Assembly (NCBI GenBank): GCA_973895155.1
Contig: OZ316897.1
Span: 19,781,224-19,845,223 of the forward strand
Origin: Marsupella aquatica
Lineage: Eukaryota; Plantae; Marchantiophyta
Direction: 5' to 3'
Length of the DNA stretch: 64,000 bases
How positions within the stretch are numbered: the stretch's first letter is position 1; each line of letters begins with the position of its first letter. Shown here in pieces: positions 1 to 64,000 of this stretch. The notes under the pieces are model-generated. The model was not told the DNA's origin. It searched no databases and saw nothing but the letters and a program-made list of their open reading frames with translations. The position numbers and the translations under genes are program-made.

Positions 1-144
1 TTGTCAATATTTCTATAATATTCCAAAATGAAAAGGGTAGAACAATAGTTTTGAACAGTTTTACTTTTTTATTTTTTAGTGCATTTAATAGCTGAAAATG
101 TCAAACTTGATATGAGACCCTATTTAGAGGGAGGGCCCCCAAGA

Positions 145-245
145 GTGTCATGAGAAGAAAACTATTTCATGTTTACATGCACTCACTTGGCCTACATGGT
201 AGGTTTCCTGAAGCACTCGAAACTTGTGTGAAAGAAACTTGGCAA
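145..245 (+). pseudogene. Degenerate fragment of a second KolX-like (P2X7-ballast-like) ORF
   Basis: MRRKLFHVY...FPEALETCVKETW aligns at DNA and protein level with MRRKRFQVY...FPEAVEACVKATW of the ORF at 8133-8531, with internal indels. Confidence 0.7.
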
Positions 246-926
246 GCCATGATAACTTGGCATCACCAAATAATTAATAAGCCTTTAAAAGGGCCAGACC
301 GTTTGGGGACATTAAGCGTAGTTTTCTCATCAATCAATAAGGTGTCATGATTTTCTCCTTATAGCAGGCCGGTTTAATAATGGAACAAATTCCATTAAAC
401 TTGCAAAACAGAAATATTTTAAGAGTTTGAGTATGATGTTTTAGCTCTTCTTTTGGACATCAATTTATTTTAAGAGTTAGAGTATGATGTCCCAAAGTTA
501 ACAGGAACACAAACTAACATATTCTATAATGCAAGCTAACAGGAATTTTGATAGGAGGAGAGTGTTCTTGGCAAATCACTCTGGTTTTTAAAAGAAAAAG
601 AAAAATTGGTGCTTTTAATATTTTCTGTGTATTTTTAGGACTCCAGATGGCCAGGGAGTTTGCTAGCCAAATGAAGAGCCAAAAAAATGCATGTTACCAA
701 CCAAGATTTGGCCAGCTAGTGAATAACTTTGCCACTGAAATGGGTTTTGTTATTACTCATAACAGTAAAAATCTTACTGTTTGCTTGCATCTACGATTAC
801 CCTATCAACCACTTGGTCCCTTAATCCTGTTCATGAAAGAAATTTTGTTTCAGTCGCAGGCCCTTTGTACACTCTCACCTTCTTACAAATCCATTTTTAG
901 AAGACTTCAAGCACTCACACCTACTA

Positions 927-2080
927 CCATCTTCCCCTGAACACAACGCCCTGGCACTATATTCAAATAGTGGGCCGGGGGGGCGCTATATTCGAATATA
1001 GCGCCCTGGGCATTGTGTTCAGATTTTGTCACAAGGTTTTGGATTTTTTCACTTGTGGCCTTGTGTTCAAAAATGGCGTCGTGTTTGAGTTTGACGTTGT
1101 GTTTGAGTTTAGGCGTTATGTATAAGGCTAGGAGATTGATTTATGGTGTAAGCACAAATAAAAGTTATATACAGAACTGATGTCTTAAAGAAAGTGTTTG
1201 GGAATGTATAGATAATTCAAACACTGAAATTACACAAGCCAGGAAGAGAGCCAAGAGGATCTTTATCCTATTACCAAAAGGAAAGCCTGTCACAAATTTG
1301 ATGAACTTATTTGTAGGAGATAAGTCATAATAGGAGTTTAGAGATTCATTATTGATCTGATTTTTAACTGTGTGCATGTGCACACTCACGTAAGAAGTTT
1401 CACAAGGAGATAAAGTTATCCTCGGGGGGGGGGGGTCACTTCCATGGAAGTGGCATATCATGTGCGACAAAGTATAGGGTCATTTAAATGGTTTTGGTGG
1501 AAGACTTATTAAGTCTTCTATGGAAATATAGGGTTGTTTAATTACAAAATGCATACGTGTCATCACATGATTGGTGCCGTACAACTTTCTAGAAAGTGAC
1601 TTAGGGGGGTCATAAATGACCCAAACCGTCGCACGTGATGTATGACCCTTCATATAGTGACCCCCCCCCCCCCCGAGAAGTTATCGAGTGCCCTTTCAGC
1701 CGAGTATGCATGTCTGAGCTTTTGCTCCAGAAATTTTTGCAACAATCTACAAATGCTGCAAACTTTTTTTGTTCAGTTTTTCTTCACACACAAAATATGA
1801 TTGCTCTCAAGCACAGGGTGCAATTTTGAACACAACGCCAACTATTCAAATTCAGCGCCAACTATTCAAACACAGTGCCAACTTCAAATCTCTCAAACAC
1901 GGGGTGCAATTTTGAACACAATGCCAACTGTTTGAACACAGTGCCAACTTTGAACACAATGCCCGGGCGTTGTGTTAATACGACGTTGTGTTTGAAGAAA
2001 AACATTTTTTTTTCCTTTTAGGACCCTAAAAATCCCATATTCAAACATAGCGCCCAGACGTTGTGTTCAGGGGAAGACAG
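927..2080. mobile_element. Non-autonomous TIR element with TA TSD (Tc1/mariner/pogo-like MITE)
   Basis: Left end TA|ccatcttcccctgaacacaacgcc; right end reverse complement TA|ctgtcttcccctgaacacaacgtc. Many subterminal (tt)gaacacaacgcc-like repeats in both orientations; no ORF. Confidence 0.75.
1421..1677. mobile_element. Nested 257-bp MITE with poly-G TIRs and 8-bp TSD
   Basis: TIR CTCG(n)TCACT ... AGTGAC(n)GAG; exact flanking duplication AAGTTATC at 1413-1420 and 1678-1685. Confidence 0.85.
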
Positions 2081-5000
2081 TAGGTCTTGTGCCTTTTTGA
2101 CAGCGGGAGGGTTCTCAAACATCTTTGCTGATTTTTAGCTGCATTCCTGATTTAGCTATTGAGCTCTACCTGGAGAAAGTTCCATAGGTAATAACCGAAC
2201 CTTCAAATCATAAGCTAGGGAGAAACGCATTGTATAGTTGGCAGGTTGAGAGGCAATGGAAGAAGACTTGCCCTTCTACTTTGTCATATTTACTGGCATT
2301 AACTGGACCAAGAAGTTGCCAAGATGGCTAATGAACTCTCAGCAGGCAGCTGGACACTTGCCAATCCTTGAAAATACAAGGGATGACATGACCTTTTGTA
2401 GGAAGGTCGTATAAGTGAAATAGATCATTTAAATTCCAAAATTAATATATTTATAGAATAATATTTCTGGACTTATGAGAAATGCCTTCCAAGATTCTCT
2501 GGCTACACGTGAAGCCACATCAACAATTTGCAGTCACAAACATGGATGTCTATGTTTGTTACAAGACTCAAACAAATTTCATGTGCATTTGACCGGAGGC
2601 CACCAAAAATGGTTAGACCATCAAACAATAAAAAATGTTTGTGACAACAAACAACAAGGTAAAGCCAACCACACAAATAATCCATTAAAGTTTTGAGATC
2701 AACTGATGGAGTCAGATATTGATGACTAAGGCTGCGCACCTTTTTAAAATACTTTTTAAAATATTTGGTAACTATCGATTTAAGGGAGGCAAAAGAGCAA
2801 CTTTCAAGATTTGAATCCAAGACCTATGAATACCTAGTCTAGTGAGTTACCACACAACCATGTCTGCTTTGGCAGTGATGTGCACGTTTAATTGAGAGTT
2901 GCTCATGTATCTGTGGAGTGTACTTTTTGAGTTTTCATGAAATTGTTAGGATTCTACTAGGGTACATCACCATCCTAAGTTGCATCAAATGAGTTTTTCA
3001 GCCATAACCTTATCCACTCAAGTCAGTTTGGGCTGAGATCCTTTTGATGAAACACTTGAAGAAATGGATGTCCCAAACAAATTCAGTGGCCCTCGCCAAC
3101 TCAATTGTAGTAGATGAGAGGGGAAAAGAAAAAAGAAAAAAGTGGGGGTGGGTGAGGGGAAAAACGTAACAAAATGATGCTACTTGACATAAATGATGTG
3201 GGGGAATCATTTGTATCCACAGAGAATCAATTAAGGGAGACTTCAACGGCCACGAGAGGAAAGAAGTGTAAAAAGGAAAATGATAGCAAACACCTTTTCT
3301 CTGCAAGGTGGTGACACCAAAATGAATCAATGCAAAAATGAATTATCACTGGGATCCCATAAAGGAGGAGCAAATAATGAGCTCCCTGTAGGTGCTATGA
3401 CATTGTGTTCCAATTATGGATATTTTGGAGTCCATATTCGTTACCACAGATCCAACAAGGGGTCTATGAGTATTTTGTGTAGGTAAGGACTGCGCTGAGT
3501 GATATCCTAAAAAACTGAAGTCACTTAGTTCACCCCACCAATAACGTGACAATCTCTCAACCTCGGACTCTGGAAGTCAGAGGGTGAGAAAAGGTTACTA
3601 AGGGAAGTGTTTAATCAGCCCACAAAAAGATAGGGACCCTATAGTAAGCATTCAAGGATCTCATCTTGGTGGGATGGCTTTGATCAAGGGAGGGACAAGA
3701 TATCAGGGCAGGAAGGAAGGCAGAGGAAAGACTGTAAAATAACCACTCTCGATCATTATTTGTGATCTTTAGGGCAAGGTTCGTTTACAGATTGAGAGGA
3801 CAATTCTTCTTTGTTCCTAGGCCAAACATGACTGAAATATGGTACTTGACTTCTGGTTTTCTTTACTGATCCTTTAAGTAAAGTAATGTAGTAGATCCTC
3901 ACATTTGTCTTTCCTTGCGCTTATATGTTATCTCCTCTCTGTCTTTTGGACCCCCTATGGCCCTATAGATGTGGTCCAAAACTTAGACGACATGCCAGTT
4001 TAATTTGTAGAGTACACTGTCATGATTGTTGATATTTTGACACAGATTTCAATCTGTCCTCCGACATTGATTTCTTTACCTTTATGGTGCTTTGGTTGGG
4101 GTGCCCTCTCGATTGTTGTGGGGAGATGCCTGCTCAAGTGACCTTTCACCAGTACAAAGCCAAACCTATTCTCCAATAAGTGGCCAAACTTTATGAGCTA
4201 TACCAAGTTTTTAAGTTGTTACTCAATAAGGTCAATAAGTCTTTACAGTAGTTATTTTGCCCTTGTTTGAGGCTCTATGGCTTTTTGGCTCTTTAATCTT
4301 CCTGAGTGTTTTCCCTCTATTGGGTTTGGGCTCTTTTTGTCCTTTGGCAGTGTTATATATTTGCATCTATATAGCATCAATCTCAACAAATGCCACATAG
4401 CAGAACCCCCCCCCCCCCCCCTATTCACTGCTTGTGAGGGAGAGTTGGTGGATGTGTCAGTTGGGTAAAGTGCAAGGCAAATCTCCAGCCTGGCCTTTTG
4501 TTCTCCCCTATGTACGTGTAGACTTTTACTTTGATGTTCATAAGATTTTCTTTCCAAGGGCAAAAATAGAACTCGTAATACATTTCCATGCACCCAAAAA
4601 GTGTATGATAACGCAAAAATTCCATGCAGTCTAACCCGCACCACCAATCCTGCTGAGATTCATACAGTTTAATTACCATGCATGAATGCATGTGGATAAG
4701 TGCATTCCATGGGTAACTGCAGGTAACAGCGCTTCTTGTAAGTGCACCAGAAAATGCATCATATGCAAGTCGGCATATCAACATAACTTATTGACAAATA
4801 CATAAGTGCATTTGTGTCTACCAGAGAGCACATGCATTCATGAATTAGCACAATGCATATGTTACAAGCATTTGTTGATAAGTGCAGTGGACAGCTACAT
4901 ACAATAGCTTCATGCACTGATCCAATTGAATTACGCCCGACAAGGGTTTGGGGAAGGTCTGGTGTATTTGACCTGACACTACATATGGCAAAGTGCACAA

Positions 5001-5448
5001 AGGATTTTCATATGCACTTATTAGACAGTGCAGCAATACCATATGGAAAAGTGTATAACTAATACTCATGCACTTTAACATAGTGCACAACATATATTAG
5101 TGCAGGTTGAAGACTATGTCCAATGGACTTTGGGTTTATGTTTTGGCACCCTTCACTTTTTGTCGCCCGCTCTAGCCCAATCAACTTTGTCTCATCAACT
5201 TCTTTCTTGTGAAGTCATGGTTTATGTTCTAGTAACACTTTTTTCCAACAGAGTCATGCTTCTTCATAAGAGACACATTTTTCCAACGGAGTCATGCTTG
5301 CTTCATAAGAGAGTCTCATGTTAGTGTTGAGAGGGAGCCTAGTACCTTAATTGGTTAAGAGTCATGATTGATAGTCTTGATTGATGTTCTACCGAGTGCA
5401 ACACTTCGAGAAACACTTCTTTCTAATGAAGTCATGCTTGTTTCGTAA

Positions 5449-5822
5449 TGTTAGGTTATGCCTCTAGTATAACCTATTTACTTCCATAGTACTAGCTAGA
5501 CTTCAGTAGACTAAGATTTGAGTTCTAGGTTCCCATAGACCATAGGAGGGGGTATACCCAAGGGGAACACAAACTTGTGCTCACACTTGAAGGTTCATTC
5601 TCTTGGAGAGAGAGTTCAGAGGAGATGAGAGAAGGAGCTATAGCATGTTGGCTATGGAGCACGTGTAATTGTGTTGAGTATTATTGGATTTGTCTTACGG
5701 TCGTGGATGTAGCCCAGATAGGGTGAACCACATACCTTCAGTGTTGAGTCTATGGATGTTGTTAACATGTGTTGATGCTATCATGTTCAATTATAGATTT
5801 ATCTTGAGATTTATTCCCAACA
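5449..5822 (+). mobile_element. Solo LTR (copia-like)
   Basis: TGTTAGG...CCCAACA ends; flanks CGTAA/CATAA (1 mismatch). Contains cgtggatgtagcc...ggtgaaccacatac, matching the motif cgtggacgtagcc...ggtgaaccacgtat on the minus strand of the LTR at 9543-9909. Confidence 0.7.
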
Positions 5823-6949
5823 CATAACAAAGTCTAAACTATTCAGGCAAAGCTTAGTACTTTCATTATATAAGAATATATCATGATTGATAGGGTCTTG
5901 GTTGATGTTCTGCCAAATGGTTCTTCTCTATGGAGTTGTGGTTAATGTTTTTAGCAACACTCTTTTTGATGGTGTCATGTCTGTTTTGTAATAGAGTCTA
6001 AGTGTCCAAGCAAAGCCTAGTACTTTGGATAAAAGTCATGATTAATGATAGTGTATTGGTTTATGTTCTGGTAAACTTGGGTGCGGCCGGAGCGGGCAGC
6101 AGCATTGGGGACTTGGGCCGGAGCGGGAGACTACAAGTGAAGAGACATAAACACAAAATTGATTGCACAAAGTTGATTGGGTCGGAACAGTTCATAGAAT
6201 GATAGAGTCTTGATTTATGTTCTGTCAAAGTTGGACTGGAGCAAGCAGCAACATTGGGGATTGGTATGGGCAGTGTACGAAGCCCCAGGAATATGGGGAA
6301 GCACTAACACGTGTAGATTAATGGAGTGTAGATTTAACCTTTGTTTGAAGTCTCATCTTGGTAATGCACTCAAACAGTCTAAAGTTGTACACTACCCTAG
6401 AATTCCTTTCCTTGGGTGATGCTAAAATGGGTTCACTAACTGTATCTCTTGTATTGGAGATGTCCTGTAGGAGTTTCATTAAAAGACATTCAATGAAACC
6501 CTTGCTAGACCAAAAAGGATTCAGGTCACGTATGGGGTTAATAAAGGCTAATGGCATTGATTAGTCTCAATCTTGAGTTTTGTTCTTAAACCACAACTCG
6601 GGGTACATAAGGACCCCGAGCCCTGCCCGCGAGCGTGCCACTCTGCCCGCTGGGTCAGAGACCAGTTCGAACCCGAGGGACTAACCCGGGGTCAGCAGGG
6701 CCGCCCTCCCCTCCCCCACCAGCCCTAGACTGCGACGAGCTGCCCCTGCGAGCTGCTCGCCTCCTCCCCGCTCCTCCCTTCGACCCCTGCGAGCTGCTGG
6801 CCTCCTGCAAGCTGCTCGCCTCCTCTCACACTCCTCCCTTCGAGGTTTTGGCTACCATAGCCAGCCACAGTGTGCCCATGCTCGTTGCACCATCTGCTGC
6901 CCCTGGTTGCTGTTGCCACTCAATCGATTGCCGAAGCTTGATGCATCCT

Positions 6950-7830
6950 TGGCTGTTGGTGCTTCATTCAACTTGCTGCTTCATTCGACTTGCTGCTGAC
7001 TTCAACTCGCTGCTGCTGGGGCTGTTGCTACCGAGGCTCGCTGCTGTTGAGGCTGTTGCTGCCGAGGCTCGCTGCTGCCTCCCAGCTGAATGTGTATGGC
7101 CTCCTCCGTTTGAGCTTACGGCTGCCATAGCCATCCACGGACTGCCCTACTCGCTGCGCCCTTGGCTGCCCCTGTTTGCGAAGCTCTCGGCTGCCCCTAC
7201 TCGCTGTTGCTGCTCGATTTCCTGCTTGATCTCGCTGCTGAAACAATTTTGTGCTTCAACTCAACTTGCTGCTGAATAGATTTGCTGTTTCAACTCATTG
7301 CTTGAACTCGCTGTTGAAGCTCATGCTGAAGCTCGCTGCTGAATCTTGCTGCTGCCTCGGCTCTTGCTGCTGAAGCTCGCAGCTTCAACTCGCTGCTGCC
7401 CTCGCTCGCTGCTGCCTTGGTCCAAGCTCGCTTGCTGCTGAAATCTTGCTGCTGCTGAAGCTATTGCTGCTGAAGCTCACTGCTTCAACTCGCTGCTGCC
7501 CGAGCTCGCTACTGCCTTGGTCCAAGCTCGCTTGCTGCTGCCTCGGCTGTTGCTGCTGAAGCTCACCGCTTCAACTCGCTGTTGCCCTCACTCGTTGCTG
7601 CCTCGGTCCAAGCTTGCTGCTGAATCTTGCTGTTGCCTCGGCTGTTGCTGCTGAAGCTCGCCGCTTCAACTCGCTGCTGCCCTCACTTGCTGCTGCCCTC
7701 ACTTGCTGCTGCCTCGGTCCAAGCTCGCTGCTTCAACTTGTTGCTGCCTCTGTCCAAGCTCTCTTGCTGCTTCAACTCACTTCTGCCTTGGGTCCCTCAC
7801 CAACCTCGATTGCTGCTCAAGCTTGCTCAT
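6950..7830. repeat. GCT/CTG-rich imperfect tandem repeat inside the transposon left arm
   Basis: Recurrent unit such as gctgctgaagctcgccgcttcaactcgctgctgccc...gcctcggtccaagctcgc; produces low-complexity ORFs in several frames. Confidence 0.75.
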
Positions 7831-8132
7831 TGCTGCAGGTCAAGGTTGCTTGCTCCATAGCTCAAGCTCCTTGCTCATGCCATTGTGCCCACATTCCAGC
7901 TTCAGCTTCACTAGGGATAGTGTCAACTCTCTGGTCCCCTCTCCTCCTTCGTTACATTGCAATGTCAATTTTCGAGCAATGTAGTATTCATGTCTTGTTG
8001 CAATGAGTCAGACTTGGTTTTGGGTGATTTGAGTCGGTCTCTACTGGATCTCTATTGTTGAATTCATATTTTATGTGAGTGTTGGGCAGCAACAGCATAT
8101 GTGATATTTGAGTGTTTGATTTTTTCAGGAAC

Positions 8133-8531
8133 ATGGCACCAATTCGAAAGTTGAGAGCCACATTGACTGAACATGACAATGGGACCTACACCTTGAGTTG
8201 GCAGGATCCTGCTGATGTTGGCGATGCTCCACCTATTGTCCGGACTGTCACATTGGAACAAGTCCAAGCTGATTTTCCTGAATTCTCTACTACAATTTCA
8301 GAGTGTCACATGGATCTCAATCCTGTAGTCCCGATTGAACAATTTATCATGTGCGCAACATACAGTTATGCTGAAACTGTCATGAGAAGGAAAAGATTTC
8401 AGGTCTACACTCACTTGGCTTACATAGCAGGGTTTTCTGATAGAACCAAGTTTCCCGAAGCTGTTGAAGCTTGTGTGAAGGCGACTTGGCATGATGAAGG
8501 GGAGGAATTTGTAGGATTTATTCCAAATTAG
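8133..8531 (+). CDS. KolX-like accessory protein (resembles C-terminal part of the P2X7 ballast domain), 132 aa
   Basis: ATG at 8133 just after a tttttcag acceptor. C-terminus RRKRFQVYTHLAYIAGFSDRTKFPEAVEACVKATWHDEGEEFVGF fits the R..Y......G...R...P..V...I...(W/F)P....(Y/F).GF pattern I recall for ballast/KolX proteins. Convergent with the transposase. Confidence 0.6.
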   Translation: MAPIRKLRATLTEHDNGTYTLSWQDPADVGDAPPIVRTVTLEQVQADFPEFSTTISECHMDLNPVVPIEQFIMCATYSYAETVMRRKRFQVYTHLAYIAGFSDRTKFPEAVEACVKATWHDEGEEFVGFIPN

Positions 8532-8851
8532 GAGTACACAGGCTTCTGCTATATATGTTTCACATTTGTTTGAAATTTCTGCCAAGATCTACTAATAAAC
8601 TGTTTGCAGAGTATAACTCCTGCTGGTTGGCAGCAAAAGGGGTTCAATTCCCCTTGGGAGTACATGGCTATGGGTTAGACATGGGTTAGAGTACCACAAG
8701 TGCAATTTTTCCAGGAGGAGAACTCTTGTTTGAAATATTGTGCATCACAATTGCACCTGTTACAGGGAGACAACTCTTGCTTTTGTTTGGCAGCATGAAA
8801 AGATCAATTCCCTTCAGATGTTGACATATTCAATGAAACCAAAATGAGACA

Positions 8852-9232
8852 AGGTTGCCAAAGGGACCCAAATGATACTACCTCTCAAAGCGGCCCAGAA
8901 ATGCCATATGTCAACCACAAACTTTACTCATTCCCTCACTTTGGTGCTCCACTTCTAAACTTTTCTCATTCCATCACTAGGTTGGCAAAGGGACCCAGAT
9001 GATTACTACCTCTCAAAGCTGCCCAAAAATGCCATATGTCATTCAATAACCACAAACTTTACTCATTCCCTCGCTTGGTGCTCCACTTCTAAACTTTTCT
9101 CATTCCCTCACTTGTTGCCCAGGTTATAAGACTGTCATTCAATAACCACAAACTTTACTCATTCCCTCGCTTGGTGCTCCACTTCTAAACTTTTCTCATT
9201 CCCTCACTTGGTGCCCAGGTTATAAGACTGTT
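8852..9232. repeat. Nested direct repeats downstream of the KolX-like ORF
   Basis: aaccacaaactttactcattccctc...ggtgctccacttctaaacttttctcattcc occurs three times; aagggaccca.atgat..ctacctctcaaag occurs twice. Confidence 0.8.
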
Positions 9233-9542
9233 TGGGCATGGTATGAAAACAATTGACGAAAAACATAATTTATAAAAGTTTGAAATTTTGGCATAGCATT
9301 CCAAGTTGATAGTAATAGGGTACCCCCAAGTCCGGATTGCTAACACTATCCATGCAAAAAGGATGAAATACAAGTGGTGCCAGGTCTCAGCCCTCCTCAA
9401 GGAAATCACCCCTCCAATGGTAAACAATAAAATTAGCATTGAGGTACACAAAATGACAAATTTTCACACTATAATGAATTGTTTCCAGAAAGAATAAGTC
9501 ACAATTTTCACTCACATGAGGTATGTTAGCCGAGGTCATATA

Positions 9543-9909
9543 TGTTGAGCATAGACGACGATCGCAACGGCAAGCCCATGAACCATCCAACGCACAATAG
9601 TCGACACAAGAGATACGTGGTTCACCTCCTTGAGGCTACGTCCACGGGAACACACAAGAGAGCTTTACTGAACTCTAAGCCCGTCGGCTATACCGAGTCT
9701 CCATAGTGTAAGCTCTCCCTATCTCTCAAGTGGCTCCATAACAATGAGCCTTGGTTCTACCTCTCCAAGCATACATGCCTCTTATGATATAGTGTGCAAC
9801 TTAGTTGTACCTAACCACATAGTTGTACCTAATCACGTAGTTGTACCAACCCACGTTGTTGTACCAACCACGTCATACCTAACCTAGACGTAAGAGTAAA
9901 TACCCAACA
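9543..9909 (-). repeat. 3' LTR (367 bp)
   Basis: TGTTGAGC...CCCAACA; near-identical to 15570-15972. Confidence 0.95.
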
Positions 9910-9910
9910 A

Positions 9911-9920
9911 TCTTCCCCTT
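9911..9920 (-). other. Polypurine tract
   Basis: AAGGGGAAGA on the minus strand immediately before the 3' LTR. Confidence 0.85.
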
Positions 9921-10101
9921 GACTCTGGTCTAGGGGAGAGTAATACTGCCAATGTACATATGATCCCTCAGCGGGAAGTTCTGGATAAAAACCAAACCGG
10001 TTTCCCTCTCTAACTAGAGCAAACCAGAACTAAGACATAGCCTAATACATAGGAATGAGGAAGAGCATATATCAGTAATTACAATGAATGTTAAGAAAAC
10101 T

Positions 10102-13100
10102 CTACTTGTGATGCAATTGCAAAACCTGCAATACGTCACGGTGTCTAGAGAAGCTCTCCAAAGGAATCACTTTGGTAAATGCGTCAGCCGGGTTGAGTTT
10201 ACCATCAATCTTGACTAGCTCAAACAAATTATCAGACACAGCCTGCCTGATAAAATGGTACCTAACGTCAATGTGCTTCACTCTGCTATCCATCACCTGG
10301 TTCACAGCAAGGTGGAGCGCACTTTGACTATCACAATGGAGCTTCACATTCCCCTGTGGCAATCCCATTTCAGTGATAAGTCTATCCAACCAAATCGCAT
10401 CCTTTGCTGCTTCCGCAGCTGCAACATACTCCGCTTCTGTAGTAGACTGAGCAATACACTTCTGCAAAGTAGACCTCCAACTTATGCATCCACCGCCAAG
10501 TGTGAACACGTATCCTGTTGTTGATCTCCTTCGGTCCAAATCTTGTCCATAGTCAGAATCAACATAGCCAATCAATGATTTAGCATTCTTTGCATTCGCA
10601 TCAAATAAAAGACCATGATCCACGGTACCCTTCAAGTACCTGATAATCCACTTCACTGCTTCCCAGTGTACCTTCCCTGGATTCGACATGTACCTGCTCA
10701 CCTTGCCCATAGCCATGGCAAGATCAGGTCTAGTGCAAGTCATCAAATACATGAGACTCCCCATTGCCTTGTCATACGGAACCTTTGACATCAACCCCTT
10801 CTCTGTGTCATCCGTAGGACAGAACGCTGATGATAACTTGAAGTGTGGAGCCAACGGGGTACTTACTGGCTTGCTATTCCCCATGTTGAACCTTGCAATT
10901 ACCTTCCTCGCATAACTGCTCTGCGTCAACCATAGCTTGCCAACCTCCAAGTCCCTAGTGATCTCCATACCCAAAATCCTCTTAGCTGGCCCTAAGTCCT
11001 TCATCTTAAACTCTGCACTAAGCAGTGCCTTGAGCTTAACAATCTCAGACCTATCCTTGGCTGCAATTAGCATATCATCCACATAAAGTACTAAAACAAT
11101 GAACCCAAAGACAACATTCTTTACCGGTTTCAAATACACACAAGGGTCAAATACACTTCTGTGAAAACCTTGTGACCGAATCCAATCGTCAAACCGCTTG
11201 TTCCACTGTCTTGGTGACTGCTTCAACCCATACAAGGATTTCAGCAATCTGCAAACCAATTCCTCCTGTCCTCTCTTCACAAAATCTAGCGGTTGTCTCA
11301 TGAAGATCACCTCTTCCAATGTGCCATAGAGGAAAGCTGTGACAACATCCATCTGATCTAGCAGCAGACCAAACATTACAACAAGTACACACAATAGTCG
11401 TATTGTAGAGTACTTAGCAACTGGTGAGAAGACCTCATTGTAATCCACACCTTTCTCTTGTGTGAATCCCTTTGCTACCAATCTAGCCTTGTAGACCTTC
11501 AATCCACCTCCTATGGAATTATCCTTCAGCTTGTAAATCCACTTGCTGTCCACCACTTGCTGACCCTTAGGCAGCTTAACAAGCTCCCAAGTTTTGTTGT
11601 CCTTTAGTGACTGCATCTCTGTTTGCATTGCTGTAGTCCACTTCTGCTTCTCCTTTGAAGCACTTGCCTCATGAAATGAAGAAGGTTCCCCTTCTTCCAA
11701 AATTAACGCATCACCCTCATCATCAGTTGTAAAATCATCCTCTTGCAGTTGAGATGAATCAACCCACTGTCCATACCTTGGTGGAGCGCGTACAGTGTGA
11801 CCAGATGTTCTTCTAGCCGATGGCTCCGGTTGATCTGCGTGTGCTGGTATAATTTGAAGCTCAACAACATCCACTTGCTGCTCACCAGCATCAACAAACT
11901 CCTCTGGTTCCTCTGGCACAGGAACCAGCTCCATAATTGGAGCAACTCTTTCTCTCCGGTCATGCACCTCATAACCAATCTCCCCCTCAACGAGATCCGG
12001 GATAAGAGATTTTTCTTTGTCAGTACGGGAGACCTGAGTATTCTCCCCCTCCTTCAATAATCTGGATTCATTGAAGGAAACATCCCTACTGACAACGAGC
12101 TTACAGGCAATAGGATCCCATAGCCTATAGGCTTTCACACCAGTCTGGTACCCAAGAAAAACACATTTCTTGGAGGTACGATCCAACTTGGTCCTATTCT
12201 GCTTCGGTGTGAGATCATATGCATCACTTCCAAAAACTACCAAGCCATGATAGTCTGCTTGCCGCTTATAGCGCATCTCAAACGGCATTTTGAAATTGAT
12301 AGCACTAGAAGGAGAAAGATTTACCAAATAAGCTGCGGTATTGACAGCTTCTGCCCAAAATTCTTGTGGTAAACCTGATTGGCTCAACATACTCCGTGAC
12401 CACTCCAACAGTGTCCAATTGAGCCTCTCAGCGAAACCATTCTACTACGGAGTATAAACTGTGGTGAGATGACGAGTTACCCCCTGTTCTGAACAGTACT
12501 CTTCAAATTCCATTGAAGTGTACTCCTCGCCCTTGTCTGACCTCAGACTCTTCACCCTTGTATCCAAACACTTGATCGTGTTTCCAGCCTGATTCTCCAC
12601 CTGGGCCTTCCACTTCTTAAAAATGGACAAGACATCAGACTTATGCGTCATGAAATAAATCCACACAAATCTTGAGTAATCATCAATAAATGATACATAG
12701 TACAACTTTCCAGAGTGTGAGGGAGTCGGGGATGGACCCCACACGTCACTATGTATGTACTCAAGAACCGTTTTGGAACGATGAGTTCCAACACCAAAAG
12801 CACGACGATGTTGCTTTCCAAGAATGCAATGCTCACAAAACTCTAATTTACAAGATTGCAAATCAGAAATGAGTCCATTCTTCCGTAAGATAGCCAAACC
12901 CTTCTCACTCATGTGGCCTAGCCGTGAATGCCATAGTTGAGTCATCTCCTCGTGAGACTTGGTTACATTGGCCTCTCCACATACAGTATTGCCCTGTAAC
13001 ACATACAAATTCTTTTGTCTACTCCCCTTCAAAATCACTGTCTCTCCCGACCTGACTTGAAGTTCACCATCAATAACGCTCCATTGATGACCATTTGAAT

Positions 13101-13374
13101 CCAACACACCGAGTGAAATCAGATTCTTACGCATGCCAGGTACATACCTGACTCCGGACACTGTGCGCATAGCGCCATCAAACATTTGAATCTTCACAGA
13201 CCCAATTCCCTCAATTTGACAAGAGTGATCATTTCCCATCAGAACTGAACCATTTGAAACAGAGTAAGAACTGAAAAACTCACGAATGTAACAAATATGA
13301 AAAGAGCAAGCACAATCAAGAATCCACATATCATCTGCTCTCCTAGATGACGTGCACAGGGCATACCCCCGGCT
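10102..13374 (-). pseudogene. pol: copia pol (protease, GAG-pre-integrase, integrase, RT, RNase H) with two in-frame stops
   Basis: WILDCACSFH protease motif; LWHSRLGH and CEHC; HSDVWGP and FIDDYSR integrase; YVDD RT; HIDVRYHF RNase H. TAG TAG at 12442-12447 replaces QQ of TPQQNG. Confidence 0.92.
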
Positions 13375-14415
13375 TCATAAAACATACTCATCATTGAGTA
13401 AATCAGCTTCTCCATCAGCCCTAGCCACATTTGCCGATGAAGTTTCCGCTGCCTTTCCCTTACAGTCTCGCTTGAAGTGTCCAACTTGGTTGCACTTCCA
13501 ACATGTCACCTGCCTCCTCTGAGGGGATTTACCCTTGGACTTAGATTTGAATTTAGATCTAAACTGGGTTCTACGGTCCCCAGTTGGTCGCTGCATACTC
13601 CTCCCACGGTTAACATTGAGGGCAGCACCAGATGATGAAGGCTGTGACGTGATGTGCATCTTCTGCTGAAGATCATCACTAAGCAGAGAACTTACCACGT
13701 CATTGTATGAAATGGTATCCCTATCACGATGCAACAACACTCGTGATAGGGACTGGTAAGATGGAGGCAATGAACTAAGAAGCTGCAGAGCCTTCGTCTC
13801 ATCATTCAAAGTCTCCCCAAGGTTTTCCAAGTCAACGACCATGTCGTTGAAAGCATCCACATGGTCTTGCAACTTCGTACCGGATTCCTTCATCCTGAAA
13901 CTCATCAATTTGTAGGAAGTGTAGAGCCGGTTCGACAACTCCTTGCGGTGATACTTGCTCTGCAATTCCGCAAACAAGGACATGCAATCCTTATGTGCAC
14001 CCAACTGCTTGATGATGGGAGGCATGAGATAGAGTGTAACACACCACACTCCCTGCTCCTGCATGCGGTCCCATTGTTTCTCATCAACATCGTCTTCACG
14101 AGGGCTCAGCAGTTGGCCCATCCCTGACGCATAGAGCACTCCCTTCACCTGCTTCTCCCATAGCAAGTAGTCAGAGCGCCCATCATACTTTGTCACTTCA
14201 TACTTGGGTCCCCCAAGCTTGAAAGTCCCCATCTTCTTCTTTGGCACTACCGTGAGCTCCGGTAGTAGTACTGCTTCCTCCACCACACGCCGCACCGGTG
14301 ATGGTATCGGTGTCACGTGCTCTTCCTCCTGCTCCTCTCTCTGCCCCTGAAACCTCCGCGGTGATCCTCGTGATTCAAGTTCCACGTCTTCGAAAAACTC
14401 CTCCGAATCACTCAT
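13375..14415 (-). CDS. gag: copia Gag (UBN2-like core plus CCHC zinc knuckle)
   Basis: KYDGRSDYLLW, LLSSLPPSY and CWKCNQVGHFKRDC motifs; ends at a TGA in frame with the protease. Confidence 0.9.
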   Translation of the reverse strand: MSDSEEFFEDVELESRGSPRRFQGQREEQEEEHVTPIPSPVRRVVEEAVLLPELTVVPKKKMGTFKLGGPKYEVTKYDGRSDYLLWEKQVKGVLYASGMGQLLSPREDDVDEKQWDRMQEQGVWCVTLYLMPPIIKQLGAHKDCMSLFAELQSKYHRKELSNRLYTSYKLMSFRMKESGTKLQDHVDAFNDMVVDLENLGETLNDETKALQLLSSLPPSYQSLSRVLLHRDRDTISYNDVVSSLLSDDLQQKMHITSQPSSSGAALNVNRGRSMQRPTGDRRTQFRSKFKSKSKGKSPQRRQVTCWKCNQVGHFKRDCKGKAAETSSANVARADGEADLLNDEYVL

Positions 14416-15555
14416 ATGAGAAAATCACAAAAAATGTTGTTTTTCACAACTTCTCAAAAAACTCGAAACTCAACACCGCCGCGTAGCCCACAAAGCTAGG
14501 AGTCCAATACTGAAAACCGAAATCAAAATCGAAATTTAACGGAAAAGTTATTCAAATTTTGGTCGAGGTGGGTAAATCCTTGGGAAACTCCCCCGTTTTG
14601 AACACCTCAGGGAATAACCGAAATACCAAGTACAACCCGTTGTCGGAATTGCGATGTGATTGGTGCGCCGCGTTGCCAACTTCAATGGCTACGACCTCGC
14701 CGAAAAATAACCAAAAAAGTTACCGTTCGGCGGATGAAATCTTTGTCGGACGGTCAAAAAATAGCTCTCTGGTTTTTTTGGAATATTCTATGACCCTTGT
14801 ACAGGCCCTGTGGGAATTTTGGAAGAACAATCGAGGGGCTGACACGTGTCCTCGAACCCCCAAAACCCCCTACCACCCTTCGTCGTCGAAATCTGGTCGC
14901 GCGCGCAGAAAATACACACGGCAGAATGTACCCCTCGACACCAAACGCAAGATATCTCACTCGGGTTTTGACGAAATCAAGATCCGATTTCAGATTTGGA
15001 AACTAGACTCCGAGGCGGTGAAGATCGATATAAGAAGCACCCAAAACGAGGAAAGAACAAGGGAGAAAAAAATTGGTAAAGATAACAGATTTCTCTCAAT
15101 TGCCATAGCCAATTTCGAATCAGTTTTTCAAAGAGAAAAAAATGGTACCTTGTCAACAAGGAATGTTGATCAATTGCACTTGGTGCCGTCACCAAGTCCA
15201 ACAAGGTAATTGATTTTGCTTAGCCTTCCTCTTTGCATCAAAGAGCCAATCCCGGACTCAAAATAATCGTCTTGCCTCAATCTCTCCGTTGAGTCAAAAC
15301 ACTTGATGCTTCTCCCTCCGAGTCGATTGCCAACTTTCTTCACAAAATCCAGAACGACAAAAACTTAGATCTCTCTGCACCACGAGCTCCGTTCAACAAT
15401 TTCTTCACACCGTTAGAAAGCTCTTGCCCTGATCTATCCGTTGAGCCCATAAACTCCAAGTTCCATGCGACAGAACTCTGGGAAATCCACCAACACTCAA
15501 CGCTGGAAAAACCGTCATGAAATCCCGTCACGAACACACGTCACCTCCCAAGCAT

Positions 15556-15567
15556 GCTCTGATACCA
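15556..15567 (-). other. Primer-binding site (tRNA-iMet type)
   Basis: TGGTATCAGAGC on the minus strand, 2 nt inside the 5' LTR boundary. Confidence 0.93.
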
Positions 15568-15569
15568 AT

Positions 15570-15972
15570 TGTTGAGCATAGACGACGATCGCAACGGCAA
15601 GCCCATGAACCATCCAACGCACAATAGTCGACACAAGAGATACGTGGTTCACCTCCTTGAGGCTACGTCCACGGGAACACACAAGAGAGCTTTACTGAAC
15701 TCTAAGCCCGTCGGCTATACCGAGTCTCCATAGTGTAAGCTCTCCCTATCTCTCAAGTGGCTCCATAACAATGAGCCTTGGTTCTACCTCTCCAAGCATA
15801 CATGCCTCGTATGATATAGTGTGCAACTTAGTTGTACCTAACCACATAGTTGTACCTAATCACGTAGTTGTACCTAACCACATAGTTGTACCTAATCACG
15901 TAGTTGTACCAACCCACGTTGTTGTACCAACCACGTCATACCTAACCTAGACGTAAGAGTAAATACCCAACA
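15570..15972 (-). repeat. 5' LTR (403 bp)
   Basis: Same sequence as the 3' LTR plus one extra 36-bp block of the 18-bp ttgtacctaa(c/t)cac(a/g)tag repeat and at least one substitution. Confidence 0.95.
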
Positions 15973-16161
15973 ATATATGGAGGTGTTACTCCATATGTAC
16001 GATGATCTTATAGAGAGAAAGTACTTGGGTGGTAATGTCTGAGCATCTAGGATGACATGAAATCATCCTGCAAAAAAACAATTTGTAATTAGAATTACCT
16101 CAAACATACCCTATCCTTACATTTTATGCTTGCAATCATATTTATGGAGGAGTGTCTTACC

Positions 16162-19100
16162 TCATGGACTTGTCACACCATAAATGCGTTCACTTGTTGT
16201 GTCCTTCCAACTAGTGGTGCGGTCCACCAATACTCGTGTTCGAGGAGGACGCTCTCTGACACTTGTATTCACAGGTCTGCTATCATATACCTTCCAAACA
16301 TGTCTTCTTATATTCTCGTTCCAATCCATGGCAGCACAACACAAACGGGCCTCATGGCTTGCCGAAAAATGAATACGCTTGGTGGCATACTTGCCCATGA
16401 CGGAATGGTAGGTCTCTGACATGAAATTCTCCCGGGCCATGGTATAAAACCTCATCTTCGCAGGAGTAATGTATTTTTTCATGAACTTTTGCATAGCCTT
16501 GTGAGTCTTCCCACCTACATGCACAAAGTACAAAAATTCAATAAAAAAGTCATGCATGGAAGTTCAATCATGCTAACATGTGACATAAGTCACAAAAGGA
16601 GGTCACAAATTAAATTACTTACCTCTTGCATAGTAATGGTCAAGCTGGATAGCTTCTACTTCCTCAAGATGCTGACAAGGTCTGTCAGATAATCTCGCAC
16701 ATAAACTATGATCCCCGGCCCAATGATCACCACAATTGCTCAACTCGAAGGCCAGAGATGCAGCGTCCCCCCCACTGCATATTGAACATTCTATAGTCAA
16801 ATAGGGTAAAATAAACCCAAACCAAACCAACATTAGTATTTACACATTATATCAAATTGAAAAGTCACCAAACATGAACATTGTAAATACCTGCTCTTAC
16901 ATCGTCGACAACATACATAAAACCAGGTCTTGAACTTTGTGGCAATGTTGTGTTGAGACAACTCTGGGTACTTGAGACCACGTGTCGGAATATGTACTAG
17001 TTCACCTAGAGGCAATCCACGCATGTCGCCAACTTTGTGAACAAGTGCTTCCTTCCTAAGGGTTGAATACCCTCTCACTCCCCGTGCCTTGAACCAATCC
17101 TGTAATCTCTTAGCGGTTACTGCTTGCAACTCAGAACGGGATGCGGCAGTATCAATGTCAATAGTCACAGTATATGTGGCGCTCACCATCTTCTCCACAA
17201 ACTTCTTGACAAGGTTTTTGGCCTTGTGCCACAAGTCCTTCTGGTTCCTAATCTCCATGTCCTCCACAATATTATCAATAGTGGCTTTGTCATCATGGAT
17301 AACCTCTATGATAGAAATGCCAGCCTCTCTCAGATTATCCAATGCTCTCTGAGTACCCTTGTCCTCCATGTGCCAAGCATTTCTCTCCTCTCTTCTAGTA
17401 ATTGTGACCATCTCAATTACCCTATTATCTTCCATGCTCAAAATAGAGGTGGTACCATGATAACCGCTCCGAGAAGAATCCCATCGAGTATCCAAATACA
17501 CTACTAACCCAGGGTCTGTCATAACCAATGCATATAGTAACTATTAGAATCAAAACTCATCATGACCCAATAAGACTTTGATCCTTGAGTAACTAGAGAA
17601 AGTGAAAGAGGGTAACATAAATTACTTACTAGTCTCAGTTGCTCGCCTCTGCTGAATAGTATCCCTCAATTGCTGCCACATATGCCTTTTGTTTTCTTCC
17701 CATTGCTGTCTCACAGCTGCTATCCATCCACCCCGAGGACGACCACGACCACTCTGAAAGTCATGCCAATGAGCTGCAGTGGGGACATGTAACCCAAGAT
17801 GCGCGGCAACAGCAGCCAAGGAGGTATAGGTGAGGCCAGCACAAAGGGTGGAATGATACAAATGAGGGGTAATCATAGGCGAACTCCTCCCAGGCTCATT
17901 GTCACCCGTAACAAAAGTCCAGCCATGTCCATCCTCTCCACAACCAATATGAATAGACCACAACTGATGCAACTCGGACACTCGCTCAACTCTTGGGATC
18001 CGAGGACATGCATGTATATGACACCGGGGTAGTAGCCTGTCAACAAAAGTACCCAACAAGTTGCGATCAAAAAATGCTACCCTGGCTGGTACACGAGGGC
18101 TCGTTCTACGAGTCGGGAGTGCGTCGGGAGGTCGTAACGGCTGAGAGTCAGGTGCGCGAGATGCCTGAGAGTCTGCAACCCGGGATGGCTGATCATTGGC
18201 CTCTGGAGATGGCTGAGGGTCTACATCTGGAGAAGGTCGAGACATCTGGGAATCGGGGACGATGAACAACTCCTGTAAAAAATGTCACGGATATGAATTA
18301 AAGATTGTGTCTCAACAATTGCAAAATTGTAATGGGAAGCCTTGGATAATGTGAAAGAGCTCAAACCTGGAAGGTATCCCCATCCCCAATGTGGTCAGCT
18401 CCTAAAGTTGCAACAACATCTGGATCATCATCCCGATACATGGATTCATCTTCTGCATCTGATCCATATTGCTCTGCAATATTCTTGTCTAAGACAACAT
18501 CCTCTTCGAGTAGTGCATCCTGGAAGACAATGTTGGGATTATACAAAAATAAATACTCCACAAATATGGTTACAATAAATCCTAAGGTAGAGTTTGACCA
18601 ATAATTATTGACCATATTGGTGGAGGGTTATTGAAGCCAGTTTTCTTCAATAAACACAAACCTGACCCCCAAGGCATGACCCAAATGGAAATCACAGTAT
18701 AGCATAAGCTTGAACCCAAGGAACATACAAATATAAATACATGTGCTTGTTTATTATGACCCTTGAGTACCCTAATACCTGACCTAATCAGGTTTACTAA
18801 ATTTTTGTTTCAAATAGAAATTACAATACAGCACGAGCTTCAATGAAGGGTTTATATATTCAAATATAAATACATGTGCTTGTTTATTATGACCCTTGAG
18901 TACCCTAATACCTGACCTAATCAGGTTTACTAAATTTTTGTTTCAAATAGAAATTACAATACAGCACGAGCTTCAATGAAGGGTTTATATATTCAAATAT
19001 AAATACATGTGCTTGTTTATTATGACCCTTGAGTACCCTAATACCTGACCTAATCAGGTTTACTAAATTTTTGTTTCAAATAGAAATTACAATACAGCAC

Positions 19101-19685
19101 GAGCTTCAATGAAGGGTTTATATATTCAAATATAAATAATTATGCTTCTTGGTACAATGGGAGACTTTCATTTTCCTTCAGATGTGATTTATTATTTATG
19201 TTTCAAATAAGAAGCATAGTACAGGATAAGCCTAAATCAATGGGTTTATACAAAGGGCCAAAATGAATTGCTAAAATGGGCAAATATTGAGTAAATGAAA
19301 GGAGGTTCCCACCTGAAGTGATGACTGTGAAGCCTGACCCATGTGCTGACCACTTGTGGGCGAAGGCATAGCCTCGGGTGGAATTGGAGCGGCCTCAGCT
19401 GCTCGCCATACCCGAAGCTCCTGAACTATAGGCCGTGCACGATCAAGTAACCATGTGACCATAGTAGAGTGGGTCGTATCCTGTCCAAGTAGAGCTCTAA
19501 GGTCCTCCCACTCATCCCACCGGTCAAGTGGGACCCGGATTTCGGGCTTGGCATCCGGTCTCCGCCTCTTCTTGTAATCGATGTCATCACTCGGATATCA
19601 CTGCCTTGGTGGACCACCACCCTGTGGGGGGCGTTTCCGCCTCCCATCCGGAAGAGGGGGGGGGGGGGTGACCCGGCATACTCAT
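16162..19685 (-). pseudogene. Multi-exon Kolobok-type DDE transposase, probably disabled in exon 1
   Basis: Phase-consistent GT-AG exons: ~19685-19313, 18519-18367, 18272-17630, 17515-16891, 16774-16623, 16514-16162. Motifs LDTRWDS (D), MEDKG, IHDD (D), DLWH, HWAGDHSLC, SETYHS..KYATKRIHF..R..AAMDWNEN (E). In-frame TGA at 19598-19600 and a G-run frameshift near 19656-19668 in the putative first exon. Confidence 0.75.
18728..19138. repeat. Three apparently identical 133-bp tandem units in transposase intron 1
   Basis: Units start at 18728, 18861 and 18994, with a partial unit at 19127: caaatataaatacatgtgcttg...gggtttatatatt. Confidence 0.95.
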
Positions 19686-22600
19686 ACTAGCCTATCCTAA
19701 AACCTACACTAAAAAAAAACCTATAAGCTCTAAACGGAGAACGGAGACCGGATGCCAAGTCCAACCCGGCAAGCAACTACAAAGTTGCACCAAAAAACCT
19801 CAAGTTGAACACAAGTAGAAAGGTAGTAAGAGGTGAGAATAAAAATTTGGGGAGGACAATGAGGCCTGAATGCAAGCACACAGGCTCTTTGCCCCCTGCC
19901 AGCCCTCTACCCCTCTTCCCCATTGGCTACATCCCCTTAGATCCTGGTCGTCCAAAGCATTTTTTTTAGTAACCCTAACACGTTCCCTAACCAGCCGCCG
20001 CGCTAACTCACGTTGCAGAATTTTTTCCGCCACCCACATAGGGCAGCGCACACTGCAGCTGCCAAAAAGGTACAAGTCACACAGAGGACACTTGCGAGTT
20101 TTGAACCTGAGACCTCAAGTACACAGGCAGGAGTTTGAACCGAAATGCTAGGAGGAAATCTTCGAAAATAGCAAAGCGAAAACTATAACTAAACTAATGA
20201 AGGCCGCTCAGGCCCACAAGGGCAGGGCCGGGGCCCTCTTTGGCCGGATGTCCCACACAACAAAGGCCTGTGCTGCCCGACCATATGAGAGCCTGGCCGC
20301 ACCCGCGAAGGAGCCCTGCCACAGGCATTTTCCGCAGGCCAGATGTCCCCTGCCCGACCTGCCCGAAACTTTTCAAATTTGAATTTGTGGCTCTGCCAAT
20401 CAGAACACTACATTTGTTTTTCACAATTTTCTTTCTTATTTTTTATCATTTTTAATCCTGGTTTTTTTGTATACGTAGATCTTGAAGAGATCTTGAATTT
20501 GAACCGTGGATCGGGTCATTTGGTGGACGGATAAGATTTTTGCAAGCTTCGATCGAAGGGCTGGCGACGGGCGCCCGTCCACAAATGCGAATGTCGCGTT
20601 TTTGTTATGTCTACTCCGGGTCACCCGGAGTACTTGTAGTACGATTTGTGGTTTAATAAAAAAAGGAACATGTTTAAACTTTCTACTGAGGATCACTGCC
20701 ATGTGCCTGCATTAATTCCATTGGAATTTTGAGTGCTGTAATATTATGTCGCTCGTGTATTCTAGGCCAGCATAATTACACAGGCCCTCTCATTTACGGG
20801 GCTCCGCTCAGTCGCTCACATGCATCAATGGTGTAAAACTGTCAAGAGGAGGGAGGACTTGAGCACTCCCCAGTTCTTTCTCCTTTCCGTTCTCCACTAG
20901 TAGACCTTCACGAAAATTGTCTCCACGGCCAAAAATGCAGTGAGAATATCACACAGTCGCACTGTAGTGGATTTCCAACGAAGTACGAAGATTCCGTGTG
21001 TGATCACGTCATCAAGTCAGCAGGATACTTTTTGAGCTTCGTTTTGTAAGGTCCATGAATCCATGCAACTTTAGAGAAAAGTAGACCTGTCAACTGCTCA
21101 GTGCTGCACTGTGCGACAGGTATGCCTAATGAGGATTCTGGTAAAGTAGTAGCCAAGGCACGGCCCGTCGATTGTAAATATGGTGTCAAGTTACTCGATA
21201 GCCATGACTGGATCGACTACGTTCATTTATAGCCGGTACATTGTAAATGGTGTCAAGTTACTCGATAGGCATGACGGGATCGACTACGTCCATAATTATG
21301 TGCCATAGTCACAGACGGCTCCTTTTTTCAGAGACTGGACTACTGGAGGTGATCACTTTAATTAGTAGTCTTGGCCGACACAAGAGTTATCTTGTTCCTT
21401 CCCAGTCAGTTAATTGGTACTTTAATCGGCGCAAGCTCCCCCAGCCTTTTGTTAGTTTGTATCCTTTGGTGTGCCACTCGTCTGTCGGCATGAGTCGCGC
21501 TCCACCACGCCTCCATTCTATGCTAGTGACAATCTTTAGATTCTCATTTGGGTTTTCATGGTGCTAAAATAATGAGCCCACAAGAGCAGCCAAAATTCAG
21601 AGTCGATTCAAAATGAAACTCAATCCAGGATGGACCAAGTTTGCCCAAAAAGGCTCATTTAGATTTTTGCACAAAATTATAGTGCAACGCGCTGCTTCTA
21701 TGGCTTGATACAAAATAAGGCCAGCTTCACAACTTTTAATGCCGTAACTTCCACCAGGATGAATTGCAGGGAAACTTGCTCTTAGTACAGATTCAAAGAC
21801 CAGTGAAATGTGACAAACAAATTAGACAGTCATCTTTGAAACTTAGTAGGTCCCTCAATTCTCGATGAAATTTGATTTACGCCACTCATTGGGAAATATC
21901 TTACAAATCAGTTTCTAACAAATCCAAGAAAGCCACTCATTGGGAAATATCTTTCCACTCACTGTGGGCACATTATGTATGAGTGAAATACTAAATGTCA
22001 AAGTTACTTGCTAGAAACCTTTTGGAAGCATAAAGTGTGGACAATGAGTGATGCAGTGATCTTGAGAAATTCAGAACTATCTCAATTTTTCATGAAAACT
22101 AGAGATATTAGGCTTTGGAAAGATCTTTCCAGACAACTTGTGACAAGCCCAAGTAGAGAGCCTAATTCTGCTTGATAGAAAGGGAGATGTTGAAGGTCAA
22201 ATTTGCTATTGATAATAATTTGGAAAGGAAGAAGAAGTATCAATGAGTGGTTTCTTGCATTGGGCAATGACAACATCCCAAAGGAGGGACCTTCAAATAA
22301 TATTATTACATGTCCGGAGTCTATGGTGGTGGAGGGTAGATGTGTGGAGTCTTGATTAATACAATTTACCTATCTCTTTTGAATATGGATGGTAAGTTCT
22401 TAAGGGGGAGAACTATCTTGATGCTAACCATTGAAGATGGGCTAAAAATAAACAATTGTATTCTAGTTCTAAGTACTTTTGGGAGAGAATTGAATTTTTG
22501 AGGGTCTATTGTCTCTCGATCAACTGGAAGGGGAGAATTTTTATTGTATGGAGTTGTTGAATAGGCTCATGGGGTCTCCTATTTTTTATGTGCAATTATT

Positions 22601-25600
22601 GGCACTCGTATACAATCATGGAGTAGGTGCAAGATGTAGACAATCGGGAAGTAGAAGCGAGTAGATTTATTGCTTATTACTCGTATTAGACATGAACTGA
22701 CGTAAACCCAGCTCATCGACAGTGCGACGATTCCTCTTGCCTGTCTGGTTCACAGTCATGTAGTTCCGTAGATTGATACCACGTCCTTTCCGACGTTCTT
22801 CTTGAGTGTGCTCTTCAAGTTAAATTAAGTCATATCAATCCCGTTTCTCCCACGAGGTCGGGATGTGTATCTAGCATTCTAGCTCGCCATCTTGCTCGGA
22901 ATGCTGTATGGCACACCATCAGAGAGCCCTGTAGGGATTTACAACTCTAATATTTACTTCAGCCGGAGAAGCATGGATGGTTCCAATTACCGTGTACCTC
23001 CACAACATGGACGCTATCCGTCCTGCCAGGAAATGTAGATGTCCGTACCAGACTCGTGAAGTACTGTAGACTCAAGAGGTTCGTGGTACCGTCACCAACA
23101 ATCACTTCGTGAGAGCGGCCATATAGTCGTAATTACGTGACGATGATGCAGCAGCTGCACGATGACCAAGATAGGACGATGACTGTACTCTGCAACCTCA
23201 TACCTTCAATATCAGTTATAATGAATCACAGGAAAAAGTCAAACCACAATGCAAAATACATGACATGGAAGCCCGTTGACGAGTAAAAAGACCCAACGTA
23301 CTATGAGGTGCTTTCTCACCTCTCTAAAACCATTGTGGTGTTTTGTTAATGTGCATGATGGCGGGAAGGAAGGGTGTGCAACTGTAGAGAAACAAGTAGT
23401 CTAGTTGGATGGGCCTGTTTTCGGTTTTCAAGGCAAAAAAAGAAACAAGTAGGCTAAACCTTTAGTGAATGTATGATTATGCTGAAAGTACCACGATTCC
23501 TACTCGATTGTTTGCTGAAACTAACTGTGTAACCCTCTTCATTTATATACACCACCAACTTTGGAAGCTGGATATGTTGAAAACGAGAGACAAGAAGCCA
23601 AGAATTCTGGGAGATCACCCCGGAGATCACCCCTGATAAAAAAGACGTAGGTCTCCCCAAACAACCCCTACCAAGGAGACCAGTGTTTTTTTTAGTAGCG
23701 AAAATTAGCTAGATTCCACCTCCCCAAAAATCTTTAGCCACTTTTGGTGAAAATTGGCTACTATTTTGCTGTCTCAATAGCCAGTGTTCCACCTAATCCC
23801 AGGCCCCATTAGCCAGAATCTAACGGTCAACTTTAAATCTAGGGAGATCTGACAGTCAGGAAAATAATTGGATAGAGAATCTTTTGAGCATCTTCTCCTT
23901 CACACACTTTACATTAGCCACTTTGGCAAAAATAACGCTGAAGGAGACCCTTCCCCTTGACTGTTGGCTGAGTGGGCAGTATCATTGTCCAAGTAAATGC
24001 TTAGGATGCCAGATTTTGGCTCTTGTTTATCTGTGTACGACAGCAAAACTTGAAATCCTGTAAAAGGTTGTGGCAAAGACTTGTCACAAGCTGAGTCACA
24101 ACATAAGCAAAATACATACCAAATTTTTCTTGGCCAAAGTACTTGCCTTTACTGGCAGGATTTCGCTTTAGAGGATCTCAAGCTTTGCTGTAGACGTGAA
24201 TATGGGTTTTTGTATTAGCAATTTGAATAAAAAACTGGTGGCTTTGGTGTAAATTATTTTTTGTATCTTCTCGAAGGTTGCAGGGTCGACACAAATTTTG
24301 TGTAATGAGGTAGGAGCTTGTGTTCCTACTTGATTCTTGAGGTATGTGGTTATTTTGGGCATTTGGAGCTTCTCACAGTTGGACAAATTAATCGTGGACC
24401 GTGAATAAAGGAGAATGGTCCAAAAAACATATTTAGTTAGCCAACTACTGTACTTCCATGATTCGAGTCCAATTTGTCTCATTATGACTATAGGGTGCAT
24501 ATATAGAAAGTGGCGCACAGCGTTTGGTTTTCTCTGCGCAAGCAGTTTGTGTGTGGGTGAGTTTACACCACCTTTGAACACAACGAACTGTCATCCCAAT
24601 TATTTTCATGTACATTTCTATTTTTTCCCGTCGTCATGCATTGAGATGCACGGTAGTGAGGTAGTCTAATGAGTCAGTGAGAAGCAGATTTCCCAATTGA
24701 CGAAGCTGGCAGGCGATAGTGAGCTCCATAGTCCATATGGTCACGCCCGCCCCCGCCTCGCTTCACGCAAGGTTTGATTTGGAGGAAGATGTTATTATTA
24801 TAATGGCTATAATAAGCATTAGCGCAAAGGTCATTCGAAGGTGTTGAACTGGACGATCCAAACTGATGGACCTGACGCGTTATGAGTGTTATCGGTGGGC
24901 TCTCTTCAGTCTCTTGGGAAAGTTGTCTAGACTTCACCCGGCAGGCACGCCCTGCACTGTCGGACAAATCGTGCCTACCCCGATTCAGAAAGCAAATGCA
25001 TCCGCTGCAAAAAAGGCGTCACCTTCCTCGACAGTGCTACGCTTCGGAGCTGCCAGTCTCCAAGTCGAAGCGTAGGTCACCTAGGCACTCAGCTACTCGA
25101 TGGAAATCTCCCCCGTCCATGTAAGCTGACTGCAAGCTAAGCGGAGGTAAAGCTGAGCTGAGCAGCTGTCTCCTTGGACAAATCTCTCCGTCCATAGAAG
25201 CCAGCGAGTGGCCGTGTACTGTAAAGTGGAATGCTGCCGTTGTACAAATATTTCCTCCCCAACCCCAACTGCGCAGCAGCTTACTCTTCCGGTGTGGGAT
25301 AACTCATCCTGCTCACTGGCGTTCTTTCACTCGTTTTGGTCGGCCCAGCTCCTCGGCCAGCTCACGATTCAATCGGCCAGCTAAGCCAAAGCTACGAAGC
25401 AGACAACCGGTTGCGAAGACGGGCTTTGATTGACTGCAACGATCTTCAGCCTCAATTTGCACATTGCAGGCTTTAAAATTGCGGATCCTGGAGTGGGTTT
25501 AGACAGCTGAAACCATACTCGACATCATCGTGAAGGATTCGAGAGGTACCAGCTGAATCTGCTCGAGTACTGCTAAAACTCGTGAGAAGAAGTGTGCTAG

Positions 25601-25725
25601 ACTGTCCGATTCGGGCAGTGAGATCGATCACGTCACTCTTATCTGTGACCTCGAGGTGGGCTGGACTTCGTTGAGGAGTGCGGTGTTTATTCTGATCACA
25701 AATTCGGGACGTGACGGTATTCAGG

Positions 25726-27395
25726 ATGGCTTATAAGCGGGCACTTCTCGTGCTTTGTTTTAGTGTGCTTCTGGTCACCTGTCAAGCGGGTTTTTTCGAT
25801 CTATTTCGAGCATCATGGGGCGGACAAAACATACATCCCAACGACATATCCGACTCAGTGGAAATCTCCCTCACGGCTGACGGAATGGGTTAGTAACTAG
25901 CCTACATGACATTGAGCTTCAGCGTTGGAATGTCGAAGATTCTGTTGAGAATGCATTGAATGTATTGTGAGCAGGTGTATTGTCTGCCGGTGTCAAGTTC
26001 GAGATCGGTGGGTAATGGCTGAGATTTCATCAGTACTGGTCGTCACATTGGAGGGGTATAGAATGCTCATCGCTGACTTGTCAAATTTGTCTGGCAGGGT
26101 CTACTTTCGACTCTAGCAACCTATATTTATTCGGCTCCTTTTCTGCGCAAATAAAACTCGTACCTGGAAATTCTGCCGGTACCGTAGCAGCTTTCTTCGT
26201 AAGTATTGATCACGCATTGTGTACTCAGAGCACAGAAGATCGCCACCCTGCCCGATATCTTCGAGACTCCACTGGACGTCATTTTCTTATCGATTCGACT
26301 TGAAGTTTGGTCATCTGTGTCCGATTCGTCAAATGTTACTACAATGTTGGTAGAAATAGCACATCACCGTACAGCTTCTTTCTCCTTGTTGGCATATTTG
26401 CGTAGTCTGAAAGCGTCTGGAAGTTTATCGTTGCGAGGATGAAACTCTGCAGAAAGATCTTAAAGAGGCCTTAACATCTAGGAGTGTTGTTTCACTGCGG
26501 TCCATTCCTCTCCCCACTTGTCATGATTACGATTTTGAGTATCAATGTTATCGTTCGGAAGGTCATTCCTTAGCAGTGCGTTTTCCTACCATCTAATGAT
26601 TCTCTGAATAATGGTCTTTACGGTTTTTGCAGCTCATTTCTAGCGGAGACGCTGGCTCTCATGACGAGATAGACTTCGAGTTCCTCGGCAATGTGTCTGG
26701 CCAGCCATACCTCTTACACACCAACTTATTTGCTAACGGCACGGGCGATCGGGAAGAAGAGATCACGCTGTGGTTCGACCCAACTGAGGACTACCACACC
26801 TACCGCGCTGTTTGGAACCATTTCCTTGTGTTGTAAGTGCATTTTTCTCACATCCCTTCTCCTGGAATGAACTTGGTCTAAATGGGAGTCGTCCGCATTC
26901 TGTGCCCGCTAGTTAGGTTGTACATTTTTGCATGACATGCTGTCCATTAGTGTTGAAACTGAATCGTCCATCTTTCTTGATTGTACGTACAGGTGGCTGG
27001 TGGATGACATTCCCATCCGCGTGTATCATAACATCGAAAATATTGTCCCTGCATCATTTCCCACTTCCCGGCCTATGCTTGTCTCCGGCTGCATATTTGA
27101 TGGCAGCCAATGGGCAACGCAAGGTGGCGCAATCCCCATCGACTACACTGCCGCACCTTTCAATATGAACTTCAAGAATTTCGCCTTCGATTCATGCATT
27201 GCGGTTAACGGCAATGGCGCCTCTTGCGAGACGAATTATGCTAGCAACTCGTGGGAGTTACCTCCTTACAATACCTTTGGAAGTGACTGGAAGAACCAGA
27301 TGGCATGGGTTCGTAAACACTTCCTCCATTACAATTATTGCAGTGATACTGCGAGGTATCCTACGGCTCCGCTCGAGTGCACGTACAACAGTTAG
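25726..27395 (+). CDS. XTH: Xyloglucan endotransglucosylase/hydrolase (GH16), 4 exons
   Basis: Exons 25726-25888, 26098-26198, 26633-26832, 26993-27395. Signal peptide, [12 protein letters not shown], catalytic [16 protein letters not shown] and C-terminal YNYC.D..RY. Confidence 0.95.
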
Positions 27396-28339
27396 TCAAT
27401 AGAAACATGCGACCCTTTCAAATGAATCGAGAATTCTCTCGACGAAAGCAAGCGATTTACGCTCACACTGGACATGCTTGGTTTTGGATGGCATGGAAAT
27501 CTGGAGAGTACCCTTCTGGCTAGTAATTAGTTATTTAATCGCTTAAAATGTCCATTATTTCCGCTGACCTGAGTATCGATTCTCTGTCAGTGAGTGTAGA
27601 AAATCAATTAATTATTTGGAAGTGAATTGATGAGAGCAATGGTGTCCCCAACCTTTTTATTTATGACAATCATGCTTCGTTCCACCGGCCACCGTTTCTT
27701 AGGTGTGCATTGACAACAGGCATAACTCCTTTTGAAAGGATCGTTTCGTATACAGCAGTGAGGGTTTTTTTTACAAATAGAATTGCGGTTCTGGGAACGT
27801 CCGCGAATGTAATGTGGAATAAATGTTAAAGCATCTGACTTCTGTGCCTCAACGCCTTGGCTTGCGAAGGGGATTAGCTGTGCAAGAGGACATTTGTGAG
27901 CATGTGAGCTGTGACCATTAGAGCTACAGTAGTTCGTTCCTCCATAGAATTGATCTTTACCATCTTGATGCACTTCATGGCAATCCATCAAGTGCAGTTC
28001 TCCCGCAATAAAAAAATTCAGAAGAGTGTTTCACTGTCGCAAGAAATGAGCTTTATGCATTGTGAGAGTGTAACAACGGCAAGTCCGGAGACTGAGCACG
28101 TTGGTCCCAGCCGGCAGAACCTGTGTTGCGTGTGGGATATAGTTGGCAATGATCAAGTTTCTATAATGGCTGAGGTAAGAAGGCTCTCACTTGTCAGTAC
28201 CTCGTCCATTCTGTTGGGTGGTTAGCTCCATTCTCAAAATTGCGGTGCACCTTGTCTAAGGGTGGTCGGGAGGATGGTTAGATGCATCTCCACATTGCAG
28301 GATACGATTTTAAGAGCAAGGTCACGGAAAGAGGAGCCA

Positions 28340-28800
28340 GCATGCACCTATAAGTCTTGCACTACAGTCCCAGCATGCACCTAGTATAAGTTGTTTGTTA
28401 CAGTCCCCGGGAGACACCTCAATAAGTTATGCATTACGGCTCCCCAGTAACCGTTAGTATAAGTTGTGTATTTCAGTCCCCAGTACGCACTCCAGTAAAT
28501 TATACAGCACTATAGTTCCAGCATCCGTCAGTAGAAGGTGTGCGATACAGTCCCAGCATGCCCGTACTACGGTCCCCAGCACAGACATGTACAACTTATG
28601 CACTATAGTCCCTAGCATCCACTTATGCAATTCGTGCACTAAGCTAAGGTAGTATACTTTTCTGTTACTAAAATGTGCATTTGTGCGTCAAGCTCAGTAC
28701 ACCACAAGTAAATTGTCAAGTTAACTGTCAACTATAAGGTAGGCACTGCAGTCCCATGTATGCACTTCTACAAGTTATGCACTAGAATATAGGTGCTGCC
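28340..28800. repeat. Degenerate short tandem array (cagtcccagcatgcac...aagttatgcact)
   Basis: Repeated imperfect gtccc(a)gca / aagttatgcac units spaced a few tens of bases apart. Confidence 0.6.
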
Positions 28801-31800
28801 TCACCAAATGTTACTGAAATGTGCATTTACTCCAGTGGCTGTTGTGCACTCATTTGATAATTCTAAGTGGACTACTAAGTAAAACCTTAAATAAAAAATG
28901 CATTTCCAAGTAAAAGTGAAATACATTACCAAGTAAATACACAAGATCCATATAAACCTATTGCAACCGCCAAACAGATGCTCATCTTTTAGAATACCAA
29001 TGCTACAGTCACACAAAGTCTTTTAAAAATCAGGACCTACTGTAGCTGCAAACAACACGTACTCCTCCACTAAACTTTACCAACAAAATACCCCTACTAT
29101 ATCCACATAACACCTACACTAATGGAGTGAGTAACTTCATCTAACCCATTTCAGATAATACCTTTGCCACTATCTACAGTACTTGACTGGGCCATTTCAA
29201 GATCCAATACAACAGACACTCAGTATATATCACAGTGCAGAAGAACACATTTCAGATAATGCTATCGCTAACTATCATCTACTGTACTTGACTGAGCTAT
29301 TTCATGATCGAATATAACCCCTACCAGCCCAAGAACCAAAAAATAAGTTCGTGCTGCCAAGATATAAGTGTGTTCAAGGAACCCTGTTGTTCAATAAGTG
29401 AAAATTTTAATTATATATTGCTTTTGCATGATGCTCCCATGGGCTGAGCCCCTGAACCATGGCACTCCCATGAACTGCCACCGGGACTGCCACACCTTTT
29501 ACACCTTCACTCGTTGACACCCTTTTCATTTCCAAGAAATATTATCAACAAAGTTTGACCTTTGTTATCTCCCTTCGTATCTAATGGAACTGGTTAGTCG
29601 TGAGCTTGTAAGAAGCTACTTGGATATATCTTTCCAACCATCATAACATCTAGTTTTCATGATGAATTGGGAGAGCTACTCAGTATACTCATGTACGTGA
29701 ACTGAAAAGAGGGATTTGCTGTTATCTGTCCTGGTTGAAAAATTATATCCAAGCATTTTGGCAAACATGGAGGTCCATCGCTGCTTCGCTTTTGTTCTGA
29801 AGGAGCCTGGTGCTTAGGATTATCAAGGGTGCTAGGTAAGTATACCACGGATGTCATGGATTTTTGGGGTTTTATTTATTACTTTTGAAAAGGTGTGAAA
29901 CTTAATTGCACATGAGAGGAAAATGTGAGACTTAGAAAATGGGTTTTGTAATATTTCTATAACACTTACAACTACTATGTGTATGGGGTGTTGACACATT
30001 GTGACACATTAAACCTTCCCAAAGATGATTTGAAACAGAACCCATGTTATGCAAGAACAGAATATGCAGCAAAAACGATGTCACCCAGGATTGAACTTGA
30101 GACATACTTGTCACAAATCACTCCTACCATTCCGAGAACAATCTTGTAAGTTGTAACCTACTCTAATGTTAAATCCCTTCAAGGCTTTGTCTCTAAGTAT
30201 GTATTTCTCTGTACTATATGGAAGAGAATGCCCATCAGAGGAGGCTCTGAAAAGGCATTGTGATTTGTCCACTCCTTGTCTCTTGTTTAGAAGTGACCTC
30301 TCCATTTCCTGCAGTGGACTTCTCATTTGATATCACTGGTTGTGATGAAATCTGAAACCAAAATCTTGAAAATGACCAATCTTTTTGTGTCTGGCAGTTC
30401 TTATAAAGCCTCCATTGGGGTTATTAATAGACAATTACTGTACTGGTTTGTGCAAGGGCAGAGCTAGGATAATGTAACCTAGGGGTAAAAACATCTCCAG
30501 CCCATACTAGAAAACATTTAGTGTTTTGGCTGGGTCAATGAATCTAGTAACTCAAATGCCAAGAGTCCTATCCCACCCATTCACTGTAATGCTGTTCAGG
30601 TATGGGTTTTGGGTTAGTGGATGGTCAGTATTTGGAAGGCAATATACAATTCTGATTTCTATGACTTACTTGGTTGTTGGGTTTTCAAGATTGTAATCTA
30701 GGGTGATTGATTTCTAGTGTTGAAGAAAATTATTCAATAAGGGTTGGGACTGAGTTTGATTTGACAATGACTGCTGGTTATTGTCCAGTAGTGTCGCTCT
30801 GGTTTGCACAGGGCGTGCACAAAAAATTACTTCTGTTTGACTCCTATCCCCGCTCCTATCAAGAAATAACTCTAGATCAAGATATAGTTCTGAACAGTTT
30901 TCATGTCTTAATCTCAGAAATAATGGATACATAAAACAGTCAGCGTTTTAACATCAAGATGCCTAGAATATTCTTAAAAGGTTACAGGACTGTTGTAACC
31001 CATAGGTTAGGTCAACATCCCACGCTAGTTAGGGGATTAAAGTAGTTACTATAACTACCACTACATGTATACCTATGAGGTATTAGTAAACCCCCATGAA
31101 TGGATGAACCTTGATTGTTGGTGTACTTGACATTTTCTTTCCTAAGAATTATCCCCACCTCTCAATAAGGACCAAATTATCTGGAGGGTTGACAAAAAGT
31201 ACCCCAAATTATTATGTAAGTTGGGTCCAAAATTTCCAAATTTTTTTGGCTGTTTTTCACAAACCTGGATGGCACTAAGGTAAACTAAAACAAGGGTGTT
31301 GTCACACATCTATTTAACTACTCCCTAGGGGCTTTACAAGAACTGGGGATACAAATAGTAGTTGTTCACCCATTGTAACCTGGTGAGTACCCTTGCTTAC
31401 AACAAAGCTAGACTACCTTGGCCAAACTGTATAATTAGGTCTGTGGTGTTAAGCAAACAACCCAAAACTATGCAGAAATCAAACAAAAAGAGTTTTCACC
31501 TTGCAACATCTGTTTTATTGTGAGGAACAAAGACAGTTGTTGGTTGATGTGCTGAACTCTGTTTTAATTGCAAACTGGTCTGTCAATGGCAAAATATCAC
31601 AACTTCTTCCTCATATGGTTAAAAAAGTCAATCATCTAAGTATTCAAAACAGTGAGTGTGCGCCCCAATCTATCCAATGAGTCCAATTCAAGCAAATCTC
31701 CCTCCACTTGAGCCAATCTTGACACCAAAAAAGAACCTCATGCAATTATAACTAAGATTCCATGATAGCTTGCAAAACACCATTTCAAAATTGGTTTTGA

Positions 31801-33922
31801 CTCGTCTAGTCATGCTCGCTTCACCTCAGGGGTTTTGCTTTAACAAAAATGACACATCACGTGCAACAAAGTATAGGGTCATTTTATTGGTTCAAAGGGA
31901 AGACTTAAGAATTTTTTGAGAATAACACTAGGGTCTTTTAAATCAAATTTTGAGACTTATAAGAACATTAGAGTCCTTATAACCAATTTTTTTGAATATT
32001 CCAAGAATATTCCAACTTTATAGGGGTTGAAAGATATTTATTTTCTTACATTTTAGGACGTCCGAGGCCTAAAAACGTCACAGGTGATTGGGAGGCATCC
32101 ATAGAGTGAGACCCCGAGCGCTTCACCAACTGTACAACATATAACAAAAACCTTCACATCCCCTTGAGCTATTTGATGAGCTATGACTCACCTTTCCACA
32201 TTCAATGTATTGCCCACAATTTAGAAAAAACTCTCCTTTTTCCCCCCAACAAACTTCAAAAATCAATCTTTTCAACTTCCTTAACAAATTGAATAACCTC
32301 TCCCCCCCCCCCTGCCCCCTCCAAAGTTGAGTCAATGAGCCCTCTCATCTATTTATCTGATGAGCCCAAAACATCCAAATTCCAGGTGACAGAATTCCAG
32401 GATTTTTTCCAAACAATCTTCAAAGGAAACATCCCATTGAACTAAAGAGCTATCAACTCCCAAACATGCTTTGATATCAATTGTAAGTCTTGTTGTAAGT
32501 TGAGCAAATGATAGCTACTTATAGACAACATGCAAGTATATCCAACAAACACACAAAAGTTGACACAAAATAGATGTGCTTCACCTTTTCGGAGGCTAGT
32601 ATGTCCACCAGAACACACAAGAGTTTTATTGAACTATAAATCCGTTGGTCATGTCAAATATATATATTCACAGATTGAGTTCTCCCTATGTATTAACTGG
32701 CTCAGTAATAATGAGTCTAATTTTCACTGTCTCACTAACTAAATCCTATTAGCCAAGATGGTGATAGCAAATCTAACCTTAACCAAGTATCTGACTACAG
32801 GTAGAGCATTGTAATTGATTCTAAACCTAAAAGTAAATATCTCACGAATCATTCAATGGTGAAAATAGATCCTTAGGATGTTGATCCTTAGATCATTTAA
32901 AGCTAATCAAAGTTAATTAAATGCTCAACTAATAGTGGAGAACAGTGGCACCAAAATGATTAAACCAAACAGAGTTTTAAAGTGTCTAATTCAACAAAAG
33001 AAAGTGGCAATCTTGTAAATGTGAGGCTCTTGTAAGACGCCCCTTTACATAGCATGCTCATGCTTGAGGGATCCAAGGTAGAACTCAGTCTAGCCATGGG
33101 TACTAGTGCACCCAAGTATCAGTTTGCCCCTTTGGAGGACATCCATGTCTCACTAAATGTGGATTGATAGCTCATCACACTATTGCACATATAGAATATG
33201 TGGATCATTAGCTCATCATACTTTTGCACTAGATGTGGATCACACTATTGCAATGATAGATTTTTTTTGGTTTTTTTTGGTTTTTTGCAATGATAAATCT
33301 TTTATCTCTAATTTTTCTTCTTGCTAGGTTTTTGGGATTTAATTGGGTTTGCCCTCTTCTTTTGAGTTTCATGTCTGTGAGAATGATCACCTTGACATAC
33401 TCTGCCACTCCTTTAATTTAATTGGTACACGGTTGCCACTTCATTTCCCAGGCAAGCTAAGCAAAGTAACTCTTGTTTGTTTTGAACGATTTAAAACTAA
33501 ACATCCTGCCAGTTTTAGCTTAGGTTTCTCACTCCCTGCTACATTGCAGCTTCTACAGAATGTTAAGTGACAACTCTAGCGATCTCTTTATGGTCATGCG
33601 TCCACTTACTATGGTCTTCAATTAGCCACTTACTCCTCTCCATGTGTAGGCTTTAATTTCTCATTGCAAGTCATACTGTAGCTGCTGTACAATGTTGAGC
33701 CAGGCAAACACAATAGGAATGTCAACAGGTCCAAATGAATCACAAGTGAACACAAGACCTGAAATTATGATCAAATACACATGATGCACTTTATGAGAAT
33801 ATATGGTCTTCAAAATTTCTCGCATACATTGCTCTATATCTCTTAAAGTAGAACCTAGGCCTTAATCCTACAAGTGGTTGTTTGTCTGACCAATCCAAAA
33901 CCTAGTAGAGAACCTTTGCTCT

Positions 33923-34408
33923 GTTTTTTAATTTTATTTTTCCTTGAAGACCAAGAGCTGACGCATCCAACATAGGACAGACAATCAACTTCACAGCATC
34001 CAACATAGGACAGACAATCAACTTCACAACATGCACCTTTGTAAGGTAACGCATGAAGGGGGTCATACCCAGGACCAGGAGGGAGAGAGGGTTGGACCAG
34101 AGCCCCCAAGCGGACTCCCATCACTACACCTCACCTACACACACACTCACCCTCCGCAACCCTTGCATGTGGAGGGGGGATTGAACCCTCACCCTCCACA
34201 ACCCTTGCATGTAGAGGGGGGATTGAACCTCACCCTCTGCAACCCTTGCATGTGGAGGGGGCATTGAACCCTCACCCTCCCCAACCCTTGCATGTAGAGG
34301 GGGGATTGAACCTCACCCTCCCCAACCCTTGCATGTGGAGAGGGGATTGAACCTGGGACCTGTTCCAGGCTTGTCCCCTGGCCAACCGACCAAAGCCAGT
34401 TGGATCGT
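33923..34408 (-). mobile_element. Putative tRNA-derived SINE-like element with an internal 5-unit tandem repeat
   Basis: Minus strand: A-box-like TGGTCGGTTGG, B-box GGTTCAATCCC, five ~42-bp units (34146-34353), A-rich tail near 33923-33941, and ACAGAG near both ends. Confidence 0.45.
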
Positions 34409-35845
34409 CTCTCTGTCTTCTTGGCTTGTGGTGACAGTCGGGGTTTAGGGTTTACTACCATACTAAATCGGCAGAAACCGAAGTGTTGATCTATTCCTCG
34501 TTACCACAGCTTTCGCAATGTCACGACCAATTCCGAGCGGTGGAATTATCGCAGTATGAGATATGAGATACGAGATTCCAGTTGTCGCTAGAGTCAGAGC
34601 TGATGGCATTGAGGTACACTTATGGCTTCCTTCACCTCCCCGAAGTTGACACAGAGCCTGTCAGTGCTGGGACCAATTCCGTGAATTATGGTTGTGCTAA
34701 TTTGGAACCCATCTCATATATCACGTGTTGAGGTTTGATCACTTTTCATGGACAGACTGTCGAGTTTCTTGTGGTCGGCAGGAGCCTTCTTCAAGCTTTC
34801 TTCCTGGCTCAGTGCAGAACAGGTTCAGAGGAAGATCCCTGCAGTGAGATCCGTTGCTTGAGTTCTTGCTTCTGGACTCATCGCTCATCGTCTACAGACA
34901 CAGGGAGCTCTTGTCCATTGGCCTTTGCTTGTGCACGCTGCCGTGACAATTAAGAGCCTTGTGCAAGAAAGATCATGCCCTTGAGCAGGACAGCAACGTA
35001 CGAACGCTCTTCGGGTCAGGTTGGCACAATTGGCTTCGAAGCGAGAGATCACGATCGTCACGATATGTCTTTCTTGTGGTCGATGCCGTGCCTGTCGGAA
35101 AGGTTCACGCGCATGAAATTTCTAAGAACTTGTAAGAAGTGGGAGCTCTACGATTGCTCTCTCACGCACGAGTGCAGGCAGGGGGGAGAGTTTGTTCGAG
35201 ACGATAAGTAATTTCCGCACACTGTCGGGCAATTCCATCATACAGTACTGTAGTCTGGGTTCTGGCTCTCGGCTCGGAATTCTCCGAACAGCAGGAATTT
35301 CAAGGACATAGGAGGATTCCGGAACATGTGGATTGTGGAGCTATGTGCGCGATCTCTACCGAAATTTGAAACTACTGCAATACAAAGGACGCAGGAGGCA
35401 TTGCGGGACAGCATTCTGCAGATGTCGTATCGAATGGAGCATTCCAGAGCTTCCGCAAGAACATCTCTGATTGGTTTGGTCACGCTGCTGGAACCCTAAA
35501 GCTTCTCCAGTGAGCAATCCATCCCGTTTCTCGGATGTGTGAGGCTTAAGTGGATCCAATTGCTTCTTTGCGGCGGGTTTGTGCTCGTAATCGTTCATGC
35601 TGTCCACGATCCGAATCCTTGCTCCCGAAGATGACCTGCGGCAGTTTTGAACCACAATGATAAGGGTTTTATTTGGGGGTCTGGAATTGTAGTTATTGAG
35701 TGCCTTTTCCCTGTTCAAGTGAATCTTGTGGGCTGTGTTGGTCCATTGATATTTTTCGGCAGGAGTCCAGAATTAATAGGGTTGGCTAGAGGGATATATT
35801 TTTATAAGCCTCCCGATTTTTGAAGCTTTTAATTCAAACATAGAG

Positions 35846-37003
35846 ATGGATGCCGAGGTGTGGAGGAAATTTCCGGACGAGCTTCTACCTGTAGTGCTCG
35901 CGCGCTTGCCATGGTGGAAAAACCTGCAACTTAGAGCTGTCTGCAAGTCCTGGCGTGGGCTGCTCTCAAACCCTGTTTTTCTGGCGAGCTCATCTCCGAT
36001 CTCTACTTCCCGCCCTCCGTGTGTTATTCTAAGTACTGCAGAAGAATGCGCCATTGTGAATTTTGCGATCAGGAGATGGAATGTCCTGCCCCAATCTTCT
36101 TTTCTTCCGGGCTTAAGGGCCGCAGATTGCTTCGAAATTTCTGCTGCTACGGCTGGGCTTTTTCTGATGGAAGGTAGGCACGAGAGCAGATTTCTAGTAA
36201 ACCCATTGAACAAAACTCAGAGGCAGCTTCCCCCTGTGCCACCCCTCGAAATTCCAACCTGGGGCACAAGCCCCCACCACCCTTTGAAGATGATGGTGAC
36301 TGGGAAGCGCAACAACGTCAAAATAGTCGGTGTTCAGTTCCAGATTCAATCCCTCGCGGCTGATGGGCATGGAATCGAAGCTGTGGCTGACTTTTTGCTG
36401 AGCGATTCAGAGCTTTGGAGCATTTATGTTTATGACTTGCTTAGAAATTCTTGGGACTTGGTATCCAAGAATCTGCAACGTGAGATTTCTCATTCGCTTG
36501 AGAATGCCATCTTTGTCCGGGACGACCTTTACCTTTTGACGAAACAGCAAGGAGGATTGAGACCCAGGAGGCATACCCACTCTGTCCTCAAGGCTATGGC
36601 GACAGACCTAGTTGAGGTGCCTATCGATTTCACTGCCGATAATCCTACCGTACACATATTTCAGCACCGCGGCTATCTGATGCTTGTGTGTGGGGCAGAA
36701 GAGTGGAAACCATGTGTTGACATCTGGAGGCTGGATGATATGACGCAGCACTGGGAGAAGGTGGTGTCTATGCCAGAGCGTCTCCTGACCAAGTTCTATG
36801 CTAAGTTACACAACGGAATCTTTAATTTCGATGCAGAGGGAGACTTCGCGTGCTTTTCGAATTACTTCAACACAGAGATTGTCATCGTTTATAACCTGGT
36901 GGATCAAGTGTGGTGGGAAATATCCTGCAAGGATTATATTAGCCAGGATTTGAATTTTCATGATACGTTTTTGTGGCAGCCCAACTTGAACATTGTTTTA
37001 TAA
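35846..37003 (+). CDS. F-box protein with kelch/FBA-like beta-propeller C-terminus, intronless
   Basis: N-terminal WRKFPDELLPVVLARLP...LRAVCKSW F-box; VNPLNKTQRQLPP; 385-aa open frame. Confidence 0.9.
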   Translation: MDAEVWRKFPDELLPVVLARLPWWKNLQLRAVCKSWRGLLSNPVFLASSSPISTSRPPCVILSTAEECAIVNFAIRRWNVLPQSSFLPGLRAADCFEISAATAGLFLMEGRHESRFLVNPLNKTQRQLPPVPPLEIPTWGTSPHHPLKMMVTGKRNNVKIVGVQFQIQSLAADGHGIEAVADFLLSDSELWSIYVYDLLRNSWDLVSKNLQREISHSLENAIFVRDDLYLLTKQQGGLRPRRHTHSVLKAMATDLVEVPIDFTADNPTVHIFQHRGYLMLVCGAEEWKPCVDIWRLDDMTQHWEKVVSMPERLLTKFYAKLHNGIFNFDAEGDFACFSNYFNTEIVIVYNLVDQVWWEISCKDYISQDLNFHDTFLWQPNLNIVL

Positions 37004-37575
37004 TCTGCTGAATAATTTTTTTTCTGTACGATTTTGCGTATGCGGGATAAGATAGAAAATTCCCAGAGATTTTATTCGCTGGAAAATATATTATAGAGGA
37101 TTCTTCGTCTCGAGTCTTATGAAATTTTTGGAGCTCAGATGTTCTGATCTGCAGGCGACCCTCTTTTAGACGGGAGAGTACCCATAGCTGGGCAATGAAT
37201 TGATGACTGAAAGCATCAACTGCTTTGTGGCTGGTAGGATTCGTTTGTGCTAAACGTCTTCCAGTTGAGGTTGGCGACTGCGGTAAAGGCTCATTACATT
37301 CAGTCATTAATTTGAATGAATGTTGAGTCGTCACGTCCGACTAACAAGCCTGGTGGAGGTAAAATGCTTTTTGACTGGCAGCTCCTAACGAGAAGTGAGT
37401 CGGTTTGGCTGGAGTTATTTCCGCTAACACAGTGCAGACAACCGGGGCAGCACGTTGCCCTACTGCAAATTGGAAGGATTTTGAATATCTTGAGCAGCTA
37501 ACTACACTTCGATAGTTGTAAATGTATAGAAAGTAAATAGGCACTCAGATGTCCCACGGTTGGCCATCACTCTGG

Positions 37576-37745
37576 GCCTTTGTGAACTAGATTAAGTGCT
37601 TGGATCTTCCAATTTATAGGCTCTTTTACACAAATTGAGGAATGCAGATTCTCCTTACTGTGAGCCTTTGTAAACTAGATGCAGTGTTTGGAACTTCCAA
37701 TTTCTAGGCTTGTGTACACAAATTGAGGAAAGCAGATTCTCCTTG
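37576..37745. repeat. Two-copy ~89-bp imperfect tandem duplication
   Basis: gcctttgt.aactagat...acacaaattgaggaa.gcagattctcctt occurs twice. Confidence 0.75.
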
Positions 37746-38483
37746 GCGCTGGAAGCAACTGAATGTACTCGAGTGCGGTTGTTCTATTCTTTGTCGTCTC
37801 TCAGAACAGATAGTTGACATTCGATTGCATGAATGACTTGTGTGTTTGGAAACACACATGTTGTCCAATGATCAGCATAATGTTGGTCTTTCTACGTAGA
37901 CCGATGCTGATGGAAACCCCAGTGGAAGGCAGACCTCCTATCAGGCCATCGATTCCTTTGTTTAGTTACTTATTGGGGTGTCGAGTTCCACTGGACACAC
38001 AATTAGAGGTTTGAGGATCAAAACTCAAAGTAGCCGGTCCCACTAATACTTCAATCCTCAACCAAGAAAAAATGGCTAGCTGACAGTCAGGACAGTGGTC
38101 AGAATCATTTACGATTGGAAGTTTTGGATGCTACACCCCTTACATTTGAATTGTGAAAATATCATTAAGGCGCTGGAAACGTCGATACAACAGTTGAAAA
38201 ATACAACAGGACAATTTACAAACTTGCTGTACAATTTCATATACACACTGTTGATATTGTGGGATGGCTCGGTTAGAATCAGAATGCAACAATCGAAGGA
38301 TCCTTTCCAGCATCGTGAATCAAGTTCCTTGCTAAGAAGATTGAGTCGTACTACACTCGCTCTGGATCGAAATGAAACCGTAATTTCAGAGACCCAGAAG
38401 ACGTGACTTTAATTGCCGTCCACGATTGTATGTGTGCCTCAGCTTTTGCTAGCATCGGAGTCTAAAAGCTTGTCGACTTGACT

Positions 38484-39130
38484 TCACGCCCCAGAGGCAT
38501 GGAAGCTGTCCGAGCGTGAGAGCAGATGTGCCGCCCTTGTGATTGTTGCAGATGTAGTGCCAGTGGAGGGAGATGATGAAGTTGTTGGCTTGGCAAATGC
38601 AAACCCGATGCTGTGTCTGGCCGGAGGCGCGAAGAACAAAGCAATGCCGACAAAGAAATAACGGGGAGAGGAATCGCCTTCAAGACGGTCTGGTTAATGC
38701 CTGGGTAATAGCAGTCTTCAAGGTCTGTTGACAGAAGAGCCAAACTCAAGAAAGATATCACCGATAACGTTGCGATATAGAAATCCGAGAGCTTGAGAGT
38801 ATACTTCGTCCCGCCTCCAGTGTAGGTCCAGCCCGTAACGTTGGGCAGACCGCTGGCGAAATATGGGTTCCACAGCCCTTTCGTGGTGACCACGCCATAC
38901 CAGATGGTGCCGTCGTCCGCAGCATAACTGTCGGTGAAGCTGGAAAAGGCGCAGAGAAATGTGAACAGAAACACGAAGACTCCTGTGACTAATTTCTCGG
39001 CCTGGTTGCAAACTCCGTTGTTGGTGGTGACGGGAACTATGGTGGAGAACACCAAGTACGTTCCCGTGGGGAGCAATGTCAAGAGATTTGTGAGCGTGTC
39101 GGGTGTCGAGGAGGACGTCGTCGTCGACAT
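38484..39130 (-). CDS. DMP: DUF679 membrane protein (DMP family) with an apparent 1-nt frameshift near the C-terminus
   Basis: NLLTLLPTGT, TNNGVC, SSFTDSY, YGVVTTKGLW, DF and CYYP motifs. The conserved tail FFAPPARHSIGF lies in a shifted frame after ~38657 and stops at 38484. Confidence 0.85.
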
Positions 39131-41224
39131 TATATCCAATCGATGTACTTATATCGCAAAGCTGTAGAGTGCACAGCTTTAAGTCTGTCTACTCGTTTAG
39201 ATTTAGAGCAGACCCCGTCGGAAAAGTCAGCAACCGAATGTGAAGCACAGGGTTTTACGAGAGACTATCACTCTTCACTCCTTCGAGCCGATTCTGATTT
39301 CAGCCTCGCAACCTGCTGTGAAACAGAGATTTGAAATAAATTGCCCCGTCCCAGAGAGAAGTCCCACAGTCACTAAATTTTCTGGGCATCCAGAAAATAT
39401 CTCAGACGCTAGATTTCAATTGGCAGACATGGAATGATTGACTGGGGGATGCATCCGGGGAGAAAGCTGATGTTCCAAGCAGAGCCTAGTGAGCATTACC
39501 TGTAATTTAGTGCAGCAAATTTCGGCAGAGTTCAGGAAAATCCAGCAGATTTTGGATTGTGATCAGCACCCTAGTCCTACTCAGGTTTCAAGACCCCCAA
39601 GGTAAGAGAGGAGTGCAGTACGTCTGCATATAACATCAATATCATCAGGGGAAAACGGAAATGGAACCAGGAAAACAATGGCTAAATTGCAGCAAGCACA
39701 GAGGATACCCTGTCGACAGCCTCCTGAGTCGAAAATTCAAAAATGGGAGAGCCTATCGCCATGAAAAGTGATGAGGGATCTAAAACACAGGGCTTAAATG
39801 GTTTGGAGAGGGAAGAAATGACGATTGAGCTGCTTCCATCCTGAACTTCGAAGTCGGCATTAGGATTGAAACTCCTCTCCAGAATACGAAAGTTACGAAC
39901 GATCTCTTAGAGTTGCGTGTCCTAAGCTGTCGGATCAAGATATAAACGCAAGAACTTTACATCAGTTGGATATGTCAGTGGCCCTTCGGATCGACTCGAA
40001 TCAATTGAATGGAAGGGTTTTGAAACACATAAACGTAACTATGAAAACAAAACATCTAGCCGGATACGAATAAAGGATCATGATTTTATGGACCCATTAT
40101 GACGTGCGCGGATGGATGAGGCAGACGAGCCACAGAAATTCAGGACACGCAATCTGCAGATTTGTATTTTAAATCAGGTCCTCCGCTACATAAGGACTCT
40201 TAATAATGCGTCGTTACTGCATTGGCCTCAATGGCGTGGCGGAGTGAGATACGATGAAATTGCGTATACTCAAGCGAAGAGCGCCCATGAGGGGAACGAT
40301 GTTTGTGTGTTCGCAGAGTGCCCGCACGTCAAGCTTGTGAACTTACTTCACAGAAATCAATGACAATACCATGGAGCGATTAAGGGTTGCGTCGAGATCG
40401 ATCCATCTTATTGCATGAACTTCGAGCTGAAATAACTTTTCTTTGCATGAAAGAACAGAGCTTTCGTATAAATCTTGTTCAACACGTTGTAGCATCCCGT
40501 CGTCTCCAACTGGGGTAGCTTATCAGCCATGGACAGTCTAAAAAGTTGGATCAACCCAGCTCAAGCATTCAAACTGAACGACTTGTTTGCTTCGACCCAC
40601 CTCATGCAAGTTCAAACTGTAATCGAAATCATCAGCGTTCGTGCCCCCTCGTCGTTCAGCATGATTGATACAAGTAATGTTCATACACAAGCAAGTATAT
40701 TCTGTACATTGGCGAGGGGAATGGTAACAAGCCACATGCCTCTTTCGTCGCCCGATATGGTTTATCCGTGCAAACTGTTGCAAAGCCCCAGATCATGAAG
40801 CCGCGCTTACGTTATAAATGAAGATGCATCGATAGAATTGGGAGGTGGGAGATTCAATCGTGCATTGATTATTTTACAATGTGTTAGGATCGATCTGCAA
40901 AGTTGTCCTGTTACAGTCATATTGAGCCAAGCGCACTGCAACATCAAAATAACATTCTACGCTGATTTCACTAGACTACCAGCTAGCTCTAGTTAATGAT
41001 AACTGCGAGGAGGGTGTTTTGATACAGACGACTATGTTGGAAACTTAAGAGATTTGAAGAAGATTGTCACATTGAACCTGAGTTACTTTTATTTTCTGGA
41101 AGAAAATAGTGATTGGAAGTCTCACTATTGACAGTTCAAAACAAGTCATAGATTGAAAGTCACGAGTATAGTTCATGTGTCTCTCTTCCGCTGAAACTCA
41201 TCAAATTAATAACATACAAAAAGG

Positions 41225-44200
41225 CTACCATGCTATAGAGTGCATGCCTGCTGGATGTCTTCCATATGGAAGCCCCCTCAACTTTACCACATTCTCTACA
41301 TGTCCCTTGAGAGTGTTGTTCTCTCTCAACTTAGCATAGTCTGCTCTTGTCATTGCCAAACCAACCATCATGTCATTGCCAAAGCAACCATCAGTGGGAT
41401 ATATCCTTGATGGATGCCCATGTACCTGAGCTCTCCAGATCTGCTCCCGCCATGTGCAAATCAAGAAGAGTTTGTTGAGAATGTGCCCATTATGCCTTCT
41501 TGCCCTCCTTCTCAAAATCTTTCTCTACCTTGAACGCACTCTTCCTATTGGCGATCAGATGCCAAGCACACCTACTCATAATGTAGTACAAGGCTATCTT
41601 GATGAAGTCTAGAGGAAAGTAAGTGATGACGCTGTACAACCAGATTACTCCAGCCCACTCCGCTAATGCCAGCACTGGCTGCCCAATTAGCATCAACAGC
41701 CACAAATGTGACCATTATTGTTGGAAATTCAAGAACTCAAGAATGTGGAAATGGGGGATGATTGTCATTGAGTTGTGAGGGGTTTTATATATGGAACAAC
41801 ATCCCCTTGCCTGCTCATGTGTGTATATAGTAGTCAAATAGAATACAGTGTATTCCGTCATGCATGCATATTCCTTCACATGTGCCTATTGCATAGCTCA
41901 CCTCATGGTCTAGCTAGTTTGAGTCACTAACTTGGACGGTGGCCGGGCCTACCACTATGCACAGTGACCTACCAAACCTTTTCTAATATCCTCACTTTAG
42001 TGACTAGATTAGAACCCTAATAAAGCCCTCACATTTTTCTCAAATAAATGTGTTTGTCTTTTGGAAGTTCTTTGGTGAGAATGTAGGCTGCCATTTCCAC
42101 GCCGGAACAATAGTTTATTTCTATTTCACCACTCTCAACTAGCTCCCTACTACAGTGATATTGAATATCAATGTGTTGTCTCCTATCATGAAACCGAGCT
42201 GCTTCGAGTAAGCTACGGGCACTTTTATTATCACAATGAATGACGACTCTTGCTTGCTGATGATGCAAGTATCCAAGAATTTTTTTCAACCACACTATCT
42301 TAGTGCATGTCGTTGATAAGGTCATGTATAATTATGCTTTGGTGTTAGACTAGGCTACAGATTTTTGCTTTTTGCTTGCCCAACTCACTATTGCACTTGA
42401 GAGCATGAAGCAATAACCAGAGGTTGATCTTCTTGTATCAATATCATAACCAGAGGTTGATCTTCTTGTATCAATATCTTCTCCCCAATCAACATCAAAC
42501 TATCCATCTAAGGGAATAAAATATTCTAATCTTTTATAACTAAACCCATACTTGATGTGCCCGTTAGGTGTCAAAAAATAGGTTTCACATCATCCAATGT
42601 GTTGGATCGGGATTGGACATGAATTGTGCCACTGACCCAACTACATAGGATAAGTCGGGCCTTGTGTAGATCATAGCCCACATGAGGCTTCCAACTGCAC
42701 TATGGTATAATGAAGCCTCCATCTGCAACTTTTCATTTTCAACTTGTTCACCAGGCTTATCCTCTTTAGATCGAACATCTCTTGCCACAATCACCTTGCA
42801 ATTGGTGTCTAGTTGAACCCTATAAACATCTATAGATGTGGAGTTTTTTGGATATCCCCCAAAATGAAATCTCTGGCATGATTGTCAAACTTTCCTTAAC
42901 TATCTTTGTTGACTTTAAGATGAGATTTTGGATGTAGAGCTAGCTTCCTTCAAAATCAAACACCCACAAAAACACTTGATGCTGACAAGACATCATATGA
43001 GCTTTGGTAACTATGAGAGAAAACCAAACTTGTTAATAAAATCATACTAACTCAACAAAGTTCTAATACCATGTTTGAAATCTAGTAACCCAAGAATGTG
43101 ATAATGAGGAGTGATTTGACATTGAGTTGTGAGGTGACTATCACACCATCACAAGTATCCACTTGGGTGCATATTCAAGTCAAATAGAATATAGTGTATT
43201 TTCTCATGCTTACATATTCTTTCATATGTGCCTATTACATAGCTTAATTCCCCTGCTTACCTATGGTCTAATTTGAATAACCACTTTGCAATGGCCTACC
43301 TTTTGAAATAATTATTTGTGCAATGAAGAACAAGAAGGTAATCACGATGAGCAAGAGAGCCGAGGCCAAACTTAGCAAAATTATTAATGTCTTAGTGCAC
43401 TCGGGCTGCACCAAGAATTTCCTCCGGAGCTAGCTCCCTTGCTGGCCCTATGCCAGTTCCCATCCGAATCGATGAGAGTGATATATATGGCTGTCCTCTT
43501 GTCCACGAGGTCCTCTTGTCCACGGGGTTGAAGGGTAGGAATAAGTGAATTTCCTGGATCCCTTCACGAGCCTCTGTTGGATCTCCGAGCATCCCTACTA
43601 TAGCCGTGTTAATCGAATACTGATTTTCAGTCCTGGCTGCTCTGGCTGCAGACAAGATGACGAAATCCCTAGCTAGCCTATCCACACCTCCAGTGAAAAC
43701 CTCCACGAGATTGTTGTCTCTGGACAGCTTGTTAAGGGTTAAAGTCCCTGTTATCACTACAAAGCACATTCAGACCTGCCATCTCCCCAATAGCCGTCAT
43801 GAGCTTGGTGATTGCACCTTGTTTGGACAACTTATGGGATCCAATAGCCATTGTGACAGAAAGGACCGTCGGCATGGCAATAGGGATTCCACCAATCAGC
43901 AAAACCAAAAGGTTGTTAATCCCATTTCGGTAATTTCTGTGCTGGATGGCAGACATCACAATGATTTCCTTAACCACAACTATACCAATTGTGCAGCGAA
44001 TTGCCTATTGTTCTCAGAACTGTTTGGAAATGCCCCATAGATTTGGTGCTGTGAACAAGGTAGGCAGCATTGCCGAAGAAGGAGTGCAATGTGGCAATGA
44101 CGACAGCCTCTACCTCACCTTGCTTAAGATTGATCCTGAGAATACCTCATCACCTGGCTTCTTGGTAACAGGAAGCTAGGGACTCGATCTGCAGTGAGGG

Positions 44201-44252
44201 AGGACTAGTCAATTTTTAGAGTGTCTCCTTCGACAAGGTGACCATCAGCTAG
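41225..44252 (-). pseudogene. AHA: Processed, internally deleted plasma-membrane H+-ATPase (P3A/AHA) pseudogene
   Basis: Intronless fragments [78 protein letters not shown] and LKGHVENVVKLRGL; multiple frameshifts. Confidence 0.9.
41719..43310 (-). mobile_element. Old, internally deleted copia element inserted in the AHA pseudogene
   Basis: Diverged LTRs at ~41719-41988 and 43072-43310; ATTAT TSD at 41714-41718 and 43311-43315; PBS-like TGGTATTAGAAC; RT (GSLMWAMIYTRPDL) and RNase H (HCDNKSA, HIDIQYH) remnants. Confidence 0.85.
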
Positions 44253-46362
44253 CATACTGTCATTTTTGGCTTTCGGAAACCTTGCAACGTCGCCATGGTG
44301 TGTAAATATTAATTAAAGCGCTTCTTAAGATATATTCCATTCTCAAAAGAGTCAACAGCTTGCCTGTCCAAGGCTTTCCTTTGGATATTCGTGGTATGAC
44401 CTAAATGCTACAAAACAAATCCTTGAAAATGTTTGGGTCTATTCTTATACTTAATTCTGTTGCTGTACCATGCCATGTCACTTGAGACTTAAAAGATCGC
44501 AAACCCTTTGCTTTAACTTCACGATTTGAGGATGGCAAGCTTTGGTCATGGTTTGTTGCACAACGTCATCTTCTTAGGGAAACAACTCGCCCTTATAACC
44601 TATTTTTTCAACTTTGCAATGGGATCCACTAGTTTAAAGAGGTCACTCAGTCAGTTGTCTCAAGCTATGGTCCGTGAATGCTAAGTTATTGATTCATTTG
44701 CAAGTTTTCACAAATGGAGGATATGCACAGTCTGGTTGTAGGTGGTTTGCCCACGTACTTGTTACTGGGAATCCCCTGTTCGAAACAAAGACTGGGGATT
44801 GTGTCCAACTTGGGGAAGCGTTAAAGAAATGCCCATGTTAAACCCTAGTGAAGAGGGTACAGCATACTTCATGCCCTGTGACCTTAAATTTTTCCCAAAG
44901 CGGGTATCTCACCTATAATTAATATTTCCACGCCCAGTTCAGGTAAGATCGATGGTGTGTGTTTAACGTGCATTGTCAACTACTTAAAAAGTGTGTAGCA
45001 CATCTAGATCTCCTGACCTTGCAGCTCTTGGTGAGGATTTTTAGTTGAAGAACGATGCAATTTGCGGGTGCAGTTGGCATACTCAGGCCCTTGGAATTTC
45101 CCCAAGCATATCACCATGCATTCTCCCCGTGTATAATTTTGAATGTCATGGGCAGGAAGCTTCGATTCCGAGTCGTACGTAGTGCGTACTTGACAGGGCT
45201 AAATAGGCCTCTCCGTTGACCCGGCTCACCGTACTTACTCGATAAGGAGTATTTAGTATTTAGGGTAACTCCAGGTACGTCGGTGCAAGTCAATTAGGGC
45301 TAGGGGGCCTTGTGCCGATTCGGTGTCAGAGCCAGGAACGAACTCAATTGTGGCATGGCACCTCGACCTATTGTATTTTCCATGAGTCAACATTTCAGCC
45401 AGCTAGTTTAGTTGGGAAAGTAAGCTCGAATAGGAGCTATAATATTGATTATTAATAGCCTCTAACCCGGCCTCTAATAACCAAAATTGTTTTTTCGGAC
45501 AAGATTCGGACTAGTGATATATCGAATAAGGTACGTTTAAGCTTGGCTGACATGATTGAGTTGAAAGTGTGGCACTTCGCCCAGAATGTGTGATTACTGC
45601 CAGATAAGAATTCACTATAAAGGTGGGTCAAATAAGATTTGAATCGTAGACCAGATAGAATTGTAACGGTAGACCAGACTATAATTGTTTGTCCTGAGTC
45701 ATTCATCCTTGGCCAGCCGGAACTCTTTGAGGTGGCGCAGAGTGGGATTACTGCCGGATACAATTCATTTTAACGGTAGGCCAGATATGTTTGTAACGGT
45801 AGGCCGGACACGAGTCATTTGTCCTTTTCTAGTCTGTCCTCTTTGTAGAGTATGGGGATTTCTATGGATAAAGGCATCCCGAAAGATCTACCAGGGTCAT
45901 TTTCCACTGTTCTGCCATTTTTTGAGCCTTGTTATTCTGAAGTTGGAGGAAGCCTTCTTGTCACGAGTTCAATTTTCTTCCACATAAGTATGTAGACAGA
46001 GCTTTCACTTTGGGCCAATTTCTTCAACAGAGCTAGTAGCAAGGACAGGATTTGAAAGTCGGGACGGCCTATTTTCTCTCAGGAAGGGAAGCTAGAGATC
46101 GGAGACCTGCAAGAGATAGTGCGACAAGCTAGGAGTACGTGGCGTGTAGAGAGTAGGTACGTGCAGGTACGAATTAGCAGGAGCCCTGCAGTTCCGAATT
46201 AAAGCCATCCCAGGAGGTGAGATCAACCGGGAGGAATAAGCCCTGAAAAGCACAAAGATCGTTTGAAGCTAAACTTCAGAGAAGCTACGTCCTGCAGGAG
46301 GAGAAGTTCGCAAGAGAAATATATATAGTGTCTTTGTGATCGACATACTTGCACGTCTTGAA

Positions 46363-47352
46363 ATGGGGTCATATTGGGTATCTAATGAAGAGATGTTCGA
46401 TGCATTTTCTGGACTTAACAAGTTACCAACTTGGGACGAGTCACTACAAACTGATGGGAGTAAATGGGTTCCCAATGATCATGTGCATTATATCGAATCT
46501 GGAAGGCCAGATGGGGATGCAACCCATTTCCAAGAATTAGAGATGGGAGAGGGCTGCAGCCAAGGTCGTAACAATCTAGCAGCAGACCATTACGAATCAG
46601 AGATGGCGAGAATTCTCGCCAGTTCACCAGTGGGTGGACCTGTTCAAGAAGAAGATCAAGGGATGTGCTCTGCAGCCTCGTCAAACTTCCATGTCGACAT
46701 CATGGGATCACAAGTACACATAAGTGAAGAAATGGTTATGGAAGCCAGAATATTAGCTTGCAAAATGGTGGGGAATGTCTTCTACGAGGAAATGGAAACC
46801 GCAGGACTCCCAATTCTTCCACAATTACTATCGAGTCTTCATTTAACTCTTCAGAAATTACAGGATGACAATGTTCAAGTCACAATGGAAACATTTACAA
46901 AGGAGGCCTGCAAATGGGTTTACAGGTACATGGCAGGCCAGAAGCACAGACGAGTTTTTGGGCATCCTCAGCACATTAAGAATATACCTAAAAACTGGGG
47001 GCTCCAGAACCCTGGCCGCTTTTACCCCTCTGATAAAGAATTGGAAGAGATAGCAGGAGACACCGGATTGGAGAAGCGCCAGGTCTCGACCCTTTTCGAA
47101 AATGAAAGGAAGAGAAATCTGAAGGATATTTCTGAGCTCCAAGGAAAATTGAAATCGCACTTTGAACCGCGCATCACCAAAATTCTCAGAGATTGGCAAG
47201 CTGAGAATCACCCAAGGAGACAGCCAAACAAAGACGAACGAAATAGTTTGATGGAGGAAACTGGATTGAATATCAAACAGATTATGGATTGGTTTAATAA
47301 CCACAGCGCTGGAAGAAATCGTTCTAAGAAAAGGAGCTTTGAGCCCTCTTAG
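46363..47352 (+). CDS. Intronless protein with two tandem divergent TALE-like homeodomains
   Basis: HD1 NWGLQNPGRFYPSDKELEEIAGDTGLEKRQVSTLFENERKR; HD2 KILRDWQAENHPRRQPNKDERNSLMEETGLNIKQIMDWFNN. TATA-like atatatag about 40 nt upstream of the ATG. Confidence 0.75.
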   Translation: MGSYWVSNEEMFDAFSGLNKLPTWDESLQTDGSKWVPNDHVHYIESGRPDGDATHFQELEMGEGCSQGRNNLAADHYESEMARILASSPVGGPVQEEDQGMCSAASSNFHVDIMGSQVHISEEMVMEARILACKMVGNVFYEEMETAGLPILPQLLSSLHLTLQKLQDDNVQVTMETFTKEACKWVYRYMAGQKHRRVFGHPQHIKNIPKNWGLQNPGRFYPSDKELEEIAGDTGLEKRQVSTLFENERKRNLKDISELQGKLKSHFEPRITKILRDWQAENHPRRQPNKDERNSLMEETGLNIKQIMDWFNNHSAGRNRSKKRSFEPS

Positions 47353-49254
47353 TTTTATTTGAGAAAGTAGCTGGACCCATACTAGCTTTGCAAGTAAGAC
47401 TTTCGTGTATAAGATTGCCAGCAAGGACTTGTTGTAGAAGTCTTTGCCGCCCCCACAATTGGGAGTGCTTAAGTTGACAAACTCTGAAATTTGGAATATA
47501 TCACCTTTCAAAGTCTCTTGGACGTCAAATTATGCAGACAAATGCATTAGTTGGCCTAATGACAAAGTAATTATTGCATGTTATCGTAATTGTCTTAATT
47601 GGTTTCTGAAAGACCGAAAATATTTCTCCATCAAACATGGGCGTAGTACTTATTCTGGAAAGACTCTACTCAATTCGCCATGGACTCACAAAGTTATCCA
47701 ACCCACAAGCCTAGTTTCCACCTACAAACCCATCCAACCCACAAACCTGAATTAATAAAAGACCAACCCCAAACCTCCACCCACAAACCTATCCAAACTA
47801 CAACCCCGAAACCTTGTACGGGAAAACCTATCCAAGCCACAACCGCCAAATCTTCCGGGAACAAATTTAGCCAATCTGTAATCCCCAACCCTTCCACCCA
47901 CAAACCCATATCTCAAACATATGACCCCCGAACCCTCCTCCGCCCCAAACCTGACTGTAAACCTCAGCCCCAAACCAGTAAACTCCCCACCCAGGCAACA
48001 ACAAATATTGAATTAACGCTCCAACATAGAAGTCTAGCGCAACCAGAGGCATTCAACTTGAAAATAATGCACAACCAGTTGCCATCCAGGCCAATCCGCC
48101 CCACTGAGAAGCCCCTCACCCCGAAACAGCACCAAGACCTACAACCCCAATTACCAAACTGCCAATGATTACAAACCCTCAGTCACACGAACTCACCCAG
48201 GCCACAAACCCAGCCTCAAGTCTAACCCCATAATCAACCACCAATCGCTCAACCGTGATCACTACGCAAACAATCTGGGCGCCATTCAAGCTCACCCTCC
48301 TCAGGCAGACTTGAATTAGGAAGTCAATTAACGTTTCTTGCATCGATATCTTGCATATTCTCAGTTGCTAGTTGCTCTGTCACTGGCTCACTAGTAAATT
48401 TGCCGTAGGCTTGCACTGTATATTAACGCTCTTCATGTATATTTGTGCATGGAGACCTGCCAACCGAGAACACGTACTTTGGTTCTTTAAAAGTTGGCTC
48501 CAACCAAAAAAGGGCTTAAGGTGGTTCAACTTATATAGGCATCTTCATACATATAATTTTCTATATATATTCTCTCATTATCTTCCAGCACCTGACTACT
48601 AAAATAGGAACCACCCAGCTTAATCTCCTTTGGAAGTGAGAGTAATTATGACAAGCTAAGGAGACATGCAGTTTGATTCAAAATATGAGATAATTACAAA
48701 AACGTTAGCTTGACATCTAATTACAAGAGAGACCCTTTGTACAAGGCCCTTGCCCTCGCTAACATGTATGAATAATCCATCATTATTTGTTTGTGGGTAA
48801 AGTTTAAAATCTAAATCTACTGGATTATATTACACTTTACTCACTTAACCTTATGTAGAACTGGAATCATATGGTAGCAACTTGATAGACACGTACAATA
48901 AAAAGTCTGTATAGCGCGCTACGTACGTACTTTGATAGTTTTGATAGTAGGTAAGAACTTTAGCACCAGGTGTACAATTCAACTAATTATAAGATAATGA
49001 GAGCAACAACTTAATTAGAGAGACCCCCTAAACTCGACTAGCTGCCCAATATATTTGAGAGCCACCACACAGTTAAAGTTAATTTGCAAAAGTCCGTGAG
49101 GTTTGAAAAACTCATCTCATCAGAACTGCTGAGCGGACTGCTGAAAAAATTCATTTCCAAGTGTACTCGGCGTACGTGTGATGTGCGTGGGGAGGTTTTC
49201 TTTATATAACGAGTTTAGAACCCATGTTTGAGAAAATCTTCAGAAACTGTAGAA

Positions 49255-50735
49255 GTTCCCGTTTCTGACATCATAGAATCATGACTTTCAATTCATGACA
49301 TCATAGAATCATGACTTTCAGAAACTCAAGTACGCATTTGTGAAGAAGTGTTTATGGAAGCCAGTCTACTAGCTTCCACTATGATGGGGAATGCTTAATT
49401 TCAATGACTAAATGGAAACGGGAAGATCCCCAATTCTTCAACAATTACTATTGAGTCTTCATTTAACTCTTCAGAAACTACAAAATGATGACGTTTAATT
49501 AGTCACAATGGAAACATTCACAAAGGAGGCCTGCAAATGGGTTGCACGGCATCCTGAGCACGTACAGAAAGTTGCACGGCATCCTGAGCACATTAGAATA
49601 TATATATCTAAAACTGGTGGCTCCAGAACCCTAGCCGCTTTTACCCCTCTGATAAAGAATTGGAAGAAACAGCAGGTCTGAGACACGGGATTGAAGAAGC
49701 GCCAGCTCTCAACCCTTTTCGAAAATGAAAGGAAGAGAAATCTGAAGGATATTTCTGAGCTCCAAGAAAAACTGTATTGGCACTTTGAACCGCGCATCAC
49801 CAAAATTCTCGGAGATTAACAAAGCTCAGAATCACCCAAGGAGACAGCCGGCCAAAGAAAGACGAACGAAATTAATGGTTGTGGGTGGAAACTAGGCTTT
49901 TGAGTTGGATAGCTTTGTGAGTGCAGTCTTTTAAGAATACTACATCCCTGTTTGATGGAGAAATATTTGTTTTTCAGACACCAATTAAGACCTTTGGAAT
50001 CACAATAATTATTTTGTCATATATTAGCCAACTAATGTATTTGTCTGCATAATTTGACCTCCAAGATGACTTTGAAAGGTGATATATTCCACATTCAGAG
50101 TTTCATTGTCAACTTACTGCTAGATTGTTGGGCCGGCAAAGATCCACTTGTACAACAAGCGCATCCTGGCTATTTTATTCACCAAAGTTTTACGTGCAAA
50201 TTAAGCATGGGTCCGGCCGCTATTTTCTCAAATTAAACTAAGAGGGCTCAAAGCTCCTTTTCTTAGAACGATTTCTTCCAACTGTGCTTATAAACAAATC
50301 TATAATCTGTCTGATATCCAATCCTCCCCATCCAACCCACAAACCCGAATAAAAACACCAACCCCAAAACCGTAAACCCACAAACCTATACAACCGGCAA
50401 ACGTCTCTAACTACAAATTAACCCGAAACGGTCCGAAACTTTGTACGGGAAAACCTATTCAAGCCACAACCGCCTCATCTTCAGTCCAAAATTTACCCAA
50501 CCTATGGTCCCCAAACGTTCCACCTCAAAAACCCACATATCTGACCCATGACCCCCGAACCCCTCCTCCACCCCAAATCTGACAGTAAACCTGAGCCCCA
50601 AAGCAATAGACTGCTCATCCAGGCAACAACAAACCCTCCAACATAGAAGCACAACCAGAAGCATTCAACCTGAAAACAATAACACAACCAGAAAACACAA
50701 AAATCCTTGTCATCCAGGCCAATCCGCCCCATCCA
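49255..50735 (+). pseudogene. Degenerate duplicate of the homeodomain gene 3' part and downstream flank, with an internal inversion
   Basis: 49255-49875 matches ~46685-47245 directly with stops and indels; ~49876-50324 is the reverse complement of ~47263-47728; ~50325-50735 matches ~47730-48110 directly. Confidence 0.88.
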
Positions 50736-53700
50736 GAACCCGGGATCCAGAAACCACAAAAATCGTCGATGGAATCATCCTGAATGTTTCTTGTTGTTAG
50801 TATGGTGGGAGACACAGATTGCTCAGTACTGGGTGATAAAATAGCCTTTTTAGGTGGCCGTCTGCAAGTTCATTAGAAGCCTCTCCCGCTCAGACTACTC
50901 CACCTTGTCATCCCGAGAGTGCAAACAATTCCTGATTTGCCCTGACTGTCTCTCCACATGGAATGACCCTTCCTGCGTGCTAAATCCTTTGCTGTGATGT
51001 CCTGTCAGATCGACCTTGAGCGGCGCTGATCGTCCTCGATGGTCCTCGAATTCTAAATTCAGGCCAACACTCGTCGCTGAAATAACTTTAGTTGTTAAAC
51101 AACGTAGCTAGTCTTGTCATTATGAAAGACAAAAAAAAATCTCTCTTGCTCGTTCTCTCCCACAAAGGGGTACGGTTTCATTTCTTCCTAGGTAAAACGT
51201 ATCGCTGTTTTCATTCTAGATACTTCCATGATGTGTAACCTAGATCTATTATCTTCAAACCATTATATAGCTTCACCAGATTGCTTCATACTTAATCCTA
51301 TCAGTGCCACTTGCATAACAAGGAAATGCTTGAATGGATATATATCTCATCTCAGCAAAGAACCAATCCATGCCAACACAGCCCAATGCTACAGCAAGTC
51401 TTTTGAACATGGGATTGCTAGATATCGATTATTTAAGGGTTCACCAGTAGCTTGCTCGCCCAACCGAGCTGCAACGGCTCTTCTTGATTCGGAATCGATC
51501 TCCCATTGATTTACTAGCTAGAAGAGAAGCTAAGAAAATCGGCTTGTAGTTGTTGCACTGTATAAATCAAGAGGCTTGCCTAGCCTCACATGCACAGGCC
51601 AAGCTACAGTATCGTGTGAATCGAACTTTGGCAAAGTACAGAGGTATGTGCCTGAAGTTTTGTAGGGAGGCAATTGCAAGCCACCGAGCCCCGCAAAACA
51701 GTCATTGATCATTGTCAGGTTGATGACTGAAGTGACTCAAGAACCAAAAGCCCTACAAGGGACCTGGGTTTTTGGTTTTGGGGGATTTTGGTTGCGGACC
51801 GAGGGCTCAGCTGGAAAAGGCGCGCACAGGCGCGGGCACAGGAAGAGCAATACTGTAAATTGGAGAGAACAGTCGGACGGAGGGATGGAGGTTTTTGTAG
51901 AATATCAACAAGGTAATTTACGATGTTCAGTGGATAGAGCTATGTGTCTTGGTTCCATACAACAATGTGCAATGGTTGCAAAACGGATCGTACTAAAACA
52001 TGCATGGTCTAAATTATCACCATTTCAAGTTTGAGCCGGGAGCCGATAGTTCGTAGATGCTCCCATGACGGTTTGGCTTGAACGAGTTTAGGGTTACATA
52101 CGCCCCCATATGTGCGAAGGGGCCCCCATATGTGGAAAGGGGAGGCCCCCATATGTGGAAAGGGGAGTACTTGGCCAGTCTTAATAAAAAGTCGGGGATT
52201 TCATTTACACATAATTGGCACATGACCTTCCAAATAAATAATAAGATAATTTATTGGTTCTATAGGAAAATTTATGAACTTTCTTGAAAAGTACCTTAGG
52301 GTCTTTTAAATCTTTATCTTTATGGATATATGGAGTTCTTCATCAAACGATATGAACTTGATTCTGCATTTGATACTGTCTAGCTTTCATGTGTTTTCTC
52401 CTGGATTGCTTCGCTCCGTTTATTGTATCTTCATGGCTCTACCACTTTAGCTTCTATAGACTCATCTTTCCTCATAAAGGCAATAAATGCATATTTCATT
52501 TCAAGCTATATATATATATATATCATGGCTCCCCCTGCACAACTCTCTTGTAATCAATGTCTCTTTCTTCTTGCAATTGGTCTCCCTGTTACAATTTGTG
52601 GAGTCCGTGCAAGCCTCCAACAACTCAGGCTATATACCAACTTGTTACTCCTTGGAACTCACAAGGCAAAAACTGTCACGTCCCTGGTAGGAAATCAATT
52701 TCATCCTACCCTATGTGAGACTTTTACCTAGTTTGATGTTGGTGTTCTTAACTCTTACTTACAAGAAAGATCATTATCTCTGACTAGTGGCTCTGTAATT
52801 ACCCTTGGTAATAAGTGGGTTTTTGCCAATTCTCTTATGAGAGTTTGTAGAGTTACCTTCAATACTACAACTGCACATAAATCTTCAACAGAGCATCAAT
52901 TTAGGGCTAAAAAGTAGTGTCAATGACTTCTAAATGGGAAATGATGTATGAACCAGTACCCACCACAGTGGGTTCCCCCTGCAGTACGCAATACGAGTGA
53001 CTCTTTTAAAGTTTCAACAGGCAAACTCTGAAACAAAATGGAGGGGAAGAAGAGAAAGTCCCCTCAGAAAGTTTCCCTCCTGTTAGCCATTATATTGGAA
53101 TTGCACTTTAACTCAAACTTGGAGAAGCTCTAAAGCGGGTAACGTGCATGTGCAATTCCGACTACCACTTTGCGCCTTCTCCTACTTCTTTCTTAAATTG
53201 GAGTACTATTCATTATCAATTTAGAATCAACTCAGAATCTCAGAGGCTTAATAGAGTTGTCACCCAGTTGTCACTGTTGTAGCTGCTCGGCAATGCAGTC
53301 GACTGGCAATAATGCAACTTTAAGCACAAACGAGCACGAGATGTAGAACAGTGTAGAACTGGCTTGTAAAGGAATTGATTCAAGGAGGCGCATACCCGCG
53401 GCACTCTCACAACAAGTGTCAACAGCTAGTAAACGTCTCAGACATAAACCGCTCACTAAATACACGTACTTTGTGTTTCATATCAGTGGTCTAAATTGGA
53501 GTGATGATCTACCTTTGGATGATCAGATTTAGAGAAGGAACCGATTCTGACTGATTGACATAGACCATGTAGGCCCTAAACCGTAAACTCTCGAACACTT
53601 TGCTGTTATGTATCCATCCACATTGATCCGTTGCCAGAGTTTTGATCTGCCTTTTAGACTCAAAAGTGCATTTCCATACATGCATGTAAAGGTGAGCTTG

Positions 53701-54073
53701 CACTGACCATGAGACATACGAAGATTTGCTCGAGGGTGGATGGCCGTGTGGAGTGAGCCCAAAAACGAGTAGGCTTTCAGACCGATTATAGAATTTAATT
53801 GATGTGGAATCACTACTGACTGTGCTGAATTCTGCTATGTTTTGTCTTCGTTAGAGGTGCCATGATATATCCTGTTATTCATTACAAAGAATGTCAAATT
53901 AGATTGCTTATTATTTATAAGGTGAGTTGAATTGTATTTCGACAATTTTTTACTCACACATCATCGACGATCAGGAATTAGCGGCTCAAATAATTTATAT
54001 ATATATATACAACTGAGAAATACAAAAGTGTACTCGTCAGGCAACGAGCTTACACCCGCTCTTGCACTAAATA

Positions 54074-54682
54074 TCAGTTCTCTGATTTGGACTCTACGAA
54101 GACTGGAAGAATTAGATCAAATGCAGTATGTAGATCTTTCTGTTTCTTAAAGCCCGCAACGACAACTTTTCCGGATGAAAAAGCTAAAAAAGTCATCTTT
54201 GGTTTCTGGATCCTGCCCACAAAGGCAGGAAATATTTCAGGTTCCCATATGCCGGGAAAAGGTTTCCTCAACGATAGATGAATGAGGTTGAGCTTGAATG
54301 GCAGCTCTATGATTCCAACCATGTTTACCACTTGCCAGTTCTTAAACTGCACTCGAGCGTAATCCAATTTCTGCATAACTCGGGCAATTTTCCTGCATGC
54401 CAATCTGGAGGCGTCTTCGTGCGTCGCTCCAGTGACAATTACTCTCCCTGAAGGAAAGATGAGAGCTGTAGTTTTTGGCTCTCTGATTCTCATGACCACA
54501 GCATTAAACTTCCTTGGGTTGTACTCTGCGTTCAGAGCTCTCCTCGCGATGTCCGTGGGGTCCACTTTAATACCCAAATCGAAGCCGGAAACAACATTCG
54601 TCATCCTCGGTGTGATGGACTCCTGAAGTTTCTTGTAATGACTTCTAAAGTTTTCTTTGGCCCCAGAAACTACTCGCTCCAT
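54074..54682 (-). CDS. Divergent intronless TATA-binding-protein-like protein, 202 aa
   Basis: NAEYNPRKFNAVVMRIREPKTTALIFPSGRVIVTGA (repeat 1) and WEPEIFPAFVGRIQKPKMTFLAFSSGKVVVAG (repeat 2); single open frame. Confidence 0.88.
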   Translation of the reverse strand: MERVVSGAKENFRSHYKKLQESITPRMTNVVSGFDLGIKVDPTDIARRALNAEYNPRKFNAVVMRIREPKTTALIFPSGRVIVTGATHEDASRLACRKIARVMQKLDYARVQFKNWQVVNMVGIIELPFKLNLIHLSLRKPFPGIWEPEIFPAFVGRIQKPKMTFLAFSSGKVVVAGFKKQKDLHTAFDLILPVFVESKSEN

Positions 54683-57407
54683 CGATAGCTAATTGATTCC
54701 AGAAATGGGCGATAGACGCAAAATGTGATATATATATTCTCAAGGAAGTTGCTCGAGCCAAAAGTTAACAGCCAGATCTATGTGATTCTGAACTGAAGGA
54801 AGATGCTCCAGCTAAAAGTAAAGAGCCAGATTTATGGAGGGCTGCAAGAAGAGCTGAGTGCGATTACCGCTATCCTAAACTGCCTTATATGCAGGGTTAC
54901 CGCGTTGTTGGTCAGTCCTCAATATCATCGTACTGAACGGTTCGTGGGTAAAGAAGCTTCCGTCTTTGGTCCTGTTCTCGTCCCCGTTCTCATCCTGTCA
55001 CTTGTCAGTTGTGAGAGGCCATGTCATCCTTTGTTACCCGGTGCTGCCGTTTTCTAAATAAGTTGTGAATGGCCATGTCATACTTTGTTACCCGGTGCTG
55101 CAGTTTTCTAAATAACTGGAGACTCTAATACGACAGACAATCCCGCATCAGTGATTTTTGGTTGGCTTCAATCAACTTGTAAGATTAAGCTAAGCTAATC
55201 ATCCATCTACTGTCCCCTTTTCTATAGGTCTTCAGCCCGCTCGTCAGTGTTGACCAATGTAGGCATTCGGGAAACCTCTATCCAGTTAAGGTTTTTCTTT
55301 TTTGGCATTGGTGCCCATTGTCACCCTGAGCGAAGGAGAAGATTGTCACCTTGTGTGAAAGAGAAGATGTGAGGAATGTTCTTTGTCTATTTTTACCAAA
55401 ATGAACTAACAAGATGGGATGTCTTGGCATTGGCATTGCACAAAAGATGTTGAGGTGAGATAGGGTGAGAAAAGATAATGAGACCTTGGTGGAAAGGGTG
55501 AGAAAAGATATTGAGCCCTAACTTGGTCCTCAATCTCAGCTAGTATGTGAAGCACATGCCTTAATTCATTTTGAAGTAATAGTTTTTATAATAACAAGTG
55601 AAGTTTTCATAGTAAAATGAGAAAATAAAGGGTAAATAATTAAGAAGAGGTCACAATGGCAAGGGGGTTCACTTCTTTTACACAGAGTGAGGGCAGGCCC
55701 AGGGATGTTCGGGGGGGGGGGGGGTTCACTTCCACAAATGTAAGTAAGGGGCGTTTGATTCATTTTAGGGAAGTACTGGCTCCCTTTACCTATGCTTTAT
55801 GGGCTATGTTTTGAAAACCTAATCCGATGAGAAAGGTACTGTACTTGCAATTGAATTCGTTGACGAACATTGGGCAACTTGTCCAATAATGTGATATGGA
55901 GCCGTTTCCCTACCCCTTCATAATATCTACAAAAGTCCCGAAAGCTACCGTACTCGCTGGGAGCGTGATTCAATCAAGTATCGTTGCGAACAGTCTGTCG
56001 GGCCCACGAATTGATTGACATTGTCTGTAAAACGCGTCCAGGACAACATTGCCAAGCAGAGTGAAGCATCTTGGAAACCAGAATCCCTTCAAAGACTGCT
56101 ACAATCGTGAGCACGAAATGAGTCGAATCACTGATTAGAGTTACGAACAGTAGGAGTTTGACTTTTTGCTCAGTGCTTTCGAAGGATCCATCTCATTTCT
56201 ATTCGGCGATTATGTACTTAGCACCACAGCCGTCACATGCGTAAACCTTAAAAACAAGCTATGAGGGTCGTCGATCACGCGCCCCATCACTTGAGTGGTT
56301 ACTATGCGCCAGTCTTCGTCCTCTTTTTACGTTTGTCGATAGTAAAACTTAGTCTCAAATGATAACGTAGCGTTTCTGTTCAGATAGCTACACTACTTTG
56401 GTTTAAACAGAGGCGCGAGTCTCCGAGTTATTTGTTGAAATTCTGGCCGCTTCTTTTCTAATGAGACGTGCGTCTCCTCCGAGTTATCTGCTGAATCTTG
56501 AGTCTCGCCCATAACGTGCTAATCATAGCCCTTCCCCTTGCCTGGAATGAAGCTTTTCACGTAATTTTGGAGAGTAGCCTCAAATGTGAAACAAAACATG
56601 TACAATGGCTTCACTGACACTCGACGTGAGCCAGTGCTCGACCAACCATTCTTTCTCATCGTCCTATATAATGATAGATAGTTAGTCTAGGCTCCTCATC
56701 TCGCTCATCATAACTCGAAGTACGACATTCTGGGCTTCTCGGGCGTCTTCGAGAGCTCCTAAAAGTACTTGTCCGCACCTCAGAAGGCTTCTTCTTGCTC
56801 GGCTCCGAAATCCAAACTCTTGATAGTGAGCTGTGTAGGTCCATTATCGATCAGAAACCAAGCTGCTCGTGACGAATTGAGTTAACGAGGCAGAGGAGTT
56901 GGAAAAATCGCTGATAGTAGGTCCATTTGCACATACTCAAGCGGATCGGCCACAGTTGGGTAAAATCATTTATAACTTTGGGCCTTGCTAAAATTTTGAA
57001 GGATTGCATTGAAGATGGGAGACTGATGAATTATGCGGTGGATAAATTGTTTGCAAAAGTCTTGCTTTCCAACGCTTTCAACGGCCATGCGTCTTGGTAG
57101 CCAATATATTGTTGAATGTGGTGATTCATAGGATTATCCTTCCGCATTAACATTTGCATAGTTATTACAGTACCGTCGGTCATGACCGGGGCAGATCGGG
57201 AGAAAAAAACCCCGAAAAAGTTCTTGTAGAGAGATGCGTGAGTTCTATTCGGTCTGAAGCTTGAGTTTCCCATTGTTCTGACTGTGGATTTCAATAGGTA
57301 ACCAGCTAGCAGCGCTACGGTGGCGGCGAGGGATTGCGCTTACGGTCAACAGTCACTCAAGCTTTAGTTTCTAAACCGTCCCTAGGAAATCAGAAAAGAG
57401 ATCGAAA

Positions 57408-59197
57408 ATGTATTGCATAGCAAAACCATCCGAGTACTTAATTATCACTGGGTGGGGTATCGAGGACATACAACTCGCCAAGAAAGGATGGATATTCCCG
57501 TTCCAATCCTGTCGAACGTTCGATATCAGCCCCAGGAACTATTCGTTCGATGTCCACGCAATGAGCATAGAAAAGCTTCCATTCACTCTTCCAGCTGTTT
57601 TCACGATTGGCCCTCGAGATGAGTCAGAATCGCTCATACGATATGCAAAGCTCATCGCCCCCCTTGACGACGGCCACAATAACAGCAATAATATTACCGA
57701 TCTGATCAAGGGAGTCGTGGAGGGAGAGACCCGAGTCATGGCAGCTGGAATGTCGATGGAGCAAGTTTTCAGGGGTGCGAAGGAATTCAAAGAGGAAGTG
57801 TTTGAAAAAGTACAGCTGGAGCTCAACCAATTTGGGCTCCACATCTACAACGCCAACATCAAGCAGCTCGAGGACATCAAAGGTCATGAGTATTTTTCTT
57901 ACCTGGGTCAGAAAACACAACAAGAGGCCGCCAACCAAGCCAAGGTGGATGTAGCAGAGGCCAAGTACAAAGGTGACACTGGTGCCAAGGAGCGACAAGG
58001 TCTCACCCTCCGTAACGCAGCTAAGGTGGAAGCTGAAACGAAAATATATACCAAGACTCAAACAGCAGAGGCACGGCAACAAGAATTGAAGGTAACGTAG
58101 TGTTCAGATCCTGACCGCGATTCCTGATCAATTAAGCTTTATTTGAATCATTTGAAACGCGACTCTTCAGTATCATTTTCTAATCCAGGAACGATTTATC
58201 TATATCTGCAGATGGATGCTACGACTAAAGTTTTTGAAAACGAAAGGGAGGCAGAAATGGCAGAGGCAAATGCGAACTTGGCAATGAAGAAATCCCAATG
58301 GTTGCAACAATCTAAGATTGCAGAAATTGAATCCAGCCGGACAGCAGCTATTCGAGATGCGGAGCTGCTGCAGGCGCTGGAGCGGAAGAAGGCCTTAGCA
58401 GAGACAGAGAGGCTTCGGGGAAATGCGTTGGCGAAGGCAACAGTCGACTACGAGGTGAAGGTGCAGGCCACCAACGCTGATGTCTATAAATTACAGAAGG
58501 ACGCAGACGCTGATCTCTATAATCGTCAGAAGCGAGCTGAAGGTCTCCTCAAAGAAGCCGATGCCTATCTCTATCGCCAACAAAAGGAGGCCGAGGCCTT
58601 CCTCTACAATAAACAAAAGGAAGCTGAAGGTATCGTCTCGCACAATTAAACTCTTTCAGACATTTGTCTTGCATGTATGACTCAGAGACCTGTCCTTCTA
58701 AAGACCTTGTCGAGGTAATCTTGTCGAGGAGAATTGTCGAGGAAAAGCTTTCTCTTGAATGGTGTTGTGCTATCGTACCAATGAACGACGTAATGTGTTC
58801 ACGTTGGGTTCGTAATGCCTTGAATTGTCTTGTGTGCGCAGGAATTCGTCTCATGGCTGAAGCTCAAGGCGCCTATGTCGAATCTATGCTTACGGCCTTT
58901 AAAGGCAATGTTGGTGCCCTCCACGACTACATGATGCTCGACAGGAAAGTGTATCAAGAAATGGGACAGATCAACGCTGAAGCGATCAGGGGGTTGCAGC
59001 CGAAAATGTCCGTCTGGACGACAGGAAGTGGGGATGGCTCGAATTCAGCGGGAAACGCTGCAAAGTCCATTGCAGATATCTACAGGATGATCCCTCCCCT
59101 CCTAACAACAATCAAAGATCAGACAGGCCTCGGAGAAGAGTCGATGCCTCCTTTTAGCGTCATTTCTGGTTCAACACCACTGGTTACTAATGAATGA
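57408..59197 (+). CDS. FLOT: Flotillin-like SPFH protein, 3 exons
   Basis: Exons 57408-58091, 58212-58629, 58842-59197. Motifs [48 protein letters not shown]-rich coiled coil and [10 protein letters not shown]. Confidence 0.95.
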
Positions 59198-59883
59198 ATG
59201 AGGTCCAGTAAGTAAGTCAACAAATAGTGAGCTTGCTTAGTTTGTTTGGAGTTATGCTCTGTCGATCAGGGAGAGATCCTTCCCACGGCTAGAAGCCTAG
59301 TCAGCCACCACTGGGGTAACTTTATTTGTGCTGCTAATCTGGCCAAGTTGAAAGTGATACTCAGTTTAAAATCAAAATTAGAATCAGAAACGTGAATCCT
59401 CGATCAGATTAGATTTACAAAAGCTGGTTATGGTAACAGCTCATGTTTCAGAACTTAGTACTGCTGCCAAATTATTTTCCAGGCACCATTCGTAACATTT
59501 TGCAGTCTTGCACTTCCAGGGATCAATCCTGCATTGAATTGGGACCGTCCTTGATGGCCGGGATAACAAGGTCACAGCCAAACGTTTTCGATCTAGAATT
59601 TCTGCTTAAAGGAATAACTGGCTCAAGGCCAGGACAAATCGGCGACATTGCCGTTCCTTGACTCTCTCAGGAAGGTGCTGAGCATATCCCCTACTAAAAC
59701 AAATATAAGGAAAGCCACAGAATATTGAAATACCTTTGTGTTCTTGAAATACAAAAAAATATTGAAGTTCAATGGGGGGACCACTATACCTCTTAACCTT
59801 ATCCAGGGTTGCATGAAACTTCGCCCACTGAAGGTATATCCACCAGATTGGACCACCGTTAGCTGTGCACGCCTAATGTTTAA

Positions 59884-60193
59884 ACCACAACTGTGTGGAT
59901 AAAAGTGCCCCTTCCCTTACCCGGGCACTCTTCATAAAAACCACAACTGTCCATATAAATTAAAGGGCCCCCTCCTCTACCCCGGCACTCTTCATTCCTT
60001 CTTGGCTAGGGGGTTTAATTTTTGCAAAAATGGTATATCATATGCAAGAAGCATAGTGTCATTTTATGTAATCGATTCTAAAAACAAAAGACTGTCTATC
60101 TGACGAGACTCAAGCCCAGTAGGTTGCCCTAGGGGTTACTCATATCAGTTGACCAATTAGAGCCCCATAATGAGTCATAGGGGTAGTTGTGGT
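59884..60193. mobile_element. Possible short non-autonomous relative of the TTAA/ACCACAA transposon
   Basis: TTAA|ACCACAACT ... AGTTGTGGT|TTAC; the left end is tandemly duplicated (second ACCACAACT at 59940). Confidence 0.45.
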
Positions 60194-62482
60194 TTACGTT
60201 CGAGTTCAAGTGGTCTACAAAGATAATCATGCTTTCCCAGCAACGTCAAAATTAATTCAAAATATTATGTGATATTTTTTAATTGGCTGGAACATTTTAG
60301 TTTTGACTGTATTTTATCATTTAATATAATTATTTTCATTCATTGGGGCCTTGGGCAAGTAGGTGTAAGGTGGACATGATTGAGAAATTTTACTCATGAA
60401 CTACTGTTATTTGCTCCTATTTTTTAATACTTCTTGTAAACAAAGAATCGTTATGGTTTTATTGGTCACTAACTGGACTACCCATGCTTTGAAAGTGAAA
60501 AGAGGTAAGGATTAAATAGTGTTTGACCCTCAATGACCACAGCTGCCCAAAGTGATGCCTGTTTCACTATAGCTCTTGACCCTCAATGATGCCAACTCAC
60601 AATTTTGTAACCGGTCTCCCTAATGCATTGAGTCTCTTCATATCTTGGGGTTAACTTAGTGTGTATTTTGGGTACCACGTGCGATCCTAACCTAATATAC
60701 TATACTCATATTTCACAAAGAATATATTTTAAAAATATTTTATATCTTCAATATTAATGATTTATTTTACTTTATAAAAGATATATTTATTGTACTAAAG
60801 AATATTTTACAAATTTGAGTTTACAATATCTTCTTTTACCTCTTACACCTTATTTAACAAGCTTTCATCAAAAATACATATTTTGGATTGCATGTGGTTC
60901 TTAGTTACCAATTTTTGAAGTAAACCACCAACTTCACATGCAGCCCAAGCCTACTTCACCAACCTTTCTTCACAGGCAGTCCTATTTTCAGATGTGGTGC
61001 ACTACTCCTGGTGCACTACTCCTGGCAATATGCCACCCCCATCCATAATACAATTATCCCTAAGATTAGGCCCCCTAAGTCTAGTTGGAGGAGAGGAGGG
61101 AGGCCTTCAAAGAAGCTTTGCATCATGATTTAATAGCAAAATGCCAATTCTTTTAACACTATGATCTTTTCTGATACCTCCCAAGCTGAAAATCTTTGGA
61201 TCCCTTATTATAATGGTTGATTAGAATAATGGTTGGATTCACTCCTTTCTCCCTTGGCCAATATTTTCTTGGTCTCTCCTTGACATCTTTGCGGCACTTT
61301 GACATCTAAGTTTGTGATGACATTTTTTTCCTTGATCTGACATCTTTGTTTCACCTTTGACATTTTGTCTCATTTCAGCATTTTTTTTGCGTGGACATGA
61401 TCTGTGCAATGGAGATTTGTGCAACGGAGAGCATTGGCCTCGTAATTAATAAAATAATGGTCCAGGGGACTCCGCATTGTACAAGTTATTCCTATAGCAG
61501 TAAAGCACTCTGTGTGAGTCTATCGCTCGGTTCCATTGTAACAACGAGTCAATTAGACGTGATCAATTGATGTACAAGCCAGAGCTGTACTTTTCCGGAA
61601 CAACTGTCTTCCTATTAGTAATCGATACTGGTGGACAATTCTGTGGTGATCTGGATCACATCTATGGCGTGCTAGGTTGACCTGATTGAATTTAGAAGGT
61701 CGAGGGAGGAGTGGAGGACACGGCCGTCAGGGGGCTGAATGAGGATGATCATTCTGCACTTTCGATAGGGTACTAGAGCTGAGGTGGTTCACCAGAGACG
61801 TGCAGGGCTAAAGTATTGAGTAGGGGAAAGGACAAGTAGATCTTCGTCAGCATGACCTGCGAAATGCAATTGACAATTTGACATACAGCTTTTGGCGAAT
61901 TATGTCAGCCTCAGTGGATTCCACAGGCCAGCCTGACGACCACCATTACGTGGGCGGTGATGGTTTCTGTGGGTTTTGCTGGGTTTCCGATTCAAGATGG
62001 GAAGGTCAGGATCTCGGCTGTTCCGTTTCTCAGCCCAACTCACCGGGCCATCGAGGTTCACTTCCCACTTCCGCAATTCATCATTTGATGCCTTGCACGA
62101 GCTCGATGGGCGGAATCCAGGTAAAAGGGCGTGGAAAGTCGAATCAGGACTATGCCTTTCTAGTTGGAGGTCTAGAAGGACAGATGACTCTGCAGCTAGG
62201 GTTCGTCCAAGTGAATCCGCCATTGGCCGAGATTAGAAGGCTGGTCTCGTCGATGGCATGGCAAGTCGACCGAGGATGTCCCGTACACTCCTTGTTGGTT
62301 GAATTGGTTTCGACTGAGGCGGCCCGCCCAGGCCTAGACTTGTGAGTAAGTCTAAAGAGCGGTGGTTATCATTGCCATTTCAGCGCATGGCAGGTCGTTT
62401 CCATAGAAATGTGGAATGGTCCAACTCGCTGGCAAGCGGTAACGGTACGAGTTAGAGATTTAGGCAGGGCAATCTCTCACCA

Positions 62483-63578
62483 ATGGCCAACAGAGTTTAT
62501 GAACCGGAGAATGAGGTCAACTGGATGAAGTCGATCAAGGAAAAACTGCATGAGCTCTCTGTTATACAGCCTTCGAAATCAGTGCAAGAGAAATTCCGCA
62601 TTTTCAGAGTTCAAAAATCAGTGAAGAATCTGAAGAGGGTGCACTTCCAGCCCGAACTCATATTTCTGGGTCTCTTCAACAAGAGGTTTGATCCCGAGAT
62701 CATCAATCTGAAAGGTGAAAAGCTCAAGCTCGGCATGGTTAGTGCATTCCTTAAGATACATCAGGAACTTGAAGATGGCTTGGAATGGGAACAAATTTGT
62801 GAGCTTGTAGTTGACAATCCAGAAGGCCTACAACAAAGTTACTACGACAGGGAAGAGCCTCGGCATAGACTAAAAGACACTGTAGGATGTGAATTAACTC
62901 TCGATGCCATTTTTCTGGCAAGCTTCTTGAGTGGCTCTTTGTTTGAAGCCACTGAGGTTATCAGAGCCGCCGAGGTCTACCGTGAGCATTTGGATCCCGT
63001 TGATCAGGACAAAGCTCGCTACCTTAAGTTAGGAAACATTGTCGAAAATGAAGGCCTTTCGAATCTTGATGTCGTTGCCAATGACATTATGAAGTTGGAG
63101 AATCAGATTCCTCTGCCGTTGATAAGAAACGTTCTTGGGATCTTATACCGGGACAACACTGCCGAGGCAAATCTTATGCTGAACGAACTATGTCGTAGGT
63201 GGATTCAAACGATATCGATCACACTCCCAGGGTTCTCCGAAAAGCACTTCCAAAAACATTTTGTTTCTCCCGAGTTCGACTTTGGGAACGAGTGTGGCCA
63301 CTTGCTGGATTGCGTTTGTCGAGTGATGCGTGGTGATGGTGGTGATCGCAAGTTCGAACCTTTAAGTTCGGTTCCATTTTTGGACAGGAATGATTTTGTG
63401 GGGAGTGCAAAGAAGTGCCTTGTCTGGATGGTGCACTTGCCTGGGCTCATAAATCTCGCATTTGGTCGTTGGCACCTGAATACAAGTCTTCGCAAGAATA
63501 ATCACAAGATAGAGAAGATTTCTCTCCCGTCGATGACACGGCTTCGAGAGGCTGGAGTCCACGTCCGAGGAGATGCAG
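62483..63578 (+). CDS. DUF247 (UPF0481) plant protein, first exon; probably continues beyond the window
   Basis: IFRV, QPELIFLG, LDAIFL, DIMKLENQIP, HLLD and LPSMTRLREAGV motifs. Likely donor CAG|GTAAGG at 63578/63579; the unspliced frame stops at 63634. Confidence 0.85.
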
Positions 63579-64000
63579 GTAAGGCTACCTCGACGCAATC
63601 GATTCTAGGCTTTATTTGTGAAACGGTGTATTAGGGTACTTACATTGGTCTAGAAACTGTATCATCGACTCTTTCGTCTCCACAAGAGACTTCTCAATTT
63701 CATTTTTTTGTGAAAGTAATGTCAGGCATTGGCCTGATTTTCGTTCCAACCCATTCTGCAGGATTTTCTGTACGGAATTGTTCTTTTCAATCTCTTTCAA
63801 TTGAGACATTTTGGTTGAAGTTCATGCTCCAACCATCCGTAGCATTTATAGCTTGTGTACAATCTTGTGTCAGTCAGCATAGTTGAGATTGGACCTTGAG
63901 TTCTTCTGCATCCTTGAATTTCTAAATCCTGTCAATAATATGGTCTTTGTTCTGTGCCGGGTTCTGAAGGTGTTACTGAATAATAGTAGTTATGTAGATG

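Follow-up and report, generated by a model that had tools for sequence, protein, structure and literature searches.

The window analyzed here, 64,000 nucleotides of Marsupella aquatica DNA, contains a TTAA-flanked segment at 6590-20652. The question was whether this segment is a DNA transposon and, if so, to which superfamily it belongs. The original prediction had read it as a complete two-gene Kolobok element of an undescribed plant lineage. A land-plant host, likely a liverwort, was supported by gene content, since DUF247, DUF679, XET_C, and KIB1-4 F-box genes occur in the window. In the searchable literature, Kolobok hosts are animals, fungi, protists, and algae; a description of such an element from a land plant was not found there, and the word "undescribed" holds for that literature, which lies apart from Repbase and Dfam. 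The segment is very probably one member of a DNA transposon family with multiple, TTAA-flanked copies; the family likely moves by cut-and-paste and has a Kolobok-homologous transposase from a separate liverwort/green-algal branch.

Extent and copies of the element

The ends and non-genic parts of the segment were as follows.

6586-6589, no strand: left TTAA target-site copy (sequence; a contig of run X2 starts at 6586)
6590-6600, plus: left terminal inverted repeat, 11 bp, starting AC (10/11 match to the right end)
6597-6620, no strand: left subterminal palindrome with two CTCSGGGT motifs in inverted orientation (motif count in the window)
6740-7800, plus: internal GC-rich repeats of GCTGC type, lying upstream of the small gene (two long frames without Pfam match)
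9538-9542 and 15973-15977, no strand: left and second copies of the ATATA duplication around the copia element (sequence; 9537 to 15973 joint)
9543-15972, minus: nested Ty1/copia retrotransposon, not part of the DNA transposon (LTRs, gag-pol frame)
20614-20630, no strand: right subterminal palindrome, same CTCSGGGT motif (motif count in the window)
20642-20652, minus: right terminal inverted repeat, ending GT (sequence)
20653-20656, no strand: right TTAA target-site copy (loose contig ends behind 20656)

The inverted ends, ACCACAA(C/A)TCG, were identical at 10 of 11 positions and lay directly inside the two TTAA copies, as had been predicted. The span of 14,063 bp was reduced to 7,628 bp by subtracting 6,435 bp for the nested copia, in agreement with the predicted 7.6 kb. 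Over the whole window (28,680 pairs), two TTAA-flanked pairs with a 10/11 match were observed and 0.36 were expected. Taken alone, the short inverted repeat is weak, non-significant evidence of an element; the boundaries were placed on contig data.

The run X2 contig starting at 6586 had a depth of 405, compared with 82 for the flank contig. Loose ends behind 20656 were found in at least three contigs of run X1 and at least seven of run X3 among the rows listed, and the low agreement of these contigs beyond that point indicated different flanks. One X5 contig likewise reached 20656 and then departed from the window. All 10 listed sister contigs at the right end retained the full TTAA, and other contigs shared only 20612-20656 with the window. 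Copies without the copia element, joined from 9537 to 15973, were present in all four runs. Sister pieces were nearly identical (1-4 differences per 330-490 bases), with depth several-fold above that of flank contigs. No empty TTAA site appeared among the contig joints and loose ends listed. The sister copies thus did not extend past 6590 or 20652 but diverged right after TTAA, and the duplication was TTAA rather than one of 8-9 bp.

Four of the six CTCSGGGT matches in the window fell inside the two ends (1.7 expected), for a motif picked after the ends had been viewed. The palindromes are possible candidates for transposase-binding sites. The nested copia is a young, later insertion: its LTRs (9543-9909 and 15570-15972) differed by one substitution and one 36-bp repeat indel, and stops split its gag-pol frame. 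The GC-rich repeat region is probably non-coding. Two long frames, 6611-7279 and 7560-8006, were not accepted as genes, being repeat-derived and without a family match; relatives of the small gene also share its ATG.

Transposase and small convergent gene

The coding features were as follows.

19313-19685, minus: transposase exon 1, conserved N-terminal domain, not THAP (homology; broken as assembled)
18367-18519, minus: transposase exon 2, acidic linker; junctions with the least homology support
17630-18272, minus: transposase exon 3, low-complexity linker, then a Cys/His cluster common to animal Kol0 transposases
16891-17515, minus: transposase exon 4, with the first D (17492-17490), second D (17294-17292), DxxH, and insert
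16953-17201, minus: stretch of 83 residues (15-21 in animal relatives) before the catalytic E, with the insert (alignment)
16623-16774, minus: transposase exon 5, H..C..C motif between DxxH and E
16162-16514, minus: transposase exon 6, catalytic E (codon 16416-16414) and stop
16068-16160, minus: possible intron directly after the transposase stop, in the 3' untranslated region (GT-AG signals only)
8133-8531, plus: accessory gene of 132 aa with a KolX-like C-terminus, convergent to the transposase (relatives, hhalign)

The predicted six-exon DDE transposase was recovered: six minus-strand exons and five GT-AG introns gave 736 open codons from 19597, and the motifs D..WD, ME..G, D.WH, E.YHS..K, and D.N.N were all present. 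The element was complete in having both ends, but its coding frame was not intact as assembled. In exon 1, the frame is interrupted by a TGA at 19600-19598, and a run of 13 G at 19656-19668 separates the likely start codon, ATG at 19685-19683, from the rest of the exon with a shift of one base. Judged from its reading frame, the copy as assembled is unable to make a full transposase. The N-terminal domain gave two matches to animal Kol0 N-termini, with E of only about 1. The conserved H, H/C, and C residues of exon 5 aligned with relatives and form a putative zinc-finger motif between DxxH and E.

About 65 extra residues preceded the catalytic E. SAP matches were obtained in relatives, and a SAP-type match in PDB had an E of 0.0017; the window stretch itself gave no direct Pfam SAP match. 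We infer a SAP-type helix pair in the insert of the window copy, and the transposase likely carries an extra DNA-binding domain. The original prediction had mentioned neither the insert nor the exon-1 lesions. Structure evidence was taken from a relative, P0001 (39% identical to the window protein over 742 columns), not from the window protein. The fold of the Riccia relative was an RNase H core carrying an insertion, and its best matches were IS256, Hermes, and P transposases. Its best structural neighbors in the Atlas (TM 0.75-0.76) were animal PF20700 clusters; other neighbors carry RNase_T or YqaJ domains, fitting KolobokD and KolobokE (PMC9587614).

The original prediction had also placed a KolX gene opposite the transposase. 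A convergent ORF of 132 codons was confirmed, with a splice-acceptor-like site four bases upstream of its ATG, and its likeness to KolX was weak. Ten relatives had 50-71% identity, two of them from Calypogeia fissa. Comparison of the small-gene family with animal KolX exons by hhalign gave a probability of 59.8% (E 8.8e-5, 46 columns), and PF20478 matched none of the 11 family members. KolX enrichment in a held-out test had p 0.025, with six clusters only. The all-cluster value, p 1.7e-6, was discarded as circular because 7 of the 13 clusters had been chosen with the same profile. In the reverse search, the small ORF ranked 1 or 3 of 811 window ORFs (E 0.65-2.5). The KolX zinc-binding cysteine cluster was absent; across the 11 aligned members, a single Cys was invariant. 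The small gene lacks this Kol0 feature, and it weakly resembles the C-terminal end of KolX only.

It is possible, though on balance doubtful, that the lineage is Kolobok-related while the small gene is an unrelated accessory, its last 45 residues being KolX-like by chance. The N-terminal 85 residues had no KolX counterpart. The model of the small protein (pLDDT 79) did not clearly match any fold (Foldseek E no better than 0.12, Z no higher than 5.3), P2X7 ballast was not listed in the fold searches, and the Atlas search gave no usable match. Matches by Pfam, PDB sequence, Atlas, and fold never named P2X7 ballast, an absence that does not decide between the two readings. Formate dehydrogenase matches (E 0.02) were taken as chance. 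Against an unrelated accessory, the two best of 5,389 ORFs found with the small-gene profile, and many of the next, were PF20478 exons matched in the same C-terminal segment, and the reversed control showed no enrichment (p 0.82). The position and orientation of the gene are also those of KolX. The KolX-like proteins of piggyBac-2_GrCh and piggyBac-14_PI (Data S6, PMC9587614) are likewise short, Cys-poor, and similar to the KolX C-terminus; by eye, the former has a tail, R..P......W.DE....GF, similar to that of the window protein. These proteins differ in their N-terminal part and are carried by piggyBac elements.

Position among Kolobok elements

Searched against 1.84 billion proteins, exon 4 gave 166 matches with E of 0.001 or below. 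Among the 150 listed, the plant-clade profile gave the better score for 122, and the remaining 28 scored best, or equally well, with the animal profile; three of the 150 were unrelated and had been picked up via the insert or repeats. Members of the plant branch came from the liverworts Riccia and Calypogeia, from Chara and Closterium, and from a probable prasinophyte protein. Pattern matches to plant-clade loci in viral contigs (39) and metagenome contigs (46) yielded no confirmed case, and hence no ends or partner genes for the liverwort and algal relatives. At the animal loci, a KolX exon was present at 46 of 80 and convergent in 42 of the 46; TTAA-flanked inverted ends were found at 14 loci, with AG or AA as the pair for 13. 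For these reasons, the animal set was taken as Kol0. The plant profile matched this set, whose anchors are the flanking TTAA, the AG ends, and the PF20478 partners, with an hhalign probability of 99.93% (E 3.5e-36, 376 columns).

The plant branch was recovered without the insert columns with support of 98/84 and 98/95, in unrooted trees without named Repbase Kolobok sequences or MULE, piggyBac, P, or hAT outgroups. The 45-row tree omitted six rows that were gappy or partial, and the 37-row tree omitted 14 rows. The comparison supports a transposase homologous to animal Kol0 Kolobok transposases, yet outside the Kol0 clade in a separate branch. The predicted separate plant lineage of Kolobok type was supported in this respect, together with its AC...GT termini.

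The termini break the published RR..YY rule, and the element is therefore filed as a variant lineage and not as a canonical member. AC..GT would be a parsing artefact if the true ends lay one base outward (AA..TT) and TA alone were duplicated in a TTAA target, so that RR..YY was obeyed. Both parses yield the same sequence in any TTAA target, and a 310-bp stretch at 59884-60193 with the same ends has flanks, TTAA/TTAC, that fit TA duplication in this one case. The TTAC flank is equally explicable by one later substitution, and animal Kol0 loci read conventionally give TTAA plus AG or AA. Together with the full TTAA kept by the 10 listed right-end sister contigs, this makes the outward parse unlikely.

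Several features are common to the element and Kol0, type Kolobok-1_XT (PMC9587614, PMC6004289): flanking TTAA; short, imperfect inverted ends whose first base is A; a DDE core that includes DxxH, preceded by a Cys/His cluster; a size of about 7-8 kb; and a small second gene that follows the transposase on the other strand. The element could be an ordinary Kol0 element with transposase and KolX, possibly acquired by horizontal transfer from an animal or fungus. The convergent layout is that of the animal loci, the nearest relatives outside plants include Kol0-type proteins, and the size is akin to that of Xenopus elements (6.8-13.9 kb in the accessible part of PMC6004289). This origin is nevertheless very unlikely: forcing the window protein together with the Kol0 rows was rejected (AU p 2.6e-5), and far closer relatives occur in liverworts and algae. 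Moreover, the second base of the ends is C instead of a purine, the transposase adds the SAP-type residues and lacks a THAP domain, the accessory gene has no KolX cysteines, and the host is a land plant.

Links to named Kolobok families were read by eye from Data S5 (PMC9587614). Five unnamed database proteins were likened in this way to Kolobok-16_CGi, Kolobok-1_OwFu, and Kolobok-1_MyEd. These animal families resemble the window transposase in a D.RHD-type first motif, D.WH, and a plant-like H...H..C...C segment before E; they have no insert and form a separate, fully supported branch in the unrooted tree. By eye, Kolobok_1_KlNi and Kolobok_1_MicRcc299 have a CCHC finger after the first D, unlike the window transposase, and these two and Kolobok_1_CCri have other motifs, none like the SAP branch. 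The KlNi code presumably denotes Klebsormidium nitens. Through these three families, Kolobok is on record in green and red algae (Data S5, PMC9587614).

MULE/MuDR elements have duplications of 8-10 bp and long inverted repeats, whereas this element has a 4-bp TTAA and 11-bp ends. It shares the TTAA duplication with piggyBac but carries a conserved DLWH, and the C/DxxH signature is ascribed to five superfamilies other than piggyBac (PMC9587614). Automated annotation had been expected to call the element Mutator-like; weak PF20700 matches bore this out for some relatives, but Riccia relatives are labelled "SAP domain-containing protein" and the window exons had no such Pfam match, Pfam being uninformative for the small ORF as well. 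The reading as a MULE or piggyBac element, or as a host gene that a TTAA-flanked repeat surrounds by chance, is largely refuted by the contig ends and the plant-animal profile match and hardly merits consideration: weak Mutator-like and MULE scores in some relatives, IS256 as the best solved-structure match, the TTAA preference of piggyBac, and the non-significant 11-bp repeat are set against a PF20700 label that Kol0 loci proper also receive, PF10551 at E 1e-5 in only one of the 150 listed relatives (a THAP-bearing protein of the animal set), piggyBac family matches in none of them, and a multi-copy sequence that ends at TTAA.

Proposed mechanism and significance

The transposase would bind the 11-bp ends and the CTCSGGGT palindromes, excise the element, and insert it into TTAA, with the SAP-type insert giving added DNA or chromatin contact. 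The small gene may be a Cys-less KolX descendant acting as an accessory factor, and each gene may be driven from its own element end. The window copy, with both ends kept, could be moved by the transposase of an intact sister. Whether the family represents an ancient green-lineage Kolobok branch, with a captured SAP domain, AC..GT ends, and a zinc-free KolX derivative, extending from green algae to liverworts and recently active, is evenly balanced in our judgment. The mechanism itself is a known one, of which the family forms a new branch.

The 2022 Kolobok account lists under plants only a chlorophyte and rhodophytes (PMC9587614). According to the accessible part of a screen from 2025 that covered 1,007 plant genomes, Kolobok was among 17 superfamilies sought, and active elements came from seven others only (PMC12973397). 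The finding extends the Kolobok range to a young multi-copy land-plant family with diverse relatives in two liverworts and streptophyte algae. If the reading is true, the land-plant repertoire would gain a DNA-transposon superfamily overlooked by standard pipelines, and the Riccia "SAP domain-containing proteins" would be transposases of the green Kolobok branch. A whole lineage can hide behind an 11-bp repeat and a Pfam-invisible transposase. The KolX/P2X7-ballast story would reach plants if the small-gene link holds, and a plant-derived TTAA-specific transposase would become a candidate for testing.

Transposase gene and nested retroelement

Transposase exons (all from homology and splice signals) and nested retroelement in the window
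19685/19597-19313, minus strand, transposase exon 1
18519-18367, minus strand, transposase exon 2
18272-17630, minus strand, transposase exon 3
17515-16891, minus strand, transposase exon 4
16774-16623, minus strand, transposase exon 5
16514-16162, minus strand, transposase exon 6
9543-15972, Ty1/copia element with ATATA duplication

The original prediction of a six-exon DDE transposase on the minus strand was borne out. The predicted model was grounded in homology and splice signals, and all introns were GT-AG. The predicted protein had 736 open codons starting at 19597, aligned end to end with Riccia proteins and matched P0001, a Riccia transposase relative, at 39% over 742 columns. The element had also been called complete, which held for its ends but not for the frame of exon 1. 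5' of 19597, a TGA at 19600-19598 interrupted the conserved frame, and the probable start codon, an ATG at 19685, was offset from that frame by one base across a 13-G run. Every contig covering position 19600 had another base there, contigs being prone to lose rare variants, and a relative in the public sequencing run X5 had the ATG in frame. Either lesions private to this copy or assembly mistakes may explain the TGA and the frame offset.

The copia element was inserted about 185 bases downstream of the transposase stop. Since its LTRs differed only by 1 substitution and one 36-bp repeat indel, it was considered young. A contig joint from 9537 to 15973 was found in 4/4 runs examined; therefore, sister copies without the copia exist. 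The element without the copia was 7,628 bp long. Three near-identical 133-bp tandem units occupied 18725-19150 in transposase intron 1. The DNA left of the element (5000-6170) was highly repeated, with contig depth far exceeding that of the right flank, and 46 bases within it were 72% complementary to the copia LTR. The window also encoded DUF247, DUF679, xyloglucan endotransglycosylase and KIB1-4 F-box genes; a divergent TBP-family gene without introns (54074-54688, minus strand; Pfam E 1e-44); and a one-frame protein with two homeobox KN-type domains (46273-47352, plus strand). Apart from the TBP-family gene, this gene set favours a land plant as host; a liverwort is suggested by the closest relatives of both element genes.

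Element ends and target site

The TTAA flanks and short imperfect inverted repeats described earlier were present in the sequence. TTAA at 6586-6589 and 20653-20656 bounded the element, whose termini started with AC and matched at 10/11 bases. Matches of 10/11 occurred twice among 28,680 TTAA-flanked pairs of the window (0.36 expected from shuffles), and the inverted repeat by itself is not strong evidence. The second such pair, at 47599-49984, may be chance.

The ends were examined with contigs from public runs (six coded runs, three organism codes), which backed the TTAA boundary. On the right, 3 contigs of run X1 and 7 of run X3 departed from the window immediately after 20656 and agreed poorly with each other (0.61 and 0.48, respectively). 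One X5 contig tracked 20453-20656, followed by about 500 letters unlike the window. At the left end, a contig of run X2 with a depth of 405 began at 6586, compared with a depth of 82 for the flank contig. These departures and the depth jump showed that the transposon family is multi-copy and bounded by TTAA. The X1 flank contigs were identical to the window, yet extended just 24-26 bases inside the element, below the at least 31 bases needed for a bridging call. No empty target site was found among the contig rows shown. Some other contigs had only the last 45 bases in common with the window, a pattern that fits these bases being the required end.

The DDE enzyme most likely cuts the element out and pastes it into TTAA. 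Its putative binding sites would be the short ends and paired CTCSGGGT motifs inside both ends; this motif was chosen post hoc, after end inspection, and 4/6 of its window occurrences sit there. TTAA insertions are compatible with both AC..GT ends with a 4-base duplication and AA..TT ends with a TA duplication. A 310-bp MITE-like stretch (59884-60193, in the region 59880-60197), flanked by TTAA and TTAC, had a perfect 9-bp inverted repeat identical in sequence to the outermost 9 bases at the left end of the element. It is possibly a non-autonomous relative.

Small convergent gene

The ORF at 8133-8531 was regarded as a conserved gene because it had 10 relatives at 50-71% identity, two of them from Calypogeia. 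It had been read as KolX, the PF20478-type partner protein of Kolobok elements. The convergent, conserved ORF stood, but likeness to KolX was confined to 46 columns at the C-terminus (probability 59.8%, E 8.8e-5, against animal exons selected by the same profile) and PF20478 gave no match. KolX enrichment on 6 held-out clusters gave p 0.025, and the reversed control p 0.82. Comparison of the small protein's fold gave no informative match. The gene is probably of KolX origin, and the window was the one genome region in which it was seen next to a transposase. A decayed, frameshifted piece of a second copy of the small gene at 141-242 (tblastn E 5e-8) was a sign of older insertions of the same lineage.

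Kolobok assignment and the plant branch

With exon 4 as query, 166 representatives were matched at E <=0.001, 150 of which were listed; nine longer proteins were matched, 8/9 from Riccia sorocarpa. Organism names were taken for 30 proteins, 28 of them transposase matches and together a minority of all matches. The names obtained comprised plant-side ones (Riccia, Calypogeia fissa, Chara braunii, Closterium) and animal-side ones (Mya, Argopecten, Lytechinus, Saccoglossus); this named minority included no moss or vascular plant. One further plant-side cluster bore both Pyramimonas and Prorocentrum labels.

The plant and animal transposase profiles matched at 99.93% probability (E 3.5e-36, 376 columns). 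Of 472 confirmed loci, the 80 best served to anchor the animal set. Among these 80, a KolX exon was found in 46 (convergent in 42/46) and TTAA-flanked inverted ends in 14, with an AG or AA start among the two best pairs shown for 13/14. All partner exons tested (10/10) matched PF20478. These loci are elements of the animal Kolobok0 lineage (Kol0) as described in PMC9587614. In one animal-type Kolobok with a THAP transposase (L039:107-3668), the KolX gene was upstream of the transposase in divergent orientation, whereas the two genes usually converge. The structure model of P0001 (pLDDT 75) resembled IS256, Hermes and P transposases, with Foldseek E values between 4e-4 and 2e-3 and Z 11-13 (rmsd 4-12 A over 225-316 residues). 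The element is a real transposon, Kolobok-like in action, with a Kolobok-type transposase.

The element transposase fell outside Kol0. In trees built after removal of the insert columns (a SAP-type stretch between DxxH and the catalytic E), the plant and algal rows grouped with the window protein on one side of a branch (98/84, LG+G4, 45 rows; 98/95, mixture model, 37 rows); Kol0 (100/99) and a third group of animal type (100/100) were separate from them. Constraining the window protein to Kol0 was rejected (AU p 2.6e-5). The nearest rows were Riccia proteins. These results agreed with the proposed plant Kolobok lineage with atypical AC..GT ends, which depart from the published RR..YY rule. 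Inner branch order departed from the host tree, with Closterium outermost and the Pyramimonas-labelled row close to liverworts. Because of this order and because the tree is unrooted, the branch may reflect vertical descent with old paralogues or horizontal transfer.

Plant rows had 58-107 residues after DxxH and Closterium about 250-350, compared with 12-26 in other full-length rows. SAP families were matched in this stretch of relatives, and the profile matched a domain of SAP type with a solved structure (E 0.0017); the window protein's own insert had no Pfam match. The N-terminal domain, conserved among liverwort rows, was not THAP. The N-termini of two animal Kol0 proteins (P0146, P0170) showed weak likeness to it (E ~1). 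Its strand-helix-helix pattern may resemble a ribbon-helix-helix motif.

The TTAA target, RR..YY termini and host range of Kolobok are described in PMC9587614, and no land-plant family was recognised among its Data S5 names. No land-plant Kolobok description was found in the available parts of PMC6004289, PMC12973397, PMC6337768, PMC8616336 and PMC11735767, no matching passage in that of PMC12885004, and no Kolobok row in the searched portion of one supplement of PMC13182070. Kolobok came up once in the available part of a spinach paper, in a total of 67 elements pooled from automatic classification. No land-plant Kolobok element was thus described in the literature searched. One may exist in Repbase Reports, Dfam, subscription journals or the supplements of the Riccia paper.

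The Atlas neighbours of P0001 were PF20700 clusters of eukaryotes; some also carried an RNase_T or YqaJ domain, a feature shared with KolobokD and KolobokE. Since true Kol0 transposases were also assigned PF20700, this label is not evidence for a MULE. PF20700, named 'Mutator-like transposase', flagged Kolobok-type proteins in the present data, and its name can mislead annotation.

Follow-up and report, generated by a model that had tools for sequence, protein, structure and literature searches.

A Kolobok-type transposon in a liverwort carries an intact second gene, probably a zinc-free relative of KolX and the P2X7 ballast

We analyzed a 64,000-nt stretch of the genome of the liverwort Marsupella aquatica (the window; contig OZ316897.1). 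It contains one copy of a Kolobok-type DNA transposon with two genes, a short accessory ORF and a six-exon transposase gene on the minus strand, which converge on a nested Copia retrotransposon (Table 1). Without the Copia insertion, the transposon is 7,628 bp long. Neighboring genes in the window include XET, DUF679, and DUF247 genes and a Copia element. There are also two intronless ORFs, one with two homeodomain (Homeobox_KN) stretches (46273-47352, plus strand) and one encoding a TBP-like protein of 204 aa (54074-54688, minus strand; Pfam TBP, E 1e-44) that by eye has diverged from canonical TBP. A 63-nt inverted-repeat pair (907-969/2038-2100) may bound a further DNA element, as may three nested inverted-repeat pairs near 22077-22204/29551-29675, which enclose an XET gene fragment.

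Table 1. Features of the transposon copy and its two genes (window coordinates)
Feature	Position	Strand	Basis
Kolobok-type DNA transposon copy, two convergent genes	6590..20652	.	inverted ends; contig depth
Left TTAA target-site copy	6586..6589	+	sequence; first T (6586) is where a high-depth contig of run X3 begins
Right TTAA target-site copy	20653..20656	+	sequence
Left terminal inverted repeat, 7 exact bases, mismatch, 3 more; begins AC	6590..6600	+	
Right terminal inverted repeat; plus-strand end reads GT	20642..20652	-	
GC-rich GCT-repeat region, putative promoter and non-coding first exon	6601..7838	+	GC 0.48-0.69, repeats
Predicted splice acceptor, T-tract and AG at 8127-8128	8118..8128	+	T-richness; diverged-copy alignment starts 8109-8125
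Accessory ORF, 132 aa	8133..8531	+	ATG to TAG, no internal stops; homologs, selection, predicted model
Probable ballast/KolX-like C-terminal lobe, residues 84-131 (about rat P2X7 542-592)	8382..8525	+	bridge proteins P0034, P0048
Nested Copia LTR retrotransposon, ATATA target duplication	9543..15972	-	LTRs; empty-site contigs
Transposase exon 1, open part from conserved YPSD motif	19313..19597	-	
Transposase exon 2, acidic linker	18367..18519	-	GT-AG introns, in frame
Transposase exon 3	17630..18272	-	
Transposase exon 4: first D 17490-17492, second D 17292-17294, DxxH 17235-17237, SAP-like insert	16891..17515	-	
Transposase exon 5, His/Cys finger part	16623..16774	-	
Transposase exon 6: catalytic E 16414-16416 (ExxHS), stop	16162..16514	-	
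In-frame TGA just before YPSD, sole transposase lesion seen	19598..19600	-	

The insertion reads TTAA-AC...GT-TTAA and so shows the TTAA target-site duplication of Kolobok elements. Between the TTAA copies the element begins AC and finishes GT, which departs from the 5'-RR and YY-3' termini of Kolobok; alternatively, the same end letters give AA..TT ends and, within TTAA, a TA duplication. Because the TTAA rule and the RR..YY rule cannot both hold, we call the element Kolobok-type and not a canonical member. Contig depth jumps at the left edge of the transposon in all four runs, which indicates a multi-copy element, although depth is not equivalent to copy number. A short element of 310 bp at 59884-60193 has the same termini as the large one (ACCACAACT...AGTTGTGGT) and is likely its non-autonomous partner. 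Its left flank is TTAA and its right flank TTAC, and a 2-bp TA duplication with AA..TT ends fits these flanks better than a 4-bp TTAA.

The nested Copia, which separates the two genes at their 3' ends, is very young, with LTRs identical at 366 of 367 bases plus one 36-bp indel. Contigs reading across its empty site were present in three of the four runs (X2-X4; loose ends at 9544). Copia LTR depth is very high in all four runs, and the gag-pol gene is split into three ORFs, at about 12441-12445 and 13374-13375.

The six transposase exons, joined across five GT-AG introns, encode 736 codons with no internal stop and with every catalytic residue present. Exon 2 is the least certain, since no homolog alignment covers it. 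The spliced frame contains the D-D-DxxH-E signature of Kolobok: D369, D435, and D454xxH457 are each conserved in nine out of nine homologs and E653 in eight, and the order of the motifs is that of the Kolobok rows in Data S5 of Kojima and Bao (2022; PMC9587614), compared by eye. In most Kolobok lineages, DxxH and the catalytic E are separated by a zinc finger (PMC9587614). Such a finger is found here as well (C562, H586, H591, C594, and C602), and its residues are shared by all seven homologs covering the region, two further ones being gapped. Mutator-like Pfam matches, weak and under cutoff, were obtained for five of the nine homologs. Exon 4 includes a SAP-like domain after DxxH (17030-17130, minus strand), and the Riccia homologs bear the name "SAP domain-containing protein" instead of transposase. 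We also observed three near-identical 133-bp tandem copies in intron 1 (18725-19150) and a 21-bp inverted repeat with one arm in exon 1 (19544-19564) and the other ∼180 bp upstream (19742-19762).

An initial annotation of this locus, made from sequence alone, had described the transposase as looking damaged, which overstates the case: the one lesion seen is at the 5' end. Just 5' of the TGA there is no in-frame start, and the next in-frame Met lies 46 codons downstream; homologs begin five to nine residues upstream of the YPSD motif. With this single lesion at its 5' end, we regard the copy as 5'-damaged, not generally decayed. It is probably unable to make full-length transposase and could provide the accessory protein in trans. 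The intact ORF, the very young nested Copia, and the single transposase lesion do not imply that the copy is currently expressed. No RNA source was among the four runs, which speaks neither for nor against expression.

The accessory ORF was found to be intact, as had been proposed. It encodes an acidic protein (pI 4.85; 11 K+R vs. 19 D+E) whose C-terminal part carries the motif R88..Y92...G100..R104..P108....W119....F126-V-G128-F129. The proposed 5' splice acceptor is also predicted in our analysis: the AG at 8127-8128 (TTTTTTCAG) has the T-richest upstream tract among the 60 AG sites from 6620 to 8135, lies four bases 5' of the ATG, and is close to the point at which diverged copies begin to align. 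A candidate donor (CAG/GT, 7838/7839) lies at the end of the GC-rich region.

We used variation among copies to examine selection on the ORF. Contigs of the four runs over 8100-8545 contained 105 variants, and the best-supported 40 were classified as 22 synonymous and 18 nonsynonymous, with no stops. The resulting pN/pS was 0.23-0.31 (P between 4e-6 and 2e-4, according to how transitions were weighted) and 0.15-0.20 for residues 63-132; these figures are approximate because variants within one codon were counted separately. As a control, the other five frames yielded 6-17 synonymous changes from the same 40 variants. No indel in the ORF reached 10%, and some low-depth copies had gaps or deletions. 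The accessory ORF is under purifying selection among copies, and the conservation on which the initial annotation had staked its reading is therefore present. Such selection indicates that the protein matters to the element; it does not say how. At 141-245 lies a frameshifted remnant of the C-terminal lobe of this gene, with parts deleted and 51% identity across 39 aa.

Sequence search returned 10 close homologous proteins, and a family profile run against 1.84 billion representatives retrieved 43 (E ≤ 0.001). Two of the 43 (P0035 and P0050, proteins with HYR and cadherin repeats) were dropped as spurious matches to the N-terminal strands. Species names, available for 12 relatives from 25 proteins looked up and one further cluster member, were all those of liverworts: Calypogeia fissa (four), Riccia sorocarpa (seven), and Riccia fluitans (one). 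Calypogeia fissa CAM6082157.1 and its relatives, R. sorocarpa R1sor_008397, and R. fluitans R1flu_023960 (E 3e-41 to 1e-8) are unannotated gene models of the same family as the ORF over the whole or most of their length; they are named only hypothetical or unnamed, and the names shown carry no transposon label. The ORF protein clusters near the Calypogeia proteins, without strong support. Transposase homologs also came mainly from R. sorocarpa (eight out of nine). One of them, R1sor_008396 (43% identity to the window's transposase), has a locus tag consecutive with that of the accessory homolog R1sor_008397, and the longest contig given in the two records has an identical length. Such adjacency was seen for one of the seven named R. 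sorocarpa ORF homologs, among eight R. sorocarpa transposase matches; a second pair was 12 tags apart. Queries of the ESM Atlas with the ORF protein (P0001) and with P0034, a more distant relative, gave no usable match, and no related loci were found in metagenome or viral contigs.

The last ∼45 aa of the protein had been likened to the guanine-nucleotide-binding end of the P2X7 cytoplasmic ballast and to KolX. Direct comparison did not bear this out: Pfam P2RX7_C matched neither P0001 nor any of 11 close family members, and P2X7 was not found among PDB sequences with four family queries. The homology is therefore a two-step one, by way of two bridge proteins, P0034 and P0048, and on this route the likeness held over ∼48 aa. 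Both were retrieved by the family profile, and both matched P2RX7_C, P0034 at E 8e-12 and P0048 at E 2e-4 (21.7 bits, below the Pfam cutoff of 23.5 bits); among 38 more distant relatives, one match was above the cutoff and one below. All four PDB matches of P0034 were to P2X7 residues 525-592, at weak significance (E 0.03-0.16), and a profile of the bridge proteins ranked P2X7 first to fourth (E 0.003-0.03). When scored with a profile of 30 sequences from which both bridges had been left out, single domains of P0034 and P0048 reached 47.5 and 51.7 bits, compared with at most 2.6 bits for shuffles. The first E-value for P0034 (1.8e-7) had summed two tandem copies; a single copy scored 26.9 bits (E 0.41) with that same first profile. 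P0034, a JGI/IMG protein, has two tandem ballast C-terminal lobes, with no more than a CxxC...C motif between them. A 98.7% hhalign match between two family alignments was not counted, since members of the target had been picked by the family profile and the comparison was circular, and formate dehydrogenase matches (E 0.03) were rejected as a short chance motif.

The published C-terminal motif, R..(A)Y followed by (L/I/V)P.....I(R)..(F/Y)P.....Y(S/T)G, is recognizable in the ORF in its published spacing (R88, Y92, F107-P108, V115-K116, W119, F126, G128), and the distances from P108 to F126 and G128 equal those from P570 to Y588 and G590. The gene sits second in a Kolobok-type element, inside the TTAA-flanked ends and convergent with the transposase; this position and its conservation among copies agree with the proposed transposon accessory gene. 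On the strength of the bridge-protein scores and this transposon setting, residues 84-131 very probably share ancestry with the terminal part of the P2X7 ballast and KolX.

Of two AlphaFold2 models of the protein (mean pLDDT 82.8 and 87.7, weak at residues 121-132), the one with the higher pLDDT predicts a three-stranded N-terminal sheet (residues 9-40) and five helices, of which three (41-47, 49-62, and 68-80) precede the lobe helices 84-99 and 109-118. The helices in 49-80 may be either diverged counterparts of ballast helices or an addition. Foldseek searches with the whole-protein models gave no match at E ≤ 0.001 in PDB or viral structures. Among 48,161 representatives the best VIA-align Z for these models was 5.8, and among 998 Foldseek-ranked chains it was 4.1; P2X7 chains were absent from the best 50 rows of each search, in which the P2X cluster representative may lack the ballast. 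Residues 1-80 had no counterpart in the sequence and structure searches.

To compare the putative pocket, we threaded the protein onto rat P2X7 and computed conservation across the family. The positions equated with R546 (R88; R in 33/41), Y550 (Y92; Y in 41/41), P570 (P108; P in 37/39), R578 (K116; K/R in 37/39), F581 (W119; W in 32/37), Y588 (F126; F/Y in 30/36), and G590 (G128; G in 30/35) are well kept. Relative to the P2X7 ballast (Pfam PF20478, P2RX7_C; PDB 6U9V; Rump et al. 2020, PMC7016195), the ORF retains R546, Y550, P570, G590, and F591 and has Lys for R578. It differs in being free-standing and transposon-borne, in its lack of zinc ligands, and in a loop four residues shorter between R546 and P570. 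Of the five GDP ligands of the rat protein, three are lost (H547, R574, and K583, aligned with F89, E112, and D121), and they are lost across the family (F/Y for H547 in 34/41; E112 in 29/39; D/E121 in 29/37). According to PMC7016195, invertebrate ballast domains retain only R546 and R578 as ligands, so the predicted pocket looks no worse than theirs. Judged from these residues, binding of a guanine nucleotide by the accessory protein is possible, if doubtful.

Close to even odds, though somewhat short of them, attach to the reading that the lobe is a true ballast homolog whose pocket no longer binds guanine nucleotide, its conserved residues forming the core of a protein-binding module. The replacement of two basic ligands by acids and of H547 by F/Y favors a non-binding pocket; Y92, P108, and W119 could be packing residues, and PMC7016195 does not establish that ballast domains outside mammals bind GDP. 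Against it, the portion shared with animals is the pocket-forming part, and it is at the invertebrate-kept positions (R88 and K/R116) and in the terminal F/Y-x-G-F that conservation persists.

The Cys-rich zinc cluster of animal versions was said to be absent, and we reach the same conclusion. None of the three Cys of the protein (58, 74, and 114) falls within a motif of the seven-Cys dinuclear cluster (PxWCxCxxC, CC...GxCIT, PSC), and WCxCxxC or GxCIT-type motifs were not found upstream of the ORF on the plus strand within the element. An alternative metal site, C58/H59/C74/H94, was rejected on family-wide conservation (C58 13/33, H59 13/34, H94 13/41). Since the zinc cluster is missing, we did not file the protein as a canonical KolX.

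Taken together, we put a probability of roughly 70% on the following reading: of the two genes of this Kolobok-type transposon, the ORF is the second and is intact, and its product is a KolX relative, reduced and zinc-free, that likely helps or regulates the transposase. A helper role as such is probable. The gene would be transcribed inward from the left end of the transposon and spliced at 8128. In the predicted model, the sheet and three helices of residues 9-80 may pack against the lobe in the place of the zinc cluster, and the conserved set R88/Y92/P108/K116/W119/F126-G128-F129 may form the pocket that holds GDP in P2X7. This acidic protein would have the transposase or some host protein, and not DNA, as its binding partner, and it may act on the transposase through protein-protein contact, perhaps with a guanine nucleotide bound.

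The protein might instead be an anti-silencing, chromatin, or transcription factor for the element that makes no contact with the transposase, which we consider unlikely. Anti-silencing genes do occur in plant transposons, VANC of the VANDAL elements being one; the accessory gene appears to have its own promoter and transcript; and in PMC7016195 the domesticated relative Nanor is proposed to act in transcription. However, the protein is acidic and shows no evident DNA-binding motif, and sequence and Pfam searches revealed no link to such factors. It is less likely still that the ballast likeness is convergent or due to chance and that this is an unrelated, liverwort-specific accessory protein. 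The common stretch spans just ∼48 aa, no counterpart was found for residues 1-80, and direct Pfam or PDB sequence matches are lacking, but the bridge proteins score ∼45-49 bits above the best shuffles and independently match P2RX7_C and P2X7, and a TTAA-flanked element with a Kolobok-type transposase is the known home of KolX. An ordinary, full KolX with its zinc cluster on an upstream exon spliced in at 8128 is extremely improbable: the frame is open from 8112, 14 of 54 upstream GT sites could extend it in frame, and two long candidate extensions carry nine Cys, but none of the extensions has a CxCxxC motif and their Cys derive from GCT repeats, region 6601..7838 has large skips and frame-breaking indels in other copies, Calypogeia model P0006 has the same start position as the ORF, and the C572 position (the seventh Cys, inside the lobe) is Cys in just four of 39 family members.

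Returning to the reading of the protein as a reduced KolX relative, the closest described system is KolX itself, the second protein of Kol0 (Kolobok0) elements such as Kolobok-1_XT, whose link to the ballast has already been published (Kojima and Bao 2022; PMC9587614). KolX and the ORF are both second genes of TTAA-flanked elements with a D-D-DxxH-E transposase, and both have the ballast-fold end R..Y...LP....I/V-K/R..W/F....F/Y-x-G-F. The liverwort protein differs in lacking the seven-Cys zinc cluster and in residues 1-80, a different predicted sheet-plus-helix part, and its element differs in its land-plant host, SAP-like transposase insert, and AC..GT ends (reference transposases were compared by eye). 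Reduced forms of KolX have a counterpart in the piggyBac families piggyBac-2_GrCh and piggyBac-14_PI, whose hosts we take to be a red alga and an oomycete. Cys-poor KolX-like proteins were reported for both families (Data S6, PMC9587614), so the reduction is not unprecedented. By eye, the piggyBac-2_GrCh protein ends in the W-x-D/E...F/Y-x-G-F pattern of the ORF; unlike the liverwort protein, those of both families are piggyBac-borne and have a short N-terminal part with a Cys pair in place of the sheet and helices.

Among plants, PMC9587614 places Kolobok only in chlorophytes and rhodophytes, and Rump et al. (2020; PMC7016195) describe the ballast domain as not detectable in plants. In a search of freely available papers, we found no Kolobok-type element or ballast-like protein of land plants; one review that came up mentions Kolobok a single time, for tetrapods. 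What looks new is a land-plant lineage with an N-terminal fold of its own.

According to PMC9859053, it is not known what KolX does or what role the zinc and GDP sites play in the P2X7 ballast, and Rump et al. [quoted passage not shown] The present family is under purifying selection, retains the pocket end, and lacks the zinc cluster, which speaks for two separable parts, and the ORF protein offers a small natural protein suited to a binding assay. More speculatively, and in our view somewhat unlikely, these genes may belong to an undescribed, old liverwort lineage of Kolobok-type elements whose helper dropped the zinc cluster, gained an N-terminal fold, and kept only the nucleotide pocket. 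If so, the pocket and not the zinc would be the ancestral working unit, the protein would be a guanine-nucleotide-sensing switch on transposition, and a soluble protein of 132 aa would be the simplest model for the role of the P2X7 GDP site.
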